The notes under the pieces were generated by a model. The model did not search any database and was not told where the DNA came from. It was given only the letters and a program-made list of their open reading frames with translations. Made by a program: the position numbers and the translations under genes. DNA of 32,910 nucleotides from an uncultured Candidatus Poseidoniales archaeon. GTDB lineage: Archaea; Thermoplasmatota; Poseidoniia; Poseidoniales; Poseidoniaceae. How positions within the stretch are numbered: position 1 is the first letter of the stretch; every line of letters starts with the position of its first letter. Shown here one piece after another: positions 1-32,910 of this stretch. Location of the stretch: positions 1-32,910 of the forward strand of contig CAXHCG010000002.1 in assembly GCA_964014905.1 (NCBI GenBank), in the 5' to 3' direction.

Positions 1-2387
1 CGAACCTTCGTCGGCAGCGTCAGATGTGTATAAGAGACAGCCCAATAGGTTCCCTGTGGGCTGTCCACGTCCGTCAAGCGGCTGTTGAGGTTAATCACCT
101 TCTGGCGGTTGGTTTTCAGTGAAAATTCTTCAATCTCGGTCATGTCAAGGCGGGGGGCGTCGTTGATCGGGTTGATTCGAATCGTGATGGTTTGGTCGGA
201 GAATTGTTCGCCATCGCTCGCACGGAGGGTGACAACGGTCTCGCCGTTAACGTCGTTGTCAACGGCGTTAAATCCAAGATCGTTTCCACGGAGCTCAACT
301 TCAATCACTTCAGGGTTGGAATTGTCCATGACTTGAATGGAGAGCGTGGACACGTCAACAGACTGGCCGGTGTCGTCCGTGTCCGAGAGGTATTTGCTGA
401 GGAGGATTTCCCCGTTGCCACCTTCATCGATGACTTGGATGGGGAGACCAGCCCAACGTGGCTGACCGTTTTCAATCACGTTGAAGAGGAGGGTTCCATA
501 CGGCAATTCACCGCTGTTGGTGTAGTCGCCTCCGTCATCAACCTTGATCTCTATGCCCTTTTGCCCGAGCGGGCATCCGTTATCATAGGGAAAGACGACT
601 TCAAGTTCTTCTGTGTCAGCATGCCATGCAACGAAGTTCTCACTGCTTGACGTGATCACAAGGTCAGTCAGCGGTGTTTCAGGGTCTGAAACATGGCCGA
701 CCATGCTGACTTTAGTGCTGAGGTCGCACATCACGGTAGGAACAGGGTCGGCAACGATGATTGGGCGTCCGTTCGCAAGTTCAAACATGTCTTCGGTAAC
801 GGCCCATGAGCTGGTTTGTCCGCGAGCATCAACGGTGCGAGTGCGGATGTCATAATCGCCTGCGGCCATGGTCATGGAGGGAGTTATGATGTACTCTCGA
901 CCTTCTTGGGGAGAGTCACGGTAGAGGACATTGTTGCCGCCTGAAACGATACTGGAATCCCATAGGTTTTGATTTGCAGGGGAGACTTCAACTTCAAAAC
1001 TCATCGTATCGATGGTGTCAACGTTATCGTTGGCGTCGCCTCTTGCAAGAACGGTGACGAACTCCCCGCGCTCAACAACGTCAGAGCCGAGCACTTGTGG
1101 GGTCTTTCCGAGGGGAACTCGGTCGTGGTCAACGATGGTTTCAGCGAAATTATTTGTGGCCGCCATGTCGCCATTTATGCCGATAAGACGAGCTCCGAAG
1201 CCTGTTGACCAGACGTTGCTGGGCAAGTTTGAGGTGTCAAAGGTGGCTGTACCGGTGAAGAAGGGAGAGCCCGGGGCTACATTGAGCGTGGGAAGTGAGA
1301 CTGTGCTGATCGAAGTGGTGGTTGCACCGTTCTTGTAATAGAATTCAAGGGATCCACCGCTGTTGTAATCCAAATCACCGGTGTTCTTGACATCCGCTTG
1401 GAGCGAGATTGTATCGCCACGAACGTAGGACGGTGTGCCTTGGTTGTTCGCAACAGTGAGCCCGGAAACACCGATGTCCATCTTGGGTCCCATGGTGGAA
1501 TCAATGGCGTGGTAGACGTGAGGGCTGCTGCCGCCAACAGAAACTTGGTTTCCGCTCATCAAAGCGGCAACGACGACGGCTTTGCCAATGCCACCTGGAA
1601 CAACGGAGGTTGGAACAGTTGTCCACGATTGTGTTGTTTGGGTTGATGAAACGGAAACACTGTGGAAGGCAGAGCCGGTTCCACCGCTCTTGGATTTGAA
1701 GGTGTCACCAGCGGTCAACCAAGCCATCCAACAGTTGTAGCCGTGAGGAATGCCTGAAGAGTAGGAATAACCGGTGCAATCTTTGTCAACGAGGGCGGCA
1801 TAAAGTTTCATGTTGGAAGCGGGAGAACCTGAACCCTTGTACTTGTACGAGATGCTAACGTCGTAATTTCCACCGTTTTGGGATATGGCTGCAGACATGC
1901 CGTAGTCGTTGACCGTGCTGTGCATGCCGCCGCCACTTGAGAACAGACTGTCGTAGGTGGTGTACGAGCTATCAGCCCCGCTTTGACGCTTGTCGGTGCG
2001 GTCGCCGAAGTAGGCGTCAGGAGCACCACCCGTTGTCCATGCCCAGTTGTAGGGGGAAACAGCACCAGCTCGAGCGGTGTTGGTTGTTCCGAACGACGCC
2101 GACATGTAGGTTACGTACACGTATTCGTCAGGATGATTCTGCTTGATGGAATGGTGGGCGTCTGAACCCCCACCGGTCTTCGAACAATGTCCGCAGTTGT
2201 CCGACGAGATGTACTGCCCGAAGACAACGTGACCCGGGCTGGTTGCTTGAGAAGGATTGAGAACAACGGTTTCTTCTTCCAATTCCGGTAGAGGCGTTTG
2301 GTAAAGGTCCGCCATCATTCCAGAAGCAAGGCTGCCTAGGAAAACGGCCACGATGGCCAAAGCGAGCGTTCTTGTGAAATCATTCAT
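1..2387 (-). CDS. Secreted adhesin-like surface protein, 3'-partial: thioredoxin-like CxxC domain + CARDB-like domain + cadherin-like NDAP repeats
   Basis: Absent from the ORF track because no stop lies in the window, so I translated it by hand. ATG at 2387..2385 gives MNDFTRTLALAIVAVFLGSLASG, a signal peptide or anchor. Then come GQYISSDNCGHCSK (CxxC), the CARDB-like DIGVSGLTVANNQGTPSYVRGDTISLQADVKNTGDLD, and cadherin/VCBS-like repeats ending in ITIRINPINDAP...LTDVDSP. The frame stays open to base 1 only because it reads through the adapter; genuine sequence ends at 41. Confidence 0.85.
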   Translation of the reverse strand, partial: MNDFTRTLALAIVAVFLGSLASGMMADLYQTPLPELEEETVVLNPSQATSPGHVVFGQYISSDNCGHCSKTGGGSDAHHSIKQNHPDEYVYVTYMSASFGTTNTARAGAVSPYNWAWTTGGAPDAYFGDRTDKRQSGADSSYTTYDSLFSSGGGMHSTVNDYGMSAAISQNGGNYDVSISYKYKGSGSPASNMKLYAALVDKDCTGYSYSSGIPHGYNCWMAWLTAGDTFKSKSGGTGSAFHSVSVSSTQTTQSWTTVPTSVVPGGIGKAVVVAALMSGNQVSVGGSSPHVYHAIDSTMGPKMDIGVSGLTVANNQGTPSYVRGDTISLQADVKNTGDLDYNSGGSLEFYYKNGATTTSISTVSLPTLNVAPGSPFFTGTATFDTSNLPSNVWSTGFGARLIGINGDMAATNNFAETIVDHDRVPLGKTPQVLGSDVVERGEFVTVLARGDANDNVDTIDTMSFEVEVSPANQNLWDSSIVSGGNNVLYRDSPQEGREYIITPSMTMAAGDYDIRTRTVDARGQTSSWAVTEDMFELANGRPIIVADPVPTVMCDLSTKVSMVGHVSDPETPLTDLVITSSSENFVAWHADTEELEVVFPYDNGCPLGQKGIEIKVDDGGDYTNSGELPYGTLLFNVIENGQPRWAGLPIQVIDEGGNGEILLSKYLSDTDDTGQSVDVSTLSIQVMDNSNPEVIEVELRGNDLGFNAVDNDVNGETVVTLRASDGEQFSDQTITIRINPINDAPRLDMTEIEEFSLKTNRQKVINLNSRLTDVDSPQGTYWAVSYTHLTLPTKV
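8..40. other. Illumina Nextera/Tn5 read-1 adapter (TCGTCGGCAGCGTCAGATGTGTATAAGAGACAG); non-biological sequence at the contig end
   Basis: Exact 33-nt identity to the Nextera transposase adapter, including the 19-nt Tn5 mosaic end AGATGTGTATAAGAGACAG. It lies 7 nt from the window start. Confidence 0.97.
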
Positions 2388-2409
2388 GATTACTCCACAC
2401 ATGGAGAGT

Positions 2410-2419
2410 ATTTATACTG
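2410..2419 (-). promoter_or_regulatory. TATA-like box (minus-strand GTATAAATA) about 28 nt upstream of the ATG at 2387; implies a leaderless or short-leader transcript
   Basis: AT-rich element in the 125-bp divergent intergenic region. Its spacing to the start codon matches the archaeal TATA-to-TSS distance. Confidence 0.4.
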
Positions 2420-2469
2420 CACGCATTCTTGTTGCAAGTCCAAATTTGAAAATGCAGAGCAGTACCCTG

Positions 2470-2476
2470 TTATAAT
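2470..2476 (+). promoter_or_regulatory. TATA-like box TTATAAT upstream of trmI
   Basis: AT-rich heptamer about 40 nt upstream of the GTG start at 2513, in the divergent intergenic region. Confidence 0.35.
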
Positions 2477-2512
2477 CGGAATGGTGAACCTTAACATCAA
2501 CGGCGTTGTGGC

Positions 2513-3304
2513 GTGGTTGTGACCTCGGAAGAGTGGGCCGTACTGGTCGAAGATAACGGAAAAACCTACGTCGTTGAAATGAACGACCGTCAACAAAAAA
2601 TGAAAGGTTTGGGCGTGTTCAATCCCGTTGAATCCTTGAAGAACGTTCCTGTGGGAGGACGTGTCGTTATCGGCCAAAAAGAACTGCTACGCCTCCCTCC
2701 ACGTCTTCCTGAACTGGCAAAGGGAATGGCGCGGAGAGCGCAAACAATTGGCAGCAAGGATGCTGGATTTTTCCTCGCCCGGCTTGGCCTAGGCCCGAAG
2801 GATAAGGTGTTGGAAGCCGGCATCGGCAGTGCTGGCCTTTCGATGTACATTCAACGCGTCATCGGGCAAAGTGGAACCCATGTCACCGTTGAACCACGGG
2901 CTGAACATGCTGAAGTCGCCCTGGAAAACCTTCGTCGCACCACCGCTTCATGGGGTGAAAGCCCAACGCATCATCACGTTGAGGGAACCATCGAGGAGAG
3001 CATCGAAGCCATCACCGAGTTCAGCGATGGATTTGATGCCATCATCCTTGACCTTCCTGACCACCCTCCCGCGATTGAAGCCTGTTCCCAACTTCTACTG
3101 CCCGGCGCTCGACTCGCTTGCTACTGCCCCGTCAGCTCTCAAATGGAGCGTTCATGGGAAGCATGCGAAGCGGCTGGGCTCACCGTCGAGTGGGCCGGAG
3201 AATTGATGGAACGCGAATGGGGTCGCGCTTCCAAAGGTGGTATGCGCCCAGTGAATGGACCGTTTGGCCACACAGCGTTCTTGCTCGTGGCGCAACGCCA
3301 GTGA
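2513..3304 (+). CDS. trmI: tRNA (adenine-N1)-methyltransferase, TrmI/Gcd14/Trm61 family
   Basis: 263 aa. It has a beta-rich N-terminal domain, then RRAQTIGSKDAGFFLARLGLGPKDKVLEAGIGSAGLS (SAM-binding GxGxG region), FDAIILDLPDHP and PGARLACYCPVSSQMER. The start is GTG, which is the first start-type codon after an in-frame TAA at 2492. Confidence 0.85.
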   Translation: MVVTSEEWAVLVEDNGKTYVVEMNDRQQKMKGLGVFNPVESLKNVPVGGRVVIGQKELLRLPPRLPELAKGMARRAQTIGSKDAGFFLARLGLGPKDKVLEAGIGSAGLSMYIQRVIGQSGTHVTVEPRAEHAEVALENLRRTTASWGESPTHHHVEGTIEESIEAITEFSDGFDAIILDLPDHPPAIEACSQLLLPGARLACYCPVSSQMERSWEACEAAGLTVEWAGELMEREWGRASKGGMRPVNGPFGHTAFLLVAQRQ

Positions 3305-6300
3305 TCACTCGACAACCCGAATCTTTTCACCGCACTGCGGGCAATTGAACCGGAACGGTGGCGTGCTTCCTCGAGGAACGCCCAAACGGGCTTCGCAACT
3401 CGGGCACGCAACCTTGGATTCATCGTCCATGCGGCATTCGTTATAGCCCAGTTCGGGGAGTTCTTTTTCCTCCGATTCATCGTCTTCCTCTTGAGATTCA
3501 TCGTCCATGTGACCGTCCTTGTGGCGTGAAGATCGCCTGAGCAGTTGAACCGCAACGATGGCCAAAAGCCATCCAGCCGCCATCACGCCCAAGGTAGCGG
3601 ATTGACTGACGCTGACGCCGAGTGGTAAAGCAAGTCCATTTGGTGGAAGCTCAGGCCCAACGAGCGAAATTGGAAGCGGCACGGACTCGTCGGAGGTGAG
3701 CACACCGCCACCCGTGGAGGTGGCTCTGACCACGACCTCGGATGTGGCGGTGCGTGCGGTGTTTGAAGTGATGGTTAACAGGAAATCAACGCTTGAACCC
3801 GAGGTCAGGGTGAAATCACTGGTGGCCACGTCATCGCTCATGCGCTTCCAGTCCATCACGACCAAACCAGTGTCTTGTCCGAACGCATCCAGGGTTCCAG
3901 AAACCTCTGCGTTGCCGAGGTTTGAGACCGTCAAGACCGTTGATGTCGAACTGTCGATGCCAAGCGAAAGGCGACCATCAGCAAACGACAAAGCCACCCG
4001 TGAATCAGATGGCCAATCTGCCTCCACCGTGTAGAGTTCGCCCAACTCTACGACGACGTTGCTGCGAACTGAACTGACGGCGCGGAACGACAACGCACGC
4101 TGACCAGCAGCAGCGTCATTGGGCACCACGCACGACCATCCGTAGGGCTCAGTGGAAAGACCGGGGCCAACGGTGACAGAGACATCAAGTCCACAATCTA
4201 CGCCCACCGTCGTGATGGAGAACGTATCTTCGGTGTTGCCGGTGTTGGTCAGCACCACGGTCCCGTACACCGATTCCCCAGGTTTAGCCTCGTCAACTTC
4301 GGCCAAGATGGTGAAGTTAACCCCCGCCGTGACGGGTTGGACGGTGAGGTTCACCGTGTCGCTCACATCACTGTTTGTGGTTGAAACGACTTTCAACGTG
4401 TAGACCACACCGTTCTCGGGCGCCCCCACCGACCGCTCTTGAACACCGATTGAAACTTGTTGAGTCGAGCCTGAGGAAAGTTGGAAAGTGGTTGGGGAAA
4501 GAGTGAATTCAAACCAGTCACCCTGACTTTCCGTGGTCCATTCAAGCACGTAAACGTCCGAAGCGGTCCCGAGGTTGGTCACGTCGAGGATCAAGTTCGA
4601 CACCGAACTTGGACTGGCCAAAAGGCGGCTTTGCACCGTGTTGACCGAGACCTCTTCACGGTCAACAATCACGATGTCAAAGGTGTAGGTGATGTCAAAT
4701 TCACTCGCTTGGTACGTGAGGGAAGCACTGGACGTACCAGGCGTAGATCCGGTTGCTGCACTAAACGTCAAGACAACGGTTTGTTCAGTCGTCCTGTTCA
4801 CATGAATTTCAAGCACATCGTAGGCGACATCAATGTCGGACGGGAGGCCCGAGAGCGTGGGCACGAGGGACAAGTTGGACGTTCCCGTGTTTCGGAGGGT
4901 GATGGACATCGACGTGGATGAACCTGGTGTGATAAGAACACGGTCCTCGCTCGGTGGAAGGAGTTCAACCCCGTCGACTTCAAGCAAATTGATGTCCACA
5001 GCGAGCGAGGTTGTTTCGCCGTTGTACGTTGATGAAAAGCTCTGCTGCAGCAATCCAGAAAGCGCAGCATCGCCTTTGGTGTTCACCGTCCACGTGCCAA
5101 CTTCTCCGGCGGCGACCATGACCCCCGAGGCGCTCACGAGCACCGTATCAAGTCCACTGGACTCGGAGACATCGAGGAAAAAGGTGGCTTCATCGCTTCC
5201 GTGGTTTGCCAATCGAATTTCATAATTTGCACCAACCGCTGGGACAATGTCAACGATGTTGGTCGGCCCGACCAGCGAGAAGTTGACGGCTTCGTCTATG
5301 TTCACCGCAAAATCAAGGACGTCCAAAACGACCACTCCCTCGCCGTGATGGTGGGCTGCAGTGAGTCTAAACCCGCACTGAGAGGTACTGTCGGCGTGTT
5401 CATCGACCTCAACCACGATGTCAACTTCGTCGATTCCGTCAGGTTGCAACCCGTTGGTTTGAGCGGAAACAAGGGAGCCAATGCACGGACTTAGCCCGGA
5501 CGAGGGTTGTTGAGAAAGGGCCCATTCAATGTCAAGGGCCGTGTTGCCGGTGTTGGTGACCTGCACACCCGTCGGGGTGCTCTGACCGGGGAGGAACACA
5601 TCGTCTTGGCGAAGGAAGGCCGTGGCGACCGAGGGCTCTGCTTCGACCTCAACCACGATGATGGTTGAGGACGTGACGTTGCCGTTGGTGGACCCGATGG
5701 TCAACCTGTACCCGTAAAAGTCCGGAGCCGCATCGGCAGGCACCGTAATCGAGAGGGTCGTGGCCGCAGAACCTCCAGCCGGGATGTTCGCAAGTTCGTC
5801 CTGTTGCCACTGGATGTTCCAGCCCGTAGGAACGGATGAACCAAGGCCAAATGCGGCAGTGCCGGAAGTTTCCCAAGGATAGTAGGACATGCCGGTTGTT
5901 TGGTTGAACACCGTGTCGTCGGCGGCTTCCTGAAGAGCCAATTTTACGCTCGCATTGAGGTTGGTGGAGTCGTTGCTGCCTGCGCAGGTTTGGCCTGTGA
6001 TCGTTGAATGGAAGACACAAGCGGCAAGGTAGGATCCGGAGAGGGAAGGATGGCTTCCATCGGACGTGTAAAGATCGTAGAAGAGGTTTCCAGAAACCGT
6101 GGGGTCGTCCCCGTTGGCCACAACGTTGTCGTGCACCGATTTGTAAGCCAATCCCACCGGAGCAATCCAAACAGCGTTTCCTGCCGAGGAGATGTTCTCG
6201 GCGTAGCGGGTGTAGCCCTCGACGAGGCGCGCTTGCATGGCGGTAAAGTTGTTGTTGAACGCATTGAGGCTGTCGCCGTCTCGGTAACCCCACGTCATGA

Positions 6301-7315
6301 ACAGCACCGTCTCGGCACCTTCGTCGGAGATGGCATCGCTGAGCAAAATCGAGGCGTTTTTGCTGTCCTGCCACATGGAATTGGTCGAAGGGAATGTGGG
6401 CACCTGACTTTGGTCTTGAAGCACCACATAGTCCCATGCAGTTCCGCGAAGCGTGGTGTTCCACTGGTTGCCTGTGGTGTTGACGTTGGACCAGTGCTGC
6501 GGGAGTTTCATGCCACCACCGTTGACCGAACTGACACTGGCGTTGATGTTGTCGGCATCGAGTACACCCTCGACCACCGAGGCAAGGTTGTTCGCGCTCG
6601 TGTAGCTGTTGCCCATCATCAAGATGGAAGCAGAGGATGCATTGGTGGCGTTGCTTCCGGTGCCGTTGTCGGATGAATTGCCGGAGTCGCCCGAGTTATT
6701 GCCGGATGAATTGCCGGATGTACCGTTGGTGTGATTGGCCCACCACGAAGCCAGATCGGGTTGAACCTCAACGTCCAACAGGAAGGTGTCGGTCACCGTT
6801 CCAAGATTGTGGCCCGTGAACGAAACATTGGTGCTTGCTCCTGCAGCCATGGCGATCAGCGGCGAGCCACCAACGGAAAGCGAGGGGTGGTAGGCAGGAG
6901 CCACAGAAACAAGAACGGTAAGGATTGAACTGACGCCGTTGTCGGGTTCAGAGACGTTCACGGCGAACGACCCGCTGTCAGCCACGGTGGCCCCTTCTGC
7001 AAGGCGAACGACCAGGGTCGTGTTTTTCCTCCACGTCGGAAAGACGTTGTCCACCGTGCTGTCAATCGGAACGACCGTCCAAGGCGAAGCTAAGTTGGTG
7101 TCATCCACTGAAACGTCGTACGATTCGATGGAGGAAGCGTTGTTTTCAATGGTTAACGTGAGGTTCATGCTTTGCCCCGGTTCCAAAACAGCATGCTGGA
7201 CATCAACGCTGAGCAGAATGGAGGCGTGAGCCGAAACGGGCGTTACCAACGGAGAGAGGCCCATGGCCATCAGCGCCAAGACACAAAACACCGCACGGCC
7301 TGCTCGGCTGGACAT
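3305..7315 (-). CDS. Large type-I surface protein: signal peptide, CARDB/NEW3-like beta-sandwich repeats, embedded SGNH/DUF4886-like esterase domain, C-terminal TM, acidic tail and zinc ribbon
   Basis: The ORF is open from 7432, but the ATG at 7315 gives a canonical signal peptide, MSSRAGRAVFCVLALMAMGLSPLVTPVSAHA. It carries many L-x-V-x-N-x-G-N type beta-sandwich modules. SGNH blocks are MGNSYT, DYVVLQDQS and SDGSHPS. The TM helix is ATLGVMAAGWLLAIVAVQLL, followed by RRSSRHK, an acidic stretch, and CPSC...CPQC. Confidence 0.88.
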   Translation of the reverse strand: MSSRAGRAVFCVLALMAMGLSPLVTPVSAHASILLSVDVQHAVLEPGQSMNLTLTIENNASSIESYDVSVDDTNLASPWTVVPIDSTVDNVFPTWRKNTTLVVRLAEGATVADSGSFAVNVSEPDNGVSSILTVLVSVAPAYHPSLSVGGSPLIAMAAGASTNVSFTGHNLGTVTDTFLLDVEVQPDLASWWANHTNGTSGNSSGNNSGDSGNSSDNGTGSNATNASSASILMMGNSYTSANNLASVVEGVLDADNINASVSSVNGGGMKLPQHWSNVNTTGNQWNTTLRGTAWDYVVLQDQSQVPTFPSTNSMWQDSKNASILLSDAISDEGAETVLFMTWGYRDGDSLNAFNNNFTAMQARLVEGYTRYAENISSAGNAVWIAPVGLAYKSVHDNVVANGDDPTVSGNLFYDLYTSDGSHPSLSGSYLAACVFHSTITGQTCAGSNDSTNLNASVKLALQEAADDTVFNQTTGMSYYPWETSGTAAFGLGSSVPTGWNIQWQQDELANIPAGGSAATTLSITVPADAAPDFYGYRLTIGSTNGNVTSSTIIVVEVEAEPSVATAFLRQDDVFLPGQSTPTGVQVTNTGNTALDIEWALSQQPSSGLSPCIGSLVSAQTNGLQPDGIDEVDIVVEVDEHADSTSQCGFRLTAAHHHGEGVVVLDVLDFAVNIDEAVNFSLVGPTNIVDIVPAVGANYEIRLANHGSDEATFFLDVSESSGLDTVLVSASGVMVAAGEVGTWTVNTKGDAALSGLLQQSFSSTYNGETTSLAVDINLLEVDGVELLPPSEDRVLITPGSSTSMSITLRNTGTSNLSLVPTLSGLPSDIDVAYDVLEIHVNRTTEQTVVLTFSAATGSTPGTSSASLTYQASEFDITYTFDIVIVDREEVSVNTVQSRLLASPSSVSNLILDVTNLGTASDVYVLEWTTESQGDWFEFTLSPTTFQLSSGSTQQVSIGVQERSVGAPENGVVYTLKVVSTTNSDVSDTVNLTVQPVTAGVNFTILAEVDEAKPGESVYGTVVLTNTGNTEDTFSITTVGVDCGLDVSVTVGPGLSTEPYGWSCVVPNDAAAGQRALSFRAVSSVRSNVVVELGELYTVEADWPSDSRVALSFADGRLSLGIDSSTSTVLTVSNLGNAEVSGTLDAFGQDTGLVVMDWKRMSDDVATSDFTLTSGSSVDFLLTITSNTARTATSEVVVRATSTGGGVLTSDESVPLPISLVGPELPPNGLALPLGVSVSQSATLGVMAAGWLLAIVAVQLLRRSSRHKDGHMDDESQEEDDESEEKELPELGYNECRMDDESKVACPSCEARLGVPRGSTPPFRFNCPQCGEKIRVVE

Positions 7316-7422
7316 GAACCGACCAAAGCGACGCTGTTCAAGAGACTTCGGGAGCAATGGCTCCACACGCCTCACGCTTTGCCCATTCGCAAGTTGGTGC
7401 GCCGCGGCTGAAAGACGAAGCG

Positions 7423-7429
7423 AATATTT
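7423..7429. promoter_or_regulatory. Near-symmetric TATA-like box AATATTT, possibly serving aspS (ATG about 31 nt downstream) and the divergent surface-protein gene
   Basis: This is the only AT-rich element between the divergent starts at 7315 (-) and 7457 (+). Its spacing to the aspS ATG fits a leaderless transcript. Confidence 0.35.
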
Positions 7430-7456
7430 CATGTTCTACGCCTCAGCCCCCGAAGC

Positions 7457-8863
7457 ATGACCACATGGGTTCCAACCGCCTTCCGAACGCACACCCTCGG
7501 TGAATTGCAAGCCAACGGAGCCGACCTGATCGGCCAGGAAGTCACCGTGATTGGTTTCATGGAAGCCAACCGCGGCAAAGGAGCCATTTGTTTCGTTGAC
7601 CTTCGAGACGGAACGGGCAGGACACAGGTCTTTCTCAAGGCCGACAACACCGGCGAAGAGGCACTTGACACCGTTCAACGCATGACGCGGGAATCAACGA
7701 TTCAGTTCACCGGCACCGTTGCCCTGAAGCGCCCACCAAAGGTCAAGGAAGGGGAACCAACACCTCCACCCGCGTACGAAGTTTTGGCCACCTCAGTCAA
7801 CGTCATCGCACGGGCTGAAGCGCCGTTGCCAATGGGCGTCACGGACAGCGTCAACGTTGAGCTGAGCACGCGTCTTGACAACCGGTTCATGGACCTCCGA
7901 CGAGCCCACGTAAACGCCATGTTTCGCCTTCGTGGCAAGGTCCTCCAGTTCGGCCGGGAGCATCTGATTTCAGAAGGGTTCTTTGAAACCCACACTCCGA
8001 AAATAGTCGCGACCGCTACCGAAGGAGGCGCTGACCTTTTCCCCATGCAATTCTACGACAGGCCTGCCTTCCTCAACCAGTCACCTCAGTTATTCAAGCA
8101 ACTCTGCATGAGCGGTGGGTTGGAGCGCGTGTTTGAGATTGGCCCTGCTTTCCGTGCCGAACAAAGCGACACCTATCGGCACCTTGCCGAATTCATCTCG
8201 TTCGACATCGAATGCTCGTGGGCCAACGACGACGACGTGATGGGTGTGCTCGAACGCATGATTCACCACATTTGGAAGTCCGTGGCCGAGGAAGAGGAGG
8301 CGCAAACCCTGATTGCGACCATCAACACCTTCAGGACAGAACAAGGTGAAAGCCCGATTGAAGTGATCGTTCCTGAATTGCCCTTCCCGAGGGTCGAATA
8401 CGACGACGCCATTCGAATCATCAAAGAAAAGGGCGGCACCATCGAGTGGGGCGACGACATTGACGCTGAGAACTCGGACCTGTTGGCGCAAGACCTCCCT
8501 CAATTCTATTTCCTTCCTCGCTGGCCAATGTCCCTCAAACCGTTTTACATTCATCAAATCGAAGGAGAAATTGGAAGCACTGGCCAACAACTCTCCCGAG
8601 GCTTTGATCTCAATTTCGGAAGGGATGAAATGACTTCAGGCGGACAACGTGAACACCGCATTGACGTCCTTGTTGACAACCTCAAATCCATGGATTTGGA
8701 CCCCGAAGAGTTTGAATTCTACGTCGCTGGATTCCGACATGGCGTCCCCCCACACGCTGGATGGGGGCTTGGTGTTGAGCGCATCCTCATGGTCTTGACC
8801 GGGGCCAACAACGTTCGTGAAACGGTGCTGTTCCCGCGCGACCTCAACCGCTACTGCCCCTGA
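7457..8863 (+). CDS. aspS: Aspartate--tRNA ligase, archaeal/eukaryotic type (class IIb); possibly non-discriminating
   Basis: 468 aa. It has an OB-fold N-terminus (VTVIGFMEANRGKGAICFVDLRDGTGRTQVFL), motif 2 FRAEQSDTYRHLAEFISFDIE, SGGQREHR, and motif 3 GVPPHAGWGLGVERILMVLTGANNVRETVLFPRD. Confidence 0.93.
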   Translation: MTTWVPTAFRTHTLGELQANGADLIGQEVTVIGFMEANRGKGAICFVDLRDGTGRTQVFLKADNTGEEALDTVQRMTRESTIQFTGTVALKRPPKVKEGEPTPPPAYEVLATSVNVIARAEAPLPMGVTDSVNVELSTRLDNRFMDLRRAHVNAMFRLRGKVLQFGREHLISEGFFETHTPKIVATATEGGADLFPMQFYDRPAFLNQSPQLFKQLCMSGGLERVFEIGPAFRAEQSDTYRHLAEFISFDIECSWANDDDVMGVLERMIHHIWKSVAEEEEAQTLIATINTFRTEQGESPIEVIVPELPFPRVEYDDAIRIIKEKGGTIEWGDDIDAENSDLLAQDLPQFYFLPRWPMSLKPFYIHQIEGEIGSTGQQLSRGFDLNFGRDEMTSGGQREHRIDVLVDNLKSMDLDPEEFEFYVAGFRHGVPPHAGWGLGVERILMVLTGANNVRETVLFPRDLNRYCP

Positions 8864-8875
8864 TGGCGATGCGGC

Positions 8876-9562
8876 TCAGAGGAACAAAAGGACGTAGCCG
8901 ATACCGAACACGACCACGTCGCACATGGCGTGGGTGATGTAGGGAATCCAAATGCTGCGGTACTTGACATAGAGCCAACTGAACGCTGCTCCACCGATGA
9001 ACAATCCAAAGGACGCCAAGAGGTTGGCGGAGAGCGAAAACCCAAGAAACCAAAGCGCAAAGAAATGGTGCGACACAAAGATTCCGGCCGAAACAAGAAT
9101 GGTCGGCCAACCTGGCCCAAACACCGCTTCTCCCTTTTCCACCAAGAACCAACGAAACACGTATTCCTCAAGAACAGAATTTCCAACGGTCCAAAAAACA
9201 GCGGCGGCGATGTAGGTGTTGGCGTTGGTCAACCCGAACGGCTCAAGGCTGGCCCGAAACATTTCGCGGTCAACGCGTGATTCCCCCACGAAAACCCAAG
9301 CGAGCACCATGACGGCCGAGAACACTCCGCCGACAAGGAACCCCATGCCAAGGCCACCTTGTTGAACCGGTGACCACGAGAAGGTCTGGCGGTCAACGCG
9401 AAGGTGCCACCACAAAGGCAGTCCGAGCATCCAAGCCTTCGATGCTAACCAAACGGCTTGCCCAAGCAAGCCTTCGCCCGTGCCAAAAGAAGCAAAAATC
9501 GAGGCCGTGGGGGCAAGACCAACGAGCAAGAGCGCAAGCAAGGCGAGCCGACGATCCGACAT
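8876..9562 (-). CDS. CPBP family intramembrane glutamic endopeptidase (CAAX protease/Abi family)
   Basis: Multi-TM protein carrying EEYVFRWFL (EExxxR), FVSHHFF (FxxxH) and ITHAMCDVVVF (the conserved His). I prefer the ATG at 9562, 2 nt after the upstream ORF's stop. The track's start at 9598 is a TTG. Confidence 0.8.
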   Translation of the reverse strand: MSDRRLALLALLLVGLAPTASIFASFGTGEGLLGQAVWLASKAWMLGLPLWWHLRVDRQTFSWSPVQQGGLGMGFLVGGVFSAVMVLAWVFVGESRVDREMFRASLEPFGLTNANTYIAAAVFWTVGNSVLEEYVFRWFLVEKGEAVFGPGWPTILVSAGIFVSHHFFALWFLGFSLSANLLASFGLFIGGAAFSWLYVKYRSIWIPYITHAMCDVVVFGIGYVLLFL

Positions 9563-9564
9563 GC

Positions 9565-9768
9565 TCAGGCTCCCCAATCCGAGCCAAGACCGTCCCAATC
9601 ATCGGCTGGAAGTGGCGGATTGTCCTCCATGACTGCCGGTGATTCTGGCACCGAGTCAACCGTCTCTGGATCGGTGTGCACAGGAGAAACGAGTTCTTCT
9701 GCGGCCTCCACCATCGGGGTTGTCTGCCCGAGCAGAAGCAACGAAAGCACCAACAACCAATGCTTCAC
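9565..9768 (-). CDS. Small secreted acidic Pro/Asp/Glu-rich protein (67 aa), hypothetical
   Basis: GTG start. The signal peptide is MKHWLLVLSLLLLGQTTPMVEA followed by AEE. The mature part is strongly acidic and ends in DDWDGLGSDWGA. Its stop lies 2 nt before the CPBP ATG. No homology is recognisable by eye. Confidence 0.45.
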   Translation of the reverse strand: MKHWLLVLSLLLLGQTTPMVEAAEELVSPVHTDPETVDSVPESPAVMEDNPPLPADDWDGLGSDWGA

Positions 9769-9853
9769 GCTTGCCCTAGGGTTTGGGGATTGAAAGCACT
9801 TCCCCCTTTTACGAAATCACAAGCATCATAGCCCACGCACCCGAGAAACAACC

Positions 9854-10600
9854 ATGGCCGTTGACCGCATGCAGTGGGGTGCAGAAGCGTGGCAGCACGC
9901 AGACCTCTACATGCCCGATGACCCGTCACCCTTCCAAAAGGACGAGGGAATTCCTTGCATCATGCTCATCCACGGTGGTTTTTGGAAGGAAGAATACAGT
10001 TTGGACCTCATGCAACCCATTGCTGAAGACCTCGCAGAGGCCGGTGTTGCTGCGTGGAACATCGAGTTCAAACGCTGGTCTCCAGGAGACGAGGGCGTGT
10101 GGATGGACACCCTCTCTGATGTGCTTCGTGCTTGGGGCCAACTCGCCCTCCTGCCGGGAATTGATATCGCTCGTTCGATGGTGATGGGGCATTCGGCAGG
10201 AGGACACTTGGCCCTGCTGATGAGTGCAAAAGCCGAACGAAAACCTTGGCTGGCCATTGCCCAAGCCCCCATCACTGACCTCATCGGGGCCGACCATGCA
10301 GGACTCTCCGACGAAGGCGACGCTGTTCGACGTTGGATTGGATGCGCTCCAGAGTCCAACGAACAACTTTGGGGGCAACTCAATCCGGTTGACCATCCAC
10401 CCCGAACCAGCGTCTTGTTGTTCCACGGTGAACATGACACAGACGTCCCGTTGGAACAATCGGAGACCTATGCACGCGTGATGAAGGCCAAAGAGGCCGA
10501 TGTCCAGAAAGTGTGGCTTCCTGGCGACCATTACGACATCATCGATGTTGCCTCTGACGACTGGTTGGTGCAGCTCAACGCCATTCTTGACTGGCTGTGA
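9854..10600 (+). CDS. Alpha/beta hydrolase (esterase/arylformamidase-like)
   Basis: 248 aa. It has the oxyanion motif LIHGGFW, the nucleophile elbow GHSAGGHL, an acid residue in HGEHDTDVP, and His in PGDHYD. The HGG[FY]W + GHSAG pattern resembles Bna7/AFMID-type kynurenine formamidases and BD-FAE esterases. Confidence 0.8.
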   Translation: MAVDRMQWGAEAWQHADLYMPDDPSPFQKDEGIPCIMLIHGGFWKEEYSLDLMQPIAEDLAEAGVAAWNIEFKRWSPGDEGVWMDTLSDVLRAWGQLALLPGIDIARSMVMGHSAGGHLALLMSAKAERKPWLAIAQAPITDLIGADHAGLSDEGDAVRRWIGCAPESNEQLWGQLNPVDHPPRTSVLLFHGEHDTDVPLEQSETYARVMKAKEADVQKVWLPGDHYDIIDVASDDWLVQLNAILDWL

Positions 10601-10651
10601 TACCGATGGCGGAAACCCAAGGGCTATGACCTAGGGCGATTCCGGGGGAAC

Positions 10652-11467
10652 ATGGACCTGCTTGGAACCGACTATCCATTCGTTTCAACGGCGTTGAGCG
10701 GAAAGCACGCATTTGTGTGCGGGGCAAGCAAAGGCATCGGTGAAGCCACAGCAAAAATGCTGGCCAAGGCGGGAGCTGATGTCACGGTCTGTGCTCGAAA
10801 CGCCGCCGCACTGGCCGATTTATGCTCAACGTTGGCCACGCTTGGAGGCGGACGCTTCCAATCCCTGGTGTTGGACCTTGAACAAACCGAGGGCATCGCA
10901 TCAGCCTTCGCCTCTGCCGTGGAGACGTTCGGCCCGGTCCACATCCTCATCAACAACGCAGGCGGGCCACCGGGTGGGCCTCTGTTGAACAACGAAGTCG
11001 AGGATTTTCATGCGCCCTTCAAACGCCATCTCCACGCCGCCCACACCCTCGTCAAAGCCGCCGTGCCCGCCATGGAAGCCGAGGGTTATGGCCGAATCAT
11101 TCAGATCATCTCCACTTCGGTAAAAGAGCCAATACCGAACATCGGCCTCTCCAACACACTGCGGGGAGCGATGGCCTCGTGGGCCAAGTCACTCTCAAAC
11201 GAACTCGCCCCGTGCATCACCATCAACAACGTCTTGCCCGGGTTCACAGACACTGAACGCCTCGGCAACCTTTCTACTTCAATTCAGGAACGAACCGGGA
11301 AATCGGCTGAATCGGTTCGCGAGGGATGGCTGAATCAGGTGCCCATCGGGCGCCTGATCGACCCGTTGGAAACCGCTAGCGCCATCACCTATCTTTGTCT
11401 ACCAGCCTCGAGTGGAATTCGAGGTGTCAGTTTGGCGGTTGATGGTGGCCGGCTGCGTTCAATTTGA
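10652..11467 (+). CDS. SDR family NAD(P)-dependent oxidoreductase
   Basis: 271 aa. It has VCGASKGIGEATA (TGxxxGIG-type cofactor motif), LINNAGG, and INNVLPGFTDTER. The usual YxxxK position reads LSNTLRGAMASWAKSL, which is atypical. Confidence 0.85.
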   Translation: MDLLGTDYPFVSTALSGKHAFVCGASKGIGEATAKMLAKAGADVTVCARNAAALADLCSTLATLGGGRFQSLVLDLEQTEGIASAFASAVETFGPVHILINNAGGPPGGPLLNNEVEDFHAPFKRHLHAAHTLVKAAVPAMEAEGYGRIIQIISTSVKEPIPNIGLSNTLRGAMASWAKSLSNELAPCITINNVLPGFTDTERLGNLSTSIQERTGKSAESVREGWLNQVPIGRLIDPLETASAITYLCLPASSGIRGVSLAVDGGRLRSI

Positions 11468-11476
11468 GGCGATGGC

Positions 11477-12325
11477 ATGGACACCGAGTTGTCTCCCGAA
11501 ATGGCTTCGCAAGTGCTCCGGATGCTCACCGGTGGTGGTTCACTTGACAGCATCAACACGCCGTTGGCGCTGCGTCTTATCCCCCTCGCTCAAGAACTGG
11601 AGGACAATGATTTGGTGGAACAATTGCTTGACCATGCCAGCAAAGTTGCCTCAAACGATGAGGAGCGCGGGTGGGCGAGGTTTGAAGCCCTCAAGGTGGT
11701 TGACGCAAGCCTCGAAAGCTACACACGGCTTGCTGAGGAGGCCGAAGCCATCGAAGGCGGGCAATCCCTCACCGCCGCCGTCCACCACTACGTGGCCCTG
11801 ATCTACCTCGCTGATGGCCGGTTGGATGAAGCAAGAGCGACGGCACAGCGCGCCCTGCAGTTGCGCCAAATGACCGAGGACAAGGAAGGAATGTCCTACG
11901 GCATGGCGCTTCTGATGAACATCGCAAAGCGTCAACACGACGAAGACACGGCCATCAGCGTGGGGACGGAACGATTGGAATTGCTCATCGCCTTGAAGGA
12001 CGAAGCGGGCCAAATGAAAGCGCTGGCCGACCTCGCTCACTGCCAAGCGACGATTGGCGAATTCGGGGCGGCCAGGGACCTGTTCAACCGGTCTCTTGAC
12101 CATGCAAAAGGCTTGGAAAGCCTCTCCGGGCAATTGGTGGCCAGATGGGGGTTGGCCGACCTGGCGGAGATTGAACAGGACTACGAAAGTGCGATGCTCG
12201 TGTTGTCCGACAGTCTTCATGAGTTCATTGCCCACAACGCCACGGCACCCGCGCCACTCCGTCAACGGCTCAAGGATTTAACCGACTTGCGAAATCAACC
12301 GACGGGCGAAGAAGCCAAAGAGTAG
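11477..12325 (+). CDS. TPR-like helical repeat protein, hypothetical
   Basis: 282 aa, apparently all-helical, with repeated A/L-rich 34-residue-like units (for example AVHHYVALIYLADGRLDEARATAQRALQL). GAGGCGA lies 7 nt upstream, overlapping the SDR stop. Confidence 0.55.
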   Translation: MDTELSPEMASQVLRMLTGGGSLDSINTPLALRLIPLAQELEDNDLVEQLLDHASKVASNDEERGWARFEALKVVDASLESYTRLAEEAEAIEGGQSLTAAVHHYVALIYLADGRLDEARATAQRALQLRQMTEDKEGMSYGMALLMNIAKRQHDEDTAISVGTERLELLIALKDEAGQMKALADLAHCQATIGEFGAARDLFNRSLDHAKGLESLSGQLVARWGLADLAEIEQDYESAMLVLSDSLHEFIAHNATAPAPLRQRLKDLTDLRNQPTGEEAKE

Positions 12326-12378
12326 GCCGCCACACCCATTATGAGCCATGGCTCAGTGGATTGAAACGGTGCGTGGGC

Positions 12379-13629
12379 ATGGAGCATGACATCTTCTTCT
12401 CCATCTCGCAAACGCCTAACGCTGACGGGCACCTTCCCGACGAAGCGACCATGCTCCGAAATTACTTCCAGCAACTGACCTGTGCTGACGCCCTCGGTTT
12501 CGGCATCGGCTGGATTGCTCAGGCTCACCTCTCAACGGAGACACAGAAATCAAACGACAAGCCTGTCGTCCCCCACTGGAAGGGCGAAGTGGGCCTCTGC
12601 ACCGATTTTCCCCAGTTGGCGCTTGAATCGTTTCGCCGGACGAACCGCATCGAAATCGGGAGCGCAGTGGTCTCCATTCTCGCGTCTGGAGGACCCATCG
12701 CCCAAGCGGAACGCATGGCCAATCTTCTCAGTCTTCATGGCCTTGATGAAGATGAGCAACGTTGCCTCCACATTGGATTTTCTGCAGGACGGTTCGAGTT
12801 CATGGCCAGACCTTACGGCGTCATCCCTCGCAATTCCATCGAAGAAGCGGCATGGCCTTCCCTTCGGGGACAAATTTTCATGGAAGCCGCCGAAATTTTT
12901 CTCAGGCTCTTGCGAGGCGACGTCATCAATTCAACCATGATTCGCCAAACGGTGTTGACTCGATCCAGCTTCAGAAGCGACGAAGACTGGCAACGGGTGC
13001 AAGACGCAGCCGTGGAGTTTGAGGCCCTCGATGCACGACCAGAATCCATCCACATTCCTTCGCGGTACGTCTTTGAAGATTTGAAAATCGTCCCCACCGA
13101 ATTTCGCAGAGAATTGCTGAAATTGGTCGCAGGCACCCACGACCCACGAGCACAAACCTTTGTCAACACCATCCTTCCTGTGAAGGTCTTCAACCTGTCA
13201 ATCACCTCTCCGAAGGTCATTGACGAAACCCATCAACGCATGAGCGACGTTTACCATCAAGACGGAGGTGCTTGGCAGCGAAGGGACATGGCACGAACCA
13301 GTTTTGTGTTCCTCAACGCTGAGAAAGACCTGACACCTCAGCAACAATCAGCGGCCGCACAAAACGAAGCGGACCGGGCGCTCGGAGCCTATTGGAGCGC
13401 ATTGGAGGGAACCATAGACCCGGAAAAGGTGTCCCGTGCCGCCGACAACGCCCTCATCGGGAACGTTGAGGAAGTGGCGAAACAAATGGTCGAGCGTTTC
13501 CATCCAGACGACCGCATCATGGCTTGGTTTGATTTCTTCAACCACGACTCAGACCGAGTCTGTAGAAACATGACGGCCTACATGGAAGAGGTTGTCCCAC
13601 GGGTAGAAGCCATGCTGGAGGGGGCGTGA
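12379..13629 (+). CDS. Luciferase-like (LLM class) flavin-dependent oxidoreductase, divergent
   Basis: It has ADALGFGIGWIAQAHL near the N-terminus, IGSAVVSILASGGPIAQAE, IGFSAGRFEF, and C-terminal IGNVEEVAKQMVERF..DDRIMAWFDF, which together form an LLM TIM-barrel pattern. The ATG at 12379 is preferred over the TTG at 12361. Confidence 0.6.
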   Translation: MEHDIFFSISQTPNADGHLPDEATMLRNYFQQLTCADALGFGIGWIAQAHLSTETQKSNDKPVVPHWKGEVGLCTDFPQLALESFRRTNRIEIGSAVVSILASGGPIAQAERMANLLSLHGLDEDEQRCLHIGFSAGRFEFMARPYGVIPRNSIEEAAWPSLRGQIFMEAAEIFLRLLRGDVINSTMIRQTVLTRSSFRSDEDWQRVQDAAVEFEALDARPESIHIPSRYVFEDLKIVPTEFRRELLKLVAGTHDPRAQTFVNTILPVKVFNLSITSPKVIDETHQRMSDVYHQDGGAWQRRDMARTSFVFLNAEKDLTPQQQSAAAQNEADRALGAYWSALEGTIDPEKVSRAADNALIGNVEEVAKQMVERFHPDDRIMAWFDFFNHDSDRVCRNMTAYMEEVVPRVEAMLEGA

Positions 13630-13630
13630 A

Positions 13631-14749
13631 ATGGGCATCAAGCACAACACATTCTCTGCGGTTCAGCCCGGCATGCCCGGCTCAGGGATGTATCCGGAAT
13701 CGCCCCTTGGCGAGAAGGTCGAGGGCATACCCACCGGACGGGACGTTGATTGGGAGCCTCTTGTTGACTACCGTCGAAACGGGGTATCAGAGACCACCAT
13801 CCACGGCGCAGTTGCGTGGGCTCATGGCGACGAAGTTATCCACTCGTTTGGTGGCAACGTTCTTTGTTATGGCCGTTCAATGATGAAACCCTTCATGCTG
13901 AAGGCCTTCACCGAAGAATTGGATGACTGCTCATGGGAACAGAAAGCCATTTCTGTCGCCTCCCACAACGGGGACACCGAACACGTGGCGGCCGCACAAT
14001 CTTTGCTCACACAACCCGAGTGGCCGCTGATGCTTACGCCTCTTGATGTGCCACTGATCCAATTCGGACGACAAGTCCGACGGCCTCGTCGCTGGTTCCA
14101 CACCTGTTCAGGCGAGCACGCTGCTATTTTGCGAGGATGCCGGAAAAAGGGGTGGAACCGAGCGGGATACACCCTGCCCACGCACGAGGTCTTCCAAGCT
14201 TACCTCAACCAAATTCGCGTGTACCTCGGACCGGATTGGACCCCGCTTCGGATAGCGAAAGACGGGTGTGGCCTACCGACGGTGTCCAACACCGTTTCAG
14301 AACTTGCCCAGATTTATGCGGGACTGGTCCGAGACAAAGATGAGGACTGGATTTGGGAGGCCATGGTGCGCCATCCCGACCTTGTAGGGGGGTTCAATCG
14401 ACTCGATTCAACCGTCCTCAAGGCAGGAGAAGGGCGCGTCATCGCCAAAGAGGGCGCTGACGGGTTGCTCGGCCTTGCGATTGAACACCCCGATTATCCC
14501 AAAGGCCTCGGAATCGTCGTAAAAATCGCTCACGGATGGAACTCGCAAGCGACATGGTACGTGGCTCGGGCCCTTTTGGGTGTTCTTGGGATCAACCTCC
14601 GCAATCCCTATCCGCTCCATCGGCAAAAAGCATTCATCGTCCCGGGCATCGTACCAGACCACTATGTGGATGTTCTCGAAACCGTGCCAACATGGGACGA
14701 ATGGGACCCAGACCAAGACCGATGGAACTACGAGAGCGAGGTGGTGTGA
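13631..14749 (+). CDS. Asparaginase II family (PF06089-like) protein
   Basis: 372 aa. Motifs resemble Rhizobium-type asparaginase II: HGAVAW, RSMMKPFM, ASHNGDTEHV, HTCSGEHAAIL, KDGCGLPT and AKEGADGL. GGAGG lies 9 nt upstream, and the start is 1 nt after the LLM stop. Confidence 0.7.
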   Translation: MGIKHNTFSAVQPGMPGSGMYPESPLGEKVEGIPTGRDVDWEPLVDYRRNGVSETTIHGAVAWAHGDEVIHSFGGNVLCYGRSMMKPFMLKAFTEELDDCSWEQKAISVASHNGDTEHVAAAQSLLTQPEWPLMLTPLDVPLIQFGRQVRRPRRWFHTCSGEHAAILRGCRKKGWNRAGYTLPTHEVFQAYLNQIRVYLGPDWTPLRIAKDGCGLPTVSNTVSELAQIYAGLVRDKDEDWIWEAMVRHPDLVGGFNRLDSTVLKAGEGRVIAKEGADGLLGLAIEHPDYPKGLGIVVKIAHGWNSQATWYVARALLGVLGINLRNPYPLHRQKAFIVPGIVPDHYVDVLETVPTWDEWDPDQDRWNYESEVV

Positions 14750-16197
14750 TGGACCCAGTCCTCAACTACATTGACGGTGCTTTTGTTGCCGCTCAATCCG
14801 GTGCGACCCTCAACACGGTCAATCCAGCGACAGGAGACGTCATCACCACGCTTCCTCGCTCCCGATTTGAAGATGTCGAAGAGGCGACATCCGCTGCACT
14901 GAGGGCTGCCTCCAAGTGGTCAGCGACGCCCATGAGCGAACGCATTCAATGGCTTCACCGGTTGGCCGATGCCCTCGAGGAAGAACATGAGACCATTGCT
15001 CACTTGGAGAGCATGGACACGGGAAAGCCCATCTCATTGGCTCGCCGAGTGGACGCTTCGCGCTCGGTTGCTAATTTCAGATTCTATGCGGAATTTGGTG
15101 AACAGCACACGGACCCTACCTTTCGCGACCACGGTGCGGTCAACCATGTTCACCGGTCACCCATTGGTTGCGTCGGCCTCATCACACCGTGGAACCTTCC
15201 GCTTTACCTCCTCACATGGAAGGTCGCTCCAGCCTTGCTGATGGGCAACACCATCGTGGCCAAACCTTCCGAACTCACTCCCCTCACTGCACACCATCTT
15301 GCCGGTGTTATGCAGCGCATCGGACTTCCAAAAGGCGTCTTCAACCTCGTTCACGGATTGGGTCCAGAAGTGGGTCAGGCGATTGTTGAGCACCCTCAGA
15401 TTCGGGGCATTTCCTTTACAGGAGGAACGGCGACGGGGAAAATTGTCGCAGCAACCGCTGCACCGATGTTCAAGAAAATCTCCTTGGAATTGGGTGGGAA
15501 AAATGCCACAGTGGTGCTCGATGATGCTCCACTGGAGAAGATCATGGACGAAGTGGTGCGTTCTTCCTTTACCAATTCAGGACAAGTGTGTTTGTGCGGT
15601 TCCAGGATTTTCGTCCACTCATCCATCTATGAATCCTTCAAGCAACGGTTCATTGAAGCCGTGGGAGAGATTGTCATCGGCGACCCCAGAAACGAGGTGA
15701 CCACCATGGGACCTGTCATCTCAAAAGACCACCAACAAAAGGTGGAATCCTACATCAGGTTGGGCCGTGAAGAGGGAGGCAAAATGCTGATTGGTGGAAC
15801 GGCCGGCGATTCACCCGTGGATGGCGTTCATCCCAACGGCGCCTTCCTGCGTCCAACCGTGTTTGAGGGACTAAGCCACACTTCACGCACCGCAACGGAA
15901 GAAATCTTTGGGCCCGTCGTGACCTTGCACCCCTTTGACGATGACGACGAGGCGGTCGCCATGGCCAACGCCACCGAGTACGGTCTGGCTGGCTCAATAT
16001 GGACCAGCGACCCGCAGCGCGGGCACGCTTTTGGGCAGCGACTTGACACCGGCATCGTTTGGGTAAATACGTGGTTGAACCGTGACCTGCGCACACCGTT
16101 TGGAGGTGTCAAACAGTCAGGAGTTGGCCGGGAAGGCGGGGACTGGTCGTTAAATTTCTTCTCAGAATTAACCAACATATGCGTACTCCAACCTTGA
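14749..16197 (+). CDS. NAD(P)+-dependent aldehyde dehydrogenase, 2-hydroxy/2-aminomuconic semialdehyde dehydrogenase-like
   Basis: It starts MDPVLNYIDGAFV at an ATG overlapping the upstream TGA (TGATG), with GAGGTG 5 nt upstream. It has ITPWNLPL, ELGGKNA (catalytic Glu), GQVCLCGSR (catalytic Cys) and EEIFGPV. The track's 14536 start is a spurious upstream extension. Confidence 0.9.
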   Translation: MDPVLNYIDGAFVAAQSGATLNTVNPATGDVITTLPRSRFEDVEEATSAALRAASKWSATPMSERIQWLHRLADALEEEHETIAHLESMDTGKPISLARRVDASRSVANFRFYAEFGEQHTDPTFRDHGAVNHVHRSPIGCVGLITPWNLPLYLLTWKVAPALLMGNTIVAKPSELTPLTAHHLAGVMQRIGLPKGVFNLVHGLGPEVGQAIVEHPQIRGISFTGGTATGKIVAATAAPMFKKISLELGGKNATVVLDDAPLEKIMDEVVRSSFTNSGQVCLCGSRIFVHSSIYESFKQRFIEAVGEIVIGDPRNEVTTMGPVISKDHQQKVESYIRLGREEGGKMLIGGTAGDSPVDGVHPNGAFLRPTVFEGLSHTSRTATEEIFGPVVTLHPFDDDDEAVAMANATEYGLAGSIWTSDPQRGHAFGQRLDTGIVWVNTWLNRDLRTPFGGVKQSGVGREGGDWSLNFFSELTNICVLQP

Positions 16198-16235
16198 GAA
16201 CACATGTTCAAAAGCCTCCTCTCCCTCAAGCCTTC

Positions 16236-16964
16236 ATGGACGAGGAGACGCTGCCCCTCTTCGTTCTCCCCATGGTTCTCTTCCCTGGCGAGCTGCAGGA
16301 ACTGCGCGTGTTCGAGCCGCGCTATCGGCAGATGCTCGACACCTGTGTCCTCGACGAACGCCCGTTCGGATTGGTCATGAACGACCCCTTTGAACCGACC
16401 AACGGTTGGGACGGACCCCGCCGGCATGGATGTGAAGCCATCATTCTCAACCATGAAACAAAAGGCGTAAACCACTTCATCACCATCAGCGGAGGGCGAC
16501 GTTTCTTCATCGACGAAGTCATTGAACCCGCCCTTCCACCGTTCTCCGACCCCTCGATGACGAAGTTGATTCAGGAAGGCATTGCGCCCGACATTGAAAC
16601 GTTGCTCGACCACCTCCCGGAAGACGCTGAACACAGCCGCTTGTACATTTCTGCAAAGGTCACCTACCTCGATGAAGCCGGAGAACTGGACGAGGAGGAG
16701 CAAGGCTTTCTCCGCACCATCACGTCGACCGTCGTTCAGCAAGCCGGACGCGGAATGAACGTTGACACAGCGGTGCTGAACCAATGGGTTTCCTCCATCT
16801 GCGAGGAGCAAATCGACGGCCGAAAAGAATCCATCTACAACATTGCTGCGTTGTGCCTCAGCGACCTTGAGTCAAGGCAGCAACTGTTGGCGTGTTCAAG
16901 CGCCACTGAAGCGATACATGAACTGCGAACGCACGTCATGGCCTTCGTCGATGAGGAAGAATGA
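16236..16964 (+). CDS. Stand-alone LON N-terminal (substrate-binding, PUA-like) domain protein
   Basis: [34 protein letters not shown] matches the LON_substr_bdg N-terminal signature (LPLFPL..VLFPG..L.IFEPRY). The alternative ATG at 16179 would overlap the ALDH gene by 19 nt. Confidence 0.7.
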
Positions 16965-17007
16965 GCGAAGGCGACGATTTGAAAACACCAAGGGCGGTGG
17001 GAGAATC

Positions 17008-17829
17008 ATGTCCGTTTACAGCGAAGCGCGGAAGGTGACCACCCACACGCTCCAAGAAATGAAGCGAGCTGGCGAGAAAATCACGATGCTCACCGCCTAT
17101 GATTACTCACTGGCGCGCCTGGTTGACCAGGCCGGCGTTGACGTCATTTTGGTTGGCGATTCTGCCTCGAACGTGATGGCAGGTCAAGCCACGACCGTTC
17201 CGATGACCTTGGATCACATGATCTATCACGCACAATGCGTTGAGCGGGCTGTTGACCGCGCCTTGCTGGTGGTGGACATGCCGTTTGGAACCTACCAGGG
17301 AAATTCTCGCCAAGCCCTTGATTCGGCCATTCGCATCATGAAAGAATCCAGCGGTCATGCCGTGAAACTTGAGGGCGGTTCTGAAATTGTTGAGTCGGTT
17401 GAACGAATTCTAACCGCTGGAATTCCCGTGATGGGTCATCTTGGTCTGACGCCACAATCCATCTACAAATTTGGCACCTATTCCGTTCGAGCAAAAGAAG
17501 ATGAAGAGGCGGAGAAGTTGATCGCCGATGCCAAGGTTCTCGAAGCCGCAGGTTGCTTTGCCATCGTCTTGGAAAAAATCCCTCGAGACCTTGCAAAACG
17601 GGTCTCGGAAGCCCTGAACATTCCGACCATTGGCATCGGAGCAGGCCAGGATGTTGACGGACAGGTGCTCGTCCTCCACGACCTGCTCGGAATCACCATG
17701 GATTTCTCACCTCGGTTCCTGCGCCGCTACCTCAACCTCGCCGAAGAGATCGACGGGGCCATCAAATCCTACTGCGATGATGTTCGTTCAGGAGACTTCC
17801 CAAACGACGATGAGTCCTACACGTCTTGA
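17008..17829 (+). CDS. panB: 3-methyl-2-oxobutanoate hydroxymethyltransferase (ketopantoate hydroxymethyltransferase)
   Basis: It has [63 protein letters not shown] and [24 protein letters not shown]. The true start is the ATG at 17008; the track's 16843 start is an upstream extension. Confidence 0.93.
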
Positions 17830-18324
17830 TCAAAGCATCACGCTAAAGTACAGCAAGGAACCACCAAGTGCGCCAATGTTCACCCCGAGGGTGTGCCAGA
17901 GCGCTGACCGAAACGGTGGGAGGTTGAATCGCCACCACGACGTGCTCACCCAAATCCAAACCACAACGGCCAGATAACCTCCGCAGACAAATCCGCCGAG
18001 GCCCGTTGACCAAATCAGCAACAAAGGGAAGGCGAGGGTCGCCACGCCACCCAAATATTCCTTCCATCGGTTCTGGGGATGGTGCGTAAGCCAGCGATGA
18101 AGCAGCGGAGAGAAGAGCATCATAACAATCAGCCCACCTTGAGGCGGATTTGGCATTCCGTAGGTGAGATGAGGCGACAAAAAAGCCTGCCAGCCCGCTC
18201 CAACCACGAAACCAAACATCGTCGGCGCAATCACGTTTTCAACCGTCTCTCGCCATGTCGCCGTGCGAGGTGAGTCGGCGACCGCGTCCAAAACAACCGT
18301 CCGCTCAACGTCGGCGCCCTCCAT
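17830..18324 (-). CDS. Hypothetical integral membrane protein (about 4 TM helices)
   Basis: 164 aa with four hydrophobic segments (for example GLIVMMLFSPLL, GGVATLAFPLLLIW, GGFVCGGYLAVVVWIWV, LGVNIGALGGSLLYF). ATG start with a TATA-like box about 25 nt upstream. No family is recognised. Confidence 0.6.
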   Translation of the reverse strand: MEGADVERTVVLDAVADSPRTATWRETVENVIAPTMFGFVVGAGWQAFLSPHLTYGMPNPPQGGLIVMMLFSPLLHRWLTHHPQNRWKEYLGGVATLAFPLLLIWSTGLGGFVCGGYLAVVVWIWVSTSWWRFNLPPFRSALWHTLGVNIGALGGSLLYFSVML

Positions 18325-18344
18325 GCCTTTGGCGTGGACGCATG

Positions 18345-18353
18345 TTGTTTATG
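18345..18353 (-). promoter_or_regulatory. TATA-like box (minus-strand TCATAAACA) about 25 nt upstream of the ATG at 18324
   Basis: AT-rich element in the 97-bp divergent intergenic region. Confidence 0.3.
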
Positions 18354-18390
18354 ACTCTGCGTTCGTTAAACTGACCTTGAGACTCCGATG

Positions 18391-18401
18391 ATGAATTAAA
18401 C
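18391..18401 (+). promoter_or_regulatory. TATA-like box (ATGAATTAAAC) about 26 nt upstream of the ATG at 18422
   Basis: AT-rich element in the divergent intergenic region. The spacing implies a leaderless mRNA for the dioxygenase operon. Confidence 0.3.
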
Positions 18402-18421
18402 CTCGCCGCCGTGGGTAGAAC

Positions 18422-19324
18422 ATGGGCAAAGGTCGCATTGTTGCCGGTTGCATCGCACCGCATCCACCACACTTGGTCTACGCAGAAAATCCACCGCAAA
18501 ATGAACCGGTCGCCGAAGGCGGCTGGGAACAACTCCGTTGGGGCTATGAACGGCTACGTGCCTCACTCGCAGACAAGGACTACGACGCCATCGTCCTTCT
18601 TTCACCGCACTGGCAAACCTACGTTGGAACCCATTTCCTTGGCCTCCCTCACTTCGAGGGCCTTTCGGTTGACCCGGTGTTTCCAAATCTGTTTCGCTAT
18701 CACTACGACATGAACGTCGACGTTGAACTTTCCAAAGCCATTCACGATGAAGCAGAAGCTGCTGGCCTACCCGTGAAAATGATGGAAAACCCCGATTTCA
18801 GAGTCGATTACGGGACCATCACCACCGGGCATTTGTTCAATCCTGATTGGGATAAACCGATTGTGGTCATCTCAAGCAACCGTTCAACCGCTTATTATTC
18901 CGTGGAAGTCATGCAGGAAATCATGATCGAACTTGGCAAAGTGACGCGGAAGGCCATCGAAGCAAGTGGAAAAAAGGTCGTCGTGCTCGCCAGCAATTCA
19001 CTTTCCCACCGCCACTTCACAACCGAATCCGAGGTCCCCGAGGACATGAGCAAAGAGCACATCACCAGCCATGCCATGCATCTTTGGGACATGCGAATCA
19101 TCGATTACATGCGCAGCGGTCAATCGCAGCGTATCCTTGACGAAATGCCAGAATTCACGGAGCAAGCCATCGCTGAAAGCGATGGAGGAGGACTGTCTTG
19201 GCTCCTTTCAACCCTTGGCGTGCCGGACTATCCAGCCATCCTCCACGGCTACGGAACCATCATCGGGACTGGAAATGCCGTTGTTGAATGGCCTTGCCAC
19301 GCCCATGAGGTGAGCGCGGAATGA
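18422..19324 (+). CDS. Class III (LigB-type) extradiol dioxygenase catalytic subunit, 2-aminophenol 1,6-dioxygenase beta (AmnB/CnbCb)-like
   Basis: 300 aa. It has IAPHPPHLVYAENPPQNEP, LLSPHWQ, FRVDYGTITT, ASNSLSHRHF and QAIAESDGGG. H14, H63 and E252 sit where the 2-His-1-carboxylate triad is expected. Confidence 0.8.
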   Translation: MGKGRIVAGCIAPHPPHLVYAENPPQNEPVAEGGWEQLRWGYERLRASLADKDYDAIVLLSPHWQTYVGTHFLGLPHFEGLSVDPVFPNLFRYHYDMNVDVELSKAIHDEAEAAGLPVKMMENPDFRVDYGTITTGHLFNPDWDKPIVVISSNRSTAYYSVEVMQEIMIELGKVTRKAIEASGKKVVVLASNSLSHRHFTTESEVPEDMSKEHITSHAMHLWDMRIIDYMRSGQSQRILDEMPEFTEQAIAESDGGGLSWLLSTLGVPDYPAILHGYGTIIGTGNAVVEWPCHAHEVSAE

Positions 19325-20766
19325 GCGAAGGCAGTGTCGTCGGTTCCTTTGTGGTACCCGTTCATCCACACACCGTCCTCGCTCCAGACGAAAGCCCTGG
19401 TTGGCGGGCCTTGCGCGATGCTTTTGATGAAGCAGCACAGATGATTCGAGACCTCAAGGCCGATTTACTCATCGTTTATTCAACCACGTGGCCGTCCATC
19501 ATCGGACACCAAATCCAAGCGGACCCGAACCCTGAATGGGTGATGGTCGACCATGACTTCCACGACCTCGGATCAATTCCCTATTCGTTCAACATTGACG
19601 CTGAGTTTGCCCATGCATGGGACGACGCCAACCGAAACAGAGGTCTTCAAAGCCGATGCGTGAACTACAAAGGGTTCCCCATCGATGTGGGTTCGGTCGT
19701 TGCCCTGACCTTGCTCAATCCCAACAACGACATTCCTGCCGTCATCGTCTCTTCGAACATGTACGCCAATCGAAGCGAAACCACCGTGCTTGCGAAGTCA
19801 TGCCTTGACGTCATCAAAGAACAGGGGCGTCGAGCCGTGGCCATCACGGCCATGTCCCTCTCTAATCGAATGTTCACGGATTTCATTGAGCCAAAAGAAG
19901 ACAAAATTCACTCGCTCAAAGACGATGAATGGAATCGAAAAATCCTCGAGTTCTTGACAGAGGGACGACTGGAGGACGTCGGCCAACTTTCAAGAACCAT
20001 CCACCGCCAAATCCGCGTCCAAAAAGTCGTGGCGTTCAAGCCCATGTGGTGGCTTTCAGCCATGAATGGAAACCGAAACGACCTCAGTGGGCGAGTCCTG
20101 GCCTACGAAGCCATTCACGGAGCTGGAGGCGCCGTGGTTCACGTTGACCCCACTCCGTCCGGCGTGGGCGACAAAGAATACGACGAAGACGACATTGAAT
20201 ACTACCACGGAGAGCGAGGAGTCCTCGACACCGTGGCAGAAACCGAAGACGAAACGTTGGCCTCGCCCGATACAAAGACACCTCAGTCAGACGGTTCTCC
20301 AGAGGTCGAGTCCAGTGGACCAGCGCTGTGGAACCCTACGGAGGCCGAAGGTTCAGTCAACACCGATTCCGCACCCAAACCAGTGGGAGCCTACCCCCAT
20401 GCCCGGAAAGTCGGAAACATGCTGTTCCTTTCCGGCGTTGGGCCTCGCCAACCGGGGACCAATGCCATACCTGGCGGGCCAATTCATGATGAACATGGTG
20501 AACCGTCCGACTACGACATCAAGGCACAGACGCATGCTGTTGTGAACAACGTTCGACGCATTGTCGAGGAAGCCGGAGCCACCATGGACCAAGTGGTTGA
20601 TGTGACCACCTTCCTCGTGGACATGAAGCGCGACTTTGCAGGTTACAACGAGGTCTGGGCTGAAACGCTCGGCAAGGTTGGCCCCACGCGGACAACCTTG
20701 GCCATCGACGCTCTGCCAACCCCCATTGCAGTGGAAATGAAGGTCATCGTCCACATGGGCGAGTGA
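19321..20766 (+). CDS. Fusion protein: degenerate LigB-fold subunit (AmnA/alpha-like) + acidic linker + RidA/YjgF (2-aminomuconate deaminase-like) domain
   Basis: ATGA overlap with the upstream gene, and GAGGTGA 7 nt upstream. The N-terminal ~275 aa are paralogous to the upstream protein, but the metal and catalytic His positions are lost (STTW in place of SPHW, SLSNRMF in place of SLSHRHF). The C-terminal ~130 aa read APKPVGAYPHARKVGNMLFLSGVGP...PTRTTLAIDALPTPIAVEMKVIV, a RidA signature that includes the Arg. Confidence 0.8.
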   Translation: MSEGSVVGSFVVPVHPHTVLAPDESPGWRALRDAFDEAAQMIRDLKADLLIVYSTTWPSIIGHQIQADPNPEWVMVDHDFHDLGSIPYSFNIDAEFAHAWDDANRNRGLQSRCVNYKGFPIDVGSVVALTLLNPNNDIPAVIVSSNMYANRSETTVLAKSCLDVIKEQGRRAVAITAMSLSNRMFTDFIEPKEDKIHSLKDDEWNRKILEFLTEGRLEDVGQLSRTIHRQIRVQKVVAFKPMWWLSAMNGNRNDLSGRVLAYEAIHGAGGAVVHVDPTPSGVGDKEYDEDDIEYYHGERGVLDTVAETEDETLASPDTKTPQSDGSPEVESSGPALWNPTEAEGSVNTDSAPKPVGAYPHARKVGNMLFLSGVGPRQPGTNAIPGGPIHDEHGEPSDYDIKAQTHAVVNNVRRIVEEAGATMDQVVDVTTFLVDMKRDFAGYNEVWAETLGKVGPTRTTLAIDALPTPIAVEMKVIVHMGE

Positions 20767-20806
20767 AATTTTCCGGATACCGGAGAACAACTGTTGTAAA
20801 CCATAC

Positions 20807-20821
20807 AAATAACTATTATTA
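20807..20821 (+). promoter_or_regulatory. AT-rich TATA-like element (AAATAACTATTATTA) upstream of the transporter gene
   Basis: This is the most AT-rich stretch in the window, within the 112-bp intergenic region. GGGGGT lies 7 nt before the TTG start at 20879. Confidence 0.35.
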
Positions 20822-20878
20822 GATTGATGTTTCATCAAGATAAGAATCAGTTTCATGTCGGATTTCGGGGGTTAGACG

Positions 20879-22537
20879 TTGGCAAGAGATACCGTAGAAA
20901 GCATACTCAAAGGCGTCGCATCGGGAGACGCAAAGGGAGTCGCTAAGGAAATCAAAGGAACCCTCTCCAGAACGATAGGTCTCGCCACCCTGGTGATTCT
21001 CTCGTTGTCTTCGATGCTGGGCTCAGGTTTGTTCATTCTTCCTGCCTTTGCACAGGAAGTGGCAGGAGACGGTATGTGGTTTGCCTTTGTTTTGGCAGCG
21101 TCAGTGGTCCTCACAGGCGCCTTCTCAAAATCGGAACTCGCCAGTGCCATGCCCGAATCCGGTGGTGTTTACATCTACATGGAACGCACCTACGGCTCCC
21201 TCATGGGGACCATCAGTGGATTGGGCTTGTTTGCCTCGTTTATGCTCAAATCAGCGTTTGCTCTGATCGGTTTCGCCGCCTACCTCGAAGTGGTCACGGC
21301 CGCTCTTGACGTTGAGGTTAATCCGATTACGATGGCGCTGGTTCTCCTCACGTTCATCGTCATCATCAACATCACCGGCGTGAAGAAAATAAAAAAGGTC
21401 CAAACGCCAATTGTTGCAACAGCCGTTGGTTTCCTTCTCCTTCTGTGCATCATGGCCGTCCTGGGCGGTGATGCAGACTTCTCGCGACCCGTAACCAACA
21501 TTGACTATCTCAGTCCGGAAATGGGGACCGCAGCAGCCCTCGTGTTTGTGGCCTACTCCGGAGCCATCAAGGTTGGCGCAATCGGTGGCGAAGTGATGGA
21601 CCCTGAAAAAAACATCCCTCGAGGCATGTTCGCCTCGCTCTTGGTGGCAACCATCCTCTACGCAGGCGTTGCGTTTGTGATGGTATCGGTCCTCCCCACC
21701 GGATGGCACATGGACGACGGTCATGCAATTGAAAATCCAATCTACGTGTTTGCCGAACATGTGGGAGGCAGCACCATCGGCGTAATCGCTGCCCTCCTGG
21801 CCATCATTACGATGGCCTCAATGGCGCTTGCAGGTGTCTTGTCCGCCTCCCGGTTTCTTTTCGCCATGGCCAGAGACAACCTGCTTCCGTCCAAACTTGA
21901 AGACCTCAACCCAACCTATGAGACACCCCACTGGCCCATCATCATTACCGGATTGATGATGGCGACCGCCATTTTGACCATCGACGTCCACGCCATCGCA
22001 GAACTTGCGTCAGGGTTCAACATCATGGTGTTCGTTGCCATCAATGCCTCAGTGGTCGTGATGAGGCACGCTGGTCCACGGCACAACTGGAACCCACCTT
22101 ACAAATCCCCTCTTTACCCACTCCCTCAAATTTACGGTTCTGGAACCGGGATTCTTCTGCTGTGGCTCATCGGAACGAACGCCCTTATCGGAGCGGCAGG
22201 GGCCATCGGACTGGGCGTTGTCGTGTGGCTGGTGTACGGCCGCAAACACATCCTCGAGGAAGCACGCATCACGCCGTTTGCAACGTTCAAATCTCGCTTC
22301 ATAAATCCGACAAAAGAGGCGCATGAACGCTTCCTCACGGCGTTCCACTCAGCGGATATCGGCGGGAAAAACCACTTGACGCTCAGCGAATTTAGATCGG
22401 CCTTGACGCAAGGACTCGGAATGGACTTGGCACCGATGGAAGTTCGGATGTACTTTCACAAAGCGGATGCAGACGGAGACGGGGTCGTTGACATCGACGA
22501 GTTCCTCAATGCCATGGAACGCAATGAAGAGGAATGA
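20879..22537 (+). CDS. APC-superfamily amino acid/polyamine transporter with a C-terminal EF-hand pair
   Basis: 552 aa, roughly 12 TM helices, with an APC N-terminal signature (LSLSSMLGSGLFILP, SELASAMPESGGVYIYMERTYG). The cytoplasmic C-terminus carries a canonical EF loop, DADGDGVVDIDE. The TTG start is the only start-type codon before TM1. Confidence 0.85.
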   Translation: MARDTVESILKGVASGDAKGVAKEIKGTLSRTIGLATLVILSLSSMLGSGLFILPAFAQEVAGDGMWFAFVLAASVVLTGAFSKSELASAMPESGGVYIYMERTYGSLMGTISGLGLFASFMLKSAFALIGFAAYLEVVTAALDVEVNPITMALVLLTFIVIINITGVKKIKKVQTPIVATAVGFLLLLCIMAVLGGDADFSRPVTNIDYLSPEMGTAAALVFVAYSGAIKVGAIGGEVMDPEKNIPRGMFASLLVATILYAGVAFVMVSVLPTGWHMDDGHAIENPIYVFAEHVGGSTIGVIAALLAIITMASMALAGVLSASRFLFAMARDNLLPSKLEDLNPTYETPHWPIIITGLMMATAILTIDVHAIAELASGFNIMVFVAINASVVVMRHAGPRHNWNPPYKSPLYPLPQIYGSGTGILLLWLIGTNALIGAAGAIGLGVVVWLVYGRKHILEEARITPFATFKSRFINPTKEAHERFLTAFHSADIGGKNHLTLSEFRSALTQGLGMDLAPMEVRMYFHKADADGDGVVDIDEFLNAMERNEEE

Positions 22538-22548
22538 ATCGAACCGAT

Positions 22549-23019
22549 TCAAGCGAGAATCAATCGAAGGCTTTCCAAACTTCGCAATTCGGCGAAGTAA
22601 ATCTGTTCGATCGCGTCGTACATTTCCTGGTCGCCAATTTCATCCAAAAGTGTGATGATGCCGGCGTAGACTTCCGACGCTTTCGTCTCGGTTTCCAAGG
22701 AACGCTGCAGCATGTCCTTGAAATCAGTGGAATGGACAATGGGGTGAGGATTTCGCTCTGTAACCGGTACGCCACCCAGCTTGACGATTGAGCGACGGAC
22801 GACATCGGCGTGTGCCAATGATTCCGTGGCCTCTTCGGTGAACATTGGATCGAGTTGGAGCCGATGGATACCTTGGATGTTCGCAGCGTAATGTGCATAC
22901 ATGTTCATGGCTCGGAGTTCCCACCCAAGCGCTTCATTAAGCCGTTCAACCAACATCTCACTGCCCATGTTATCAGCCGTCCGTTGAGGTCCTACAATTT
23001 TAATCTCAGCATTGGTCAA
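22549..23019 (-). CDS. Ferritin-like / Dps-bacterioferritin superfamily protein
   Basis: A four-helix pattern: LVERLNEALGWELRAMNMYAHYAANIQG, FTEEATESLAHADVVRRSIVKLGG (ExxH), and ETETKASEVY..EQIYFAELRS. The track's start is a TTG at 23019, and the ATG at 22968 (MGSEML...) is an equally plausible start. Confidence 0.7.
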   Translation of the reverse strand: MTNAEIKIVGPQRTADNMGSEMLVERLNEALGWELRAMNMYAHYAANIQGIHRLQLDPMFTEEATESLAHADVVRRSIVKLGGVPVTERNPHPIVHSTDFKDMLQRSLETETKASEVYAGIITLLDEIGDQEMYDAIEQIYFAELRSLESLRLILA

Positions 23020-23027
23020 GGAGGAAT

Positions 23028-25628
23028 TTACTCATGACGAATCCACTCGCCTTCGGGTGTCACTTCCCAATATTGGAGTTCCTCGGAGACGTCGACGTAC
23101 CAACCTGTCTGGCCTTGGACAGTGGAGGGTGTTGCCTGCATCACGCCGATTTTGCCGGCTTCAAGTGCGAGATCCTTCATCGATTCAAGGGTCAAGCCAT
23201 GGCGCTCATGAAGGGGCGTGTTGTCCTCAACAGGTGATTCTACGATCTCGTCTTCATCCGCATCATCGTCGTACTCATCGTCATCAAAAGCGTCCTCAAG
23301 CCACTCCTCATCGGAAGCCTCTGCAGCCCTTCGGGTGAGGGTGATGAGAACGGCTAGAAGAAGAACGAGAAGGATGGCTGCCATGGTCATGGCGGTGTTG
23401 GTTGAACCGACCGCTCCACCGAGCAGAACCTCCTCAACATCGAAGAAGTTTTGAGCCAAAAGACCACTCCAACGGACCGTGCAAGAACGATCAGTGCCTC
23501 CATTTTGAATGTCAACCTCCCACGTACCGTTGGTGACGAAGCTGGTTGGTCCTGTTGTGCATGATACACTGGCGTTGGCCTTTGGAATGCTCAACGTGTT
23601 GCCGTATTCATCGGTCGCAAAAGCATTCAACAAAACGATGTCTCCTTCAGCGAGAATGGAGCGGCTTAGACTGGCTTGAATGCGAACAGGGGAACCAGGT
23701 TCAATGGTGAGTGGGATGGTGTGAACGGCACCTTCGTCTTCGAGAATGAGCGAATATGTTCCGACCTGTTTGCCGGTGAATTGCCAATATCCAAGTCCTG
23801 TAGGTGAGGCTGTCAATTCCCCAAACGAAGCGTTCAAGCTTGAGGTCACAGATACCGATTCGGCAACGTTGCCGTGGACGTCAACCACCTGAATAAAGAG
23901 GTCCTGCGGCAGTCCAGCCTTCACCACCAACCCCTCGTCAGCATCCGTGATCAACCCGTAAGCGTTGCCGGCCACGACCGTCAAACGAACGGTTGCAAAG
24001 ACACCGTCCGCATTCACTCGAATCTCATGACCGCCGACAGTCGTCGCCGTCCAGCGCCCGTTGTTGAGGAGCATCTCAAGGGTGATGTCATCACCGTCAA
24101 GGGTCCAATTGAGCGCAATGGAGTTCAGTTCGTTGGAGTAGGCATCGAAAAACATAGGATTCAGGTCCAAGGACCCGTCAGCCGGGACTCGGTCTCCTTC
24201 GCCTTCAAGCGTGATGAAGGCCAACCTTCCTGGCCGAACCTCAAACGATGCATCGGTCGTGAACATCGCCCCAGTGGCGTTGTCGAACCAACTTCCTTCA
24301 ATCCGCCATGATTGAACGCGCTCGGCTTGGAGGAGCGCATACGACGTATCGAGAACGAGTTCTTCCGTATCGCCCATGGTCGGTTCAATGGTCCCGTCAA
24401 CCACCCAACGGTTTCCTTTGATGTCCTCGGCTACAAGTTCGATCACAACCTGATCGCCTGCTGATGGATTCCGAGGTTCAAGTTGGAGCTTGATGTCAAT
24501 GGCCCTGCCATGGAGAACATCCAGATCCAACGAACTGCTCACCGTACCGTCCGTGCCCGTGATGGTCGCTGGACCGGTCGCAGACGGATTCCAGAACACA
24601 CGCTGATTCTCATCCACAGAAAGCCCTCCAGAAGAGGCCGTAAGAGCGTGAATCGAGGGTGAAACCATACCGATGTACCCGTTCACATCTCTTCGCTCAA
24701 ACATCAGTTCATAGGATTCACCGGCCAAAAATTCCGCTGGTGAATCAACCACCATGAGGGTAGAGGCAACAGCATCGCCGGGAATCACATGGAGTGTCGT
24801 GCTCCCCGTAATGTTGCCTGAAGAGACCGTTATCAGCCATCGACCGGTGTTCGTAGCAAGGTATTCACCCTGGGCATTGAACGAACCGTTTTCTGCAAAC
24901 CAAGACAGTGAACCAACCTTCGAGAGCGGCATGTCATAGCCGTTGATGTCAACAAGAGAGGGGCGAATCGTTTGCAGCGTTCCGGCTCTCACAACAAGGG
25001 GTTCATCGAACACAAAGGAGTGAGGAGCCCCTGCGATGACATCGATGGCCGCCCGAGATTCGAGTTGGTTGTAGCGCACCCGAGCTTGGACTTCACCGAG
25101 TTCTTCGGCCGTCCACGATGGTTGACCATGACCAGCGTAATCGCCGTTGATATCCCAAACCATGGATGATGGCCCAACCATGCGGTTTCCTCGTCCGTCA
25201 AGAACATCCGCAGTGAGGGTGGTTGGTTCCAAAACACCGACAGAACGTGTCGTAATCTCAATGGATGTGGGTACCCCTGGATTCACAGAGATGTTGGTAC
25301 TCGCTATCAAACCATTGTGTTCCGCTGTAATTTCAATCAAACCTGCCGACCAGGGGTAAAACAGACCGTCTTCGGAAATCGTCCCGTTGCTGACCGACCA
25401 AGACACGTCCCCGGTCAGCACGTTGTTGACCGGGTCGTAGATAATGGCCTCAAACAACACCACTTCATCGGCTGAGATGGAGGTTGGGGCAGCATCTATT
25501 ACAACACGGTCGGCAGTTCCTGAACGCATTGAAACGCTGGCGTCCCCCAAAAGTGAAGGCACCGTTGTTGACCATGTCCCGAGGAGGACAAGCCCAACAA
25601 GAACGGCGCAAGCCTTCGGGAACGACAC
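23028..25628 (-). CDS. Type-I surface protein with tandem Big_2-like Ig domains, C-terminal TM, acidic tail and a Trp-rich terminal motif
   Basis: 866 aa. GTG start with GAGGT 9 nt upstream, overlapping the stop of the giant gene. The signal peptide is MSFPKACAVLVGLVLLGTWS. Repeated units follow the Big_2 pattern ...DVSWSVSNGTISEDGLFYPWSAGLIEITAEHNG.... The TM helix is AMTMAAILLVLLLAVLITLT, followed by RRAAE, DEEWLEDAFDDDEYDDDADEDE, and a C-terminal GWYVDVSEELQYWEVTPEGEWIRHE. Confidence 0.87.
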   Translation of the reverse strand: MSFPKACAVLVGLVLLGTWSTTVPSLLGDASVSMRSGTADRVVIDAAPTSISADEVVLFEAIIYDPVNNVLTGDVSWSVSNGTISEDGLFYPWSAGLIEITAEHNGLIASTNISVNPGVPTSIEITTRSVGVLEPTTLTADVLDGRGNRMVGPSSMVWDINGDYAGHGQPSWTAEELGEVQARVRYNQLESRAAIDVIAGAPHSFVFDEPLVVRAGTLQTIRPSLVDINGYDMPLSKVGSLSWFAENGSFNAQGEYLATNTGRWLITVSSGNITGSTTLHVIPGDAVASTLMVVDSPAEFLAGESYELMFERRDVNGYIGMVSPSIHALTASSGGLSVDENQRVFWNPSATGPATITGTDGTVSSSLDLDVLHGRAIDIKLQLEPRNPSAGDQVVIELVAEDIKGNRWVVDGTIEPTMGDTEELVLDTSYALLQAERVQSWRIEGSWFDNATGAMFTTDASFEVRPGRLAFITLEGEGDRVPADGSLDLNPMFFDAYSNELNSIALNWTLDGDDITLEMLLNNGRWTATTVGGHEIRVNADGVFATVRLTVVAGNAYGLITDADEGLVVKAGLPQDLFIQVVDVHGNVAESVSVTSSLNASFGELTASPTGLGYWQFTGKQVGTYSLILEDEGAVHTIPLTIEPGSPVRIQASLSRSILAEGDIVLLNAFATDEYGNTLSIPKANASVSCTTGPTSFVTNGTWEVDIQNGGTDRSCTVRWSGLLAQNFFDVEEVLLGGAVGSTNTAMTMAAILLVLLLAVLITLTRRAAEASDEEWLEDAFDDDEYDDDADEDEIVESPVEDNTPLHERHGLTLESMKDLALEAGKIGVMQATPSTVQGQTGWYVDVSEELQYWEVTPEGEWIRHE

Positions 25629-25640
25629 TTCATCACGACC

Positions 25641-28600
25641 TCATTCTGAGTATTCTTGCCATTCCTCTTCGCCGGCAAGACGGAACCACCAGGTTCCTTC
25701 TTCGTCTTCCCACCATTCGGTTCCGTCTTCATCAACGTTGGTTTCAATGGCCTCTTCCTCAGGCTCGTCTTCGGAGTGTTCTTCAGGAGGAGGTCCGCTT
25801 GGTCCAGGGGCAGGACCACTTGGACCAGGGGCAGGACCGGATGGTCCCGGAGCAGGACCGGTGGGACCCGGTGCCGGACCCGTGGGTCCAGACGGACGAT
25901 CATCATCGTCGTCATAGTCGTCATCATCGTCCCAGTCGTCTAAACGGCCACCGCGCATGAACATCACACCCAGACCAAGAAGAACCAACGCCACAACACC
26001 GAGCAGCCCAGCGCCAACGTAGTACAGCGTACCACCGGCTTCGAAGAAGCCGGCGAGCGTGCCTTCAACGGTGATTTCTTTGTTCACCCGTTCGGCTCCA
26101 ACACTGACCGTGATGGTTTGTGGCCCGTCGTCAAGGGTCGTGATGGTCCAGAGGTCCGAGGAAGTCATCGTGGCTGTGGCGCGTCCTGTCGCTTCAACCT
26201 GAATGCTTCCAGGAACGGGAATCTCGTTGTCAAAGGCGTCAAAGGCTCGAATGCTGACATCAAGACTTGTGAGTTGTTCAAGCGATTCGGTGCTGAGATT
26301 TACGTCCAGCCGGGCAACGATGCTCTGTGCCGAGACGGTGATTTCGGTGGTCGAAACTGCTCCTCCAACGGCGTATTGCAAGGTGTGGACACCCGCAACT
26401 TGTGCGTCATAGGTGTACGTTCCTTCAGACGTAGTAATGATGCTTAGCGTCGGTACTACACCGCCGTTCTCGGTCCACTCGACGTCTTGTGCAAACTGAT
26501 TGCCGTCGGCATCGGTTCCCGTGACTTGAATGTCAACGCGGTCGCCTGCTGTGGGCGTCGCCAGCGAAACATCGGCCTCCACCGTTACCGCTTCTCCATG
26601 AAGAACGGTGATGGTGATGCCATCCGAGATGTTGAATCCGGTTCCGCTGATGGAATACGCCTCAATGCGCCATTCACCGACGGCCGATGCTTCCCATCGC
26701 ATGCCGTCAAGCAGCAACTGTGTCGTGATGTCTTGCACATCGCCAGTGTCCACGTTCACTTCCACCCACGTGAGTTCATCAGAAGCAATACGGTTGGTAT
26801 CGGTATCGTAGAGGTCAGAGAGGAAATCAACGGCGAAATCCGAAGTCAATTCAAACACGGCCCCTGTGGACCGATCCGGGTCATTGGCCGTCCCTTGGAT
26901 GCTTACCGTGTGAAGGAATCCATGGTCGACGGTCATGTTGATGCTGACGGCATGCACGGTGGTGCCGGCGTCATAGGTTGCTGTGAGCATGTAGGGCTCA
27001 TCGCTGGCAAAGTACGGCGTGAAGGTCGTTGAATCGCCGTTCAGCACCTCAAGGAAACTCGACGAATCACCCATGCCTGGATGGTCAAGGGTCCAATTAA
27101 CAACAATGGCCCATTGATTTCCTTTGGCGTCAATGGCGAAAACATCCGCCTCTAAGGTCTCGTCGGCCGTGAGGTCAAAGTGTGCCCAAGTCGAGATTAC
27201 ATCGTCAACCTCAAGCCGCAGTGTTTGGATTTCTCCCTTCACGACATCGATGGTGATTTGCGTCAAGGTGGTCTCATACCGAGCCTCAAGAATCTTTGAA
27301 CCGGTCTTCACCGGGTCCCAGATAGCGGGGGCACCCGGCGTTAACTGCCCGTCAGAGGTCTTGGTCCAGTTGTCTGCGGGCAAAACGACCGAGAGACGGT
27401 TGCCTCTCACGTCAACGCGTGTGGTGTTGATGTAGACGCGGTCGTCGGCCGTGATGGACGTTGAGGACGTGTTCAATTCGAGGTAGTCAATCGCACCGTA
27501 GCCGACGGTAATCTGCAATTCAGCCATGGCTCCGGAAACCGACGTCAAGTTCAGCCACCAAACACCGACGTGGTCGGGGAAATACTCCTGGTTCACTTCT
27601 GAATAATTTCCGTTGGTGGTCGTCCATGTCAAGTTGCCCGCACTGGATACGTCGAGGTCGTTGCCGAATTGGTCGTAAAGGTCAATCGTGATGGCACACC
27701 AGACACCGGCCGGAACCGTGCCTTCACAGCCACCCAACACAAAGTAGGCGGGGGAGCCGGGAAGAACGGTGATCGCCACATCAACAAACTCACCCGACGG
27801 TACATCGTGAGCGACGCGTACACTGTGAGCGCCTGCGGCGTAGGGCTGGAAGACTGAGCCAAGCATGCTTCCGTTGGTCGGTGTGAACAGAATGGGTTCA
27901 CTGAGCACCATGTTGCCGTGCTGGTCAACCATGTGCGCAGTTATTTCCAAGGTTTCGTCGGCCGTGATGGTAGCCGTCAGGGGTGAGACGACAAGCTCGG
28001 TCGGTGCGCCCGCTGTGACGGTGATGTTTTGATGACCGCACACCAACCCGAAACAGGACGTGATGGTCACATTGCCTGCGGAGTTTGGCGTAAACAATCC
28101 GTTGCTGCCAATGTTGCCAGAAGAAGAAGACCATGTCATCGGTGGTGCTTGCACCATCGAAAGGTGATCATACGCAACGGAATTGAAATTCACGGCGGTG
28201 TCGGCGTCGGTGGTCTGCGCCCCGGTCGGACTGATGGAAACACTGGTGATGTTTGTGGTGTTGAACAACACCTGAGGACGGTTTATGGTTGAGGTTCCGG
28301 AATAGAACGATGCGTGAGCGTATCCGGTGTTTGGCGTGGCGATGATGGTCCATGCTTGCTGATTGGTGATGGTCATGCCAAGCGTGCTGACGTCGAACCA
28401 AATCCAACCTTCTGTGTCAACGTTGACCACGGTGGTTGAAACCGCAGAAGCGTAATCCACGCCGGCTTGCATACCGGGAGCACCCCAGGTTCCACCTGCA
28501 GTCGTCCCGTTCCACGTTGCCGAGGCCTGGCCCCAATTTGCGTTTGTAATGGGATGGACGCTAAAGGACACCGAAGTAGCTCCTTGAACCGATTCCCATG

Positions 28601-31600
28601 ACTCAACGTAGAGGCCCAAGGAAGCGGAGTGAACGTTTTGGTACATGGGGAACGGGATTTGAGCGGCGTTCAAGGCGACGTTGATTCGGCACTCATCGGT
28701 CCAAAGCGTTCCACAATAGGTGCCCGTGCTGATGGTCGGTTCACCGGCAAAATTGGTGTTTGCATATTCGCTGTACAAGGCTGTGTCCTGAACGTTGGTG
28801 TGGCCAAAGGCCGCTACTTCATTCCCGGTTTGGAATTCGTAGGTGTAGGTGTAGTCGTTGTTGTATTGCTGATTCGGATCGCCGATAGCAAAACTCCATC
28901 GCGACGAGGAGGGCCCCGGGATGGACTGGTTCACGCCTTGGACCCACCATGAGAAGAGCTGCCCCTCGCTCAAGTTTCTGGCAAACCGGAAGGTGGTGTT
29001 GGTGATTTCGGAATCCTCCCATGAACGGAACTTGTACACACCCGTTTCGTTGGCGATGGTCACGATGTATCCGGTTGCTCCGCTCACCGGCGTCCATGAA
29101 AGGGCCGGCTGAGTTGAAGCGATGAGCAAACCGTTGGTCTCCCCGTAAAGGACCTCGCCATCGGCAGGGCTGTTGAGGGACGGCTGACCTGGCGGGACGA
29201 TGCCGTTCACGTTGTCGACGTAATCCAACACGAGGTGCGGCCGATAAGCTGGATTCGAATATTCCGATGAGTAGAAGCTGTGAGATGAACCCGTTGAGCC
29301 CACCATGGCGAGCATGAAGGTCATCGTCGTGTTCCCGTTTGCGATGTTGGATTGGGCGAGGCTTGTCAAATCCCATTCCATCCAACCAAACGGATTGGTC
29401 AATGTCAAGGTGGAGCGCGTGATTTCACTCGTTGAACACAGAGGTGCTGTAGCCCAGACCACGCTTGATTCTGTGAAGCCGCTGCAAGGGTAGGCGGCGA
29501 TCGTGGTGGAGGAGGTGCCGGAAACACCGGGCTGATACAAACGGAGCATCATTTGCGTCGGCGTCATGGCAGAGGGCCATGGAATGTTGGTCAAGTCAAA
29601 CTCCATGAGAACGCGGCTTTGACCGGTTCCCAGAGCGTTAATGCCAAGCACCATTGTGGTTGAACCGCCACGATTGACGGTGGCGTTGGAATCAATTTCA
29701 ACGTCGAGAACGGTGGGTAGCAATCCCGTGGTTTCAAAGATGGAACCGCGAGAAAGGTTCACTGTGTTGTTTCCGTTTCCATCATCGCTGCCTTGGTCGA
29801 CAGGGATCCGAAGTTTATTCACCGACGACCATTCTCCAATCCGGTCGCCCTGATCGGCACGAATCCGCCAATATTGCCACAAATCGCCCTTGTAGAGCTC
29901 AGCATCGTTGTAGGTGTTGTTGAGGAAGTCGAACGTGTCGTTGCCGTAGGCGCCCGACATGATTTCCTCGTGCGTCCAGCAGGTGGTGAGTTCTTCGTTG
30001 AGGAACCACGGATCGATACCGCCGCACGCTGCGATTTGAGTGTGATTTGAGTAGGTGAGATTCCAAGTGAAATCCGTGCTGTTCATTCCGGAAGGCAATG
30101 CTTTGGTCAAGTCCCAAAGGGTCGTGCCATCTGCAGGAAGGAGGCCGGTTGGTTGGCTTGGCGTCCATGCATCGATGGTTCTGTAGGTCAAGTTGAGCCG
30201 GGGGCGGAGGTCAATGGAAGTTGCATCGCTCGAAGCAAAGGAGACACGTCCTGCCACGCCGTTGTTCCGTTCCACCGGGAACAGAACGACATCAAGCTCT
30301 GCCGAATTGCGAGCCAGAGCGTGTTGGACAAGTCCTGTTACGTTGAAGGCAACCGTTCCAGAGCTGTTGACCCACTGAGCGGGGTTGAAGGGTACGTCAA
30401 AGTCGTCACCCGAATATCCACCGCTTGCAGCCCATGTTGAGTTGTTGCCTGCTGGGTAGGCGAACACCGAAGATTCACTCCACGCAGAGGTTGTTTCCCC
30501 AACAGCAATGAGCGTGGATTGGTAGGTATTGTAGGCGCTGAGTTCTAAACTGGCGTCTATAACTTCGTACGTCCCGGGGAGAGGGAGGCCACTGAAATCC
30601 ATGTTCAAGAGACTCATTGAGCGGAGATTTTGATTGCTGGTTGATACTGAACTTCGGCCCACAAAGAGGGCGGAGGATGAACCGCGGTTGGTGTAGATGT
30701 TTCCGGTATCGAGGTAGGTGTCGTACATCACGTTTGGATAACTGAGCGATGGCACGATGGCCCCTTCTTGGATTGAGAGGTTCGCATAGGTACTGTTGAT
30801 TTCTTCACCGAAGTCATTGGGGAGATAAAACACCGTGGACGTGCTTCTGGGTCCCAGCATGCCGTTGTTCATCGGTTGAACCATCCAGCGGATTTCTTGA
30901 GCGAAATCCAATTCCTGCGGGGGGGTAAATGTGCGATTGGTGACGTCGAAGTCGGCGGTTGCCACACGGGAATCATAGGTGTACAATCCTGCCATGTCAT
31001 CGTTGGCGTCAGCCTGCATGAACACGCGCCAGCCGGTGACTGTGGTCGAGCCGCTGTAGGTCCAACTGAAGGTTGGCAAGCGGTCAGCCATGAGGGCGTG
31101 AGAGGTCGTATCCCAGACGATGGCGGCGTTGTTTGGTCCTGCATTCACTCCGCTCACGGTTGGGGTTGCGACGGTTCCATCTTCCCAAACCAGCGTCAAG
31201 TAGGGACGCTCACTGGCGCTTCCTTCGGTGGATGTGAAGGTGATTTCGTCGGTGGTTTGGCTTGAAGCATAGACCATCAACGACACGTGATTGTGCCCCG
31301 CAGCGAGGGCGGCTTGAACGGCCTCGGTAACGTCAAAATCCATCCAGTCATCAGCAACACTGTCGACCAAGTCCACATAGCCACCCACGTCCGTACCGAT
31401 GCCTCGTCCACCAAGCTGATTCCAAGCGTTGGTGCCGTCGTAGGTTGTGCCGTTGGCCGATGTGGTCCAAGGTTGGAGGACGGGTCGAATGGCGACTGGC
31501 TCGTCTTCGATTGATCCGTACTCAGAAAATAAACTGAGTTCGGCGCCGGTAACACGAGCGCCAGCCGGCTGTGGAACTTCGTTTAACGGTATGCGAAGAA

Positions 31601-32910
31601 GCGCCGCTGCTTGGTATCCAGAAGACAATTCACCAACGCTTAGGGACGTTGAATTCTCGTAGGTGTTGTCCGACCCTGAACCGTTCTCGATGACGTAGGT
31701 GTCGACAAAATGCGGCGTATTGAGGTGTGGAAGAGCACCGTGATGACGCAATTCGACCGATGCCTTCGTTGCGTTGAACACCACCGTGTTCAAGTCGGGG
31801 AGTTGGAAGTGATAGGCGGACGACCAGTTGCCGATCTGATTGGTGGCTGAGACCGCACGAACGCGCCAATACCATGTGTTCCCATCGTCCAAATCGGATT
31901 GGAGTGAGAACGAGGCGTTCACAATGTCAAAGCCAGCGTCGTTCCACGAAGTATAGGTCAGGCTGTTCACCGAAGAGAAGTCACTCTGCGTATCGAGTTG
32001 TACAATGTAGCCCGTGAGCGCCATGGTCCCTGAAAAGGTCCATTCGAGTTCAGGTTGGGTGATGGGTGTGAGATCAACACCGGTGCCGATGGACCATGAA
32101 CCGTTCAGCGGCAGGGCCGGCGACGGATCGGACGGCAGGGCGTCCGATCCAGGGACGTAAACAAAGGAAAGTTCAGGGCGATTGGCCATGGAGTCTTCAG
32201 CCGTGCTGAAGTAAGCGGTCCGAGCACCACCCGAGCCAGCCCCGAGCATGCCGACAATGAAGTCAACGCGCCGGTCTTCCCGCATGGCGTTTTGAACGGC
32301 AAGCGTGACGTTCCACTCAACATCGTCACCTTCTGAATAGGAGGTGCCGACGCCGACACTGGCCAAAAGCGAGCCGCGCTCTGTTCCTTTAGCGCCTGCC
32401 GTGCCCCAGGAGTTTGAACCGTCATAGCTTCCCCACGTCGCATCCTCTGCGCTCCAGTCGTTTTGGTTGCTTTCCCAAACGCCGATGGTCGGAGAGCCGA
32501 ACGTGGTCGAGGTGAGCGACATCGACAGATGAGCGGACTCAACGGCGTAGCCGGTAGGGAGGAGGTTCGAGACCAAATTGCATCCAACCAAACCCGTGAT
32601 CTCGCCACCGAAGGGGCTGTAGTCAATCGTCAACTCTGAGTCACCGTCGAAATTGTCATTCGTTGCAGAACTGTCGATGTATGTGTCCATGCATTCAGGG
32701 TACTGGTTATCCTGTGAGCCGTTTCCATGCTTCAGCCTGAATTCGTAGCGGTCACCGCCCAGCCATATGCTCTCGAGAGAGGAGACCAAGAAACTGGAAC
32801 TTTCCCACGCCCCGTAGTGTCCGTCGCTGTCAACGGTGGCCATGCGCCAGAAGTACATGTTCCCAACCTCCAACGTTCGGTCGCCGGTCATGTCAAGGGC
32901 ACCATCGGAA
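25641..32910 (-). CDS. Giant surface protein, 5'-partial (more than 2,420 aa): 5 x [FN3-like + DNRLRE-like] supermodules, about 8 Big_2-like Ig domains, TM, poly-Asp, (GPxGPAP)5 and a Trp-rich terminal motif
   Basis: The frame is open to the window edge: upstream of the track's Met the codons read SDGALD with no stop. FN3-like strands YWRVRAVSATNQIGNWSSAYHFQLP recur five times. Each is followed by a module shaped like DTY..N......LLR..L..P.GA.V..A.L.L......W.E...TW......DVT..VQ....F.S.E...RP.L.L.Y. The TM helix is YYVGAGLLGVVALVLLGLGVMFM. Confidence 0.9.
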   Translation of the reverse strand, partial: SDGALDMTGDRTLEVGNMYFWRMATVDSDGHYGAWESSSFLVSSLESIWLGGDRYEFRLKHGNGSQDNQYPECMDTYIDSSATNDNFDGDSELTIDYSPFGGEITGLVGCNLVSNLLPTGYAVESAHLSMSLTSTTFGSPTIGVWESNQNDWSAEDATWGSYDGSNSWGTAGAKGTERGSLLASVGVGTSYSEGDDVEWNVTLAVQNAMREDRRVDFIVGMLGAGSGGARTAYFSTAEDSMANRPELSFVYVPGSDALPSDPSPALPLNGSWSIGTGVDLTPITQPELEWTFSGTMALTGYIVQLDTQSDFSSVNSLTYTSWNDAGFDIVNASFSLQSDLDDGNTWYWRVRAVSATNQIGNWSSAYHFQLPDLNTVVFNATKASVELRHHGALPHLNTPHFVDTYVIENGSGSDNTYENSTSLSVGELSSGYQAAALLRIPLNEVPQPAGARVTGAELSLFSEYGSIEDEPVAIRPVLQPWTTSANGTTYDGTNAWNQLGGRGIGTDVGGYVDLVDSVADDWMDFDVTEAVQAALAAGHNHVSLMVYASSQTTDEITFTSTEGSASERPYLTLVWEDGTVATPTVSGVNAGPNNAAIVWDTTSHALMADRLPTFSWTYSGSTTVTGWRVFMQADANDDMAGLYTYDSRVATADFDVTNRTFTPPQELDFAQEIRWMVQPMNNGMLGPRSTSTVFYLPNDFGEEINSTYANLSIQEGAIVPSLSYPNVMYDTYLDTGNIYTNRGSSSALFVGRSSVSTSNQNLRSMSLLNMDFSGLPLPGTYEVIDASLELSAYNTYQSTLIAVGETTSAWSESSVFAYPAGNNSTWAASGGYSGDDFDVPFNPAQWVNSSGTVAFNVTGLVQHALARNSAELDVVLFPVERNNGVAGRVSFASSDATSIDLRPRLNLTYRTIDAWTPSQPTGLLPADGTTLWDLTKALPSGMNSTDFTWNLTYSNHTQIAACGGIDPWFLNEELTTCWTHEEIMSGAYGNDTFDFLNNTYNDAELYKGDLWQYWRIRADQGDRIGEWSSVNKLRIPVDQGSDDGNGNNTVNLSRGSIFETTGLLPTVLDVEIDSNATVNRGGSTTMVLGINALGTGQSRVLMEFDLTNIPWPSAMTPTQMMLRLYQPGVSGTSSTTIAAYPCSGFTESSVVWATAPLCSTSEITRSTLTLTNPFGWMEWDLTSLAQSNIANGNTTMTFMLAMVGSTGSSHSFYSSEYSNPAYRPHLVLDYVDNVNGIVPPGQPSLNSPADGEVLYGETNGLLIASTQPALSWTPVSGATGYIVTIANETGVYKFRSWEDSEITNTTFRFARNLSEGQLFSWWVQGVNQSIPGPSSSRWSFAIGDPNQQYNNDYTYTYEFQTGNEVAAFGHTNVQDTALYSEYANTNFAGEPTISTGTYCGTLWTDECRINVALNAAQIPFPMYQNVHSASLGLYVESWESVQGATSVSFSVHPITNANWGQASATWNGTTAGGTWGAPGMQAGVDYASAVSTTVVNVDTEGWIWFDVSTLGMTITNQQAWTIIATPNTGYAHASFYSGTSTINRPQVLFNTTNITSVSISPTGAQTTDADTAVNFNSVAYDHLSMVQAPPMTWSSSSGNIGSNGLFTPNSAGNVTITSCFGLVCGHQNITVTAGAPTELVVSPLTATITADETLEITAHMVDQHGNMVLSEPILFTPTNGSMLGSVFQPYAAGAHSVRVAHDVPSGEFVDVAITVLPGSPAYFVLGGCEGTVPAGVWCAITIDLYDQFGNDLDVSSAGNLTWTTTNGNYSEVNQEYFPDHVGVWWLNLTSVSGAMAELQITVGYGAIDYLELNTSSTSITADDRVYINTTRVDVRGNRLSVVLPADNWTKTSDGQLTPGAPAIWDPVKTGSKILEARYETTLTQITIDVVKGEIQTLRLEVDDVISTWAHFDLTADETLEADVFAIDAKGNQWAIVVNWTLDHPGMGDSSSFLEVLNGDSTTFTPYFASDEPYMLTATYDAGTTVHAVSINMTVDHGFLHTVSIQGTANDPDRSTGAVFELTSDFAVDFLSDLYDTDTNRIASDELTWVEVNVDTGDVQDITTQLLLDGMRWEASAVGEWRIEAYSISGTGFNISDGITITVLHGEAVTVEADVSLATPTAGDRVDIQVTGTDADGNQFAQDVEWTENGGVVPTLSIITTSEGTYTYDAQVAGVHTLQYAVGGAVSTTEITVSAQSIVARLDVNLSTESLEQLTSLDVSIRAFDAFDNEIPVPGSIQVEATGRATATMTSSDLWTITTLDDGPQTITVSVGAERVNKEITVEGTLAGFFEAGGTLYYVGAGLLGVVALVLLGLGVMFMRGGRLDDWDDDDDYDDDDDRPSGPTGPAPGPTGPAPGPSGPAPGPSGPAPGPSGPPPEEHSEDEPEEEAIETNVDEDGTEWWEDEEGTWWFRLAGEEEWQEYSE
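25785..25895 (-). repeat. In-frame 21-nt tandem repeat, five copies, encoding GPTGPAP-GPTGPAP-GPSGPAP-GPSGPAP-GPSGPPP in the cytoplasmic tail of the giant protein
   Basis: Plus-strand units are aggaggaggtccgcttggtcc / aggggcaggaccacttggacc / aggggcaggaccggatggtcc / cggagcaggaccggtgggacc / cggtgccggacccgtgggtcc. The copies differ mainly at synonymous positions. Confidence 0.9.

What the first reader, a model, noticed from the sequence alone, without database searches (positions are those of the whole stretch)
18422..20766. AmnB/AmnA-like extradiol dioxygenase pair whose degenerate subunit is fused to a RidA deaminase
**Catalytic subunit.** Gene 1 (300 aa) has LigB-type catalytic motifs: APHPPH, SPHW, SLSHRHF and AIAESDGGG. 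H14, H63 and E252 lie one residue off the His13/His62/Glu251 iron ligands I recall for the Comamonas CnbCb/AmnB beta subunit.

**Degenerate subunit and fusion.** Gene 2 overlaps gene 1 by ATGA. It starts with a paralogous LigB fold that has lost those His residues (STTW, SLSNRMF), exactly as in the non-catalytic AmnA alpha subunit. The B-then-A order matches amnBA operons. After an acidic ~70-aa linker, its C-terminus is a complete RidA/YjgF domain that includes the conserved Arg.

**Pathway fit.** In the 2-aminophenol and kynurenine lower pathways, the RidA-family enzyme AmnD deaminates 2-aminomuconate. An ALDH of the right type lies 2.2 kb upstream. A dioxygenase-subunit/deaminase Rosetta-stone fusion is not something I know to be described. 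It would place an aminophenol-type meta-cleavage route in a marine archaeon-like genome.
Basis: partly seen in the sequence, partly recalled or inferred. Interest (0 to 1): 0.72.

Follow-up and report, generated by a model that had tools for sequence, protein, structure and literature searches.

The report
Aminophenol ring-cleavage enzyme fused to deaminase
Abundant uncultured ocean archaea (Marine Group II) carry an aminophenol ring-opening dioxygenase whose non-catalytic subunit is fused to the deaminase acting two steps later, inside a conserved gene module shared with bacteria that points to an undescribed way of breaking down tryptophan-derived kynurenine.

Summary
Gene 1 (18422-19324) is an AmnB/CnbCb-type catalytic subunit (E 1.7e-108 to 8ihg_A; His14/His63/Glu252 present). 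Gene 2 (19321-20766, ATGA overlap) is an AmnA-type subunit lacking the metal triad, then a ~60-residue acidic, probably disordered linker, then a Rid domain. The Rid domain's closest solved relative is the Pseudomonas AP-3 2-aminomuconate deaminase (6izh), including its special loop insertion. The upstream ALDH carries the two arginines diagnostic of 2-amino/2-hydroxymuconate-semialdehyde dehydrogenases.

The fusion is not an artefact: it is intact in 81/81 sequences examined and present in at least 80 Poseidoniales species representatives. It is not archaeon-specific, since Oligoflexus tunisiensis and other bacteria have it.

New here: in those bacteria the pair sits in a tight operon, SDR - luciferase-like protein - asparaginase-II-like hydrolase - ALDH - AmnB - AmnA::Rid - kynurenine formamidase. 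The window holds orthologues (45-62% identity) of the first six. The fusion therefore belongs to a conserved, uncharacterised six-to-seven-gene module linked to kynurenine. I found no paper describing the fusion or the module.

Verdict: a new variant of a known kind, moderately to highly interesting. The physiological substrate is not established.

The parts
18422..19324 (+). amnB-like catalytic (beta) subunit of a 2-aminophenol-type 1,6-dioxygenase, 300 aa
   Evidence: PDB 8ihg_A E 1.7e-108 and 3vsg_B 1.1e-104. 56% identity to AmnB. H14/H63/E252 triad plus H196 and Y130 present. Directly upstream of the fusion gene in 80/80 related loci.
19321..20157 (+). amnA-like non-catalytic (alpha) LigB-fold domain of the fusion protein (res 1-279)
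   Evidence: PDB 3vsg_A 7.3e-42. Lacks the triad (V14, T56, Q234, N182) and shares CnbCa deletions. Model matches alpha chains at TM 0.91-0.93. The 'ST(T/Q)W' motif is invariant across the fusion family.
20158..20340 (+). acidic inter-domain linker (res 280-340) with a conserved motif GDKEYDEDDIEYYHGERGVLD followed by a variable stretch
   Evidence: pLDDT below 50 across 280-340. 17 D+E against 3 K+R. Res 281-300 have 0.80 identity; res 301-340 have 0.25-0.40 identity with gaps among 81 orthologues. Linker length ranges from about 15 to 95 aa across the family.
20341..20766 (+). Rid-family domain of 2-aminomuconate-deaminase type (res 341-481) plus stop codon
   Evidence: PF01042 5e-24. Best PDB hit 6izh at 1.5e-26, with the shared Lp2 insertion. 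Cleft residues S371, G372, D427, R457 and K474 kept. Model against 6izh: TM 0.87-0.91, rmsd 1.7 A.
14749..16197 (+). HMSDH-family aldehyde dehydrogenase (2-aminomuconate-6-semialdehyde dehydrogenase type)
   Evidence: Best PDB hits are all AMSDH (about 1e-137). Counterparts of Arg120 and Arg464, said to be diagnostic of the HMSDH family (PMC4286809), are present, as are the catalytic Cys/Glu/Asn. 48% identical to the ALDH of the O. tunisiensis operon. Its start overlaps the AsnII stop codon.
13631..14749 (+). Asparaginase_II (class 3, R. etli-type) family hydrolase, module member of unknown substrate
   Evidence: PF06089 1.7e-46. Keeps ReAV Ser48, Lys51, Ser80, Lys263, Cys135 and Cys189; Lys138 is Glu. 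61% identical to the O. tunisiensis operon member. Moves as a unit with the LLM and ALDH genes in L052/54/55.
12379..13629 (+). divergent luciferase-like (flavin-dependent monooxygenase superfamily) protein, module member
   Evidence: Pfam Bac_luciferase only 0.0044. The top 50 fold matches of a low-confidence model are all LLM superfamily. 45% identical (E 3e-132) to the operon member in O. tunisiensis. 1-nt gap to the next gene.
10652..11467 (+). short-chain dehydrogenase/reductase, module member
   Evidence: PF13561/PF00106. 49% identical to the first gene of the O. tunisiensis operon. Conserved at this place in MGII loci.
9854..10600 (+). alpha/beta-hydrolase (BD-FAE family) esterase; candidate functional replacement of the bacterial kynurenine formamidase (weak evidence)
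   Evidence: PF20434 4.7e-18. Weak PDB hit to Drosophila kynurenine formamidase 4e11 at 1.7e-4. Stays next to the SDR after rearrangement in L079/L080. A related esterase domain is fused to an AmnA-like domain in P0175. No cyclase-type KynB in the MGII loci.
20879..22537 (+). APC-family amino-acid permease with C-terminal EF-hand pair; possible substrate importer (inference from position only)
   Evidence: PF13520 1e-37 plus EF-hand_7. Directly downstream of the fusion gene in 62/80 loci.

Best explanation
Genes 1 and 2 encode a two-subunit, AmnBA/CnbC-type extradiol dioxygenase that opens the ring of an o-aminophenol to give 2-aminomuconate-6-semialdehyde (2-AMS).

Gene 1 is the iron-binding catalytic beta subunit. 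Gene 2 supplies the non-catalytic alpha subunit and, on a flexible acidic tether, a Rid-family domain of the 2-aminomuconate deaminase type. The HMSDH-type ALDH 2.2 kb upstream would oxidise the short-lived semialdehyde to 2-aminomuconate, and the tethered Rid domain would hydrolyse that to 4-oxalocrotonate plus ammonium.

The fusion fixes a 1:1 stoichiometry and keeps step 3 next to step 1. Rid domains normally trimerise, while alpha sits at the periphery of an (alpha-beta)2 tetramer. The fusion is therefore expected (inference) to cross-link tetramers into a larger assembly that confines unstable intermediates.

The pair is not a stand-alone curiosity. It is the end of a conserved module (SDR, luciferase-like protein, asparaginase-II-like hydrolase, ALDH, AmnB, AmnA::Rid). 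In Oligoflexus-type bacteria this module is a single operon ending in a KynB kynurenine formamidase. In Poseidoniales it is slightly dispersed.

Shown: family membership of each protein, catalytic residues, reality and spread of the fusion, and conservation of the module. Inferred: the actual substrate, channelling and oligomeric state, and the kynurenine origin of the aminophenol.
For: - AmnB identity.
- AmnA-type degenerate domain.
- Rid domain nearest to 2-aminomuconate deaminase 6izh, with the shared loop insertion and invariant cleft residues.
- ALDH with Arg120/Arg464 equivalents, stated in PMC4286809 to be confined to the HMSDH family.
- The deaminase (as opposed to a tautomerase) is the gene that marks the amino branch of the pathway: PMC10470539.
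- 2-AMS decays with a half-life of about 9-35 s: PMC4286809. This gives a rationale for co-localisation.
- Alpha is peripheral in the tetramer: PMC10470539.
- Fusion intact in 81/81 sequences and strict amnB adjacency in 80/80 loci.
- Fusion present in at least 80 Poseidoniales species and in more than 120 bacterial clusters, including cultured Oligoflexus tunisiensis.
- Seven-gene operon in L081, L084 and L086, six-gene operon in L082/L083.
- Window proteins are 45-62% identical to all six operon members.
- The last operon gene is KynB (4cob 6.8e-49; TIGR03035 209 bits).
- An independent fusion of an HMSDH-type ALDH with three AmnD-like Rid domains (P0126) links steps 2 and 3.
Against: - No enzyme activity was tested, and substrate specificity within AmnB-like enzymes cannot be read from sequence.
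- The classical lower pathway (4-oxalocrotonate decarboxylase, hydratase, aldolase) is absent from the window and from the 20-kb loci examined. The fate of the product is unknown.
- In the archaeal window the ALDH and the dioxygenase genes are separated by unrelated genes (a LON-domain protein, PanB and a membrane protein). Co-regulation there is not shown.
- The Arg56 that stabilises the hexamer of the AP-3 deaminase is Glu here, so the oligomeric prediction is open.
- The identity of the iron ligands (His13/His62/Glu251 of CnbCb) is recalled, not confirmed in a paper I could read.
- The roles of the SDR, the luciferase-like protein and the asparaginase-like protein are unexplained by the classical 2-aminophenol pathway.
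Confidence: 0.78

Rival explanations
1. The dioxygenase acts on a carboxylated or side-chain-bearing o-aminophenol from the ordinary kynurenine pathway (3-hydroxyanthranilate or 3-hydroxykynurenine). It would replace the cupin-type 3-hydroxyanthranilate dioxygenase. The other module genes would trim the product.
For: KynB closes the bacterial operon. An amino-acid permease follows the fusion gene in 62/80 archaeal loci. The ALDH and Rid steps are the same as in the bacterial kynurenine-to-2-aminomuconate route.
Against: No kynurenine 3-monooxygenase, kynureninase or ACMS decarboxylase is present in any operon or locus examined. Gene 1 is 53-56% identical to enzymes whose characterised substrates are 2-aminophenol and 2-amino-5-chlorophenol. 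Whole genomes could not be searched.
Confidence: 0.15
2. The Rid domain is not a pathway deaminase. It would be either a generic RidA imine-quenching module or merely a trimerisation scaffold attached to the alpha subunit.
For: Rid domains are promiscuous imine/enamine deaminases and obligate trimers (PMC4433059). NCBIfam places the domain closest to the general TIGR00004 model, below its cut-off.
Against: The closest solved relative, by both sequence and structure, is the dedicated 2-aminomuconate deaminase, with which it shares the unusual Lp2 insertion. Cleft residues including Arg457 are invariant across archaeal and bacterial fusions. Rid domains of the same type are fused to an HMSDH-type ALDH in P0126.
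Confidence: 0.06
3. The enzyme is a catechol-type extradiol dioxygenase, and the locus is an ordinary catechol meta-cleavage fragment.
For: AmnAB-type enzymes also cleave catechol, and HMSDH enzymes accept 2-hydroxymuconate semialdehyde (PMC10470539; PMC4286809).
Against: The marker of the catechol branch is a tautomerase or hydrolase, and the marker of the amino branch is the deaminase (PMC10470539). Here the deaminase is covalently attached. Catechol products inhibit AmnAB-type enzymes.
Confidence: 0.03
4. The fusion is an artefact of a frameshift, mis-assembly or gene calling.
For: None found. One representative (P0128) looks frameshifted, but in the opposite sense: it is a degraded fusion.
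Against: The frame is intact in 81/81 independent assemblies. More than 200 database clusters from ENA, JGI, NCBI and Logan carry both domains. The fusion is present in the 7.57-Mb contig of the cultured isolate O. tunisiensis.
Confidence: 0.01

Closest known systems
2-aminophenol 1,6-dioxygenase AmnAB (Pseudomonas sp. AP-3, PDB 8ihg) / CnbCaCb (Comamonas, PDB 3vsg-3vsj) / ARO dioxygenase (Micromonospora, 7txy)
   Same: Two paralogous LigB-fold subunits. The beta subunit carries the metal triad and catalytic His, and the alpha subunit lacks them. The beta-then-alpha gene order has overlapping stop and start codons. Gene 1 is 53-56% identical to the solved beta subunits. The alpha domain superposes at TM 0.91-0.93.
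   Different: The alpha subunit carries a C-terminal linker and a Rid domain. The alpha domain is only about 33% identical to CnbCa and clusters with other fused alphas, apart from canonical AmnA. The host is an archaeon. No lower-pathway genes are adjacent.
2-aminomuconate deaminase of Pseudomonas sp. AP-3 (PDB 6izh; called AmnE in PMC6742747 and AmnD in other papers)
   Same: Rid fold. It shares the extended Lp2 loop that generic RidA proteins lack. The cleft residues (Ser-Gly, acidic residue, Arg, Lys) are conserved. It is the best hit by both sequence and structure.
   Different: It is a domain of a larger protein rather than a free 142-aa protein. The hexamer-stabilising Arg56 is replaced by Glu. 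Identity is only about 38%.
2-aminomuconate-6-semialdehyde dehydrogenase (AMSDH/NbaE/AmnC; PDB 4i1w, 4npi, 7bzv)
   Same: E of about 1e-137. The catalytic Cys, Glu and Asn are present, as is the Arg120/Arg464 pair that binds the substrate carboxylate and imine.
   Different: It is below the NCBIfam equivalog cut-offs (546 bits against 693). It is translationally coupled to an asparaginase-II-like gene rather than to amnBA.
Actinobacterial ARO microcompartment (PMC10470539)
   Same: The same three early enzymes (AmnAB-type dioxygenase, ALDH, deaminase) are kept physically together. The stated rationale is to handle unstable and toxic intermediates. The true upstream substrate is unknown there too.
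   Different: There, co-localisation comes from a protein shell and encapsulation peptides. Here it comes from covalent fusion. No shell genes are present.
Bacterial kynurenine pathway to 2-aminomuconate (TDO, KynB, KMO, kynureninase, HAAO, ACMSD, AMSDH, deaminase)
   Same: KynB in the bacterial operons, plus an AMSDH-type ALDH and a 2-aminomuconate-type deaminase.
   Different: KMO, kynureninase, HAAO and ACMSD are not in the operon. A luciferase-like protein, an asparaginase-II-like hydrolase, an SDR and AmnBA stand in their place.

Membership tests
AmnB/CnbCb catalytic subunit (class III extradiol dioxygenase, LigB superfamily) | LigB fold, with characterised AmnB/CnbCb as closest relatives | tested here: met
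   PF02900 5e-23. 8ihg_A 1.7e-108, 3vsg_B 1.1e-104 and 7txy_B 2.5e-94; the next family (HpaD-type) scores only 1.5e-10.
AmnB/CnbCb catalytic subunit (class III extradiol dioxygenase, LigB superfamily) | 2-His-1-carboxylate iron triad (CnbCb His13, His62, Glu251) and catalytic His195 | tested here: met
   H14, H63, E252 and H196 align with these residues. That these are the ligands is recalled from the 3VSH structure work and was not re-read here.
AmnB/CnbCb catalytic subunit (class III extradiol dioxygenase, LigB superfamily) | Cleaves 2-aminophenol to 2-aminomuconate-6-semialdehyde | not testable with these tools
   Needs an enzyme assay.
AmnA/CnbCa non-catalytic subunit | Paralogous LigB fold lacking the metal ligands, encoded next to the beta subunit | tested here: met
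   V14, T56, Q234 and N182 at the ligand and base columns, and shared CnbCa deletions. 3vsg_A 7.3e-42, TM 0.93. ATGA overlap with gene 1.
AmnA/CnbCa non-catalytic subunit | Free-standing polypeptide of about 270 aa | tested here: not met
   The protein is 481 aa with a C-terminal Rid domain. This is the feature that makes it a variant.
2-aminomuconate deaminase (Rid family, AmnD/AmnE type) | Rid fold with conserved cleft residues, including the Arg required for imine hydrolysis | tested here: met
   PF01042 5e-24. S371, G372, D427, R457 and K474 correspond to the cleft residues listed in PMC6742747. They are invariant or conservative across 34 family members.
2-aminomuconate deaminase (Rid family, AmnD/AmnE type) | Extended Lp2 loop distinguishing AmnE from generic RidA | tested here: met
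   An insertion of about 13 residues aligns with 6izh residues about 44-59 and is absent from PH0854 and TTHA0137.
2-aminomuconate deaminase (Rid family, AmnD/AmnE type) | Homohexamer stabilised by Arg56 | tested here: not met
   Arg56 aligns with Glu. The oligomeric state is unknown.
2-aminomuconate deaminase (Rid family, AmnD/AmnE type) | Deaminates 2-aminomuconate | not testable with these tools
   Needs a coupled assay. The substrate is unstable.
HMSDH family ALDH (AMSDH/AmnC/NbaE) | [quoted passage not shown] | tested here: met
   'DASR' and 'LNRDLRTPFGG' align with both arginines. Cys302, Glu268 and Asn169 equivalents are present.
Classical amn/cnb/nba 2-aminophenol operon | Lower pathway genes (4-oxalocrotonate decarboxylase, 2-oxopent-4-enoate hydratase, aldolase, acetaldehyde dehydrogenase) clustered with amnBA | tested here: not met
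   None found among the window ORFs scanned or in the called genes of the bacterial loci. Presence elsewhere in the genomes could not be tested.
Kynurenine-pathway gene cluster | Kynurenine formamidase adjacent | tested here: inconclusive
   Met in bacterial operons: KynB, 4cob 6.8e-49 and TIGR03035 at 209 bits against a 223-bit cut-off. In the window there is no KynB homologue, only a BD-FAE alpha/beta-hydrolase with a weak match to insect kynurenine formamidase (1.7e-4).
Luciferase-like monooxygenase superfamily (gene at 12379-13629) | LLM TIM-barrel fold | tested here: inconclusive
   The Pfam hit is below threshold (0.0044). The model has low confidence (pLDDT 53.5), but all top 50 fold matches are LLM members. 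The subfamily and cofactor are not resolved.

The most novel reading that the evidence does not exclude
The module encodes an undescribed route from kynurenine to 2-aminophenol that bypasses kynurenine monooxygenase, kynureninase, 3-hydroxyanthranilate dioxygenase and ACMS decarboxylase.

Proposed steps:
1. A formamidase deformylates N-formylkynurenine. This is KynB in bacteria and possibly the alpha/beta-hydrolase in Marine Group II.
2. The luciferase-like enzyme performs a Baeyer-Villiger-type oxygen insertion into the aryl ketone of kynurenine. The product is a 2-aminophenyl beta-aspartyl ester, which can rearrange to N4-(2-hydroxyphenyl)asparagine.
3. The asparaginase-II-like Ser-Lys hydrolase releases L-aspartate and 2-aminophenol.
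4. AmnB/AmnA::Rid and the ALDH convert 2-aminophenol to 4-oxalocrotonate and ammonium.

For surface-ocean Poseidoniales this would be a way to feed on (photo-)oxidised tryptophan.

This is chemical inference from gene content only. The SDR is unexplained. A RutA-like amide-cleaving role or a hydroxylase role for the luciferase-like protein is equally compatible with the fold data.
Probability: 0.22. Interest if true: 0.88.

Novelty: new variant of a known kind. Interest (0 to 1): 0.68.

Why it matters
Poseidoniales (Marine Group II) are among the most abundant archaea of the sunlit ocean. None has been cultured, so what they eat is inferred from genomes.

A strongly conserved module for an o-aminophenol ring-cleavage route gives a concrete, testable substrate hypothesis for them. 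AmnB is 82-97% identical across at least 80 species, and the module was evidently exchanged with bacteria as a unit.

For enzymology, the fusion of a non-catalytic dioxygenase subunit to the deaminase two steps downstream is an unusual answer to the problem of intermediates that decay in seconds. An independent ALDH::Rid fusion addresses the same problem, and actinobacteria solve it with a protein microcompartment.

The cultured bacterium Oligoflexus tunisiensis carries the whole operon, so the biochemistry can be tested directly. That includes the three unexplained enzymes that sit between kynurenine formamidase and the dioxygenase.

Tried and rejected
- **Frameshift or assembly artefact:** rejected.
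- **Other LigB subfamilies (HpaD, MhpB, MEMO, DODA):** all far weaker than AmnB/AmnA.
- **Archaeon-specific invention:** rejected, because bacterial fusions are numerous.
- **RNA genes and tRNAs in the window:** none found.
- **Literature:** searches combining Marine Group II or Poseidoniales with aminophenol, dioxygenase or kynurenine, amnB with archaea, 2-aminomuconate deaminase with fusion, and kynurenine formamidase with luciferase-like or asparaginase found nothing describing the fusion or the module. A search for kynurenine with Baeyer-Villiger or 2-aminophenol returned 94 papers holding at least two of the three terms. None of the 12 listed concerns such a route, and I read none of them. 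The Rid-family survey PMC4433059 mentions Rid fusions only generically.
- **Sequence search of the 422-aa protein against PDB:** nothing found. Its AlphaFold model is poor because the alignment was shallow (24 sequences, at least 83% identical). Only the superfamily, not the subfamily, can be claimed.
- **Isatin-hydrolase reading of the bacterial cyclase gene:** rejected in favour of kynurenine formamidase (6.8e-49 against 2.4e-5).
- **Cyclase-type formamidase in the archaeal loci:** none found by tblastn.
- **Whole-genome questions:** I could not determine whether TDO/IDO, KMO, kynureninase, ACMSD or the lower meta-cleavage genes exist elsewhere in these genomes, because only ±10 kb around each hit is retrievable.
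- **Tree of alpha domains:** this is neighbour-joining without support values, so it is only indicative.


Full report
**1. Observation.** Pfam gives LigB for gene 1. For gene 2 it gives LigB (res 17-266) plus Ribonuc_L-PSP/Rid (res 349-478). The window has about 55% G+C and no RNA genes. Its proteins match Poseidoniales (Marine Group II archaea) assemblies.

**2. The dioxygenase pair.** The best solved relatives of gene 1 are the beta subunits of 2-aminophenol 1,6-dioxygenases: 8ihg_A at 1.7e-108, 3vsg_B at 1.1e-104 and 7txy_B at 2.5e-94. The next family, 3,4-dihydroxyphenylacetate dioxygenase, scores only 1.5e-10.

In a five-way alignment, gene 1 carries H14, H63 and E252 at the CnbCb H13/H62/E251 columns, plus H196 and Y130. 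It is 53-56% identical to the solved beta subunits.

The N-terminal 279 residues of gene 2 match the alpha subunits best (3vsg_A 7.3e-42). They have V14, T56, Q234 and N182 at the ligand and base columns, and they share the alpha-specific deletions. An AlphaFold model built on a 34-sequence alignment (mean pLDDT 74.6) superposes on alpha chains at TM 0.91-0.93 and rmsd 2.0 A, ahead of the beta chains. That H13/H62/E251 are the iron ligands is recalled, not re-read.

**3. The Rid domain and linker.** Residues 341-481 fold as a Rid domain. The best match is the Pseudomonas sp. AP-3 2-aminomuconate deaminase 6izh, by sequence (1.5e-26) and by structure (TM 0.87-0.91, rmsd 1.7 A). The domain shares the long Lp2 loop insertion that generic RidA proteins lack.

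It keeps the cleft residues listed in PMC6742747: S371, G372, D427 for Glu88, R457 for Arg117 and K474 for Lys135. These are invariant or conservative across archaeal and bacterial family members. The hexamer-stabilising Arg56 is Glu here, so the quaternary structure cannot be inferred.

The linker (res 280-340) is acidic, with 17 D+E against 3 K+R, and is predicted disordered (pLDDT below 50). Its first 20 residues (GVGDKEYDEDDIEYYHGERG) are conserved among 81 orthologues at 0.80 identity. Residues 301-337 vary in sequence and length. Across the wider family the linker ranges from about 15 to 95 residues.

**4. The fusion is real and widespread.** The fused ORF is intact in all 81 sequences examined: the window plus 80 GTDB species representatives. 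In 60 of the 80 loci it starts in the same ATGA overlap with amnB. Another 120 database clusters at 84% identity or more carry both Pfam domains. All named hosts among the 80 are Poseidoniales or Poseidoniaceae, except one MAG labelled Verrucomicrobiales, which is probably a binning error.

A scan of 1.8 billion cluster representatives found fusions at 41-49% identity. Searching with one of them (P0123) returned 120 further LigB::Rid proteins. These include ones from the cultured bacterium Oligoflexus tunisiensis, Oligoflexus sp. and a Bdellovibrionales MAG. Databases name these proteins 'Rid family hydrolase', '2-aminomuconate deaminase' or '2-aminophenol 1,6-dioxygenase alpha subunit'.

A neighbour-joining tree without support values groups fused alpha domains apart from canonical AmnA. 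It places the archaeal clade next to the bacterial fusions. I found no paper that describes the fusion.

**5. The ALDH.** The ALDH at 14749-16197 has 2-aminomuconate-6-semialdehyde dehydrogenases as its seven best solved relatives, at about 1e-137. It carries counterparts of Arg120 and Arg464. According to PMC4286809 these bind the substrate and are strictly conserved in the HMSDH family but absent from other ALDHs. Steps 1, 2 and 3 of the 2-aminophenol route are therefore all encoded in the locus.

An independent protein, P0126, joins an HMSDH-type ALDH (same two arginines) to three tandem Rid domains with the same loop insertion. This is a second fusion link within the same pathway.

**6. 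The larger module (new).** In O. tunisiensis the fusion gene lies in a tight same-strand operon: SDR, luciferase-like protein, Asparaginase_II, ALDH, LigB (AmnB), LigB::Rid, Cyclase. The same seven genes recur in two other bacterial contigs. The first six recur in a fourth, and reduced versions occur elsewhere.

The cyclase-family gene is a KynB kynurenine formamidase (4cob 6.8e-49, with isatin hydrolase only 2.4e-5; TIGR03035 at 209 bits against a 223-bit cut-off).

The window encodes orthologues of the first six operon members:

| Gene | Identity to O. tunisiensis |
|---|---|
| SDR | 49% |
| Luciferase-like protein (E 3e-132) | 45% |
| Asparaginase-II-like | 61% |
| ALDH | 48% |
| AmnB | 62% |
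| Fusion (alpha / Rid) | 46% / 50% |

In the window and in most of the 80 archaeal loci the order is: esterase, SDR, TPR protein, luciferase-like protein, AsnII-like, ALDH, LON-domain protein, PanB, a membrane protein on the opposite strand, amnB, amnA::rid, permease. The luciferase-like, AsnII-like and ALDH genes are translationally coupled, with a 1-nt gap and a TGATG overlap. They invert as one block in three loci.

The AsnII-like protein keeps the catalytic Ser48/Lys51/Ser80/Lys263 and Cys135/Cys189 of the R. etli enzyme, with Lys138 replaced by Glu.

The 422-aa protein is a very divergent luciferase-like monooxygenase superfamily member. Its Pfam hit is 0.0044 and the model is poor (pLDDT 53.5). 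All 50 best fold matches belong to that superfamily, including RutA, type II Baeyer-Villiger monooxygenases, SsuD, LuxAB and F420 enzymes.

No KynB homologue is present in the archaeal loci. A BD-FAE alpha/beta-hydrolase heads the array. It has a weak match to insect kynurenine formamidase (1.7e-4). A related esterase domain is fused to an AmnA-like domain in a Rhodospirillaceae protein. That is suggestive only.

**7. How it most likely works.**

Shown:
- A catalytic AmnB.
- A degenerate AmnA fused to a deaminase-type Rid domain.
- An HMSDH-type ALDH.
- Conservation of all three across two domains of life.

Established background:
- 2-AMS cyclises to picolinate within seconds (PMC4286809; PMC10470539).
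- 2-aminomuconate is also unstable.
- The deaminase is the gene that marks the amino branch.
- The alpha subunits are peripheral in the (alpha-beta)2 tetramer.
- Actinobacteria enclose the same three enzymes in a microcompartment.

Inference: the fusion fixes stoichiometry and proximity of step 3 to step 1. Rid domains trimerise while the tetramer presents two tethered copies, so the fusion probably cross-links tetramers into a larger assembly. The conserved acidic linker motif may recruit a partner such as the ALDH.

**8. What remains open.** The classical lower pathway genes are not in the window or in any locus examined. The origin of the aminophenol is also unknown.

The KynB gene in the bacterial operons, and the amino-acid permease beside the archaeal fusion gene, point to kynurenine. 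The operon lacks KMO, kynureninase, HAAO and ACMSD. It offers instead a flavin-monooxygenase-like protein and a beta-aspartyl-type hydrolase.

A chemically coherent but untested reading runs as follows:
1. Baeyer-Villiger oxygenation of the aryl ketone of kynurenine.
2. Hydrolysis of the resulting beta-aspartyl ester or anilide to aspartate plus 2-aminophenol.
3. Ring cleavage of 2-aminophenol by AmnBA.

I give this about 0.2 probability. The SDR is unexplained. A RutA-like or hydroxylase role for the luciferase-like protein fits the fold data equally well. Searches found no paper on such a route.

**9. Verdict.** The proteins belong to known families. The covalent AmnA::Rid architecture and the six-to-seven-gene module around it appear undescribed in the literature I could search, although thousands of copies sit in sequence databases under generic names.

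I rate it a new variant of a known kind, interest 0.68. It offers a testable hypothesis about the diet of uncultured Marine Group II archaea and a cultured bacterial model (O. tunisiensis) in which to test it.

Noticed in passing
window 8-40: The sequence TCGTCGGCAGCGTCAGATGTGTATAAGAGACAG is the Nextera read-1 transposase adapter, left untrimmed at the contig end. The database copy of this contig is 32,870 bp, which is the window length minus 40.
   Followed up: partly
window 3-2411 (-), 3305-7432 (-), 23028-25628 (-), 25641-32891 (-): Four very large minus-strand ORFs. One has at least 803 aa and runs off the left end. The others are 1375 aa, 866 aa and 2416 aa. They carry Ig-like, CBM96 and disaggregatase-type domains and are presumably surface proteins. 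GC skew is positive over these stretches.
   Followed up: partly
window 20879-22537 (+): An APC-family amino-acid permease with a C-terminal EF-hand pair, an unusual combination for an archaeal transporter. It lies directly downstream of the fusion gene in 62/80 related loci.
   Followed up: partly
P0126 (JGI metagenome contig, 2.9 kb): An N-truncated 873-aa protein consisting of an HMSDH-type ALDH (both diagnostic arginines present) fused to three tandem AmnD-like Rid domains, in effect a covalent Rid trimer on the step-2 enzyme. Its organism is unknown.
   Followed up: partly
P0175 / P0198 (Rhodospirillaceae MAG, MYF07529.1): Proteins of 1034 and 682 aa that combine a branched-chain amino-acid ABC permease domain with an AmnA-like LigB domain and, in P0175, a BD-FAE esterase domain. 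I did not check whether these are real fusions or merged gene calls.
   Followed up: no
P0122 (Diplonema japonicum transcriptome) and P0182, P0239: Proteins made of three tandem Rid domains related to the fusion's Rid domain, including one from a marine eukaryote.
   Followed up: no
L013 (NZEQ01000011.1, labelled Verrucomicrobiales bacterium ARS100): Carries a locus fully syntenic with, and 86% identical to, the Poseidoniales loci. This is most likely an archaeal contig mis-binned into a bacterial MAG.
   Followed up: no
window 20158-20220 (res 280-300 of gene 2); A2 columns about 285-320: The otherwise disordered linker contains conserved acidic motifs. The archaeal motif is GDKEYDEDD[VI]E[YF][YF]HGERGVLD, also recognisable in P0121 and P0128. 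Long-linker bacterial forms have a different motif, SEEGSQA-x-[LM]VEELTDFE. Their function is unknown; they may be docking peptides.
   Followed up: partly
window 16179-16964 (+): A protein consisting only of a LON substrate-binding domain. Its ORF as listed overlaps the ALDH stop by 19 nt. Together with PanB and a 164-aa membrane protein it interrupts the module in Poseidoniales, but it is absent from the bacterial operons.
   Followed up: no
window 13631-14749 (+): The asparaginase-II-like protein replaces the zinc-ligand Lys138 of the R. etli enzyme with Glu, while keeping both Cys ligands and both Ser-Lys dyads. It is one of the most conserved genes of the locus, at 85-95% identity across Poseidoniales.
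   Followed up: partly

What the first reader, a model, noticed from the sequence alone, without database searches (positions are those of the whole stretch)
22331..22534. APC amino-acid transporter ending in an EF-hand pair
After the last TM helix, the transporter tail contains a degenerate EF loop (ADIGGKNHLTLSEF) paired with a textbook one: DADGDGVVDIDE at 22466..22501, with D1, D3, D5, G6, a hydrophobic residue at position 8, and E12. EF-hand proteins are scarce in archaea, and I do not recall APC permeases carrying them. This suggests direct Ca2+ gating or regulation of amino-acid or amine uptake. The gene sits right after the dioxygenase operon, so it may import that pathway's substrate.
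Basis: partly seen in the sequence, partly recalled or inferred. Interest (0 to 1): 0.58.

Follow-up and report, generated by a model that had tools for sequence, protein, structure and literature searches.

The report
Archaeal amino-acid permease with EF-hand tail
A Marine Group II (Poseidoniales) archaeon encodes a 12-helix amino-acid-type transporter that ends, inside the cell, in a small calmodulin-like calcium-binding module; the fusion is ancestral to the whole order, so calcium may tune nutrient uptake, but this has never been tested.

Summary
ORF 20879-22537 (+, 552 aa) is an APC/SLC7-like permease. Its last ~70 residues score above Pfam's EF-hand_7 cut-off (47.6 vs 30 bits). Loop 2 (DADGDGVVDIDE, 22466-22501) is canonical. 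Loop 1 (DIGGKNHLTLSE) lacks the ligands at positions 3 and 5. The core aligns end to end with GkApcT (PDB 5OQT/6F34), and K/R are 11 in inside loops against 1 outside, so the tail is cytoplasmic.

The fusion is not a one-off. 138 of 151 Poseidoniales genomes sampled carry the transporter, most with the tail. The tail is basal on the tree and was cleanly lost at least six or seven times. Homologues elsewhere in Thermoplasmatota carry Usp or PTS-EIIA domains at the same position, so this is a regulatory-domain slot.

Poseidoniales genomes carry 1-10 EF-hand matches each, and most other Thermoplasmatota sampled carry none.

Ca2+-dependent regulation is the best reading but is only inferred. The link to the neighbouring LigB/RidA genes is conserved proximity, not a shown operon.

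No paper in the held library describes the fusion. This scan found it before on other DNA (e1-888283, e1-5227212).

The parts
20767..20878 (+). 112-nt AT-rich spacer between the LigB2-RidA stop and the permease start. It holds an oligo-T just after the upstream stop, a TATA-like ATAACTATTATTA, and GGGGGT 6-11 nt before the TTG start. The permease is probably its own transcription unit.
   Evidence: Read directly from the sequence. The promoter and terminator roles are inferred, not tested.
20879..22537 (+). Whole gene: 552-aa APC permease with a C-terminal EF-hand pair (TTG start, TGA stop).
   Evidence: ORF list. Pfam AA_permease_2 plus EF-hand_7. Full-length homologues at 50-92% identity. 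Single copy in its own genome.
20981..22240 (+). 12-TM LeuT-fold transporter core (aa 35-454).
   Evidence: phmmer to GkApcT 6F34/5OQT, E 1e-33, aa 28-457 against 22-457. AlphaFold2 mean pLDDT 83.7, pTM 0.81, twelve long helices. Foldseek best hit 6F34_A, E 1e-18, TM-score 0.83 on the target. K/R 11 in inside loops, 1 in outside loops.
22241..22312 (+). Cytoplasmic linker after TM12 (aa 455-478), with the conserved T465-P466-F..F470 short helix. This motif is also kept in tail-less relatives.
   Evidence: Invariant and near-invariant columns in alignment A1. Helix 467-472 in the model. C-termini of tail-less forms.
22313..22414 (+). EF-hand 1 (aa 479-512). Loop 1 is D493-E504, DIGGKNHLTLSE (nt 22355-22390). 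It is non-canonical, with Gly at position 3 and Lys at position 5, yet nearly invariant.
   Evidence: Column counts over 105 cluster representatives: D1 105, G3 103, K5 104, H7 105, L8 105, E12 105. Helix-loop-helix with a beta bridge at 499-500.
22433..22519 (+). EF-hand 2 (aa 519-547). Loop 2 is D530-E541, DADGDGVVDIDE (nt 22466-22501). It is canonical at positions 1, 3, 5, 6, 8, 9 and 12.
   Evidence: EF-hand_1 34.7 bits. 97 of 105 representatives meet a strict canonical pattern. Beta bridge at 537-538 pairs with loop 1.
22526..22534 (+). C-terminal Glu-Glu-Glu end. This is an instance of the order-wide -EEE ending seen on about 3% of this genome's long ORFs.
   Evidence: 35 of 1113 ORFs of at least 200 aa end in EEE, against 2 at a control position. 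The ending is enriched among polytopic membrane proteins.
18422..20766 (+). Upstream neighbours: a LigB-type dioxygenase subunit (18422-19324) and a LigB-like subunit fused to RidA (19321-20766). They lie within 3 kb of the permease in 13 of 16 loci examined.
   Evidence: Pfam LigB and Ribonuc_L-PSP. tblastn synteny over 16 Poseidoniales loci.

Best explanation
The gene encodes a 12-TM APC/SLC7-like amino-acid permease whose closest solved relative is GkApcT. After TM12 its cytoplasmic C-terminus carries a short conserved linker and one calmodulin-lobe-like EF-hand pair.

Only loop 2 has the full set of Ca2+ ligands. Loop 1 is a conserved non-binding partner, with Gly at position 3 and Lys at position 5.

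The most likely mechanism has three steps:
- The pair binds one Ca2+ when cytoplasmic Ca2+ rises.
- Binding changes the pair's conformation.
- The pair then docks on, or releases, a cytoplasmic element of the same transporter and modulates gate opening. Candidate elements are the TP(F/L)xxF linker helix and the TM8-TM9 loop next to the cytoplasmic gate.

This would couple amino-acid uptake to a Ca2+ signal.

Shown here: the architecture, the topology by homology and by the positive-inside rule, conservation, ancestry in the order, and repeated loss of the tail.

Inferred only: Ca2+ binding, the docking site, and the direction of regulation.
For: - EF-hand HMMs score above their cut-offs, and the tail matches calmodulin lobes in sequence at E ~1e-10.
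- Loop 2 is canonical in 97 of 105 cluster representatives. Loop 1 is invariant at D1, H7, L8 and E12 and near-invariant at G3 and K5.
- The tail is modelled confidently (pLDDT 84-90) as two helix-loop-helix units joined by a beta bridge.
- The core aligns end to end with GkApcT up to the shared ...YGRKH end of TM12. K/R are 11 inside and 1 outside, which places the tail in the cytoplasm.
- The transporter was found in 138 of 151 Poseidoniales genomes, in all three families and 22 of 22 genera. Roughly 100 of the matches run into the tail, by my own count of the table.
- EF-tailed forms are basal on the outgroup-rooted tree.
- Homologues elsewhere in Thermoplasmatota carry PTS_EIIA_2 or Usp domains at the same C-terminal position. 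This position is therefore a slot for cytoplasmic regulatory modules.
- Tail-less forms arose at least six or seven times with no EF remnant left downstream. The tail is an accessory to transport, as a regulator would be.
- In the largest tail-less clade, changes at positions otherwise conserved in tailed forms cluster in the TM8-TM9 cytoplasmic loop: F328Y, R332K, N334G, L335V, E341G/A, E348K.
- The genome also encodes a CaCA (Na_Ca_ex) exchanger and at least 7 EF-hand matches above the cut-off. This is consistent with controlled cytoplasmic Ca2+.
Against: - No experiment and no computed affinity support Ca2+ binding.
- Only one of the two loops can bind Ca2+ in the canonical way.
- Repeated tail loss shows the regulation is dispensable in several lineages.
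- The TM8-TM9 cluster comes from one long branch (0.53 changes per column), so it may be ordinary divergence.
- The model's coordinates and PAE were not available, so docking of the tail on the core could not be examined.
- Ca2+ signalling has not been demonstrated in these uncultured archaea.
Confidence: 0.6

Rival explanations
1. The EF-hand pair is a constitutive structural, dimerisation or partner-docking module. It is either always Ca2+-loaded or never loaded, and transport is not Ca2+-regulated. It might hold transporter dimers together or recruit a cytoplasmic partner, possibly together with the -EEE end.
For: - Loop 1 is a strongly conserved non-binding loop, as in EF-hand pairs used for protein-protein contacts.
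- Single EF-hand pairs often pair up with another pair; this is general knowledge, not tested here.
- The -EEE end is a separate conserved feature that is shared with many unrelated proteins.
Against: - Loop 2 keeps every Ca2+ ligand in 97 of 105 representatives. That is hard to explain without metal binding.
- Related permeases carry recognised sensor domains (Usp, EIIA) at the same position.
Confidence: 0.2
2. The tail senses something other than Ca2+. Candidates are Mg2+, another metal, or pH, acting through the invariant His499 (loop 1, position 7) and the near-invariant His527 just before loop 2.
For: H499 is invariant in 105 of 105 tails. H527 is conserved in at least 90% of the rows of alignment A1, which include five tail-less forms. 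Conserved His is unusual at these EF-hand positions.
Against: Loop 2 has the textbook oxygen-ligand set with a bidentate Glu at position 12, which favours Ca2+ over Mg2+ (established EF-hand chemistry). Nothing computed here links the two His residues in space.
Confidence: 0.1
3. The permease is the dedicated importer for the substrate of the adjacent AmnAB-like LigB/RidA ring-cleavage module. It concerns the substrate and is compatible with any reading of the tail.
For: - The permease lies within 3 kb of the LigB1 and LigB2-RidA genes in 13 of 16 loci, across both large families, despite rearrangements of the other neighbours.
- The pocket is widened by Gly at the GkApcT Met321 position.
Against: - The permease has its own spacer and likely its own promoter.
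- In family f3, two or three opposite-strand genes (PI-PLC-like, FKBP) separate it from RidA.
- Three of 16 loci lack the linkage.
- The pocket residues are shared with Usp- and EIIA-tailed relatives outside the order, so they are not specific to this linkage.
- Poseidoniales genomes are broadly syntenic, so proximity alone is weak evidence.
Confidence: 0.2
4. The tail is extracellular and is simply stabilised by the 10 mM Ca2+ of seawater.
For: This genome also places EF-hands on a ZnuA-type solute-binding protein. That protein is expected to lie outside the cell (my inference), so extracellular EF-hands may exist in this organism.
Against: - There are twelve TM helices with N-in topology by homology to GkApcT.
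- K/R are 11 inside and 1 outside.
- Relatives carry cytoplasmic Usp and EIIA domains at the same end.
Confidence: 0.03

Closest known systems
GkApcT (Geobacillus kaustophilus CAT/SLC7 homologue; PDB 5OQT, 6F34; PMC5803215)
   Same: It has the same 12-TM LeuT-fold core, aligned over aa 28-457 (E 1e-33, about 25% identity). It is the best Foldseek match, with TM-score 0.83 on the target. The G-S-G motif in TM1 is kept, and both proteins end TM12 in ...YGRKH.
   Different: - GkApcT stops after TM12 and has no EF-hand tail.
- The window protein has Ser120 at the proton-coupling Glu115 position and Ala182 at the Lys191 position.
- It has Ile230 at the Asp237 position and Gly319 at the Met321 position.
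- It has invariant Lys124 and Lys231 at the Ala119 and Ala238 positions.
- The coupling ion and the substrate may therefore differ.
Calmodulin lobe / generic EF-hand pair (Pfam PF13499)
   Same: It has two helix-loop-helix units paired through a short beta bridge. Loop 2 fits the canonical 12-residue Ca2+ loop. phmmer to calmodulin gives E ~1e-10.
   Different: It is a single pair with only one canonical site. Loop 1 has Gly at position 3 and Lys at position 5. It is fused in cis to a transporter rather than being a free sensor.
Ca2+-regulated mitochondrial carriers (aspartate/glutamate carriers aralar and citrin; ATP-Mg/Pi carrier SCaMC). This comparison rests on general knowledge.
   Same: The logic is the same: EF-hand domains fused in cis to a secondary transporter, so that Ca2+ on one side of the membrane switches transport.
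   Different: The transporter fold is unrelated (mitochondrial carrier family, six TM). Those EF-hands are N-terminal, in four to eight copies, and eukaryotic. This is an analogy only, not homology.
Thermoplasmatota APC permeases with C-terminal Usp or PTS_EIIA_2 domains
   Same: They belong to the same permease subfamily (30-40% identity, same pocket residues K124, K231 and G319). Their cytoplasmic regulatory-type domain is attached at the same place after TM12.
   Different: The appended domain is Usp or EIIA, not an EF-hand. No EF-tailed form was seen outside Poseidoniales in the 250 genomes of the phylum sampled.

Membership tests
EF-hand pair (PF13499 / PF00036) | Score above the curated Pfam cut-off | tested here: met
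   EF-hand_7 47.6 bits (cut-off 30), EF-hand_1 34.7 bits (25.4), EF-hand_6 35.3 bits (25) on the whole protein.
EF-hand pair (PF13499 / PF00036) | 12-residue loop with oxygen ligands at positions 1, 3, 5 and 12, Gly at 6 and a hydrophobic residue at 8 | tested here: met
   Loop 2 is DADGDGVVDIDE. 97 of 105 homologues meet the strict pattern. Loop 1 (DIGGKNHLTLSE) fails at positions 3 and 5, so only one site is canonical.
EF-hand pair (PF13499 / PF00036) | Two helix-loop-helix units paired by a short antiparallel beta bridge | tested here: met
   The AlphaFold2 model has helices 479-492, 502-512, 519-529 and 539-547, and strands at 499-500 and 537-538, with pLDDT 84-90. This is a prediction, not a solved structure.
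EF-hand pair (PF13499 / PF00036) | Binds Ca2+ | not testable with these tools
   Needs ITC, Tb3+ luminescence or 45Ca overlay on the purified tail.
APC superfamily / SLC7-like permease (PF13520) | HMM score above the cut-off, and the 12-TM LeuT fold | tested here: met
   AA_permease_2 130 bits (cut-off 27). Foldseek to 6F34_A, E 1e-18, TM-score 0.83 on the target.
Proton-coupled GkApcT-type transporter | Glu115 (proton coupling) and Lys191 (Na2-site surrogate), as defined in PMC5803215 | tested here: not met
   The aligned residues are Ser120 and Ala182. Across the family they are S/N/A and A/T/S. The coupling mechanism is therefore unknown.
NCBIfam TIGR00909 (2A0306) and NF053761 (BcaP) | Score above the curated cut-off | tested here: not met
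   194.1 bits against 556.8, and 175.9 bits against 690. They are the best-scoring families, but the protein is not a member by NCBI's thresholds.
Ca2+-regulated mitochondrial carriers (SLC25 AGC / SCaMC) | Mitochondrial-carrier fold with N-terminal EF-hand domains | tested here: not met
   The core is a LeuT-fold APC and the EF-hands are C-terminal. This is a functional analogy only.

The most novel reading that the evidence does not exclude
The EF-hand tail may be one output of an order-wide cytoplasmic Ca2+ second-messenger system in Poseidoniales. The same small EF-hand pair has been grafted onto an amino-acid permease, a NuoL/Mrp-type proton-antiporter subunit, a dead heme-copper-oxidase-like membrane protein and several soluble proteins. 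A Ca2+ transient could then retune nutrient uptake and membrane energetics together. This would be the first such network described in archaea.
Probability: 0.25. Interest if true: 0.8.

Novelty: new variant of a known kind. Interest (0 to 1): 0.55.

Why it matters
Poseidoniales are among the most abundant archaea of the surface ocean. They are uncultured and live on proteins and amino acids, so how they control amino-acid uptake matters for marine carbon and nitrogen turnover.

Ca2+ signalling in archaea is almost unexplored. This finding offers a compact, cis-fused sensor-transporter that could be expressed and tested in proteoliposomes, which makes the question directly testable.

It also shows a general design rule. 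The C-terminus after TM12 of this permease subfamily is a slot where lineages plug in different cytoplasmic sensors: Usp, EIIA or an EF-hand.

Tried and rejected
- A whole-library phmmer search with the 95-aa tail was swamped by long multi-EF-hand proteins. Ten candidates with EF-hand matches near the C-terminus were checked by Pfam. None was an APC permease and one was an ion channel. This gave no census of APC-plus-EF architectures outside the order.
Synteny was done instead with the fetch from genomes and tblastn.
- Seven literature searches found no paper that describes the fusion. PMC9258230 only mentions Poseidoniales-specific modules with calcium-binding domains.
- P0009, an 85%-identical protein that looked tail-less, is a frameshifted copy of the tail and not a real tail-less form. 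It was left out of the trees.
- L040 (G097) gave a spurious longest frame and was left out.
- Frameshifted EF remnants downstream of tail-less genes were sought by tblastn. Nothing was found below E 0.03.
- An extracellular tail was rejected on topology.
- The model's coordinates and PAE were not available, so docking of the tail on the core could not be read.
- The ESM Atlas returned only two archaeal clusters that combine AA_permease and EF-hand. The other nearest clusters are bacterial permeases without EF-hands. This is a lead, not a census.

Full report
**1. What is there**

The window holds a 552-aa ORF at 20879-22537 on the + strand. The second loop is encoded exactly at 22466-22501.

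Pfam finds AA_permease_2 over aa 33-429 (E 1e-37) and EF-hand_7 over aa 486-546 (47.6 bits, cut-off 30). EF-hand_1 and EF-hand_6 also score above their cut-offs. The tail alone gives E 6e-14.

**2. Topology**

phmmer against PDB sequences aligns aa 28-457 with residues 22-457 of GkApcT (5OQT/6F34, E 1e-33). Both sequences end TM12 in YGRKH. GkApcT is a 12-TM transporter whose N-terminal lateral helix packs on the cytoplasmic side (PMC5803215).

An AlphaFold2 model built on 62 homologues has mean pLDDT 83.7 and pTM 0.81, with twelve long helices. After them come a short helix at 467-472 and four helices at 479-492, 502-512, 519-529 and 539-547. Strand residues sit at 499-500 and 537-538. This is the classic EF-hand pair. 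The best Foldseek match is 6F34_A (E 1e-18, TM-score 0.83 on the target).

With these helix limits, loops on the predicted inside hold 11 K/R and loops on the outside hold 1. The tail is therefore cytoplasmic. This rests on homology and on the positive-inside rule, not on experiment.

**3. Conservation of the tail**

A word-indexed search returned hundreds of proteins of about 550 aa at 50-92% identity, nearly all already annotated with PF13520 plus PF13499. Where they are named, the names are Poseidoniaceae, Poseidonia or Euryarchaeota.

Counts over 105 cluster representatives:

| Position | Loop 2 | Loop 1 |
|---|---|---|
| 1 | D 105 | D 105 |
| 3 | N/D 102 | G 103 |
| 5 | D/N 98 | K 104 |
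| 6 | G 105 | N/G 104 |
| 7 | mostly V (83) | H 105 |
| 8 | I/V/L 105 | L 105 |
| 9 | D 103 | mostly T (73) or N (31) |
| 12 | E 102 | E 105 |

- 97 of 105 representatives meet a strict canonical pattern in loop 2.
- Loop 1 is even more constant, but it is fixed on a pattern that cannot ligate Ca2+ at positions 3 and 5.
- In some genomes of the second family (G027, G023, G019), loop 1 is more acidic and closer to canonical. Degeneration of loop 1 may therefore be secondary.

**4. Distribution and history**

- In 151 Poseidoniales genomes the transporter was found in 138, in all three families and 22 of 22 genera. Roughly 100 matches run to residue 544 or beyond, by my own count of the table.
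- In 250 genomes of the phylum, the sister family of the same class had no match (0 of 7).
- All other Thermoplasmatota homologues (30-40% identity) matched only the core, but lay in open frames of 600-830 aa.
- Three of these were fetched. One carries PTS_EIIA_2, one carries Usp, and one carries an unassigned 330-aa extension after TM12.
- On maximum-likelihood trees of the core rooted on these outgroups, EF-tailed sequences of family f3 are basal.
- Tail-less sequences fall in seven places, each nested among tailed ones, and well-supported branches force all seven changes.
- No EF remnant lies downstream of the tail-less genes.
- The simplest history is one gain at or before the base of the order, then at least six or seven clean losses, all in Poseidoniaceae.
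- The window's own clade is the tailed sister of the largest tail-less clade.
- In the same genus, a tail-less form (G014) sits at the identical locus. Its flanking genes are 83-95% identical to the window's, while the permease is only 61% identical.

**5. Mechanism**

What is shown is a cis-fused, cytoplasmic EF-hand pair with one canonical site. It sits at a position where related permeases carry other sensor-type domains, and it is dispensable for the transporter as such.

From this I infer Ca2+-dependent autoregulation, following the pattern of EF-hand-bearing transporters elsewhere. The direction of regulation is unknown.

Two weak leads point to a docking surface:
- The T465-P466-F..F470 helix is conserved with or without the tail.
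- In the largest tail-less clade, changes at positions conserved in tailed forms cluster in the TM8-TM9 cytoplasmic loop: F328Y, R332K, N334G, L335V, E341G/A and E348K. This comes from one long branch and may be ordinary divergence.

The genome encodes a CaCA exchanger, so Ca2+ extrusion is available.

**6. Context of EF-hands**

The window's 2-Mb genome has 13 EF-hand_7 matches, 7 of them above the cut-off. Apart from the permease, they lie on:
- a NuoL/Mrp-type subunit, with the pair inserted at aa 477-533;
- a polytopic membrane protein with a C-terminal pair;
- a ZnuA-type binding protein;
- zinc-ribbon membrane proteins;
- a 93-aa stand-alone pair.

Across 201 Thermoplasmatota genomes the family matched in 21 of 21 genomes of family f1 (3-10 matches each), 12 of 14 of f3, and 7 of 24 of one other family. 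None of the remaining families had a match. EF-hands are therefore rare in this archaeal phylum but are a hallmark of this order.

**7. The dioxygenase link**

The upstream genes are a LigB-type subunit and a LigB-like subunit fused to RidA. The permease lies within 3 kb of them in 13 of 16 loci, across both large families.

Against an operon:
- The permease has its own 112-nt AT-rich spacer.
- In family f3, opposite-strand PI-PLC-like and FKBP genes lie between RidA and the permease.
- Three of the 16 loci lack the linkage.

This is conserved proximity, not a shown functional unit.

The pocket differs from GkApcT at the positions that PMC5803215 names: Ser for Glu115, Ala for Lys191, Ile for Asp237, Gly for Met321, and invariant Lys at the Ala119 and Ala238 positions. 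These residues are shared with the Usp- and EIIA-tailed relatives, so they say nothing specific about this locus.

**8. Novelty**

No paper in the held library describes an APC-EF-hand fusion. The ESM Atlas names its cluster 'putative EF-hand domain-containing protein' and shows only archaeal clusters with both domains among the nearest.

This scan found the same fusion before on other DNA and reached the same reading. I file it as a new variant of a known kind: a known transporter fold, a known sensor domain, a known logic, but a new combination in a new lineage.

Noticed in passing
window 22526-22534, and genome-wide (G000): The permease ends in -EEE. In this genome 35 of 1113 ORFs of at least 200 aa (3.1%) end exactly in EEE, against 0.2% at a control position 30 aa upstream. 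36% of the EEE-ending ORFs have at least 3 hydrophobic segments, against 12% of all ORFs. Tail-less permeases also end in acidic residues. The scan has noted this -EEE ending on other Poseidoniales DNA (e1-922024, e1-5507244).
   Followed up: partly
L005 (G000:C86:398-3568), ORF L005:73-2682:+: An 870-aa NuoL/Mrp-antiporter-type subunit (Proton_antipo_M, E 7e-57) has an EF-hand pair inserted at aa 477-533. The insert lies between His-rich stretches in the middle of the membrane domain.
   Followed up: partly
L007 (G000:C3:14146-17319), ORF L007:1-1734:+: A polytopic membrane protein with no Pfam hit for its core ends in an EF-hand pair (aa 501-558) and in -HEEE. It is probably the 'dead oxidase fold with calcium-sensing tail' that the scan noted elsewhere (e1-950738).
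   Followed up: partly
L008 (G000:C55:7639-10270): A ZnuA-type solute-binding protein carries long His/Asp-rich repeats and three EF-hand matches. These EF-hands would lie outside the cell, unlike the permease tail.
   Followed up: no
L017 (G014), L026 (G052) and L015 (G006) compared with window 18422-25628: Within one genus the permease gene at the same locus is 52-89% identical, and tail-less in G014, while the flanking LigB genes are 83-95% identical. The permease evolves, or is replaced, much faster than these neighbours. The adjacent 866-aa surface protein behaves the same way (60-76% identity).
   Followed up: partly
L020:6238-7254:- and L029:5767-6828:-: In family f3 genomes, a PF16670 'Ca2+-dependent phosphoinositide phospholipase C'-like gene (E 1e-63 to 1e-71) and one or two FKBP genes lie on the opposite strand between RidA and the EF-hand permease.
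   Followed up: no
window 20879-22537, residues K124, K231, G319, S120, A182: Two invariant lysines (at the GkApcT Ala119 and Ala238 positions) and an invariant Gly at the Met321 position line the predicted pocket. The proton-coupling Glu115 and the Lys191 of GkApcT are absent. These residues are shared with Usp- and EIIA-tailed Thermoplasmatota relatives. They hint at a larger, more cationic pocket and a different coupling ion.
   Followed up: partly
L012 (G019:C9), L020/L021 (G027, G023): In some f3 lineages the tail differs. G019 has a longer insert between the two EF-hands. G027 and G023 have a more acidic, near-canonical loop 1 (..DGNGELNADQ..). Two-site tails may be the older state.
   Followed up: no

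What the first reader, a model, noticed from the sequence alone, without database searches (positions are those of the whole stretch)
22549..32910. Operon of surface giants and a common TM + acidic tract + mini-domain anchor design
**Operon structure.** The >2,420-aa gene, the 866-aa gene and the ferritin-like gene lie head-to-tail on the minus strand with 12-nt and 8-nt spacers. GAGGT overlaps the giant gene's stop, 9 nt before the 866-aa GTG start.

**Shared anchor.** Together with the 3305..7315 protein, all three surface proteins with visible C-termini have the same layout. It consists of a Sec signal (where visible), a huge glycan-binding or Ig-like ectodomain, one TM helix, 2-4 basic residues, a poly-Asp/Glu tract of about 13-25 residues, and a ~30-residue folded-looking cytoplasmic module (Trp-rich motif x2, Zn ribbon x1).

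**Interpretation.** This recurring design looks like a dedicated anchoring or inside-out coupling system for envelope proteins. It is distinct from archaeosortase/PGF-CTERM anchoring. The adjacent ferritin-like gene could be an unrelated passenger or could supply or sequester metal for the envelope proteins.
Basis: inference. Interest (0 to 1): 0.72.

Follow-up and report, generated by a model that had tools for sequence, protein, structure and literature searches.

The report
Conserved cytoplasmic tails on archaeal surface giants
In the abundant marine archaea Poseidoniales, a giant sugar-binding surface protein and a smaller partner are encoded side by side, and each ends in its own strongly conserved small domain inside the cell; these domains probably dock the cell coat to something in the cytoplasm, and the neighbouring ferritin gene is a bystander.

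Summary
The giant gene (25641..>32910) and the 866-aa gene (23028..25628) lie 12 nt apart with a GAGGT Shine-Dalgarno-like site. All three large surface proteins in the window share one layout: signal peptide, ectodomain, one TM helix, basic residues, an acidic tract and a small C-terminal module.

**Corrections**
- The ferritin gene most likely starts at ATG 22965, giving a 60-nt spacer rather than 8 nt. It is absent from this position in about 94 other Poseidoniales loci, so it is a passenger.
- The two "Trp-rich" tails are different modules. Tail A is a helix plus a GT.QG..GWY β-meander. Tail B is a DGTEWWEDEDGTWWYR four-strand meander. hhalign gives 1-2% probability that they are related.

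**New findings**
- The pair [giant + tail B] followed by [Ig-like partner + tail A] is conserved across the order (61 of 66 loci).
- All three tail types evolve more slowly than their ectodomains.
- Tail A is an uncatalogued domain. It also occurs as tandem repeats in soluble, eukaryote-like IQ/PH/PDZ/EF-hand proteins.
- Neither surface protein of the pair nor the 1375-aa protein carries a PGF-CTERM signal.

The function, cytoplasmic docking or coupling, is inferred and not shown.

The parts
25641..32910 (-). Giant surface protein gene, 3' 7.27 kb. The N-terminal ~630 aa lie beyond the window end. It contains CBM96 x3, a disaggregatase-like repeat, and a membrane-proximal Ig-like stalk.
   Evidence: ORF and translation; Pfam CBM96 5.5e-44; full-length orthologues of 3,045-3,059 aa with an N-terminal signal.
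25956..26027 (-). The giant's single TM helix (residues 2295-2318), followed by RGGR at 25944-25955.
   Evidence: Hydropathy scan; coordinates.
25899..25943 (-). The giant's juxtamembrane acidic-aromatic tract, LDDWDDDDDYDDDDD.
   Evidence: An equivalent tract is present in 54 of 56 tail-B proteins.
25785..25895 (-). Collagen-like Pro/Gly repeat (PSGPAPG)n in the giant's cytoplasmic linker.
   Evidence: Present in orthologues with a variable copy number; one orthologue is named 'collagen-like protein' by NCBI.
25644..25739 (-). Tail B module, NVDEDGTEWWEDEEGTWWFRLAGEEEWQEYSE, at the giant's extreme C-terminus.
   Evidence: Conserved in all giant orthologues whose C-terminus is intact. AF2 gives pLDDT 87.5 and a four-strand β-meander. 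No Pfam hit.
25629..25642 (-). Giant-866 junction: GAGGT (25642-25638) overlaps the TGA stop within a 12-nt spacer before the GTG start.
   Evidence: GAGGAG and GGAGGTG occupy the same position in L002 and L003.
23028..25628 (-). 866-aa Ig-like partner protein. It is a paralogue of the giant's stalk.
   Evidence: 103 orthologues in Poseidoniales. 25% identity over 679 aa to the giant's stalk, E 1e-30.
23334..23399 (-). The partner's TM helix (residues 744-765), followed by RR.
   Evidence: 81% column identity among orthologues.
23223..23315 (-). The partner's acidic-aromatic tract, SDEEWLEDAFDDDEYDDDADEDE... W776 is invariant.
23031..23198 (-). Tail A domain: a helix (GLTLESMKDLALEAGK) followed by the β-meander IGVMQATPSTVQGQTGWYVDVSEELQYWEVTPEGEWIRHE.
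   Evidence: 83% column identity. AF2 gives pLDDT 89. 230 clusters in the exhaustive search. About 115 true Poseidoniales loci.
22549..22967 (-). Ferritin-like gene (139 aa from ATG 22965). It is a passenger, probably with its own promoter (ATTAAAAT about 30-37 nt upstream).
   Evidence: PF00210 5.8e-18. Start codon and synteny evidence.
3305..7315 (-). Third surface protein (1,336 aa from M40): signal peptide, DUF4886 plus Ig-like domains, TM 3539-3598, RRSSRHK, acidic tract 3461-3517, and a C4 zinc ribbon 3308-3460.
   Evidence: The zinc ribbon is 78-94% identical in five orthologues whose ectodomains are 37-86% identical.

Best explanation
The region encodes a core Poseidoniales (Marine Group II) envelope module. 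A giant glycan-binding type I membrane glycoprotein of about 3,050 aa is co-expressed with a smaller Ig-like paralogue of its own stalk.

**Topology.** Both proteins are exported by a signal peptide and held by one C-terminal TM helix. Each projects an acidic, disordered tether of roughly 60-100 residues into the cytoplasm, ending in a small folded β-meander. The giant carries tail B and the partner carries tail A.

**Proposed function.** The tails are protein-protein docking modules. They tie the two surface proteins to each other, to a shared cytoplasmic or cortical partner, or both. This would organise or mechanically couple the glycoprotein coat in a lineage whose cultured relatives, the Thermoplasmatales, lack an S-layer. 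The 1375-aa protein follows the same plan with a zinc ribbon as its terminal module. The ferritin gene is an unrelated neighbour.

**Shown:** the architecture, topology logic, conservation, gene pairing and domain distribution.
**Inferred:** docking, complex formation, and the identity of any partner.
For: - **Architecture and topology.** One TM helix, basic residues on its C-terminal side, and sequons only in the ectodomains.
- **Order-wide gene pairing.** A giant lies directly upstream of the tail-A gene in 61 of 66 loci with room for it. By eye, nearly all of those giants end in tail B or a clear variant of it (a strict regex matched 48 of 64; one carried tail A). RFC|giant|partner synteny holds in L001-L004 down to 26% identity.
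- **Purifying selection on the tails.** Each tail type is more conserved than its ectodomain.
- **Variable tether.** Linker length ranges from 54 to 285 residues while the terminal module is fixed 21-26 residues from the stop. This is the pattern expected of a tethered binding domain.
- **Confident folds.** AF2 gives pLDDT 89 for tail A and 87.5 for tail B.
- **Intracellular use elsewhere.** Tail A is homologous to a repeat unit in soluble proteins that carry IQ, PH, PDZ and EF-hand domains. The library search gave E 7e-26 and hhalign gave 99.5% probability, E 1.4e-22. This fits an intracellular interaction module.
- **Tail A appears to be needed once per system.** The two giants that carry tail A themselves (P0196, a 32%-identical orthologue, and P0229) have no partner gene downstream.
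- **Origin of the partner.** The partner's ectodomain is a paralogue of the giant's stalk.
Against:
- Tails A and B are both strongly acidic, so simple electrostatic pairing between them is unlikely.
- The fold searches gave no significant match, so the fold gives no functional hint.
- The rule that a giant with tail A has no partner rests on two loci of unknown taxonomy.
- Co-transcription is inferred from spacing and a Shine-Dalgarno-like site only.
- Poseidoniales are uncultured and their envelope has not been imaged, so the reference to a wall-less coat is extrapolated from relatives.
Confidence: 0.5

Rival explanations
1. The C-terminal region is a cleavable sorting or anchoring signal, analogous to PGF-CTERM/archaeosortase, LPXTG/sortase or GlyGly-CTERM/rhombosortase. 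A dedicated membrane protease would recognise it and remove the tail from the mature protein.
For: - The position at the extreme C-terminus and the helix-plus-basic-residues outline resemble tripartite sorting signals.
- An Rce1-like/CPBP intramembrane protease gene lies in the window at 8876..9598.
- A rhomboid gene lies near the giant in L131.
Against: - There is no PGF, LPXTG or GG signature before the helix, and no NCBIfam sorting-signal hit at E<=1.
- The tails extend 77-104 residues in the window (up to 285 plus the ~45-aa domain in other loci) beyond the helix and contain a confidently folded domain. Known signals, from established knowledge, end within about 10 residues of the helix.
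- The module is the most conserved part of the protein, and it has soluble intracellular homologues in eukaryote-like proteins.
Confidence: 0.1
2. The tails are self-association modules. Single β-meander, propeller-blade-like units from several chains would assemble into a ring or lattice under the membrane and cluster the surface proteins, with no separate cytoplasmic partner.
For: - Tail B superposes on single blades of the designed Pizza2 and the PknD NHL propellers (TMq 0.67, rmsd 1.4 Å over 32 columns, Foldseek probability 0.98), although the E-value is only 0.6.
- Tail A occurs as tandem arrays of 2-6 units in eukaryote-like proteins.
- Tail A and tail B genes are strictly paired.
Against: - The Foldseek E-values are not significant, and small β-meanders match many folds.
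- In the eukaryote-like proteins the repeats are 70-250 residues apart, with helices between them. That spacing is not propeller-like.
- Both tails carry a large net negative charge, which would oppose close packing without counter-ions.
Confidence: 0.15
3. The acidic tether and Trp-rich tail act mainly as a physical element. They could serve as a polyanionic brush or cation (Ca2+/Mg2+) buffer, or as an interfacial membrane anchor that resists extraction of a single helix holding a roughly 300-kDa ectodomain. No specific protein partner would be involved.
For: - The tails are 28-34% Asp/Glu and 3-12% Lys/Arg.
- Acidic-aromatic clusters next to the membrane are present in 54 of 56 tail-B proteins and 86 of 114 tail-A proteins.
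- The modules are rich in Trp, which favours membrane interfaces (established knowledge).
- An EF-hand-bearing permease is a conserved neighbour.
Against: - A purely physical role does not explain near-invariant positions across about 40 columns.
- It does not explain the strict A/B division between the two genes.
- It does not explain interchange with a C4 zinc ribbon.
- It does not explain homology to modules in soluble proteins.
- The acidic tract itself is poorly conserved in sequence, at 51% column identity.
Confidence: 0.15
4. The three genes form one functional operon in which the ferritin-like protein supplies or sequesters metal for the envelope proteins.
For: Same strand, close spacing, and no obvious T-run terminator between the genes. 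Ferritin is also adjacent in L001 and L002.
Against: - Ferritin is absent from this position in L003 and L004, and in 0 of about 94 other loci with room downstream.
- Its conserved start is ATG 22965, 60 nt after the 866-aa stop, with an AT-rich box 30-37 nt upstream.
Confidence: 0.05

Closest known systems
PGF-CTERM / archaeosortase A-anchored archaeal surface glycoproteins (e.g. the Haloferax S-layer glycoprotein)
   Same: Archaeal, signal-peptide-bearing, heavily glycosylatable surface proteins whose attachment is determined by the C-terminal end, including a hydrophobic helix followed by basic residues.
   Different: There is no PGF motif and no TIGR04126 match. Here the helix is followed by a 77-104-residue cytoplasmic extension (in the window) with a conserved folded domain, and not by a few basic residues. 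Nothing suggests cleavage or lipid attachment.
Two-protein archaeal S-layers encoded as an operon (Sulfolobales SlaA/SlaB), and the disordered glycoprotein coat of S-layer-less Thermoplasmatales (PMC12448462)
   Same: A large outer protein plus a smaller partner encoded in tandem. They are the dominant candidate coat proteins, and the partner is anchored by a C-terminal helix.
   Different: Both proteins are membrane-anchored here. The partner is a paralogue of the giant's own stalk. Both carry conserved cytoplasmic domains, which are not described for SlaB to my knowledge. No sequence relationship to SlaA or SlaB was tested.
Eukaryotic adhesion receptors with adaptor-binding tails (integrins, cadherins, dystroglycan)
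   Same: The working principle is a large glycosylated ectodomain, a single-pass helix, and a short conserved cytoplasmic tail that recruits intracellular proteins. The heteromeric pairing of two chains resembles integrin α/β.
   Different: There is no homology. The resemblance is functional analogy only, and no intracellular partner is known.
Small cytoplasmic modules on bacterial single-pass membrane proteins (DUF2510 PF10708, zinc_ribbon_2, GYF_2)
   Same: Modules of about 30-45 residues, either Trp/Tyr-rich β-hairpins or zinc ribbons, that appear interchangeable at the cytoplasmic end of single-pass proteins. The GWY.D...W spacing of tail A resembles DUF2510 (from memory).
   Different: The Pfam scan found DUF2510 in 0 of 15 archaeal tail-A sequences. 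The only hit was sub-threshold (23.4 versus 24 bits, 13 residues) in one eukaryote-like protein. The bacterial modules are usually N-terminal.
GW / SH3b-like cell-wall-binding modules (AtlE amidase R2ab, PDB 4EPC) and SH3 domains (SHANK3)
   Same: A short shared motif, GT(V/I)(N/Q)G(K/Q)(S/T)GW(Y/F), leading into a β-strand.
   Different: Only 9-13 residues match, with E 0.02-0.5, which is not significant. GW modules are extracellular and about 80 aa long. Foldseek did not recover SH3 folds.

Membership tests
PGF-CTERM archaeosortase sorting signal (TIGR04126) | Pro-Gly-Phe motif immediately before the C-terminal hydrophobic helix. | tested here: not met
   The residues before the helices are GGAVGSTNTAM, FFEAGGTLYYVGAG and SVSQSATLGVM. 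None contains PGF.
PGF-CTERM archaeosortase sorting signal (TIGR04126) | The helix is followed only by a short basic cluster at the very C-terminus. | tested here: not met
   104, 101 and 77 residues follow the helix, including a folded module.
PGF-CTERM archaeosortase sorting signal (TIGR04126) | Match to the curated HMM. | tested here: not met
   The NCBIfam scan at E<=1 gave no sorting-signal model for any of the three proteins.
PGF-CTERM archaeosortase sorting signal (TIGR04126) | An archaeosortase ArtA gene in the same genome. | not tested
   Only 33 kb of the genome is available. None of the genes in the window is ArtA-like by Pfam.
DUF2510 (PF10708) | HMM match at or above the gathering score. 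| tested here: not met
   No hit for the window tails at E<=10. 0 of 15 diverse tail-A sequences matched. One eukaryote-like protein scored 23.4 bits against a 24-bit cut-off over 13 residues.
WW domain (PF00397) | A three-stranded sheet with two signature Trp 20-22 residues apart and a Pro after the second Trp, plus an HMM match. | tested here: not met
   No Pfam hit. Tail A has W-x10-W-x7-W and a preceding helix. Tail B has four strands. No WW structure appeared among the Foldseek hits.
Zinc ribbon (C4; Pfam Zn_ribbon clan, best PF23548) | Two CxxC knuckles separated by a β-hairpin, plus an HMM match. | tested here: met
   The sequence is CPSC-x18-CPQC. It scores 29.9 bits against a 27-bit cut-off when the tail is scanned alone, and 24.3 bits within the full protein. 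All four Cys are invariant in five orthologues.
Ferritin-like (PF00210) | HMM match above the gathering score. | tested here: met
   65.6 bits against a 24.5-bit cut-off. No NCBIfam equivalog (bfr, Dps) reached its cut-off, so the subfamily is unassigned.
CBM96 carbohydrate-binding module (PF24517) | HMM match above the gathering score. | tested here: met
   150.3 bits in three stretches in the visible part of the giant. Also seen in orthologues.
β-propeller blade (structural class) | A four-stranded antiparallel meander that packs with other blades into a closed ring. | tested here: inconclusive
   The tail B model matches single Pizza2 and PknD blades at TMq 0.67 and rmsd 1.4 Å, but with E 0.6. 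Ring formation could not be tested.

The most novel reading that the evidence does not exclude
Tails A and B form the cytoplasmic end of a heteromeric transmembrane linkage, integrin-like in principle. The linkage would couple the Poseidoniales glycoprotein coat to an as yet unidentified cortical or cytoskeletal partner. Tail A would be a previously unrecognised intracellular adaptor domain shared, by ancient descent or by transfer, between these archaea and marine eukaryotes, where it is arrayed next to IQ motifs and PH, PDZ and EF-hand domains.
Probability: 0.2. Interest if true: 0.85.

Novelty: new variant of a known kind. Interest (0 to 1): 0.62.

Why it matters
Poseidoniales are the most abundant archaea in the surface ocean. 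They are uncultured, and their cell envelope is undescribed.

- **A candidate core of the cell coat.** The order-wide gene pair for a roughly 3,000-aa glycan-binding protein and its stalk paralogue is a strong candidate for the core of the coat or the particle- and algal-glycan adhesion apparatus.
- **A handle on envelope-cytoplasm coupling.** The conserved cytoplasmic domains give a concrete, clonable handle of about 35-50 aa for asking how an archaeon without a characterised wall connects its surface to its interior.
- **A domain family for curation.** Tail A is uncatalogued in Pfam, NCBIfam and the PDB and spans archaea and eukaryote-like proteins.
- **A practical marker.** The motifs (A..GT.QG..GWY and DGTEWWEDEDGTWWYR) are near-diagnostic markers for Poseidoniales contigs.

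Tried and rejected
- **Pfam and NCBIfam on the tails**. Nothing was found for tail A or tail B.
- **Foldseek of tail A against PDB and BFVD, and of tail B against PDB**. No hit reached E<=0.001. The propeller-blade resemblance of tail B is kept only as a lead.
- **PDB sequence profiles**. These gave only 9-13-residue GW/SH3-like matches, which are not significant.
- **Homology between tails A and B** (hhalign). Rejected at 1-1.6% probability.
- **Word-indexed homologue search with the 47-aa tail-A profile**. It returned only short fragments and was uninformative. The exhaustive search was needed.
- **The search for related loci with the tail alignment**. It was replaced by a degenerate DNA pattern.
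- **Stand-alone soluble archaeal tail-A proteins.** The 50-130-aa hits looked like candidates, but the two examined (L018, L066) are frameshift fragments split within the acidic tract.
- **Ferritin as an operon member.** Rejected on synteny and start-codon evidence.
- **Bacterial promoter/terminator scan.** Not run, because the organism is an archaeon. Only manual inspection for T-runs and AT-rich boxes was done.
- **Literature searches**. None returned a description of these tails or of the gene pair.
- **Rfam and tRNA scans of the window**. Empty.

Full report
**1. What is in the window**

The minus strand carries three consecutive ORFs.
- An ORF running off the window end (25641..32910), with 2,422 codons visible.
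- An 866-codon ORF (23028..25628, GTG start).
- A ferritin-like ORF ending at 22549.

The giant's TGA stop (25643-25641) is followed by 12 nt and then the GTG.

Pfam assigns the following.
- The giant has three CBM96 modules and a disaggregatase-type repeat.
- The 866-aa protein gets only weak Ig-like or CarboxypepD_reg-type signals.
- The small ORF is PF00210 ferritin.
- The protein at 3305..7432 has DUF4886, several Ig-like domains and a C-terminal zinc ribbon.

A hydropathy scan finds exactly one helix near each C-terminus (coordinates). Each helix is followed by basic residues (RGGR, RR, RRSSRHK), then an Asp/Glu-rich tract, then a terminal module. N-glycosylation sequons are frequent in the ectodomains (46, 9 and 28) and absent from the tails. 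That agrees with an outside-N, inside-C topology. The anatomical part of the finding is therefore correct.

**2. Corrections to the observation**

*Ferritin start.* The 8-nt spacer assumes a TTG start at 23019.
- In the orthologous locus L002 the corresponding upstream codons are unrelated in sequence. Conservation begins exactly at the ATG that corresponds to window 22965 (MG[ST].E[ML]..ERLNEALGWELRA).
- Independent gene calls on two contigs also use that ATG, giving 139 aa.
- The spacer is therefore about 60 nt. It contains an AT-rich box (ATTAAAAT) 30-37 nt before the ATG and a conserved GGACCTCA element.

*The two Trp-rich tails.* They are not the same module.
- Tail A, on the 866-aa protein, is a helix followed by GVMQA.P(G/S)T.QG..GWY.D......W.V...G.W.
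- Tail B, on the giant, is (R/N)VD(E/D)DGTEW(W/A)ED..G.WW(Y/F)R..G...W.E(Y/W).
- Profile-profile comparison gives 1-1.6% probability of homology.

*Giant length.* The full-length giant is about 3,050 aa with an N-terminal signal sequence. The window and an independent ENA contig break at the same point inside the gene.

**3. Are the tails conserved?

They are, in all three cases.

*Tail A.*
- 103 homologues of the 866-aa protein were recovered, all unnamed or labelled Poseidonia, Poseidoniales or Euryarchaeota. They range down to 45% identity, plus one positional homologue at 26%.
- Column identity is 83% in the tail-A module, 81% in the helix, 67% in the ectodomain and 51% in the acidic tract.

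*Tail B.*
- It is present in all giant orthologues whose C-terminus is intact.
- Against the most distant orthologue (L004), the ectodomain is 34% identical and tail B is 59% identical.

*Zinc ribbon.*
- The tail PLGYNECRMDDGKV.CPSC.ARLGVPRGS..PFRF.CP.C...IRVVE is 78-80% identical in orthologues whose adjacent ectodomain is 37-39% identical.

AlphaFold2 models, each built from the tail's own family alignment, are confident.
- Tail A has pLDDT 89 and forms a helix plus a three-to-four-stranded antiparallel sheet.
- Tail B has pLDDT 87.5 and forms a four-stranded meander.

**4. Distribution**

An exhaustive HMMER search of 1.84 billion representative proteins with a tail profile found 230 clusters at E<=1e-3. 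They fall into two classes.

*Class 1: archaeal type I membrane proteins.* These have a signal peptide, a large ectodomain, a helix and the module at the very end.
- The partner family (about 860-1,300 aa).
- Two giants of about 3,040 aa.
- A 2,738-aa subtilase with PA14, LamG and GH115_C domains.
- Where sources give names, they are "marine group II/III euryarchaeote" or "Thermoplasmatota archaeon".

*Class 2: soluble proteins without a helix.* These carry 2-6 copies of the module together with IQ motifs and PH, PDZ, EF-hand or Tudor domains.
- They are eukaryote-like.
- One sits on a Tara Oceans marine metagenome contig whose neighbouring genes include one with a faint SAM-domain hit.
- The repeat profile matches archaeal tail A with hhalign probability 99.5% and E 1.4e-22.

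- About 115 hits are genuine.
- Nearly all are Poseidoniaceae or Thalassarchaeaceae MAGs.
- The module always ends 21-26 residues from the stop, and a helix lies 54-285 residues upstream.
- Five further hits are chance matches, four of them on bacterial contigs.
- Two "bacterial" MAG contigs (Yoonia, Salipiger) carry the full archaeal gene pair and are presumably mis-binned.
- Two of the short apparent stand-alone tail ORFs were examined, and both are frameshift fragments.

**5. Gene pairing and the status of ferritin**

In L001-L004 the order is RFC small subunit (divergent), then the giant, then the partner. Ferritin follows only in the window's own clade.

Across the 120 loci:
- A giant-like ORF lies directly upstream on the same strand in 61 of 66 cases with room for it.
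- By eye, nearly all of these giants end in tail B or an obvious variant of it. A strict regular expression matched 48 of 64, and one carried tail A.
- A ferritin homologue follows in 0 of about 94 cases with room downstream.

The conserved unit is therefore [giant + tail B] followed by [partner + tail A], and ferritin is a passenger.

A Shine-Dalgarno-like site precedes the partner's start in three of the four lineages examined: GAGGT, GAGGAG and GGAGGTG. This is compatible with co-transcription, but there are no transcript data.

Two further observations bear on how the pair arose.
- The partner's ectodomain is 25% identical over 679 residues (E 1e-30) to the giant's membrane-proximal Ig-like stalk, so the partner is a stalk paralogue.
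- The two giants that carry tail A themselves (P0196, a 32%-identical orthologue over 2,351 residues, and P0229) have no partner gene downstream, although the RFC|giant arrangement is retained.

A simple reading is that tail A is needed once per system. After duplication of the stalk, helix and tail-A segment, the giant's own tail was replaced by tail B. This rests on two loci and remains an inference.

**6. What it is not**

- It is not a PGF-CTERM signal. There is no PGF motif, no NCBIfam sorting-signal hit, and the post-helix extensions are long and folded.
- It is not a DUF2510, WW, SH3 or GW member by any HMM or fold test run here. The 9-13-residue GT.(N/Q)G.(S/T)GW resemblance to GW/SH3 modules and the single-blade resemblance of tail B are kept as leads only.
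- The five literature searches returned no description of these tails or of the gene pair.
- Cultured Thermoplasmatales, in the same phylum, are reported to lack an S-layer and to be bounded by a disordered glycoprotein layer (PMC12448462). That is the background for proposing that such membrane-anchored giants form the coat.

**7. Most likely mechanism**

*Shown.*
- Two co-located, order-wide conserved type I surface proteins.
- Each carries a tethered, slowly evolving, confidently folded cytoplasmic end module.
- The tether is variable, acidic and in part collagen-like (Pro/Gly repeats).
- Aromatic residues are embedded in the juxtamembrane acidic cluster in 54 of 56 tail-B proteins and 86 of 114 tail-A proteins.
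- Tail A has soluble intracellular homologues combined with classical interaction domains.

*Inferred.*
- The end modules are protein-docking domains.
- They connect the giant and its partner to each other, to a common cytoplasmic factor, or both, organising or mechanically coupling the coat.

I put this at about 0.5. The rivals are listed with their tests: a cleaved sorting signal (0.1), self-assembly into a sub-membrane ring or lattice (0.15), a mainly physical polyanion or interfacial anchor (0.15), and a ferritin-linked operon function (0.05).

**8. Verdict**

Transcription start sites could not be tested. The ferritin link and the equation of the two Trp-rich motifs do not hold.

The case is a new variant of a known kind, namely C-terminally anchored archaeal surface glycoproteins. 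It has an uncatalogued cytoplasmic domain family and an unexpected link to eukaryote-like proteins. Interest is 0.62.

Noticed in passing
P0131, P0134, P0142, P0157, P0161, P0164, P0167, P0170 (representative library); L130:340-1230: The tail-A domain occurs as 2-6 tandem units in soluble, eukaryote-like proteins with IQ motifs and PH, PDZ and EF-hand domains, often directly after an IQ-like basic helix. No Pfam or PDB family covers it. The source organisms are unknown; the contigs come from marine metagenomes.
   Followed up: partly
L131:1159-10281 and L132:6001-15132: Two orthologous giants carry tail A in place of tail B and have no partner gene downstream. One lies on a 3.0-Mb contig, which is larger than I would expect for a Poseidoniales genome (my own knowledge, not checked here). 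Their taxonomy could not be determined.
   Followed up: partly
window 23223-23315 and 25899-25943: The juxtamembrane acidic tracts contain embedded aromatic residues (EEWLEDAFDDDEY; DDWDDDDDYDDDDD). The Trp is invariant in the 866-aa family. The pattern recalls eukaryotic W-acidic short linear motifs (from memory). It may be a second docking site.
   Followed up: partly
window 25785-25895: A collagen-like (PSGPAPG)n repeat lies in the giant's cytoplasmic tether. Copy number varies between orthologues, and NCBI names one orthologue 'collagen-like protein'. It may form a polyproline-II spacer or a ligand for a proline-binding module.
   Followed up: no
window 22968-23027: Upstream of the ferritin ATG there is an AT-rich box (ATTAAAAT) followed by GGACCTCA. 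The latter is also present in L002. This may be an independent archaeal promoter or a metal-regulator site.
   Followed up: partly
window 20879-22537 (+): An amino-acid permease fused to a C-terminal EF-hand pair lies convergent to the ferritin gene. It is a conserved neighbour of the giant-partner module in L001-L004. A Ca2+-binding domain on an archaeal transporter is unusual.
   Followed up: no
L018:1387-4036 and L066:983-3632: In some MAG assemblies the tail-A ORF is split from the rest of the partner gene by a frameshift, apparently within the repetitive acidic tract. This produces spurious 50-130-aa 'hypothetical proteins' in public databases.
   Followed up: yes
L038 (Yoonia sp. MAG) and L040 (Salipiger bermudensis MAG): Contigs binned as alphaproteobacterial MAGs carry the complete archaeal giant-plus-partner pair with tails B and A. 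This is most likely mis-binning of Poseidoniales contigs.
   Followed up: partly
window 32910 (end) and L001 position 1: The window and an independent 45.5-kb ENA contig both terminate at the same position inside the giant gene. This suggests a repeat or a strain-variable segment that breaks assemblies about 630 codons into the gene.
   Followed up: no
L004:13266-15362 and L085: In some lineages a third type I protein of about 700 aa follows the partner. It ends in a degenerate tail A (GLLKAIPGTEAGQDGWYFDPYNRPQHWVFTEDGWTRNA), so the module can expand to three genes.
   Followed up: no
window 8876-9598 (-): An Rce1-like/CPBP intramembrane protease gene lies 13 kb from the module. It is relevant only as a candidate if the tails were to be processed.
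   Followed up: no

What the first reader, a model, noticed from the sequence alone, without database searches (positions are those of the whole stretch)
28240..32910. Giant protein built from five FN3-like + DNRLRE-like supermodules
The N-terminal ~1,550 visible residues are a five-fold iteration of a ~300-aa unit.

**FN3-like half.** Each unit starts with an FN3-like module ending in a Y/F-W-R-V/M-x-A...G-x-W-S...F signature. The five copies read MYFWRMATVDSDGHYGAWESSSF, TWYWRVRAVSATNQIGNWSSAYHF, EIRWMVQPMNNGMLGPRSTSTVF, WQYWRIRADQGDRIGEWSSVNKL and LFSWWVQGVNQSIPGPSSSRWSF.

**DNRLRE-like half.** A beta-sandwich follows, resembling the DNRLRE / disaggregatase-related carbohydrate-binding domain. 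Its pattern is DTY.....N......LL.F.L..LP....V..A.L.L, then W.E...TW, then DVT..VQ, then F.S.E...RP.L.L.Y.

The copies are highly diverged at the sequence level, so this is an old, maintained array rather than a recent duplication. It suggests multivalent glycan or particle binding. The gene is truncated by the window, so the true size and the signal peptide are unknown.
Basis: partly seen in the sequence, partly recalled or inferred. Interest (0 to 1): 0.62.

Follow-up and report, generated by a model that had tools for sequence, protein, structure and literature searches.

The report
Giant CBM96-repeat archaeal surface protein
The region encodes part of a roughly 3,050-residue membrane-anchored surface protein of Marine Group II archaea (Poseidoniales), built from old, diverged copies of a known carbohydrate-binding-type fold alternating with fibronectin-like modules; the domain types are already known and what it binds is still unknown.

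Summary
Window 25641-32909 (minus strand) is one ORF, open at its 5' end, with 2,422 residues visible. Residues 1-1563 hold five DNRLRE/CBM96 domains (NCBIfam NF033679, 5 stretches, E 1.9e-80; Pfam CBM96, E 5.5e-44). They alternate with FN3-like modules at a period of about 327 aa.

Full-length orthologues (2,997-3,100 aa, Poseidoniales) show the window lacks about 630 N-terminal residues: a signal peptide, two more DNRLRE domains and 1.6 more FN3 modules. The real plan is 7 DNRLRE plus 6 FN3, then about 8 Ig-like domains, a TM helix and an acidic cytoplasmic tail. All 114 full-length close orthologues and all 12 distant cluster representatives keep this plan.

In a tree the domains group by position (98-100% support), so the array is old. 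It is under strong purifying selection (dN/dS 0.03-0.05). The gene is syntenic and transcribed in seawater metatranscriptomes.

AlphaFold models are confident, and Foldseek matches the alginate-binding (7VBO) and chondroitin-sulfate-binding (8WAB) CBMs. However, the basic alginate-binding groove of 7VBO is not conserved: every domain is acidic and nearly lysine-free.

Best reading: a conserved, probably glycosylated surface rod that displays seven non-equivalent CBM-fold modules, with an unknown ligand. It is a new member of a known kind and of moderate interest.

The parts
25641..32909 (-). Visible part (2,422 aa plus stop) of the giant surface-protein gene; the 5' end runs off the window
   Evidence: orthologues of 2,997-3,100 aa
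32781..32909 (-). C-terminal ~43 residues of FN3-like module F2, cut by the window end
   Evidence: own FN3 HMM, env 6-43; aligns to P0002 F2 562-669
32127..32750 (-). DNRLRE/CBM96 domain D3 (res 54-261); the most conserved D position
   Evidence: AF2 model; conservation 0.63
31785..32123 (-). FN3-like module F3 (res 263-375)
   Evidence: Foldseek hits to FN3 arrays
31155..31766 (-). DNRLRE/CBM96 domain D4 (res 382-585)
30804..31148 (-). FN3-like module F4 (res 588-702)
30153..30788 (-). DNRLRE/CBM96 domain D5 (res 708-919); one of the more variable D positions
29787..30149 (-). FN3-like module F5 (res 921-1041), carrying a two-Cys loop insertion that varies among orthologues
   Evidence: metatranscriptome contigs differ from the window at 29892-29992
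29184..29771 (-). DNRLRE/CBM96 domain D6 (res 1047-1242); best-scoring stretch for both NF033679 and CBM96
28860..29180 (-). FN3-like module F6 (res 1244-1350)
28221..28850 (-). DNRLRE/CBM96 domain D7 (res 1354-1563); last of the array
26040..28229 (-). Stalk of about eight Ig-like beta-sandwich domains (res ~1561-2290)
   Evidence: AF2 pLDDT 89.6, pTM 0.40, all-beta; Foldseek hits NUP210, GhpA neck, DSCAM, titin and SbsC/Sap S-layer proteins; weak LigA Ig-like hit
25947..26033 (-). Single C-terminal transmembrane helix (res ~2293-2321), followed by RGGR
   Evidence: hydropathy scan; sequence
25644..25946 (-). Acidic cytoplasmic tail: poly-Asp tract, GPxGPAP repeats and a Trp-rich end
   Evidence: sequence; net charge -31 in P0002; subject of other notes in this scan

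Best explanation
The stretch encodes modules F2(partial)-D3-F3-D4-F4-D5-F5-D6-F6-D7 of a type-I membrane-anchored surface protein. The protein is kept as one syntenic gene of about 3,050 codons in Marine Group II archaea (Poseidoniales, genus Poseidonia and relatives).

Shown:
- In orthologues a signal peptide leads the chain out of the cell.
- Seven DNRLRE/CBM96-fold beta-sandwiches alternate with six FN3-like modules.
- About eight Ig-like domains follow, then one TM helix, then an acidic cytoplasmic tail.
- The seven CBM-fold modules are old paralogues. Each has its own position-specific conserved sequence, and all are under strong purifying selection.
- The gene is transcribed in the sea.

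Inferred:
- The FN3/DNRLRE head is a fairly rigid rod. It is held out from the membrane on a more flexible Ig stalk. I estimate about 80-90 nm if fully extended, from typical domain sizes.
- The protein is heavily N-glycosylated.
- The seven non-equivalent CBM-fold surfaces bind polymeric material (glycans or glycoconjugates of dissolved or particulate organic matter, or of other cells). The cell thereby captures or attaches to its substrates.
- The cytoplasmic tail couples the rod to intracellular partners.

The ligand is unknown. It is not alginate bound in the way the CBM96 founder binds it.
For: Domain identity:
- NF033679 has 5 stretches at E 1.9e-80. Pfam CBM96 has 5 stretches at E 5.5e-44.
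- A profile of the five window domains hits 7vbo_A at E 1.2e-5.
- The AF2 model of D3-F3-D4 has pLDDT 88.4 and pTM 0.83. Its Foldseek hits are 8wab (E 1.7e-8, TMt 0.74), 7vbo (E 1e-7, TMt 0.73) and FN3 arrays.
- The FN3 profile hits titin at 1.6e-7 and FN3con at 3e-3.

Topology:
- Orthologue P0002 starts with a hydrophobic signal.
- There is one C-terminal TM helix, followed by RGGR and an acidic tail.

Stalk:
- AF2 gives pLDDT 89.6 but pTM 0.40, and Foldseek matches Ig arrays. The low pTM contrasts with 0.83 for the head.

Conservation:
- All 114 full-length orthologues have exactly 7 DNRLRE domains.
- So do all 12 distant 50%-cluster representatives, which are 2,997-3,089 aa long.
- The domain tree groups by position, with 98-100% support for every position.
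- dN/dS is 0.025-0.049 against the closest species.
- Amino-acid identity to a relative is 83%, within the 63-96% range of the cytoplasmic neighbour genes.
- The same gene neighbourhood is found on a 1.5-Mb contig.
- The family was found in 41 species genomes, all Poseidoniales.

Surface-glycoprotein character:
- There are 46 N-x-S/T sequons against 27.8 +/- 4.5 expected.
- The pI is 4.05 and lysine is 0.5% of residues.

Transcription:
- Contigs from four metatranscriptome runs cover the gene at word depth 12-19. Most neighbours lie at 1-10 and AspRS at about 10-13.
Against: - No ligand binding has been shown for any member of this family.
- The residues that bind alginate in 7VBO (K10, K22, K25, K27, K31, R36) are S/E/G/T/D here. 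The seven domains carry 0-1.4 basic residues at the 10 groove positions, against 6 in 7VBO.
- The groove-equivalent columns are no more conserved than the domain average, at percentiles 0.10-0.68. There is therefore no sign of a conserved canonical binding site.
- The fixed domain number, very low dN/dS and housekeeping-like rate would equally suit a purely structural envelope protein.
- No catalytic partner domain is present, unlike in bacterial DNRLRE/FN3 proteins.
- Rigidity and length are read from pTM and typical domain sizes, because model coordinates could not be inspected.
- Contig word depth is a poor measure of expression.
Confidence: 0.55

Rival explanations
1. It is an envelope scaffold. 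The protein is a structural canopy, glycocalyx or S-layer-like component of the Poseidoniales cell envelope. The DNRLRE and FN3 modules then serve as building blocks and protein-protein contacts rather than as lectins. This echoes the DNRLRE domains first described in Methanosarcina surface proteins.
For: - The length and the 7+6+8 domain plan are invariant across the whole family.
- dN/dS is 0.03-0.05 and the evolutionary rate equals that of cytoplasmic neighbours.
- The gene sits at a single syntenic locus.
- The groove-equivalent positions are not specially conserved.
- The stalk resembles the Ig arrays of the S-layer proteins SbsC, Sap and EA1.
- The protein is sequon-rich, acidic and lysine-poor, as archaeal envelope glycoproteins are.
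- It is among the best-transcribed genes in the window.
Against: - Transcript contig depth is only about 2-3 times that of its neighbours and similar to AspRS. That is far from the dominance expected of an S-layer gene, though the measure is weak.
- A 320-kDa TM-anchored chain is atypical for S-layer subunits.
- No lattice-forming evidence exists.
- No paper in the searched library describes a Poseidoniales S-layer.
Confidence: 0.25
2. It is an alginate or other acidic-polysaccharide capture protein. On this reading the seven CBM96 modules bind alginate or similar polyanionic algal polysaccharides, as the family name implies and as a 2026 paper assumes for MGII CBM96.
For: - The domains belong to CBM96 by the Pfam cut-off.
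- The closest solved folds bind alginate (7vbo) and chondroitin sulfate (8wab).
- PMC13753752 states that MGII CBM96 is 'predicted to bind alginates'.
- MGII archaea bloom after phytoplankton blooms, according to the literature cited in that paper.
Against: - Six of the seven mutationally defined binding residues of TM6-N4 are Lys or Arg (PMC9971899). They are replaced here by S/E/G/T/D.
- Every domain has a net charge of -8 to -22 and 0-4 lysines.
- Only D2, which lies outside the window, keeps Tyr159 plus one basic residue.
- DNRLRE domains elsewhere sit on enzymes with different substrates and have neutral surfaces (PMC12278694).
Confidence: 0.05
3. It is a strain-variable adhesin or virus-receptor decoy. 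On this reading it is a fast-evolving repeat adhesin like the bacterial Bap, LapA or SiiE proteins, with repeats that expand, contract and diversify under host or virus pressure.
For: - It is a giant surface protein with tandem beta-sandwich repeats.
- The membrane-distal modules D1 and D2, plus D5, F5 and D7, are somewhat more variable, at 0.45-0.49 mean pairwise identity.
- A 99-nt stretch in the F5 loop differs between the window and the metatranscriptome contigs.
Against: - The repeat number is invariant in 126 full-length proteins.
- Paralogous repeats share only 23-33% identity.
- The domains are orthologous by position.
- dN/dS is 0.03-0.05.
- The rate is not faster than that of neighbouring cytoplasmic genes.
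Confidence: 0.03
4. It is an outside-in receptor. On this reading the ectodomain senses contact or ligand, and the conserved cytoplasmic tail (acidic tract, GPxGPAP repeats, Trp-rich mini-domain) relays this to intracellular partners, integrin-like. This is compatible with, not exclusive of, the binding reading.
For: - The topology is type I, with a conserved tail: 0.61 mean identity in the aligned columns.
- An earlier scan note reports that the Trp-rich tail module recurs on other Poseidoniales surface proteins and on a kinase (I did not test this).
- The downstream 866-aa surface-protein gene starts 10 nt after the stop codon.
Against: - No signalling domain is present in the protein itself.
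- No partner has been identified.
- The tail could simply be an anchoring or spacer element.
Confidence: 0.1

Closest known systems
CBM96 founding member TM6-N4 of alginate lyase Dp0100, Defluviitalea phaphyphila (PDB 7VBO; PMC9971899)
   Same: - It has the same fold and family. The profile hit is E 1.2e-5 over 176 positions and the Foldseek hit is E 1e-7, TMt 0.73.
- The hydrophobic core positions V7, F42, A54, W84 and I131 are conserved.
   Different: - In 7VBO it is a single accessory module on a secreted bacterial lyase.
- Its basic binding groove (K10/K22/K25/K27/K31/R36) is replaced here by small or acidic residues.
- Here there are seven copies, no catalytic domain, and a membrane anchor.
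Chondroitin-sulfate-binding CBM of a chondroitinase (PDB 8WAB)
   Same: It is the best structural match to the modelled DNRLRE domains (E 1.7e-8, TMt 0.74-0.76, 18% identity).
   Different: - It is an accessory module of a bacterial glycosaminoglycan lyase that binds a polyanion.
- No paper on it was found in the searched library, so its binding residues could not be compared.
DNRLRE domain of Methanosarcina surface proteins / disaggregatase-related proteins (Adindla & Guruprasad 2004, PMC2447325; NCBIfam NF033679; Pfam Disaggr_repeat PF06848)
   Same: - It is an archaeal cell-surface context with the same ~200-aa domain.
- NF033679 is passed at 268.7 bits.
   Different: - Disaggr_repeat falls just below its cut-off here (33.3 against 33.9 bits).
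- There is no beta-helix or catalytic part.
- The strict alternation with FN3, the Ig stalk and the TM anchor are not features described for those proteins.
Giant bacterial repeat adhesins (SiiE, LapA/Bap-type, ice-binding adhesin MpIBP); comparison from general knowledge
   Same: They are very long surface rods made of tandem Ig-like or FN3-like beta-sandwiches that project a binding region away from the cell.
   Different: - Those have many near-identical repeats with variable copy number, T1SS export and outer-membrane retention.
- Here the repeats are 23-33% identical, the number is fixed, each position is orthologous across species, and the anchor is a C-terminal TM helix.
Planctomycetota multidomain lyase-like protein (locus L042)
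   Same: It combines DNRLRE/Disaggr_repeat domains (3) with FN3 domains (6) after a signal peptide. It is 26% identical over D3-F3-D4.
   Different: - Its modules do not strictly alternate (D-D-FN3x4-D-FN3x2).
- It carries a PcRGLX-like lyase region.
- It is bacterial.

Membership tests
DNRLRE domain (NCBIfam NF033679) | Score above the curated whole-protein cut-off (34 bits) | tested here: met
   268.7 bits, E 1.9e-80, 5 stretches
CBM96 (Pfam PF24517 / CAZy CBM96) | Score above the Pfam gathering threshold (26 bits) | tested here: met
   150.3 bits, E 5.5e-44, 5 stretches
CBM96 | Beta-sandwich fold superposable on the founder 7VBO | tested here: met
   AF2 pLDDT 88.4; Foldseek 7vbo E 1e-7, TMt 0.73, and 8wab E 1.7e-8, TMt 0.74
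CBM96 (as alginate binder) | Basic groove residues shown by mutagenesis to bind alginate (K10, K22, K25, K27, K31, R36, Y159) | tested here: not met
   These are replaced by S/E/G/T/D in D1-D7 of 114 orthologues. There are 0-1.4 basic residues at the 10 groove positions, against 6 in 7VBO. The domains have net charge -8 to -22.
CBM96 / any CBM | Demonstrated carbohydrate binding | not testable with these tools
   This needs recombinant modules and glycan arrays or ITC.
Fibronectin type III (Pfam PF00041 and relatives) | Curated HMM threshold | tested here: not met
   Window F3's only hit is Ig_Rha78A_N at 19.3 bits (cut-off 27.4). Among 22 modules from this family, 7 hit Ig_Rha78A_N and 3 hit fn3 at E <= 0.1, best 4e-6.
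Fibronectin type III | FN3 sequence profile and fold (tyrosine-corner Y/W-x-R-V-x-A F strand, about 100-aa beta-sandwich) | tested here: met
   The family profile hits titin FN3 arrays at E 1.6e-7 and consensus FN3con at E 3e-3. Foldseek hits LAR, gp130, NCAM and titin FN3 tandems.
Repeat adhesins of Bap/LapA/SiiE type | Near-identical tandem repeats with variable copy number | tested here: not met
   Paralogues are 23-33% identical. The number is fixed at 7+6 in 126 proteins.
S-layer protein | Forms the lattice; dominant expression | tested here: inconclusive
   Only contig word depth was available. It is about 2-3 times that of neighbours and similar to AspRS. Lattice formation is not testable here.
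Methanosarcina disaggregatase | Disaggr_repeat plus a catalytic beta-helix region | tested here: not met
   Disaggr_repeat scores 33.3 bits against a cut-off of 33.9, in one stretch. No other enzymatic family was detected.

The most novel reading that the evidence does not exclude
The protein is the main organiser of the Poseidoniales cell surface. A rigid seven-module head on a flexible Ig stalk forms a canopy tens of nanometres above a membrane with no known wall. The conserved Trp-rich cytoplasmic tail links it to intracellular partners. That would make it an archaeal counterpart of eukaryote-style type-I adhesion receptors, coupling capture of algal-derived polymers or particles to a response inside the cell.
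Probability: 0.12. Interest if true: 0.75.

Novelty: new member of a known kind. Interest (0 to 1): 0.38.

Why it matters
Marine Group II archaea are among the most abundant uncultured microbes of the surface ocean, and how they meet particles and polymers is unknown.

This gene is a core, strongly constrained and transcribed surface component, with seven different CBM-fold modules. It is therefore an obvious candidate for that interface.

There is also a practical point. The 'CBM96 = alginate binding' label now being applied to MGII genomes is not supported at residue level. Ecological inferences drawn from it should be treated with caution until a ligand is measured.

Tried and rejected
I could therefore not recover the window's own N-terminus or count paralogues in its genome. 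Orthologues were used instead.
- A whole-protein self-BLAST returned only the identity hit. I replaced it with a blastp of 120-aa pieces against each other.
- A single-sequence search of the PDB missed CBM96 and gave only weak Ig-like hits. A profile of the five domains found 7VBO.
- A literature search for the 8WAB chondroitin-sulfate CBM paper found nothing. Searches for a described Poseidoniales S-layer or for this protein family in MGII papers found nothing specific.
- Alginate binding by homology transfer is rejected on the groove residues and charge.
- The diversifying repeat-adhesin reading is rejected on the fixed copy number, positional orthology and dN/dS.
- An enzymatic role is rejected, because no catalytic family is detected in 2,422 residues.
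- Model coordinates are not exposed. Surface-conservation mapping and measurement of the inter-domain geometry could not be done.
Full report
**What is there**

Window 25641-32909 on the minus strand is a single open reading frame that runs off the window end.

NCBIfam NF033679 (DNRLRE_dom) matches in five stretches at 268.7 bits against a cut-off of 34. Pfam CBM96 (PF24517) matches in five stretches at 150.3 bits against a cut-off of 26.

A blastp of 120-aa pieces of the protein against each other gives off-diagonal matches at offsets of about 327, 655 and 980 residues, with E down to 6e-7. MAFFT aligns the five ~327-aa units end to end. The periodicity is therefore real and far beyond chance.

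HMMs built from the window's own copies place the modules as follows:
- DNRLRE domains at residues 54-261, 382-585, 708-919, 1047-1242 and 1354-1563.
- FN3-like modules at residues 6-43 (cut by the window), 263-375, 588-702, 921-1041 and 1244-1350.

**The whole protein**

A search of the 5.8-billion-protein collection returned more than 120 relatives of 46-91% identity. Almost all are 3,013-3,100 aa long. Where a source names them, the names are 'DNRLRE domain-containing protein' or 'hypothetical protein', from Candidatus Poseidoniales or Poseidoniaceae.

The closest, P0002 (91% identical, 3,054 aa), shows what the window lacks. About 630 residues are missing: a hydrophobic signal sequence, DNRLRE D1, FN3 F1, DNRLRE D2 and most of F2.

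The real plan is signal peptide, then D1-F1-D2-F2-D3-F3-D4-F4-D5-F5-D6-F6-D7, then an all-beta stalk, one TM helix and a 100-aa acidic tail. The window holds D3 to D7, so 'five supermodules' is an artefact of truncation. The array also begins with a DNRLRE domain, not with an FN3 module.

All 114 full-length proteins from that search carry exactly seven DNRLRE domains at the same positions. An exhaustive HMMER search of 1.84 billion cluster representatives found 435 hits at E <= 1e-3. Twelve further full-length representatives of 2,997-3,089 aa were checked. All have the same 7+6 layout and a C-terminal TM helix. Weaker hits are fragments or unrelated FN3-rich proteins with no DNRLRE domain.

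A scan of one genome per GTDB species found the gene in 41 genomes. All are labelled Poseidoniales, Poseidoniaceae, Poseidonia or an older name for the same MAG lineages. One distant Planctomycetota protein also matched.

The window's own N-terminus and any paralogues could therefore not be examined.

**Module identities**

A profile of the five window DNRLRE domains hits the CBM96 founder 7VBO at E 1.2e-5 over 176 positions.

AlphaFold2 was run on D3-F3-D4 (546 aa) with 63 orthologues as the alignment. It gives mean pLDDT 88.4 and pTM 0.83. Foldseek against the PDB returns the following:
- a chondroitin-sulfate-binding CBM (8wab; E 1.7e-8, TMt 0.74);
- the alginate-binding CBM96 (7vbo; E 1e-7, TMt 0.73);
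- TGF-beta-family prodomains;
- FN3 tandems (LAR, gp130, NCAM, titin).

A 22-sequence profile of the FN3-like modules hits titin FN3 arrays (E 1.6e-7) and the consensus design FN3con (E 3e-3). Taken singly, the modules stay below Pfam thresholds: 7 of 22 touch Ig_Rha78A_N and 3 of 22 touch fn3. 'FN3-like' is the right wording.

The stalk (residues 1553-2292) models at pLDDT 89.6 but pTM only 0.40. It is all-beta with about eight ~90-aa domains. It matches Ig arrays such as NUP210, the GhpA neck, DSCAM, titin and the S-layer proteins SbsC and Sap.

The pTM contrast (0.83 against 0.40) suggests a head with defined inter-domain geometry on a looser stalk.

**Age and constraint**

Paralogous DNRLRE domains share 23-29% identity. 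FN3 modules share 25-33%.

I built a maximum-likelihood tree of 61 DNRLRE domains from nine proteins. Every position D1 to D7 forms its own clade with 98-100% support, using the minimum possible number of label changes. The seven-fold array therefore predates the divergence of these species, and each position has kept its own identity.

Nei-Gojobori dN/dS for D3-F3-D4 against the closest species genomes is 0.025-0.049. dS is about 0.8-2, which is near saturation, so these values are approximate.

Against a relative on a 1.5-Mb contig the giant is 83% identical. That sits inside the 63-96% range of its cytoplasmic neighbours. The neighbourhood is syntenic. Replication factor C lies divergently upstream. 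Downstream lie a second surface-protein gene, ferritin, an APC permease, the LigB pair and PanB.

Mean pairwise identity by domain is fairly even, at 0.45-0.63. D3-F3-D4 and D6-F6 are the most conserved. D1, D2, D5, F5 and D7 are the least conserved.

**Surface character and expression**

- The visible protein has pI 4.05 and net charge -213.
- The ectodomain has 46 N-x-S/T sequons, against 27.8 +/- 4.5 in shuffles.
- Lysine is 0.5% of residues, against about 3-4% in the cytoplasmic proteins of the window and 1.0-2.6% in the other large surface ORFs.
- Contigs from four metatranscriptome runs of one seawater sample cover the gene at >=95% identity, with word depth 12-19.
- Most neighbours lie at 1-10, AspRS at about 10-13, and the other surface ORF at 3-2402 at about 14-17.
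- The gene-to-gene differences argue against plain DNA carry-over. Contig depth is still a poor measure of expression.
- The gene is transcribed at a good but not dominant level.

**What it probably does**

The only residue-level functional knowledge for this fold is the alginate site of TM6-N4. It is a shallow basic groove in which K10, K22, K25, K27, K31, R36 and Y159 are needed for binding (PMC9971899).

I aligned 7VBO with all 798 domains of the 114 orthologues. The numbering check reproduced every residue named in the paper. The groove positions here are occupied by S, E, G, T or D. The seven positions carry on average 0-1.4 basic residues at the ten groove sites, against six in 7VBO. Only D2, which lies outside the window, keeps Tyr159. 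The hydrophobic core positions are conserved.

The groove columns are no more conserved than the rest of each domain, at percentiles 0.10-0.68. Each domain has a net charge of -8 to -22 and 0-4 lysines.

Alginate binding by the founder's mechanism is thus not supported. The statement in a 2026 paper that MGII CBM96 is 'predicted to bind alginates' (PMC13753752) rests on the family name alone. DNRLRE domains elsewhere accompany lyases and a PHB hydrolase with different substrates and different surfaces.

My best reading has two parts:
- **Shown:** a type-I anchored, strongly constrained, transcribed surface protein with seven non-equivalent CBM-fold modules.
- **Inferred:** a glycosylated rod that binds polymeric material with several different surfaces.

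The main rival is a purely structural envelope role. The invariant plan, the very low dN/dS and the absence of a conserved canonical site fit that about as well. The modest transcript level speaks weakly against it.

A diversifying repeat adhesin is rejected on the fixed copy number, positional orthology and dN/dS. An enzyme is rejected because no catalytic family is detected.

**Comparison and novelty**

Both module families are known. NCBI already auto-names orthologues as DNRLRE domain-containing proteins, and a paper has noted that MGII genomes are rich in CBM96. I found no paper describing this protein family or its fixed 7+6+8 plan.

Earlier notes of this scan on orthologues in other genomes reached the same architecture. 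I re-derived it independently here and do not count those notes as evidence.

It is a new member of a known kind. Its value lies in being a conserved candidate for the cell-environment interface of an abundant uncultured archaeal group. It also cautions against function transfer from the CBM96 label.

Noticed in passing
window 25641-32909, 3305-7432, 23028-25628 versus the cytoplasmic genes: Surface proteins of this organism are strongly lysine-depleted. The giant has 0.5% K (13 of 2,422 residues), and the 1,375-aa and 866-aa surface ORFs have about 1%. Cytoplasmic neighbours have about 3-4%, while arginine is retained. Distant family members are also K-poor, at 0.26-1.9%.
   Followed up: partly
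window 29892-29992 (F5 two-Cys loop, residues ~974-1006): In all four metatranscriptome runs, the contigs that span this point join 29892 to 29992 and skip 99 nt. The tool could not say whether other letters lie between. The stretch is in frame and lies in the most indel-prone, variable loop of the family. It may be a strain variant or a divergent replacement.
   Followed up: partly
window 25620-25645: The downstream 866-aa surface-protein ORF starts (ATG at ~25631, or the listed GTG at 25628) within about 10 nt of the giant's TGA. A GAGGT overlaps the stop codon, suggesting co-transcription or translational coupling. The new ORF opens with a signal-peptide-like MKCRSRRLAPFLLGL.
   Followed up: partly
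window 23028-25628 versus L001 19244-21764: The gene downstream of the giant is one 866-aa ORF in the window. On the related 1.5-Mb contig it is called as two genes (313 + 499 aa, 80-nt gap), at 79% identity overall. This could be a fusion or split, or a frameshift in one of the assemblies.
   Followed up: no
window 20879-22537 versus L001 22273-23670: The APC amino-acid permease is 552 aa with a C-terminal EF-hand pair in the window. It is 465 aa in the relative, and only 63% identical over 452 aligned residues. It is the most diverged gene of the syntenic block, and the EF-hand tail may be lineage-specific.
   Followed up: no
L042 1053-6323 (Planctomycetota MAG): This is a bacterial protein of more than 1,757 aa. 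It has a signal peptide, three DNRLRE/Disaggr_repeat domains, six FN3 domains and a PcRGLX-like (rhamnogalacturonan-lyase-type) region. It is the only non-archaeal hit of the genome scan.
   Followed up: partly
window 1-2402 (minus strand ORF, 3' open): Another large ORF with no Pfam hits and a serine/threonine-rich, surface-protein-like composition has metatranscriptome contig depth as high as the giant, at about 14-17.
   Followed up: no

What the first reader, a model, noticed from the sequence alone, without database searches (positions are those of the whole stretch)
25644..25724. A Trp-rich C-terminal mini-motif shared by the two co-transcribed surface giants
The giant protein ends in GTEWWEDEEGTWWFRLAGEEEWQEYSE. 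The adjacent 866-aa protein (23031..23111) ends in QTGWYVDVSEELQYWEVTPEGEWIRHE. Both fit T-x-W-[WY]-x-D ... [WY]-W-x-[RV] ... E-x-E-W-x(4)-E at the extreme C-terminus. Both are on the predicted cytoplasmic side, after a TM helix plus an acidic tract. The pattern looks like a three-stranded beta-meander and is reminiscent of WW domains or the GWY.D...YWDG..W DUF2510-type module; that comparison is from memory only. No PGF-CTERM, LPXTG or other known sorting tag is present. This could be an undescribed sorting or anchoring tag, or an interaction tag, for giant archaeal surface proteins.
Basis: partly seen in the sequence, partly recalled or inferred. Interest (0 to 1): 0.7.

Follow-up and report, generated by a model that had tools for sequence, protein, structure and literature searches.

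The report
Trp-rich cytoplasmic tail domains, Poseidoniales
Two neighbouring surface proteins of a marine Group II archaeon each end, inside the cell, in a tiny tryptophan-rich folded domain; the two domains belong to different families, and one of them recurs across the whole order on adhesin-like giants, integrin-like proteins, soluble proteins and a kinase, so it is probably an unannotated docking module rather than a sorting tag.

Summary
Both tails are at the stated coordinates and both are conserved domains. They are not one motif.

Tail A ends the giant (34 aa, 25644..25745). AlphaFold2 predicts a four-stranded beta-meander. It was found in 204 protein clusters and 336 loci of species-representative genomes; the named ones are Poseidoniales. 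In 134 of the best 148 clusters it lies within 5 residues of the C-terminus. Its hosts are about 3,000-aa CBM96 giants, FG-GAP/TSP3 proteins, a soluble 235-aa family and a TPR protein. In a membrane Ser/Thr kinase it sits internally, which fixes it in the cytoplasm.

Tail B ends the 866-aa protein (67 aa, 23031..23231). It is a helix plus a meander and is restricted to the giant's partner. That partner is a paralog of the giant's stalk and lies directly downstream of the giant in 51 of 52 assessable loci.

Pfam, NCBIfam and PDB profile searches, and Foldseek against the PDB, gave no significant match to WW, DUF2510 or sorting tags. The nearest resemblances are choline-binding hairpin repeats (58%) and single propeller blades.

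Best reading: these are cytoplasmic docking modules. The partners are unknown.

The parts
25641..32891 (-). Giant surface protein ORF, 2416 aa from the first in-window ATG. The frame stays open to the window edge at 32909, so the N-terminus is missing. Full-length orthologs are about 3,050-3,090 aa.
   Evidence: Pfam finds 5 CBM96 modules plus a disaggregatase-related repeat.
25956..26027 (-). Single C-terminal TM helix of the giant (LYYVGAGLLGVVALVLLGLGVMFM), followed by RGGR.
   Evidence: The preceding pre-TM motif is 80-100% conserved in most homologs (range 40-100%).
25746..25955 (-). Cytoplasmic linker of the giant: basic stop-transfer residues, an Asp-rich tract, a 7-aa GPAPGPS repeat (25785..25895) and a Glu-rich tract.
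   Evidence: Poorly conserved.
25644..25745 (-). Tail A domain, 34 aa: ETNVDEDGTEWWEDEEGTWWFRLAGEEEWQEYSE. Predicted four-stranded beta-meander made of two DGT-x-WW hairpins.
   Evidence: HMM span. AlphaFold2 pLDDT is about 90 over this stretch. W20, W28 and W38 are invariant.
25629..25640 (-). 12-nt spacer between the giant's TGA stop and the GTG start of the 866-aa gene. The two genes are probably co-transcribed.
   Evidence: No terminator-like site lies on the minus strand between the genes.
23028..25628 (-). 866-aa partner protein: signal peptide, Ig-like ectodomain, TM helix and cytoplasmic tail. It is a collinear paralog of the giant's membrane-proximal stalk.
   Evidence: BLASTP gives 25% identity over 679 aa, E 9e-31. 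It lies directly downstream of the giant in 51 of 52 assessable loci.
23337..23438 (-). Pre-TM motif VEEVLLGGAVGSTNTA (23391..23438) and TM helix MTMAAILLVLLLAVLITL (23337..23390) of the 866-aa protein.
   Evidence: The pre-TM motif is 90-96% identical across the family.
23232..23336 (-). Acidic cytoplasmic linker of the 866-aa protein (TRRAAEASDEEWLEDAFDDDEYDDDADEDEIVESP).
   Evidence: It is among the least conserved segments, 32-59% identity; only the N-terminal signal region is lower.
23031..23231 (-). Tail B domain, 67 aa: an alpha-helix (LTLESMKDLALEAGK) followed by a beta-meander (GVMQA...GWYVD...LQYWEV...EWIRH; meander at 23031..23144).
   Evidence: AlphaFold2 pLDDT 85.9, with H15-28, E43-46, E52-57 and E63-66. 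Conservation.

Best explanation
The two tails are small, independently folding, Trp-rich beta-meander domains on the cytoplasmic side of two paralogous, co-transcribed type-I membrane proteins of a Poseidonia (Marine Group II) archaeon. They belong to two different sequence families.

Tail A is a mobile C-terminal module found across the order. A flexible acidic, often Pro-rich, linker of about 100 aa tethers it beneath the membrane. The same module is attached to unrelated surface proteins, to soluble proteins and to a Ser/Thr kinase. It most likely acts as a protein-docking module that brings these proteins to a common cytoplasmic partner or to each other.

Tail B is a family-specific domain of the giant's obligate partner subunit and probably serves that complex.

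Shown: conservation, C-terminal position, host diversity and the conserved gene pair. Predicted or strongly inferred: the fold (AlphaFold2 only) and the cytoplasmic location. Inferred: docking as the function, and the giant/partner complex. Unknown: the binding partner.
For: Topology:
- Orthologs have an N-terminal signal or anchor.
- There is a single TM helix followed by RR / RGGR.
- There are 46 and 9 N-glycosylation sequons in the two ectodomains and none in the tails (weak evidence, since only 1-2 would be expected).
- Tail A ends proteins with no TM helix or signal: the 235-aa family and TPR protein P0156.
- In kinase P0187 (8-member cluster) tail A lies between a basic post-TM stretch and the Pkinase domain.

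Fold:
- AlphaFold2 gives pLDDT 82 for tail A, above 90 in the core, with all five models at 79.7-82.
- It gives pLDDT 85.9 for tail B.

Modularity and spread:
- 204 clusters at E<=1e-3 among 1.84 billion representatives.
- 134 of 148 have the module within 5 aa of the C-terminus, and the median cytoplasmic tail is 104.5 aa.
- 336 loci in species-representative genomes; the named ones are Poseidoniales.
- Hosts carry CBM96, FG-GAP, TSP3, TPR or Pkinase domains.

Selection: tail B's meander is 94% identical where the ectodomain is 65-79%.

Pairing: giant followed by a tail-B protein in 51 of 52 assessable loci, in both Poseidoniaceae and Thalassarchaeaceae. The partner is a paralog of the giant's stalk.
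Against: - No binding partner has been identified.
- The gene neighbourhoods of the soluble tail-A protein and of the FG-GAP protein are uninformative.
- The folds are predictions only, and neither matches a solved structure significantly.
- Within the giant family, tail A is only modestly better conserved than the stalk.
- The extreme acidity and Trp content would also fit binding of a small cation or a lipid headgroup.
- The strict C-terminal position is not explained by a generic docking role.
Confidence: 0.55

Rival explanations
1. Homotypic assembly. Tail A is a single blade-like or hairpin-repeat unit that cannot bury its aromatic faces alone. It would stack with other tail A copies in trans into a ring or sheet, clustering giants, integrin-like proteins, the soluble 235-aa protein, the TPR protein and the kinase under the membrane without any separate reader protein.
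For: - The best Foldseek matches are single blades of oligomerising Pizza propellers and of the PknD NHL propeller (TM 0.64, rmsd 1.1-1.2 A over 32 residues).
- Adjacent WW / WY pairs in the strands place aromatic residues on both faces (inferred).
- The same module occurs on many otherwise unrelated proteins, including soluble ones.
- The VDEDGxEW part partly matches an FG-GAP blade loop.
Against: - The Foldseek E-values are 0.5 or worse, and any four-stranded meander resembles a blade.
- No protein with tandem tail A copies was found.
- A net charge of about -12 per module disfavours self-association without counter-ions.
- No multimer prediction was possible.
Confidence: 0.15
2. Aromatic-cage ligand binding. 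Tail A is a cytoplasmic derivative of choline-binding-type hairpin repeats and would bind a cationic small group, such as a quaternary ammonium or amine lipid headgroup, a polyamine or a methylated residue, through Trp cages flanked by acidic residues.
For: - The tail A profile picks up Choline_bind_4 proteins with 10-11 matched repeats each (E 2.7e-7 and 1.5e-6).
- hhalign of tail A against a double choline-binding repeat gives probability 58%, P 1e-4, over GtWwYRxxGxxdW ~ GTWYYVKNGKIDW.
- Trp together with Asp/Glu suits cation binding (inference).
Against: - Pfam's own choline-binding models do not hit any tail at E<=10.
- Only two hairpins are present, whereas known binding sites need arrays.
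- Known repeats of this type are extracellular.
- The similarity covers 17 columns.
Confidence: 0.1
3. Sorting, processing or secretion tag. The strictly C-terminal module would be recognised by dedicated machinery (sortase-like, export or quality control) and would determine surface display of the giants.
For: - Strict C-terminal position: 2-3 residues before the stop codon in all 80 loci, and 134 of 148 clusters.
- It is enriched on large surface proteins.
Against: - Known tags have a motif, a TM helix and a short basic tail. Here the module is about 105 aa beyond the TM helix.
- No NCBIfam or Pfam tag model matches.
- The module ends proteins with no signal peptide or TM helix and is internal in a kinase.
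- No conserved neighbouring processing enzyme was seen.
Confidence: 0.07
4. One family after all. Tails A and B would be divergent descendants of a single ancestral tail of a duplicated stalk-TM-tail unit.
For: - The 866-aa protein is a collinear paralog of the giant's stalk (E 9e-31), so the tails are positionally equivalent.
- Both are predicted C-terminal beta-meanders with W ... aromatic-W ... G-x-W spacing.
Against: - hhalign gives 0.8-1.4%, and its best match is out of register.
- The pairwise score gives p=0.23 against shuffles.
- The HMMs do not cross-detect.
- Tail B has an extra helix and a GVMQA strand that tail A lacks.
- The BLASTP alignment of the paralogs ends before the TM helix.
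Confidence: 0.3
5. Chance resemblance or low-complexity debris with no function.
For: The composition is strongly biased (15% Trp and about 40% Asp/Glu in tail A), and the A-to-B similarity itself is at chance level.
Against: Each tail is conserved across the order with invariant residues, is confidently predicted to fold, and tail A is shuffled among unrelated host proteins.
Confidence: 0.02

Closest known systems
Choline-binding / cell-wall-binding hairpin repeats (Pfam PF21540 Choline_bind_4; CW_binding type)
   Same: Both have a roughly 20-aa beta-hairpin unit with the pattern G-T-W-[WY]-Y-x-x-x-G-x-x-[DE]-W. The tail A profile hits such proteins, and hhalign gives 58% probability over one hairpin. 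Tail A itself looks like two such hairpins (DGTEWW / DGTWWY).
   Different: Tail A has only two hairpins rather than long arrays. It is cytoplasmic and C-terminal rather than extracellular, and it is extremely acidic. Pfam's models do not recognise it. No ligand is known.
Single beta-propeller blades (PknD NHL repeat, designed Pizza proteins)
   Same: Four-stranded antiparallel meander of about 32 residues. This is the best Foldseek match, with TM 0.64 (query-normalised) and rmsd 1.1-1.2 A.
   Different: The match is not significant (E 0.5). Tail A is one isolated unit at a C-terminus, not part of a closed propeller. Trans-assembly is untested.
WW domain (PF00397)
   Same: A small Trp-containing antiparallel beta-sheet module of about 35 aa on a flexible linker. 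It is a plausible functional analogue as a docking module, and the giant's linker is Pro-rich.
   Different: No HMM, PDB-profile or Foldseek match. Tail A has four strands rather than three. Its invariant Trp residues are spaced 8 and 10 apart, whereas in WW domains (recalled from memory, not tested) they are 20-22 apart, and the WW Pro signature is absent.
DUF2510 (PF10708), GWYPDP...RYWDG..W module
   Same: Tail B's GWYVD...YWEV...GEW resembles this pattern as recalled from memory. P0103 has GWYADAAGNPSYWQVNADGSW.
   Different: None of 31 tail B sequences matches the Pfam model at E<=10. Tail B has an added helix and a GVMQA strand.
C-terminal sorting signals (PGF-CTERM/archaeosortase, LPXTG, PEP-CTERM, GlyGly-CTERM)
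   Same: Located at the extreme C-terminus of large surface proteins, with a TM helix nearby.
   Different: Those signals consist of a motif, a TM helix and a few basic residues. Here a 65-274 aa cytoplasmic region with a folded domain follows the TM helix. There are no model hits, and the module also occurs on soluble proteins.
Cytoplasmic tails of integrins and cadherins (functional analogy only)
   Same: Type-I adhesion-type proteins, some with FG-GAP and TSP3 repeats, carry short cytoplasmic tails that could recruit adaptors and kinases.
   Different: There is no sequence or structural relationship. The partners and the signalling are hypothetical here.

Membership tests
WW domain (PF00397) | Match to the family HMM | tested here: not met
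   No WW hit at E<=10 for either window tail, nor for the 28 tail A and 31 tail B sequences.
WW domain (PF00397) | Three-stranded sheet with two signature Trp residues 20-22 residues apart and a C-terminal Pro (feature recalled from memory) | tested here: not met
   Tail A is predicted with four strands, and its invariant Trp residues are at positions 20, 28 and 38. Tail B has Trp at 44, 55 and 63 plus a helix. Neither has a conserved Pro after the last Trp.
WW domain (PF00397) | Structural or sequence similarity to solved WW domains | tested here: not met
   Profile searches of the PDB gave no WW hit. No WW domain appears among the top 50 Foldseek hits for either model.
WW domain (PF00397) | Binds Pro-rich peptides | not testable with these tools
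   The giant's linker carries GPAPGPS repeats, but many tail A hosts lack them.
DUF2510 (PF10708) | Match to the family HMM | tested here: not met
   No hit at E<=10 in any tail B or tail A sequence. HMMER's filters may drop matches above about 0.1.
Choline-binding repeats (PF21540 / CW_binding) | Match to the family HMM | tested here: not met
   No Pfam hit on the tails.
Choline-binding repeats (PF21540 / CW_binding) | Profile-level similarity of the hairpin unit | tested here: inconclusive
   The tail A profile hits P0234 and P0264 (Choline_bind_4, 10-11 stretches each, E 2.7e-7 and 1.5e-6). hhalign gives 58% probability over 17 columns.
Choline-binding repeats (PF21540 / CW_binding) | Tandem arrays of many repeats on extracellular proteins | tested here: not met
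   Tail A has two hairpins only and is cytoplasmic.
Beta-propeller blade | Four-stranded meander that superposes on a blade | tested here: inconclusive
   TM 0.64, rmsd 1.1-1.2 A over 32 residues, but E 0.5.
Beta-propeller blade | Closure into a multi-blade ring | not testable with these tools
   No multimer prediction is available, and no tandem copies were found.
Archaeosortase/sortase-type C-terminal sorting signals (PGF-CTERM, LPXTG, PEP-CTERM) | Signature motif, then a TM helix, then a short basic tail at the very C-terminus, recognised by NCBIfam models | tested here: not met
   No NCBIfam hit on the 866-aa protein or on the last 1000 aa of the giant. The TM helix ends 102-104 aa before the stop codon.

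The most novel reading that the evidence does not exclude
Tail A is a lone hairpin-repeat or propeller-blade unit that assembles in trans. This would create a sub-membrane hub that physically couples giant polysaccharide-binding adhesins, integrin-like FG-GAP proteins, a soluble adaptor, a TPR protein and a Ser/Thr kinase. That would be an archaeal analogue of an adhesion-signalling complex in the uncultured, globally abundant Marine Group II archaea. Tail B would lock the giant to its paralogous partner subunit.
Probability: 0.12. Interest if true: 0.8.

Novelty: new variant of a known kind. Interest (0 to 1): 0.48.

Why it matters
Poseidoniales (Marine Group II) are among the most abundant archaea in the surface ocean and remain uncultured. 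How their cells attach to particles and algal polymers, and how they sense them, is unknown.

Tail A is a lineage-wide, unannotated cytoplasmic module shared by CBM96-bearing giants, integrin-like proteins, soluble proteins and a kinase. It gives a concrete and testable handle on how surface binding could be coupled to the cell interior. A 34-aa peptide can be synthesised, its structure solved and used as bait.

The work also defines two candidate new domain families for the databases, and a conserved giant/partner gene pair whose partner is a paralog of the giant's stalk.

Tried and rejected
- One shared motif: rejected by the shuffle test (p=0.23), by hhalign (0.8% and 1.4%) and by the lack of HMM cross-detection.
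- WW, DUF2510, SHOCT or any other Pfam or NCBIfam family: no hit at E<=10 or E<=1.
- Weak hits judged spurious. These were the Pro_Al_protease prodomain on tail B (best E 0.0067, below cut-off), the SHANK3 SH3 domain (E 0.2), and sliding clamp on the soluble protein (E 0.036).
- Foldseek of the tail B model against the PDB: nothing at E<=0.001.
- Stand-alone 36-70 aa tail A mini-proteins: the one examined is a fragment of a frameshifted giant at a contig end. The third homolog search with the tail alignment returned only such fragments.
- Stop-codon read-through from the giant into the partner. The ORFs are in frame in the window and in many loci, but out of frame in others, and the partner has its own signal peptide.
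- Neighbourhood clues to a reader protein: none around the soluble tail-A gene or the FG-GAP gene.
- Viral contigs: no tail A relatives.
- Literature: four full-text searches found nothing describing these tails.
Full report
**Observation**

The window encodes two adjacent ORFs on the minus strand. One is 866 aa (23028..25628). The other is a giant ORF (25641..32891) whose frame remains open to the window edge, so its N-terminus is missing. A relaxed Trp pattern matches only these two places in the six-frame translation.

Both proteins have one TM helix near the C-terminus. It is followed by basic residues (RR / RGGR), an acidic tract and then the Trp-rich end. The genes are 12 nt apart, with no terminator-like site on their strand between them. 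Names attached to close homologs place the window in Poseidonia (Poseidoniales, Marine Group II).

**Are the tails real, and are they one motif?**

Each tail is strongly conserved.
- In 99 full-length relatives of the 866-aa protein, the terminal meander keeps 94% identity where the ectodomain has dropped to 65-79%, and 68% where the ectodomain is 49%. The acidic linker falls to 32-59%.
- Relatives of the giant keep xRVDEDGTEWxEDExGTWWYRxxGxEEWxEWxE, with three invariant Trp residues, down to 26-28% stalk identity.

The similarity between the two tails is at chance level.
- hhalign gives 0.8% probability, and 1.4% with 173 tail A and 93 tail B sequences. Its best match pairs hairpin 1-2 of one tail with hairpin 2-3 of the other.
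- HMMs built from each family do not detect the other.

I therefore treat them as two families, tail A (giant) and tail B (866-aa protein).

One caveat applies. The 866-aa protein is a collinear paralog of the giant's membrane-proximal stalk (25% identity over 679 aa, E 9e-31). The tails are therefore positionally equivalent and could be divergent homologs. That cannot be shown with the present data.

**Anatomy**

AlphaFold2 was run with family alignments.
- Tail A is predicted as four short antiparallel strands, with pLDDT around 90 from residue 11 of the 43 modelled. All five models agree (79.7-82).
- Tail B, modelled as 67 residues, is predicted as a helix followed by a three- to four-stranded meander (pLDDT 85.9).
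- Tail A reads as two similar hairpins, DGTEWW and DGTWWY.

**Distribution of tail A**

- A profile search of 1.84 billion representative proteins found 204 clusters at E<=1e-3. Of the best 148, 134 have the module within 5 residues of the C-terminus.
- Among proteins of at least 200 aa, 50 have a TM helix a median of 104.5 aa upstream, and 5 have none.
- A scan of species-representative genomes found 336 loci. In the 80 loci retrieved, the module always ends 2-3 residues before the stop codon.

Hosts of tail A:

| Host | Evidence |
|---|---|
| About 3,000-aa giants with CBM96 (named 'DNRLRE domain' by NCBI) | |
| 1,170-1,530-aa proteins with FG-GAP and TSP3 repeats | |
| A soluble acidic family of about 235 aa starting MAKKKGxxGKFLGAIAGSPYERLL, in at least 21 of the 80 loci | |
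| A soluble TPR protein | |
| A polytopic membrane Ser/Thr kinase (8-member cluster), with the module internal, between a basic post-TM segment and the kinase domain | |

The kinase and the soluble hosts fix the module in the cytoplasm. All named members are Poseidoniales and are annotated as hypothetical proteins or only for their ectodomain. No relatives were found in viral contigs.

**Distribution of tail B**

Tail B occurs only on the protein encoded directly downstream of a giant. This holds in 51 of 52 assessable loci, including diverged Thalassarchaeaceae-type versions such as GVMQAIPGTEQGATGWYVDANATVQHWTVGEDGSWTKTQA. It also occurs on a few paralogs (P0103, and a second copy in L078). 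The FG-GAP protein that carries tail A has no such partner.

**Comparison with known families**

- Pfam at E<=10 and NCBIfam at E<=1 give no credible hit on either tail, and none of the 59 aligned tail sequences hits WW or DUF2510.
- PDB profile searches give no significant hit.
- Foldseek of the tail B model finds nothing.
- Foldseek of the tail A model finds single propeller blades as its best matches (Pizza designs and the PknD NHL propeller; TM 0.64, rmsd 1.1-1.2 A over 32 residues). At E 0.5 this only says 'four-stranded meander'.
- The only sequence-level link is to choline-binding hairpin repeats. The tail A profile hits two Choline_bind_4 proteins through 10-11 repeats each. hhalign against a double repeat gives 58% probability over 17 columns.
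- Sorting-tag membership fails on architecture and on model searches.

**Mechanism**

The pattern is that of a modular interaction domain. It is a small, autonomously folding unit on a long flexible linker, shuffled among unrelated membrane, soluble and kinase proteins of one lineage, and always cytoplasmic.

I therefore read tail A as a docking module that brings these proteins to a common cytoplasmic partner or to one another. I read tail B as a dedicated domain of the giant's partner subunit. The conserved gene pair and the stalk paralogy make a giant/partner complex likely (inference).

The rival readings are homotypic blade-like assembly, aromatic-cage binding of a cationic ligand, and a sorting or processing tag. 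They are ranked in the rivals section. The data cannot yet separate the first two from a reader-protein model. A sorting tag is disfavoured, and chance is excluded for each tail individually.

**Novelty**

I found no database model and no paper describing either domain. The kind of feature, a small aromatic beta-hairpin adaptor on a cytoplasmic tail, is familiar. The family, its strict C-terminal placement, its restriction to this lineage and its range of hosts are new.

Noticed in passing
window 23031..25628 versus 25644..28643 (minus strand): The 866-aa protein is a collinear paralog of the giant's membrane-proximal stalk (25% identity over 679 aa, E 9e-31). The pair therefore looks like a giant plus a duplicated short subunit.
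   Followed up: partly
window 3305..7432 (minus strand); tail about 3308..3540: A third large surface protein (1375 aa; DUF4886 and Ig-like domains) has the same layout of TM helix, RRSSRHK and an acidic tract, but it ends in a CPSC...CPQC zinc-ribbon instead of a Trp-rich module. This suggests that small cytoplasmic end-domains are a general design in this organism.
   Followed up: partly
window 23391..23438, and the 10 residues before 26027: The segments just outside the TM helices (GGAVGSTNTA in the 866-aa family, FFEAGGTLYY-type in the giants) are the most conserved parts of both proteins. They reach 90-96% in the 866-aa family and 80-100% in most giant homologs (range 40-100%). They may be a subunit contact or a processing site.
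   Followed up: partly
window 25785..25895 (minus strand): The giant's cytoplasmic linker contains a 21-nt / 7-aa GPAPGPS repeat with about 4.6 copies. The copy number varies among orthologs, and NCBI names one homolog 'collagen-like protein'.
   Followed up: partly
window 25641..32909: The giant ORF runs off the window edge, and a second public contig breaks at the same point (L081). Full-length orthologs are about 3,050-3,090 aa. The in-window part carries 5 CBM96 modules and a disaggregatase-related repeat, which suggests polysaccharide binding.
   Followed up: partly
window 20879..22537 (plus strand): An amino-acid permease is fused to a C-terminal pair of EF-hands, suggesting Ca2+-regulated transport. 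The syntenic permease in L082 (471 aa) lacks the EF-hands.
   Followed up: no
window 13631..14749 (plus strand): The asparaginase-II-type ORF ends in another Trp-rich acidic stretch (VPTWDEWDPDQDRWNYESEVV). It matches neither tail HMM.
   Followed up: partly
L085 7001..9904 and neighbours; L086: The membrane Ser/Thr kinase with an internal tail A module lies next to a second kinase, a VWA-domain protein and a protein of more than 1,082 aa. This may be a signalling cluster.
   Followed up: partly
L027 and L059: Contigs binned as Verrucomicrobiales and Salinimicrobium MAGs carry the archaeal giant/partner pair with typical tails. They are probably mis-binned Poseidoniales contigs.
   Followed up: no
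P0156 residues 1-25: The TPR protein that ends in tail A also begins with a Trp-rich hairpin-like motif (SSPDGKWLWTGSEWIPAPP), which resembles the DUF2510-type pattern as recalled from memory.
   Followed up: no
L008 and L018 (same MAG, SD4486_NP_concoct_bins.tsv.099_sub): One MAG carries two distinct giant/partner pairs, one of them with a Ser-rich extension after tail B. This reflects either two paralogous pairs or a mixed bin.
   Followed up: no
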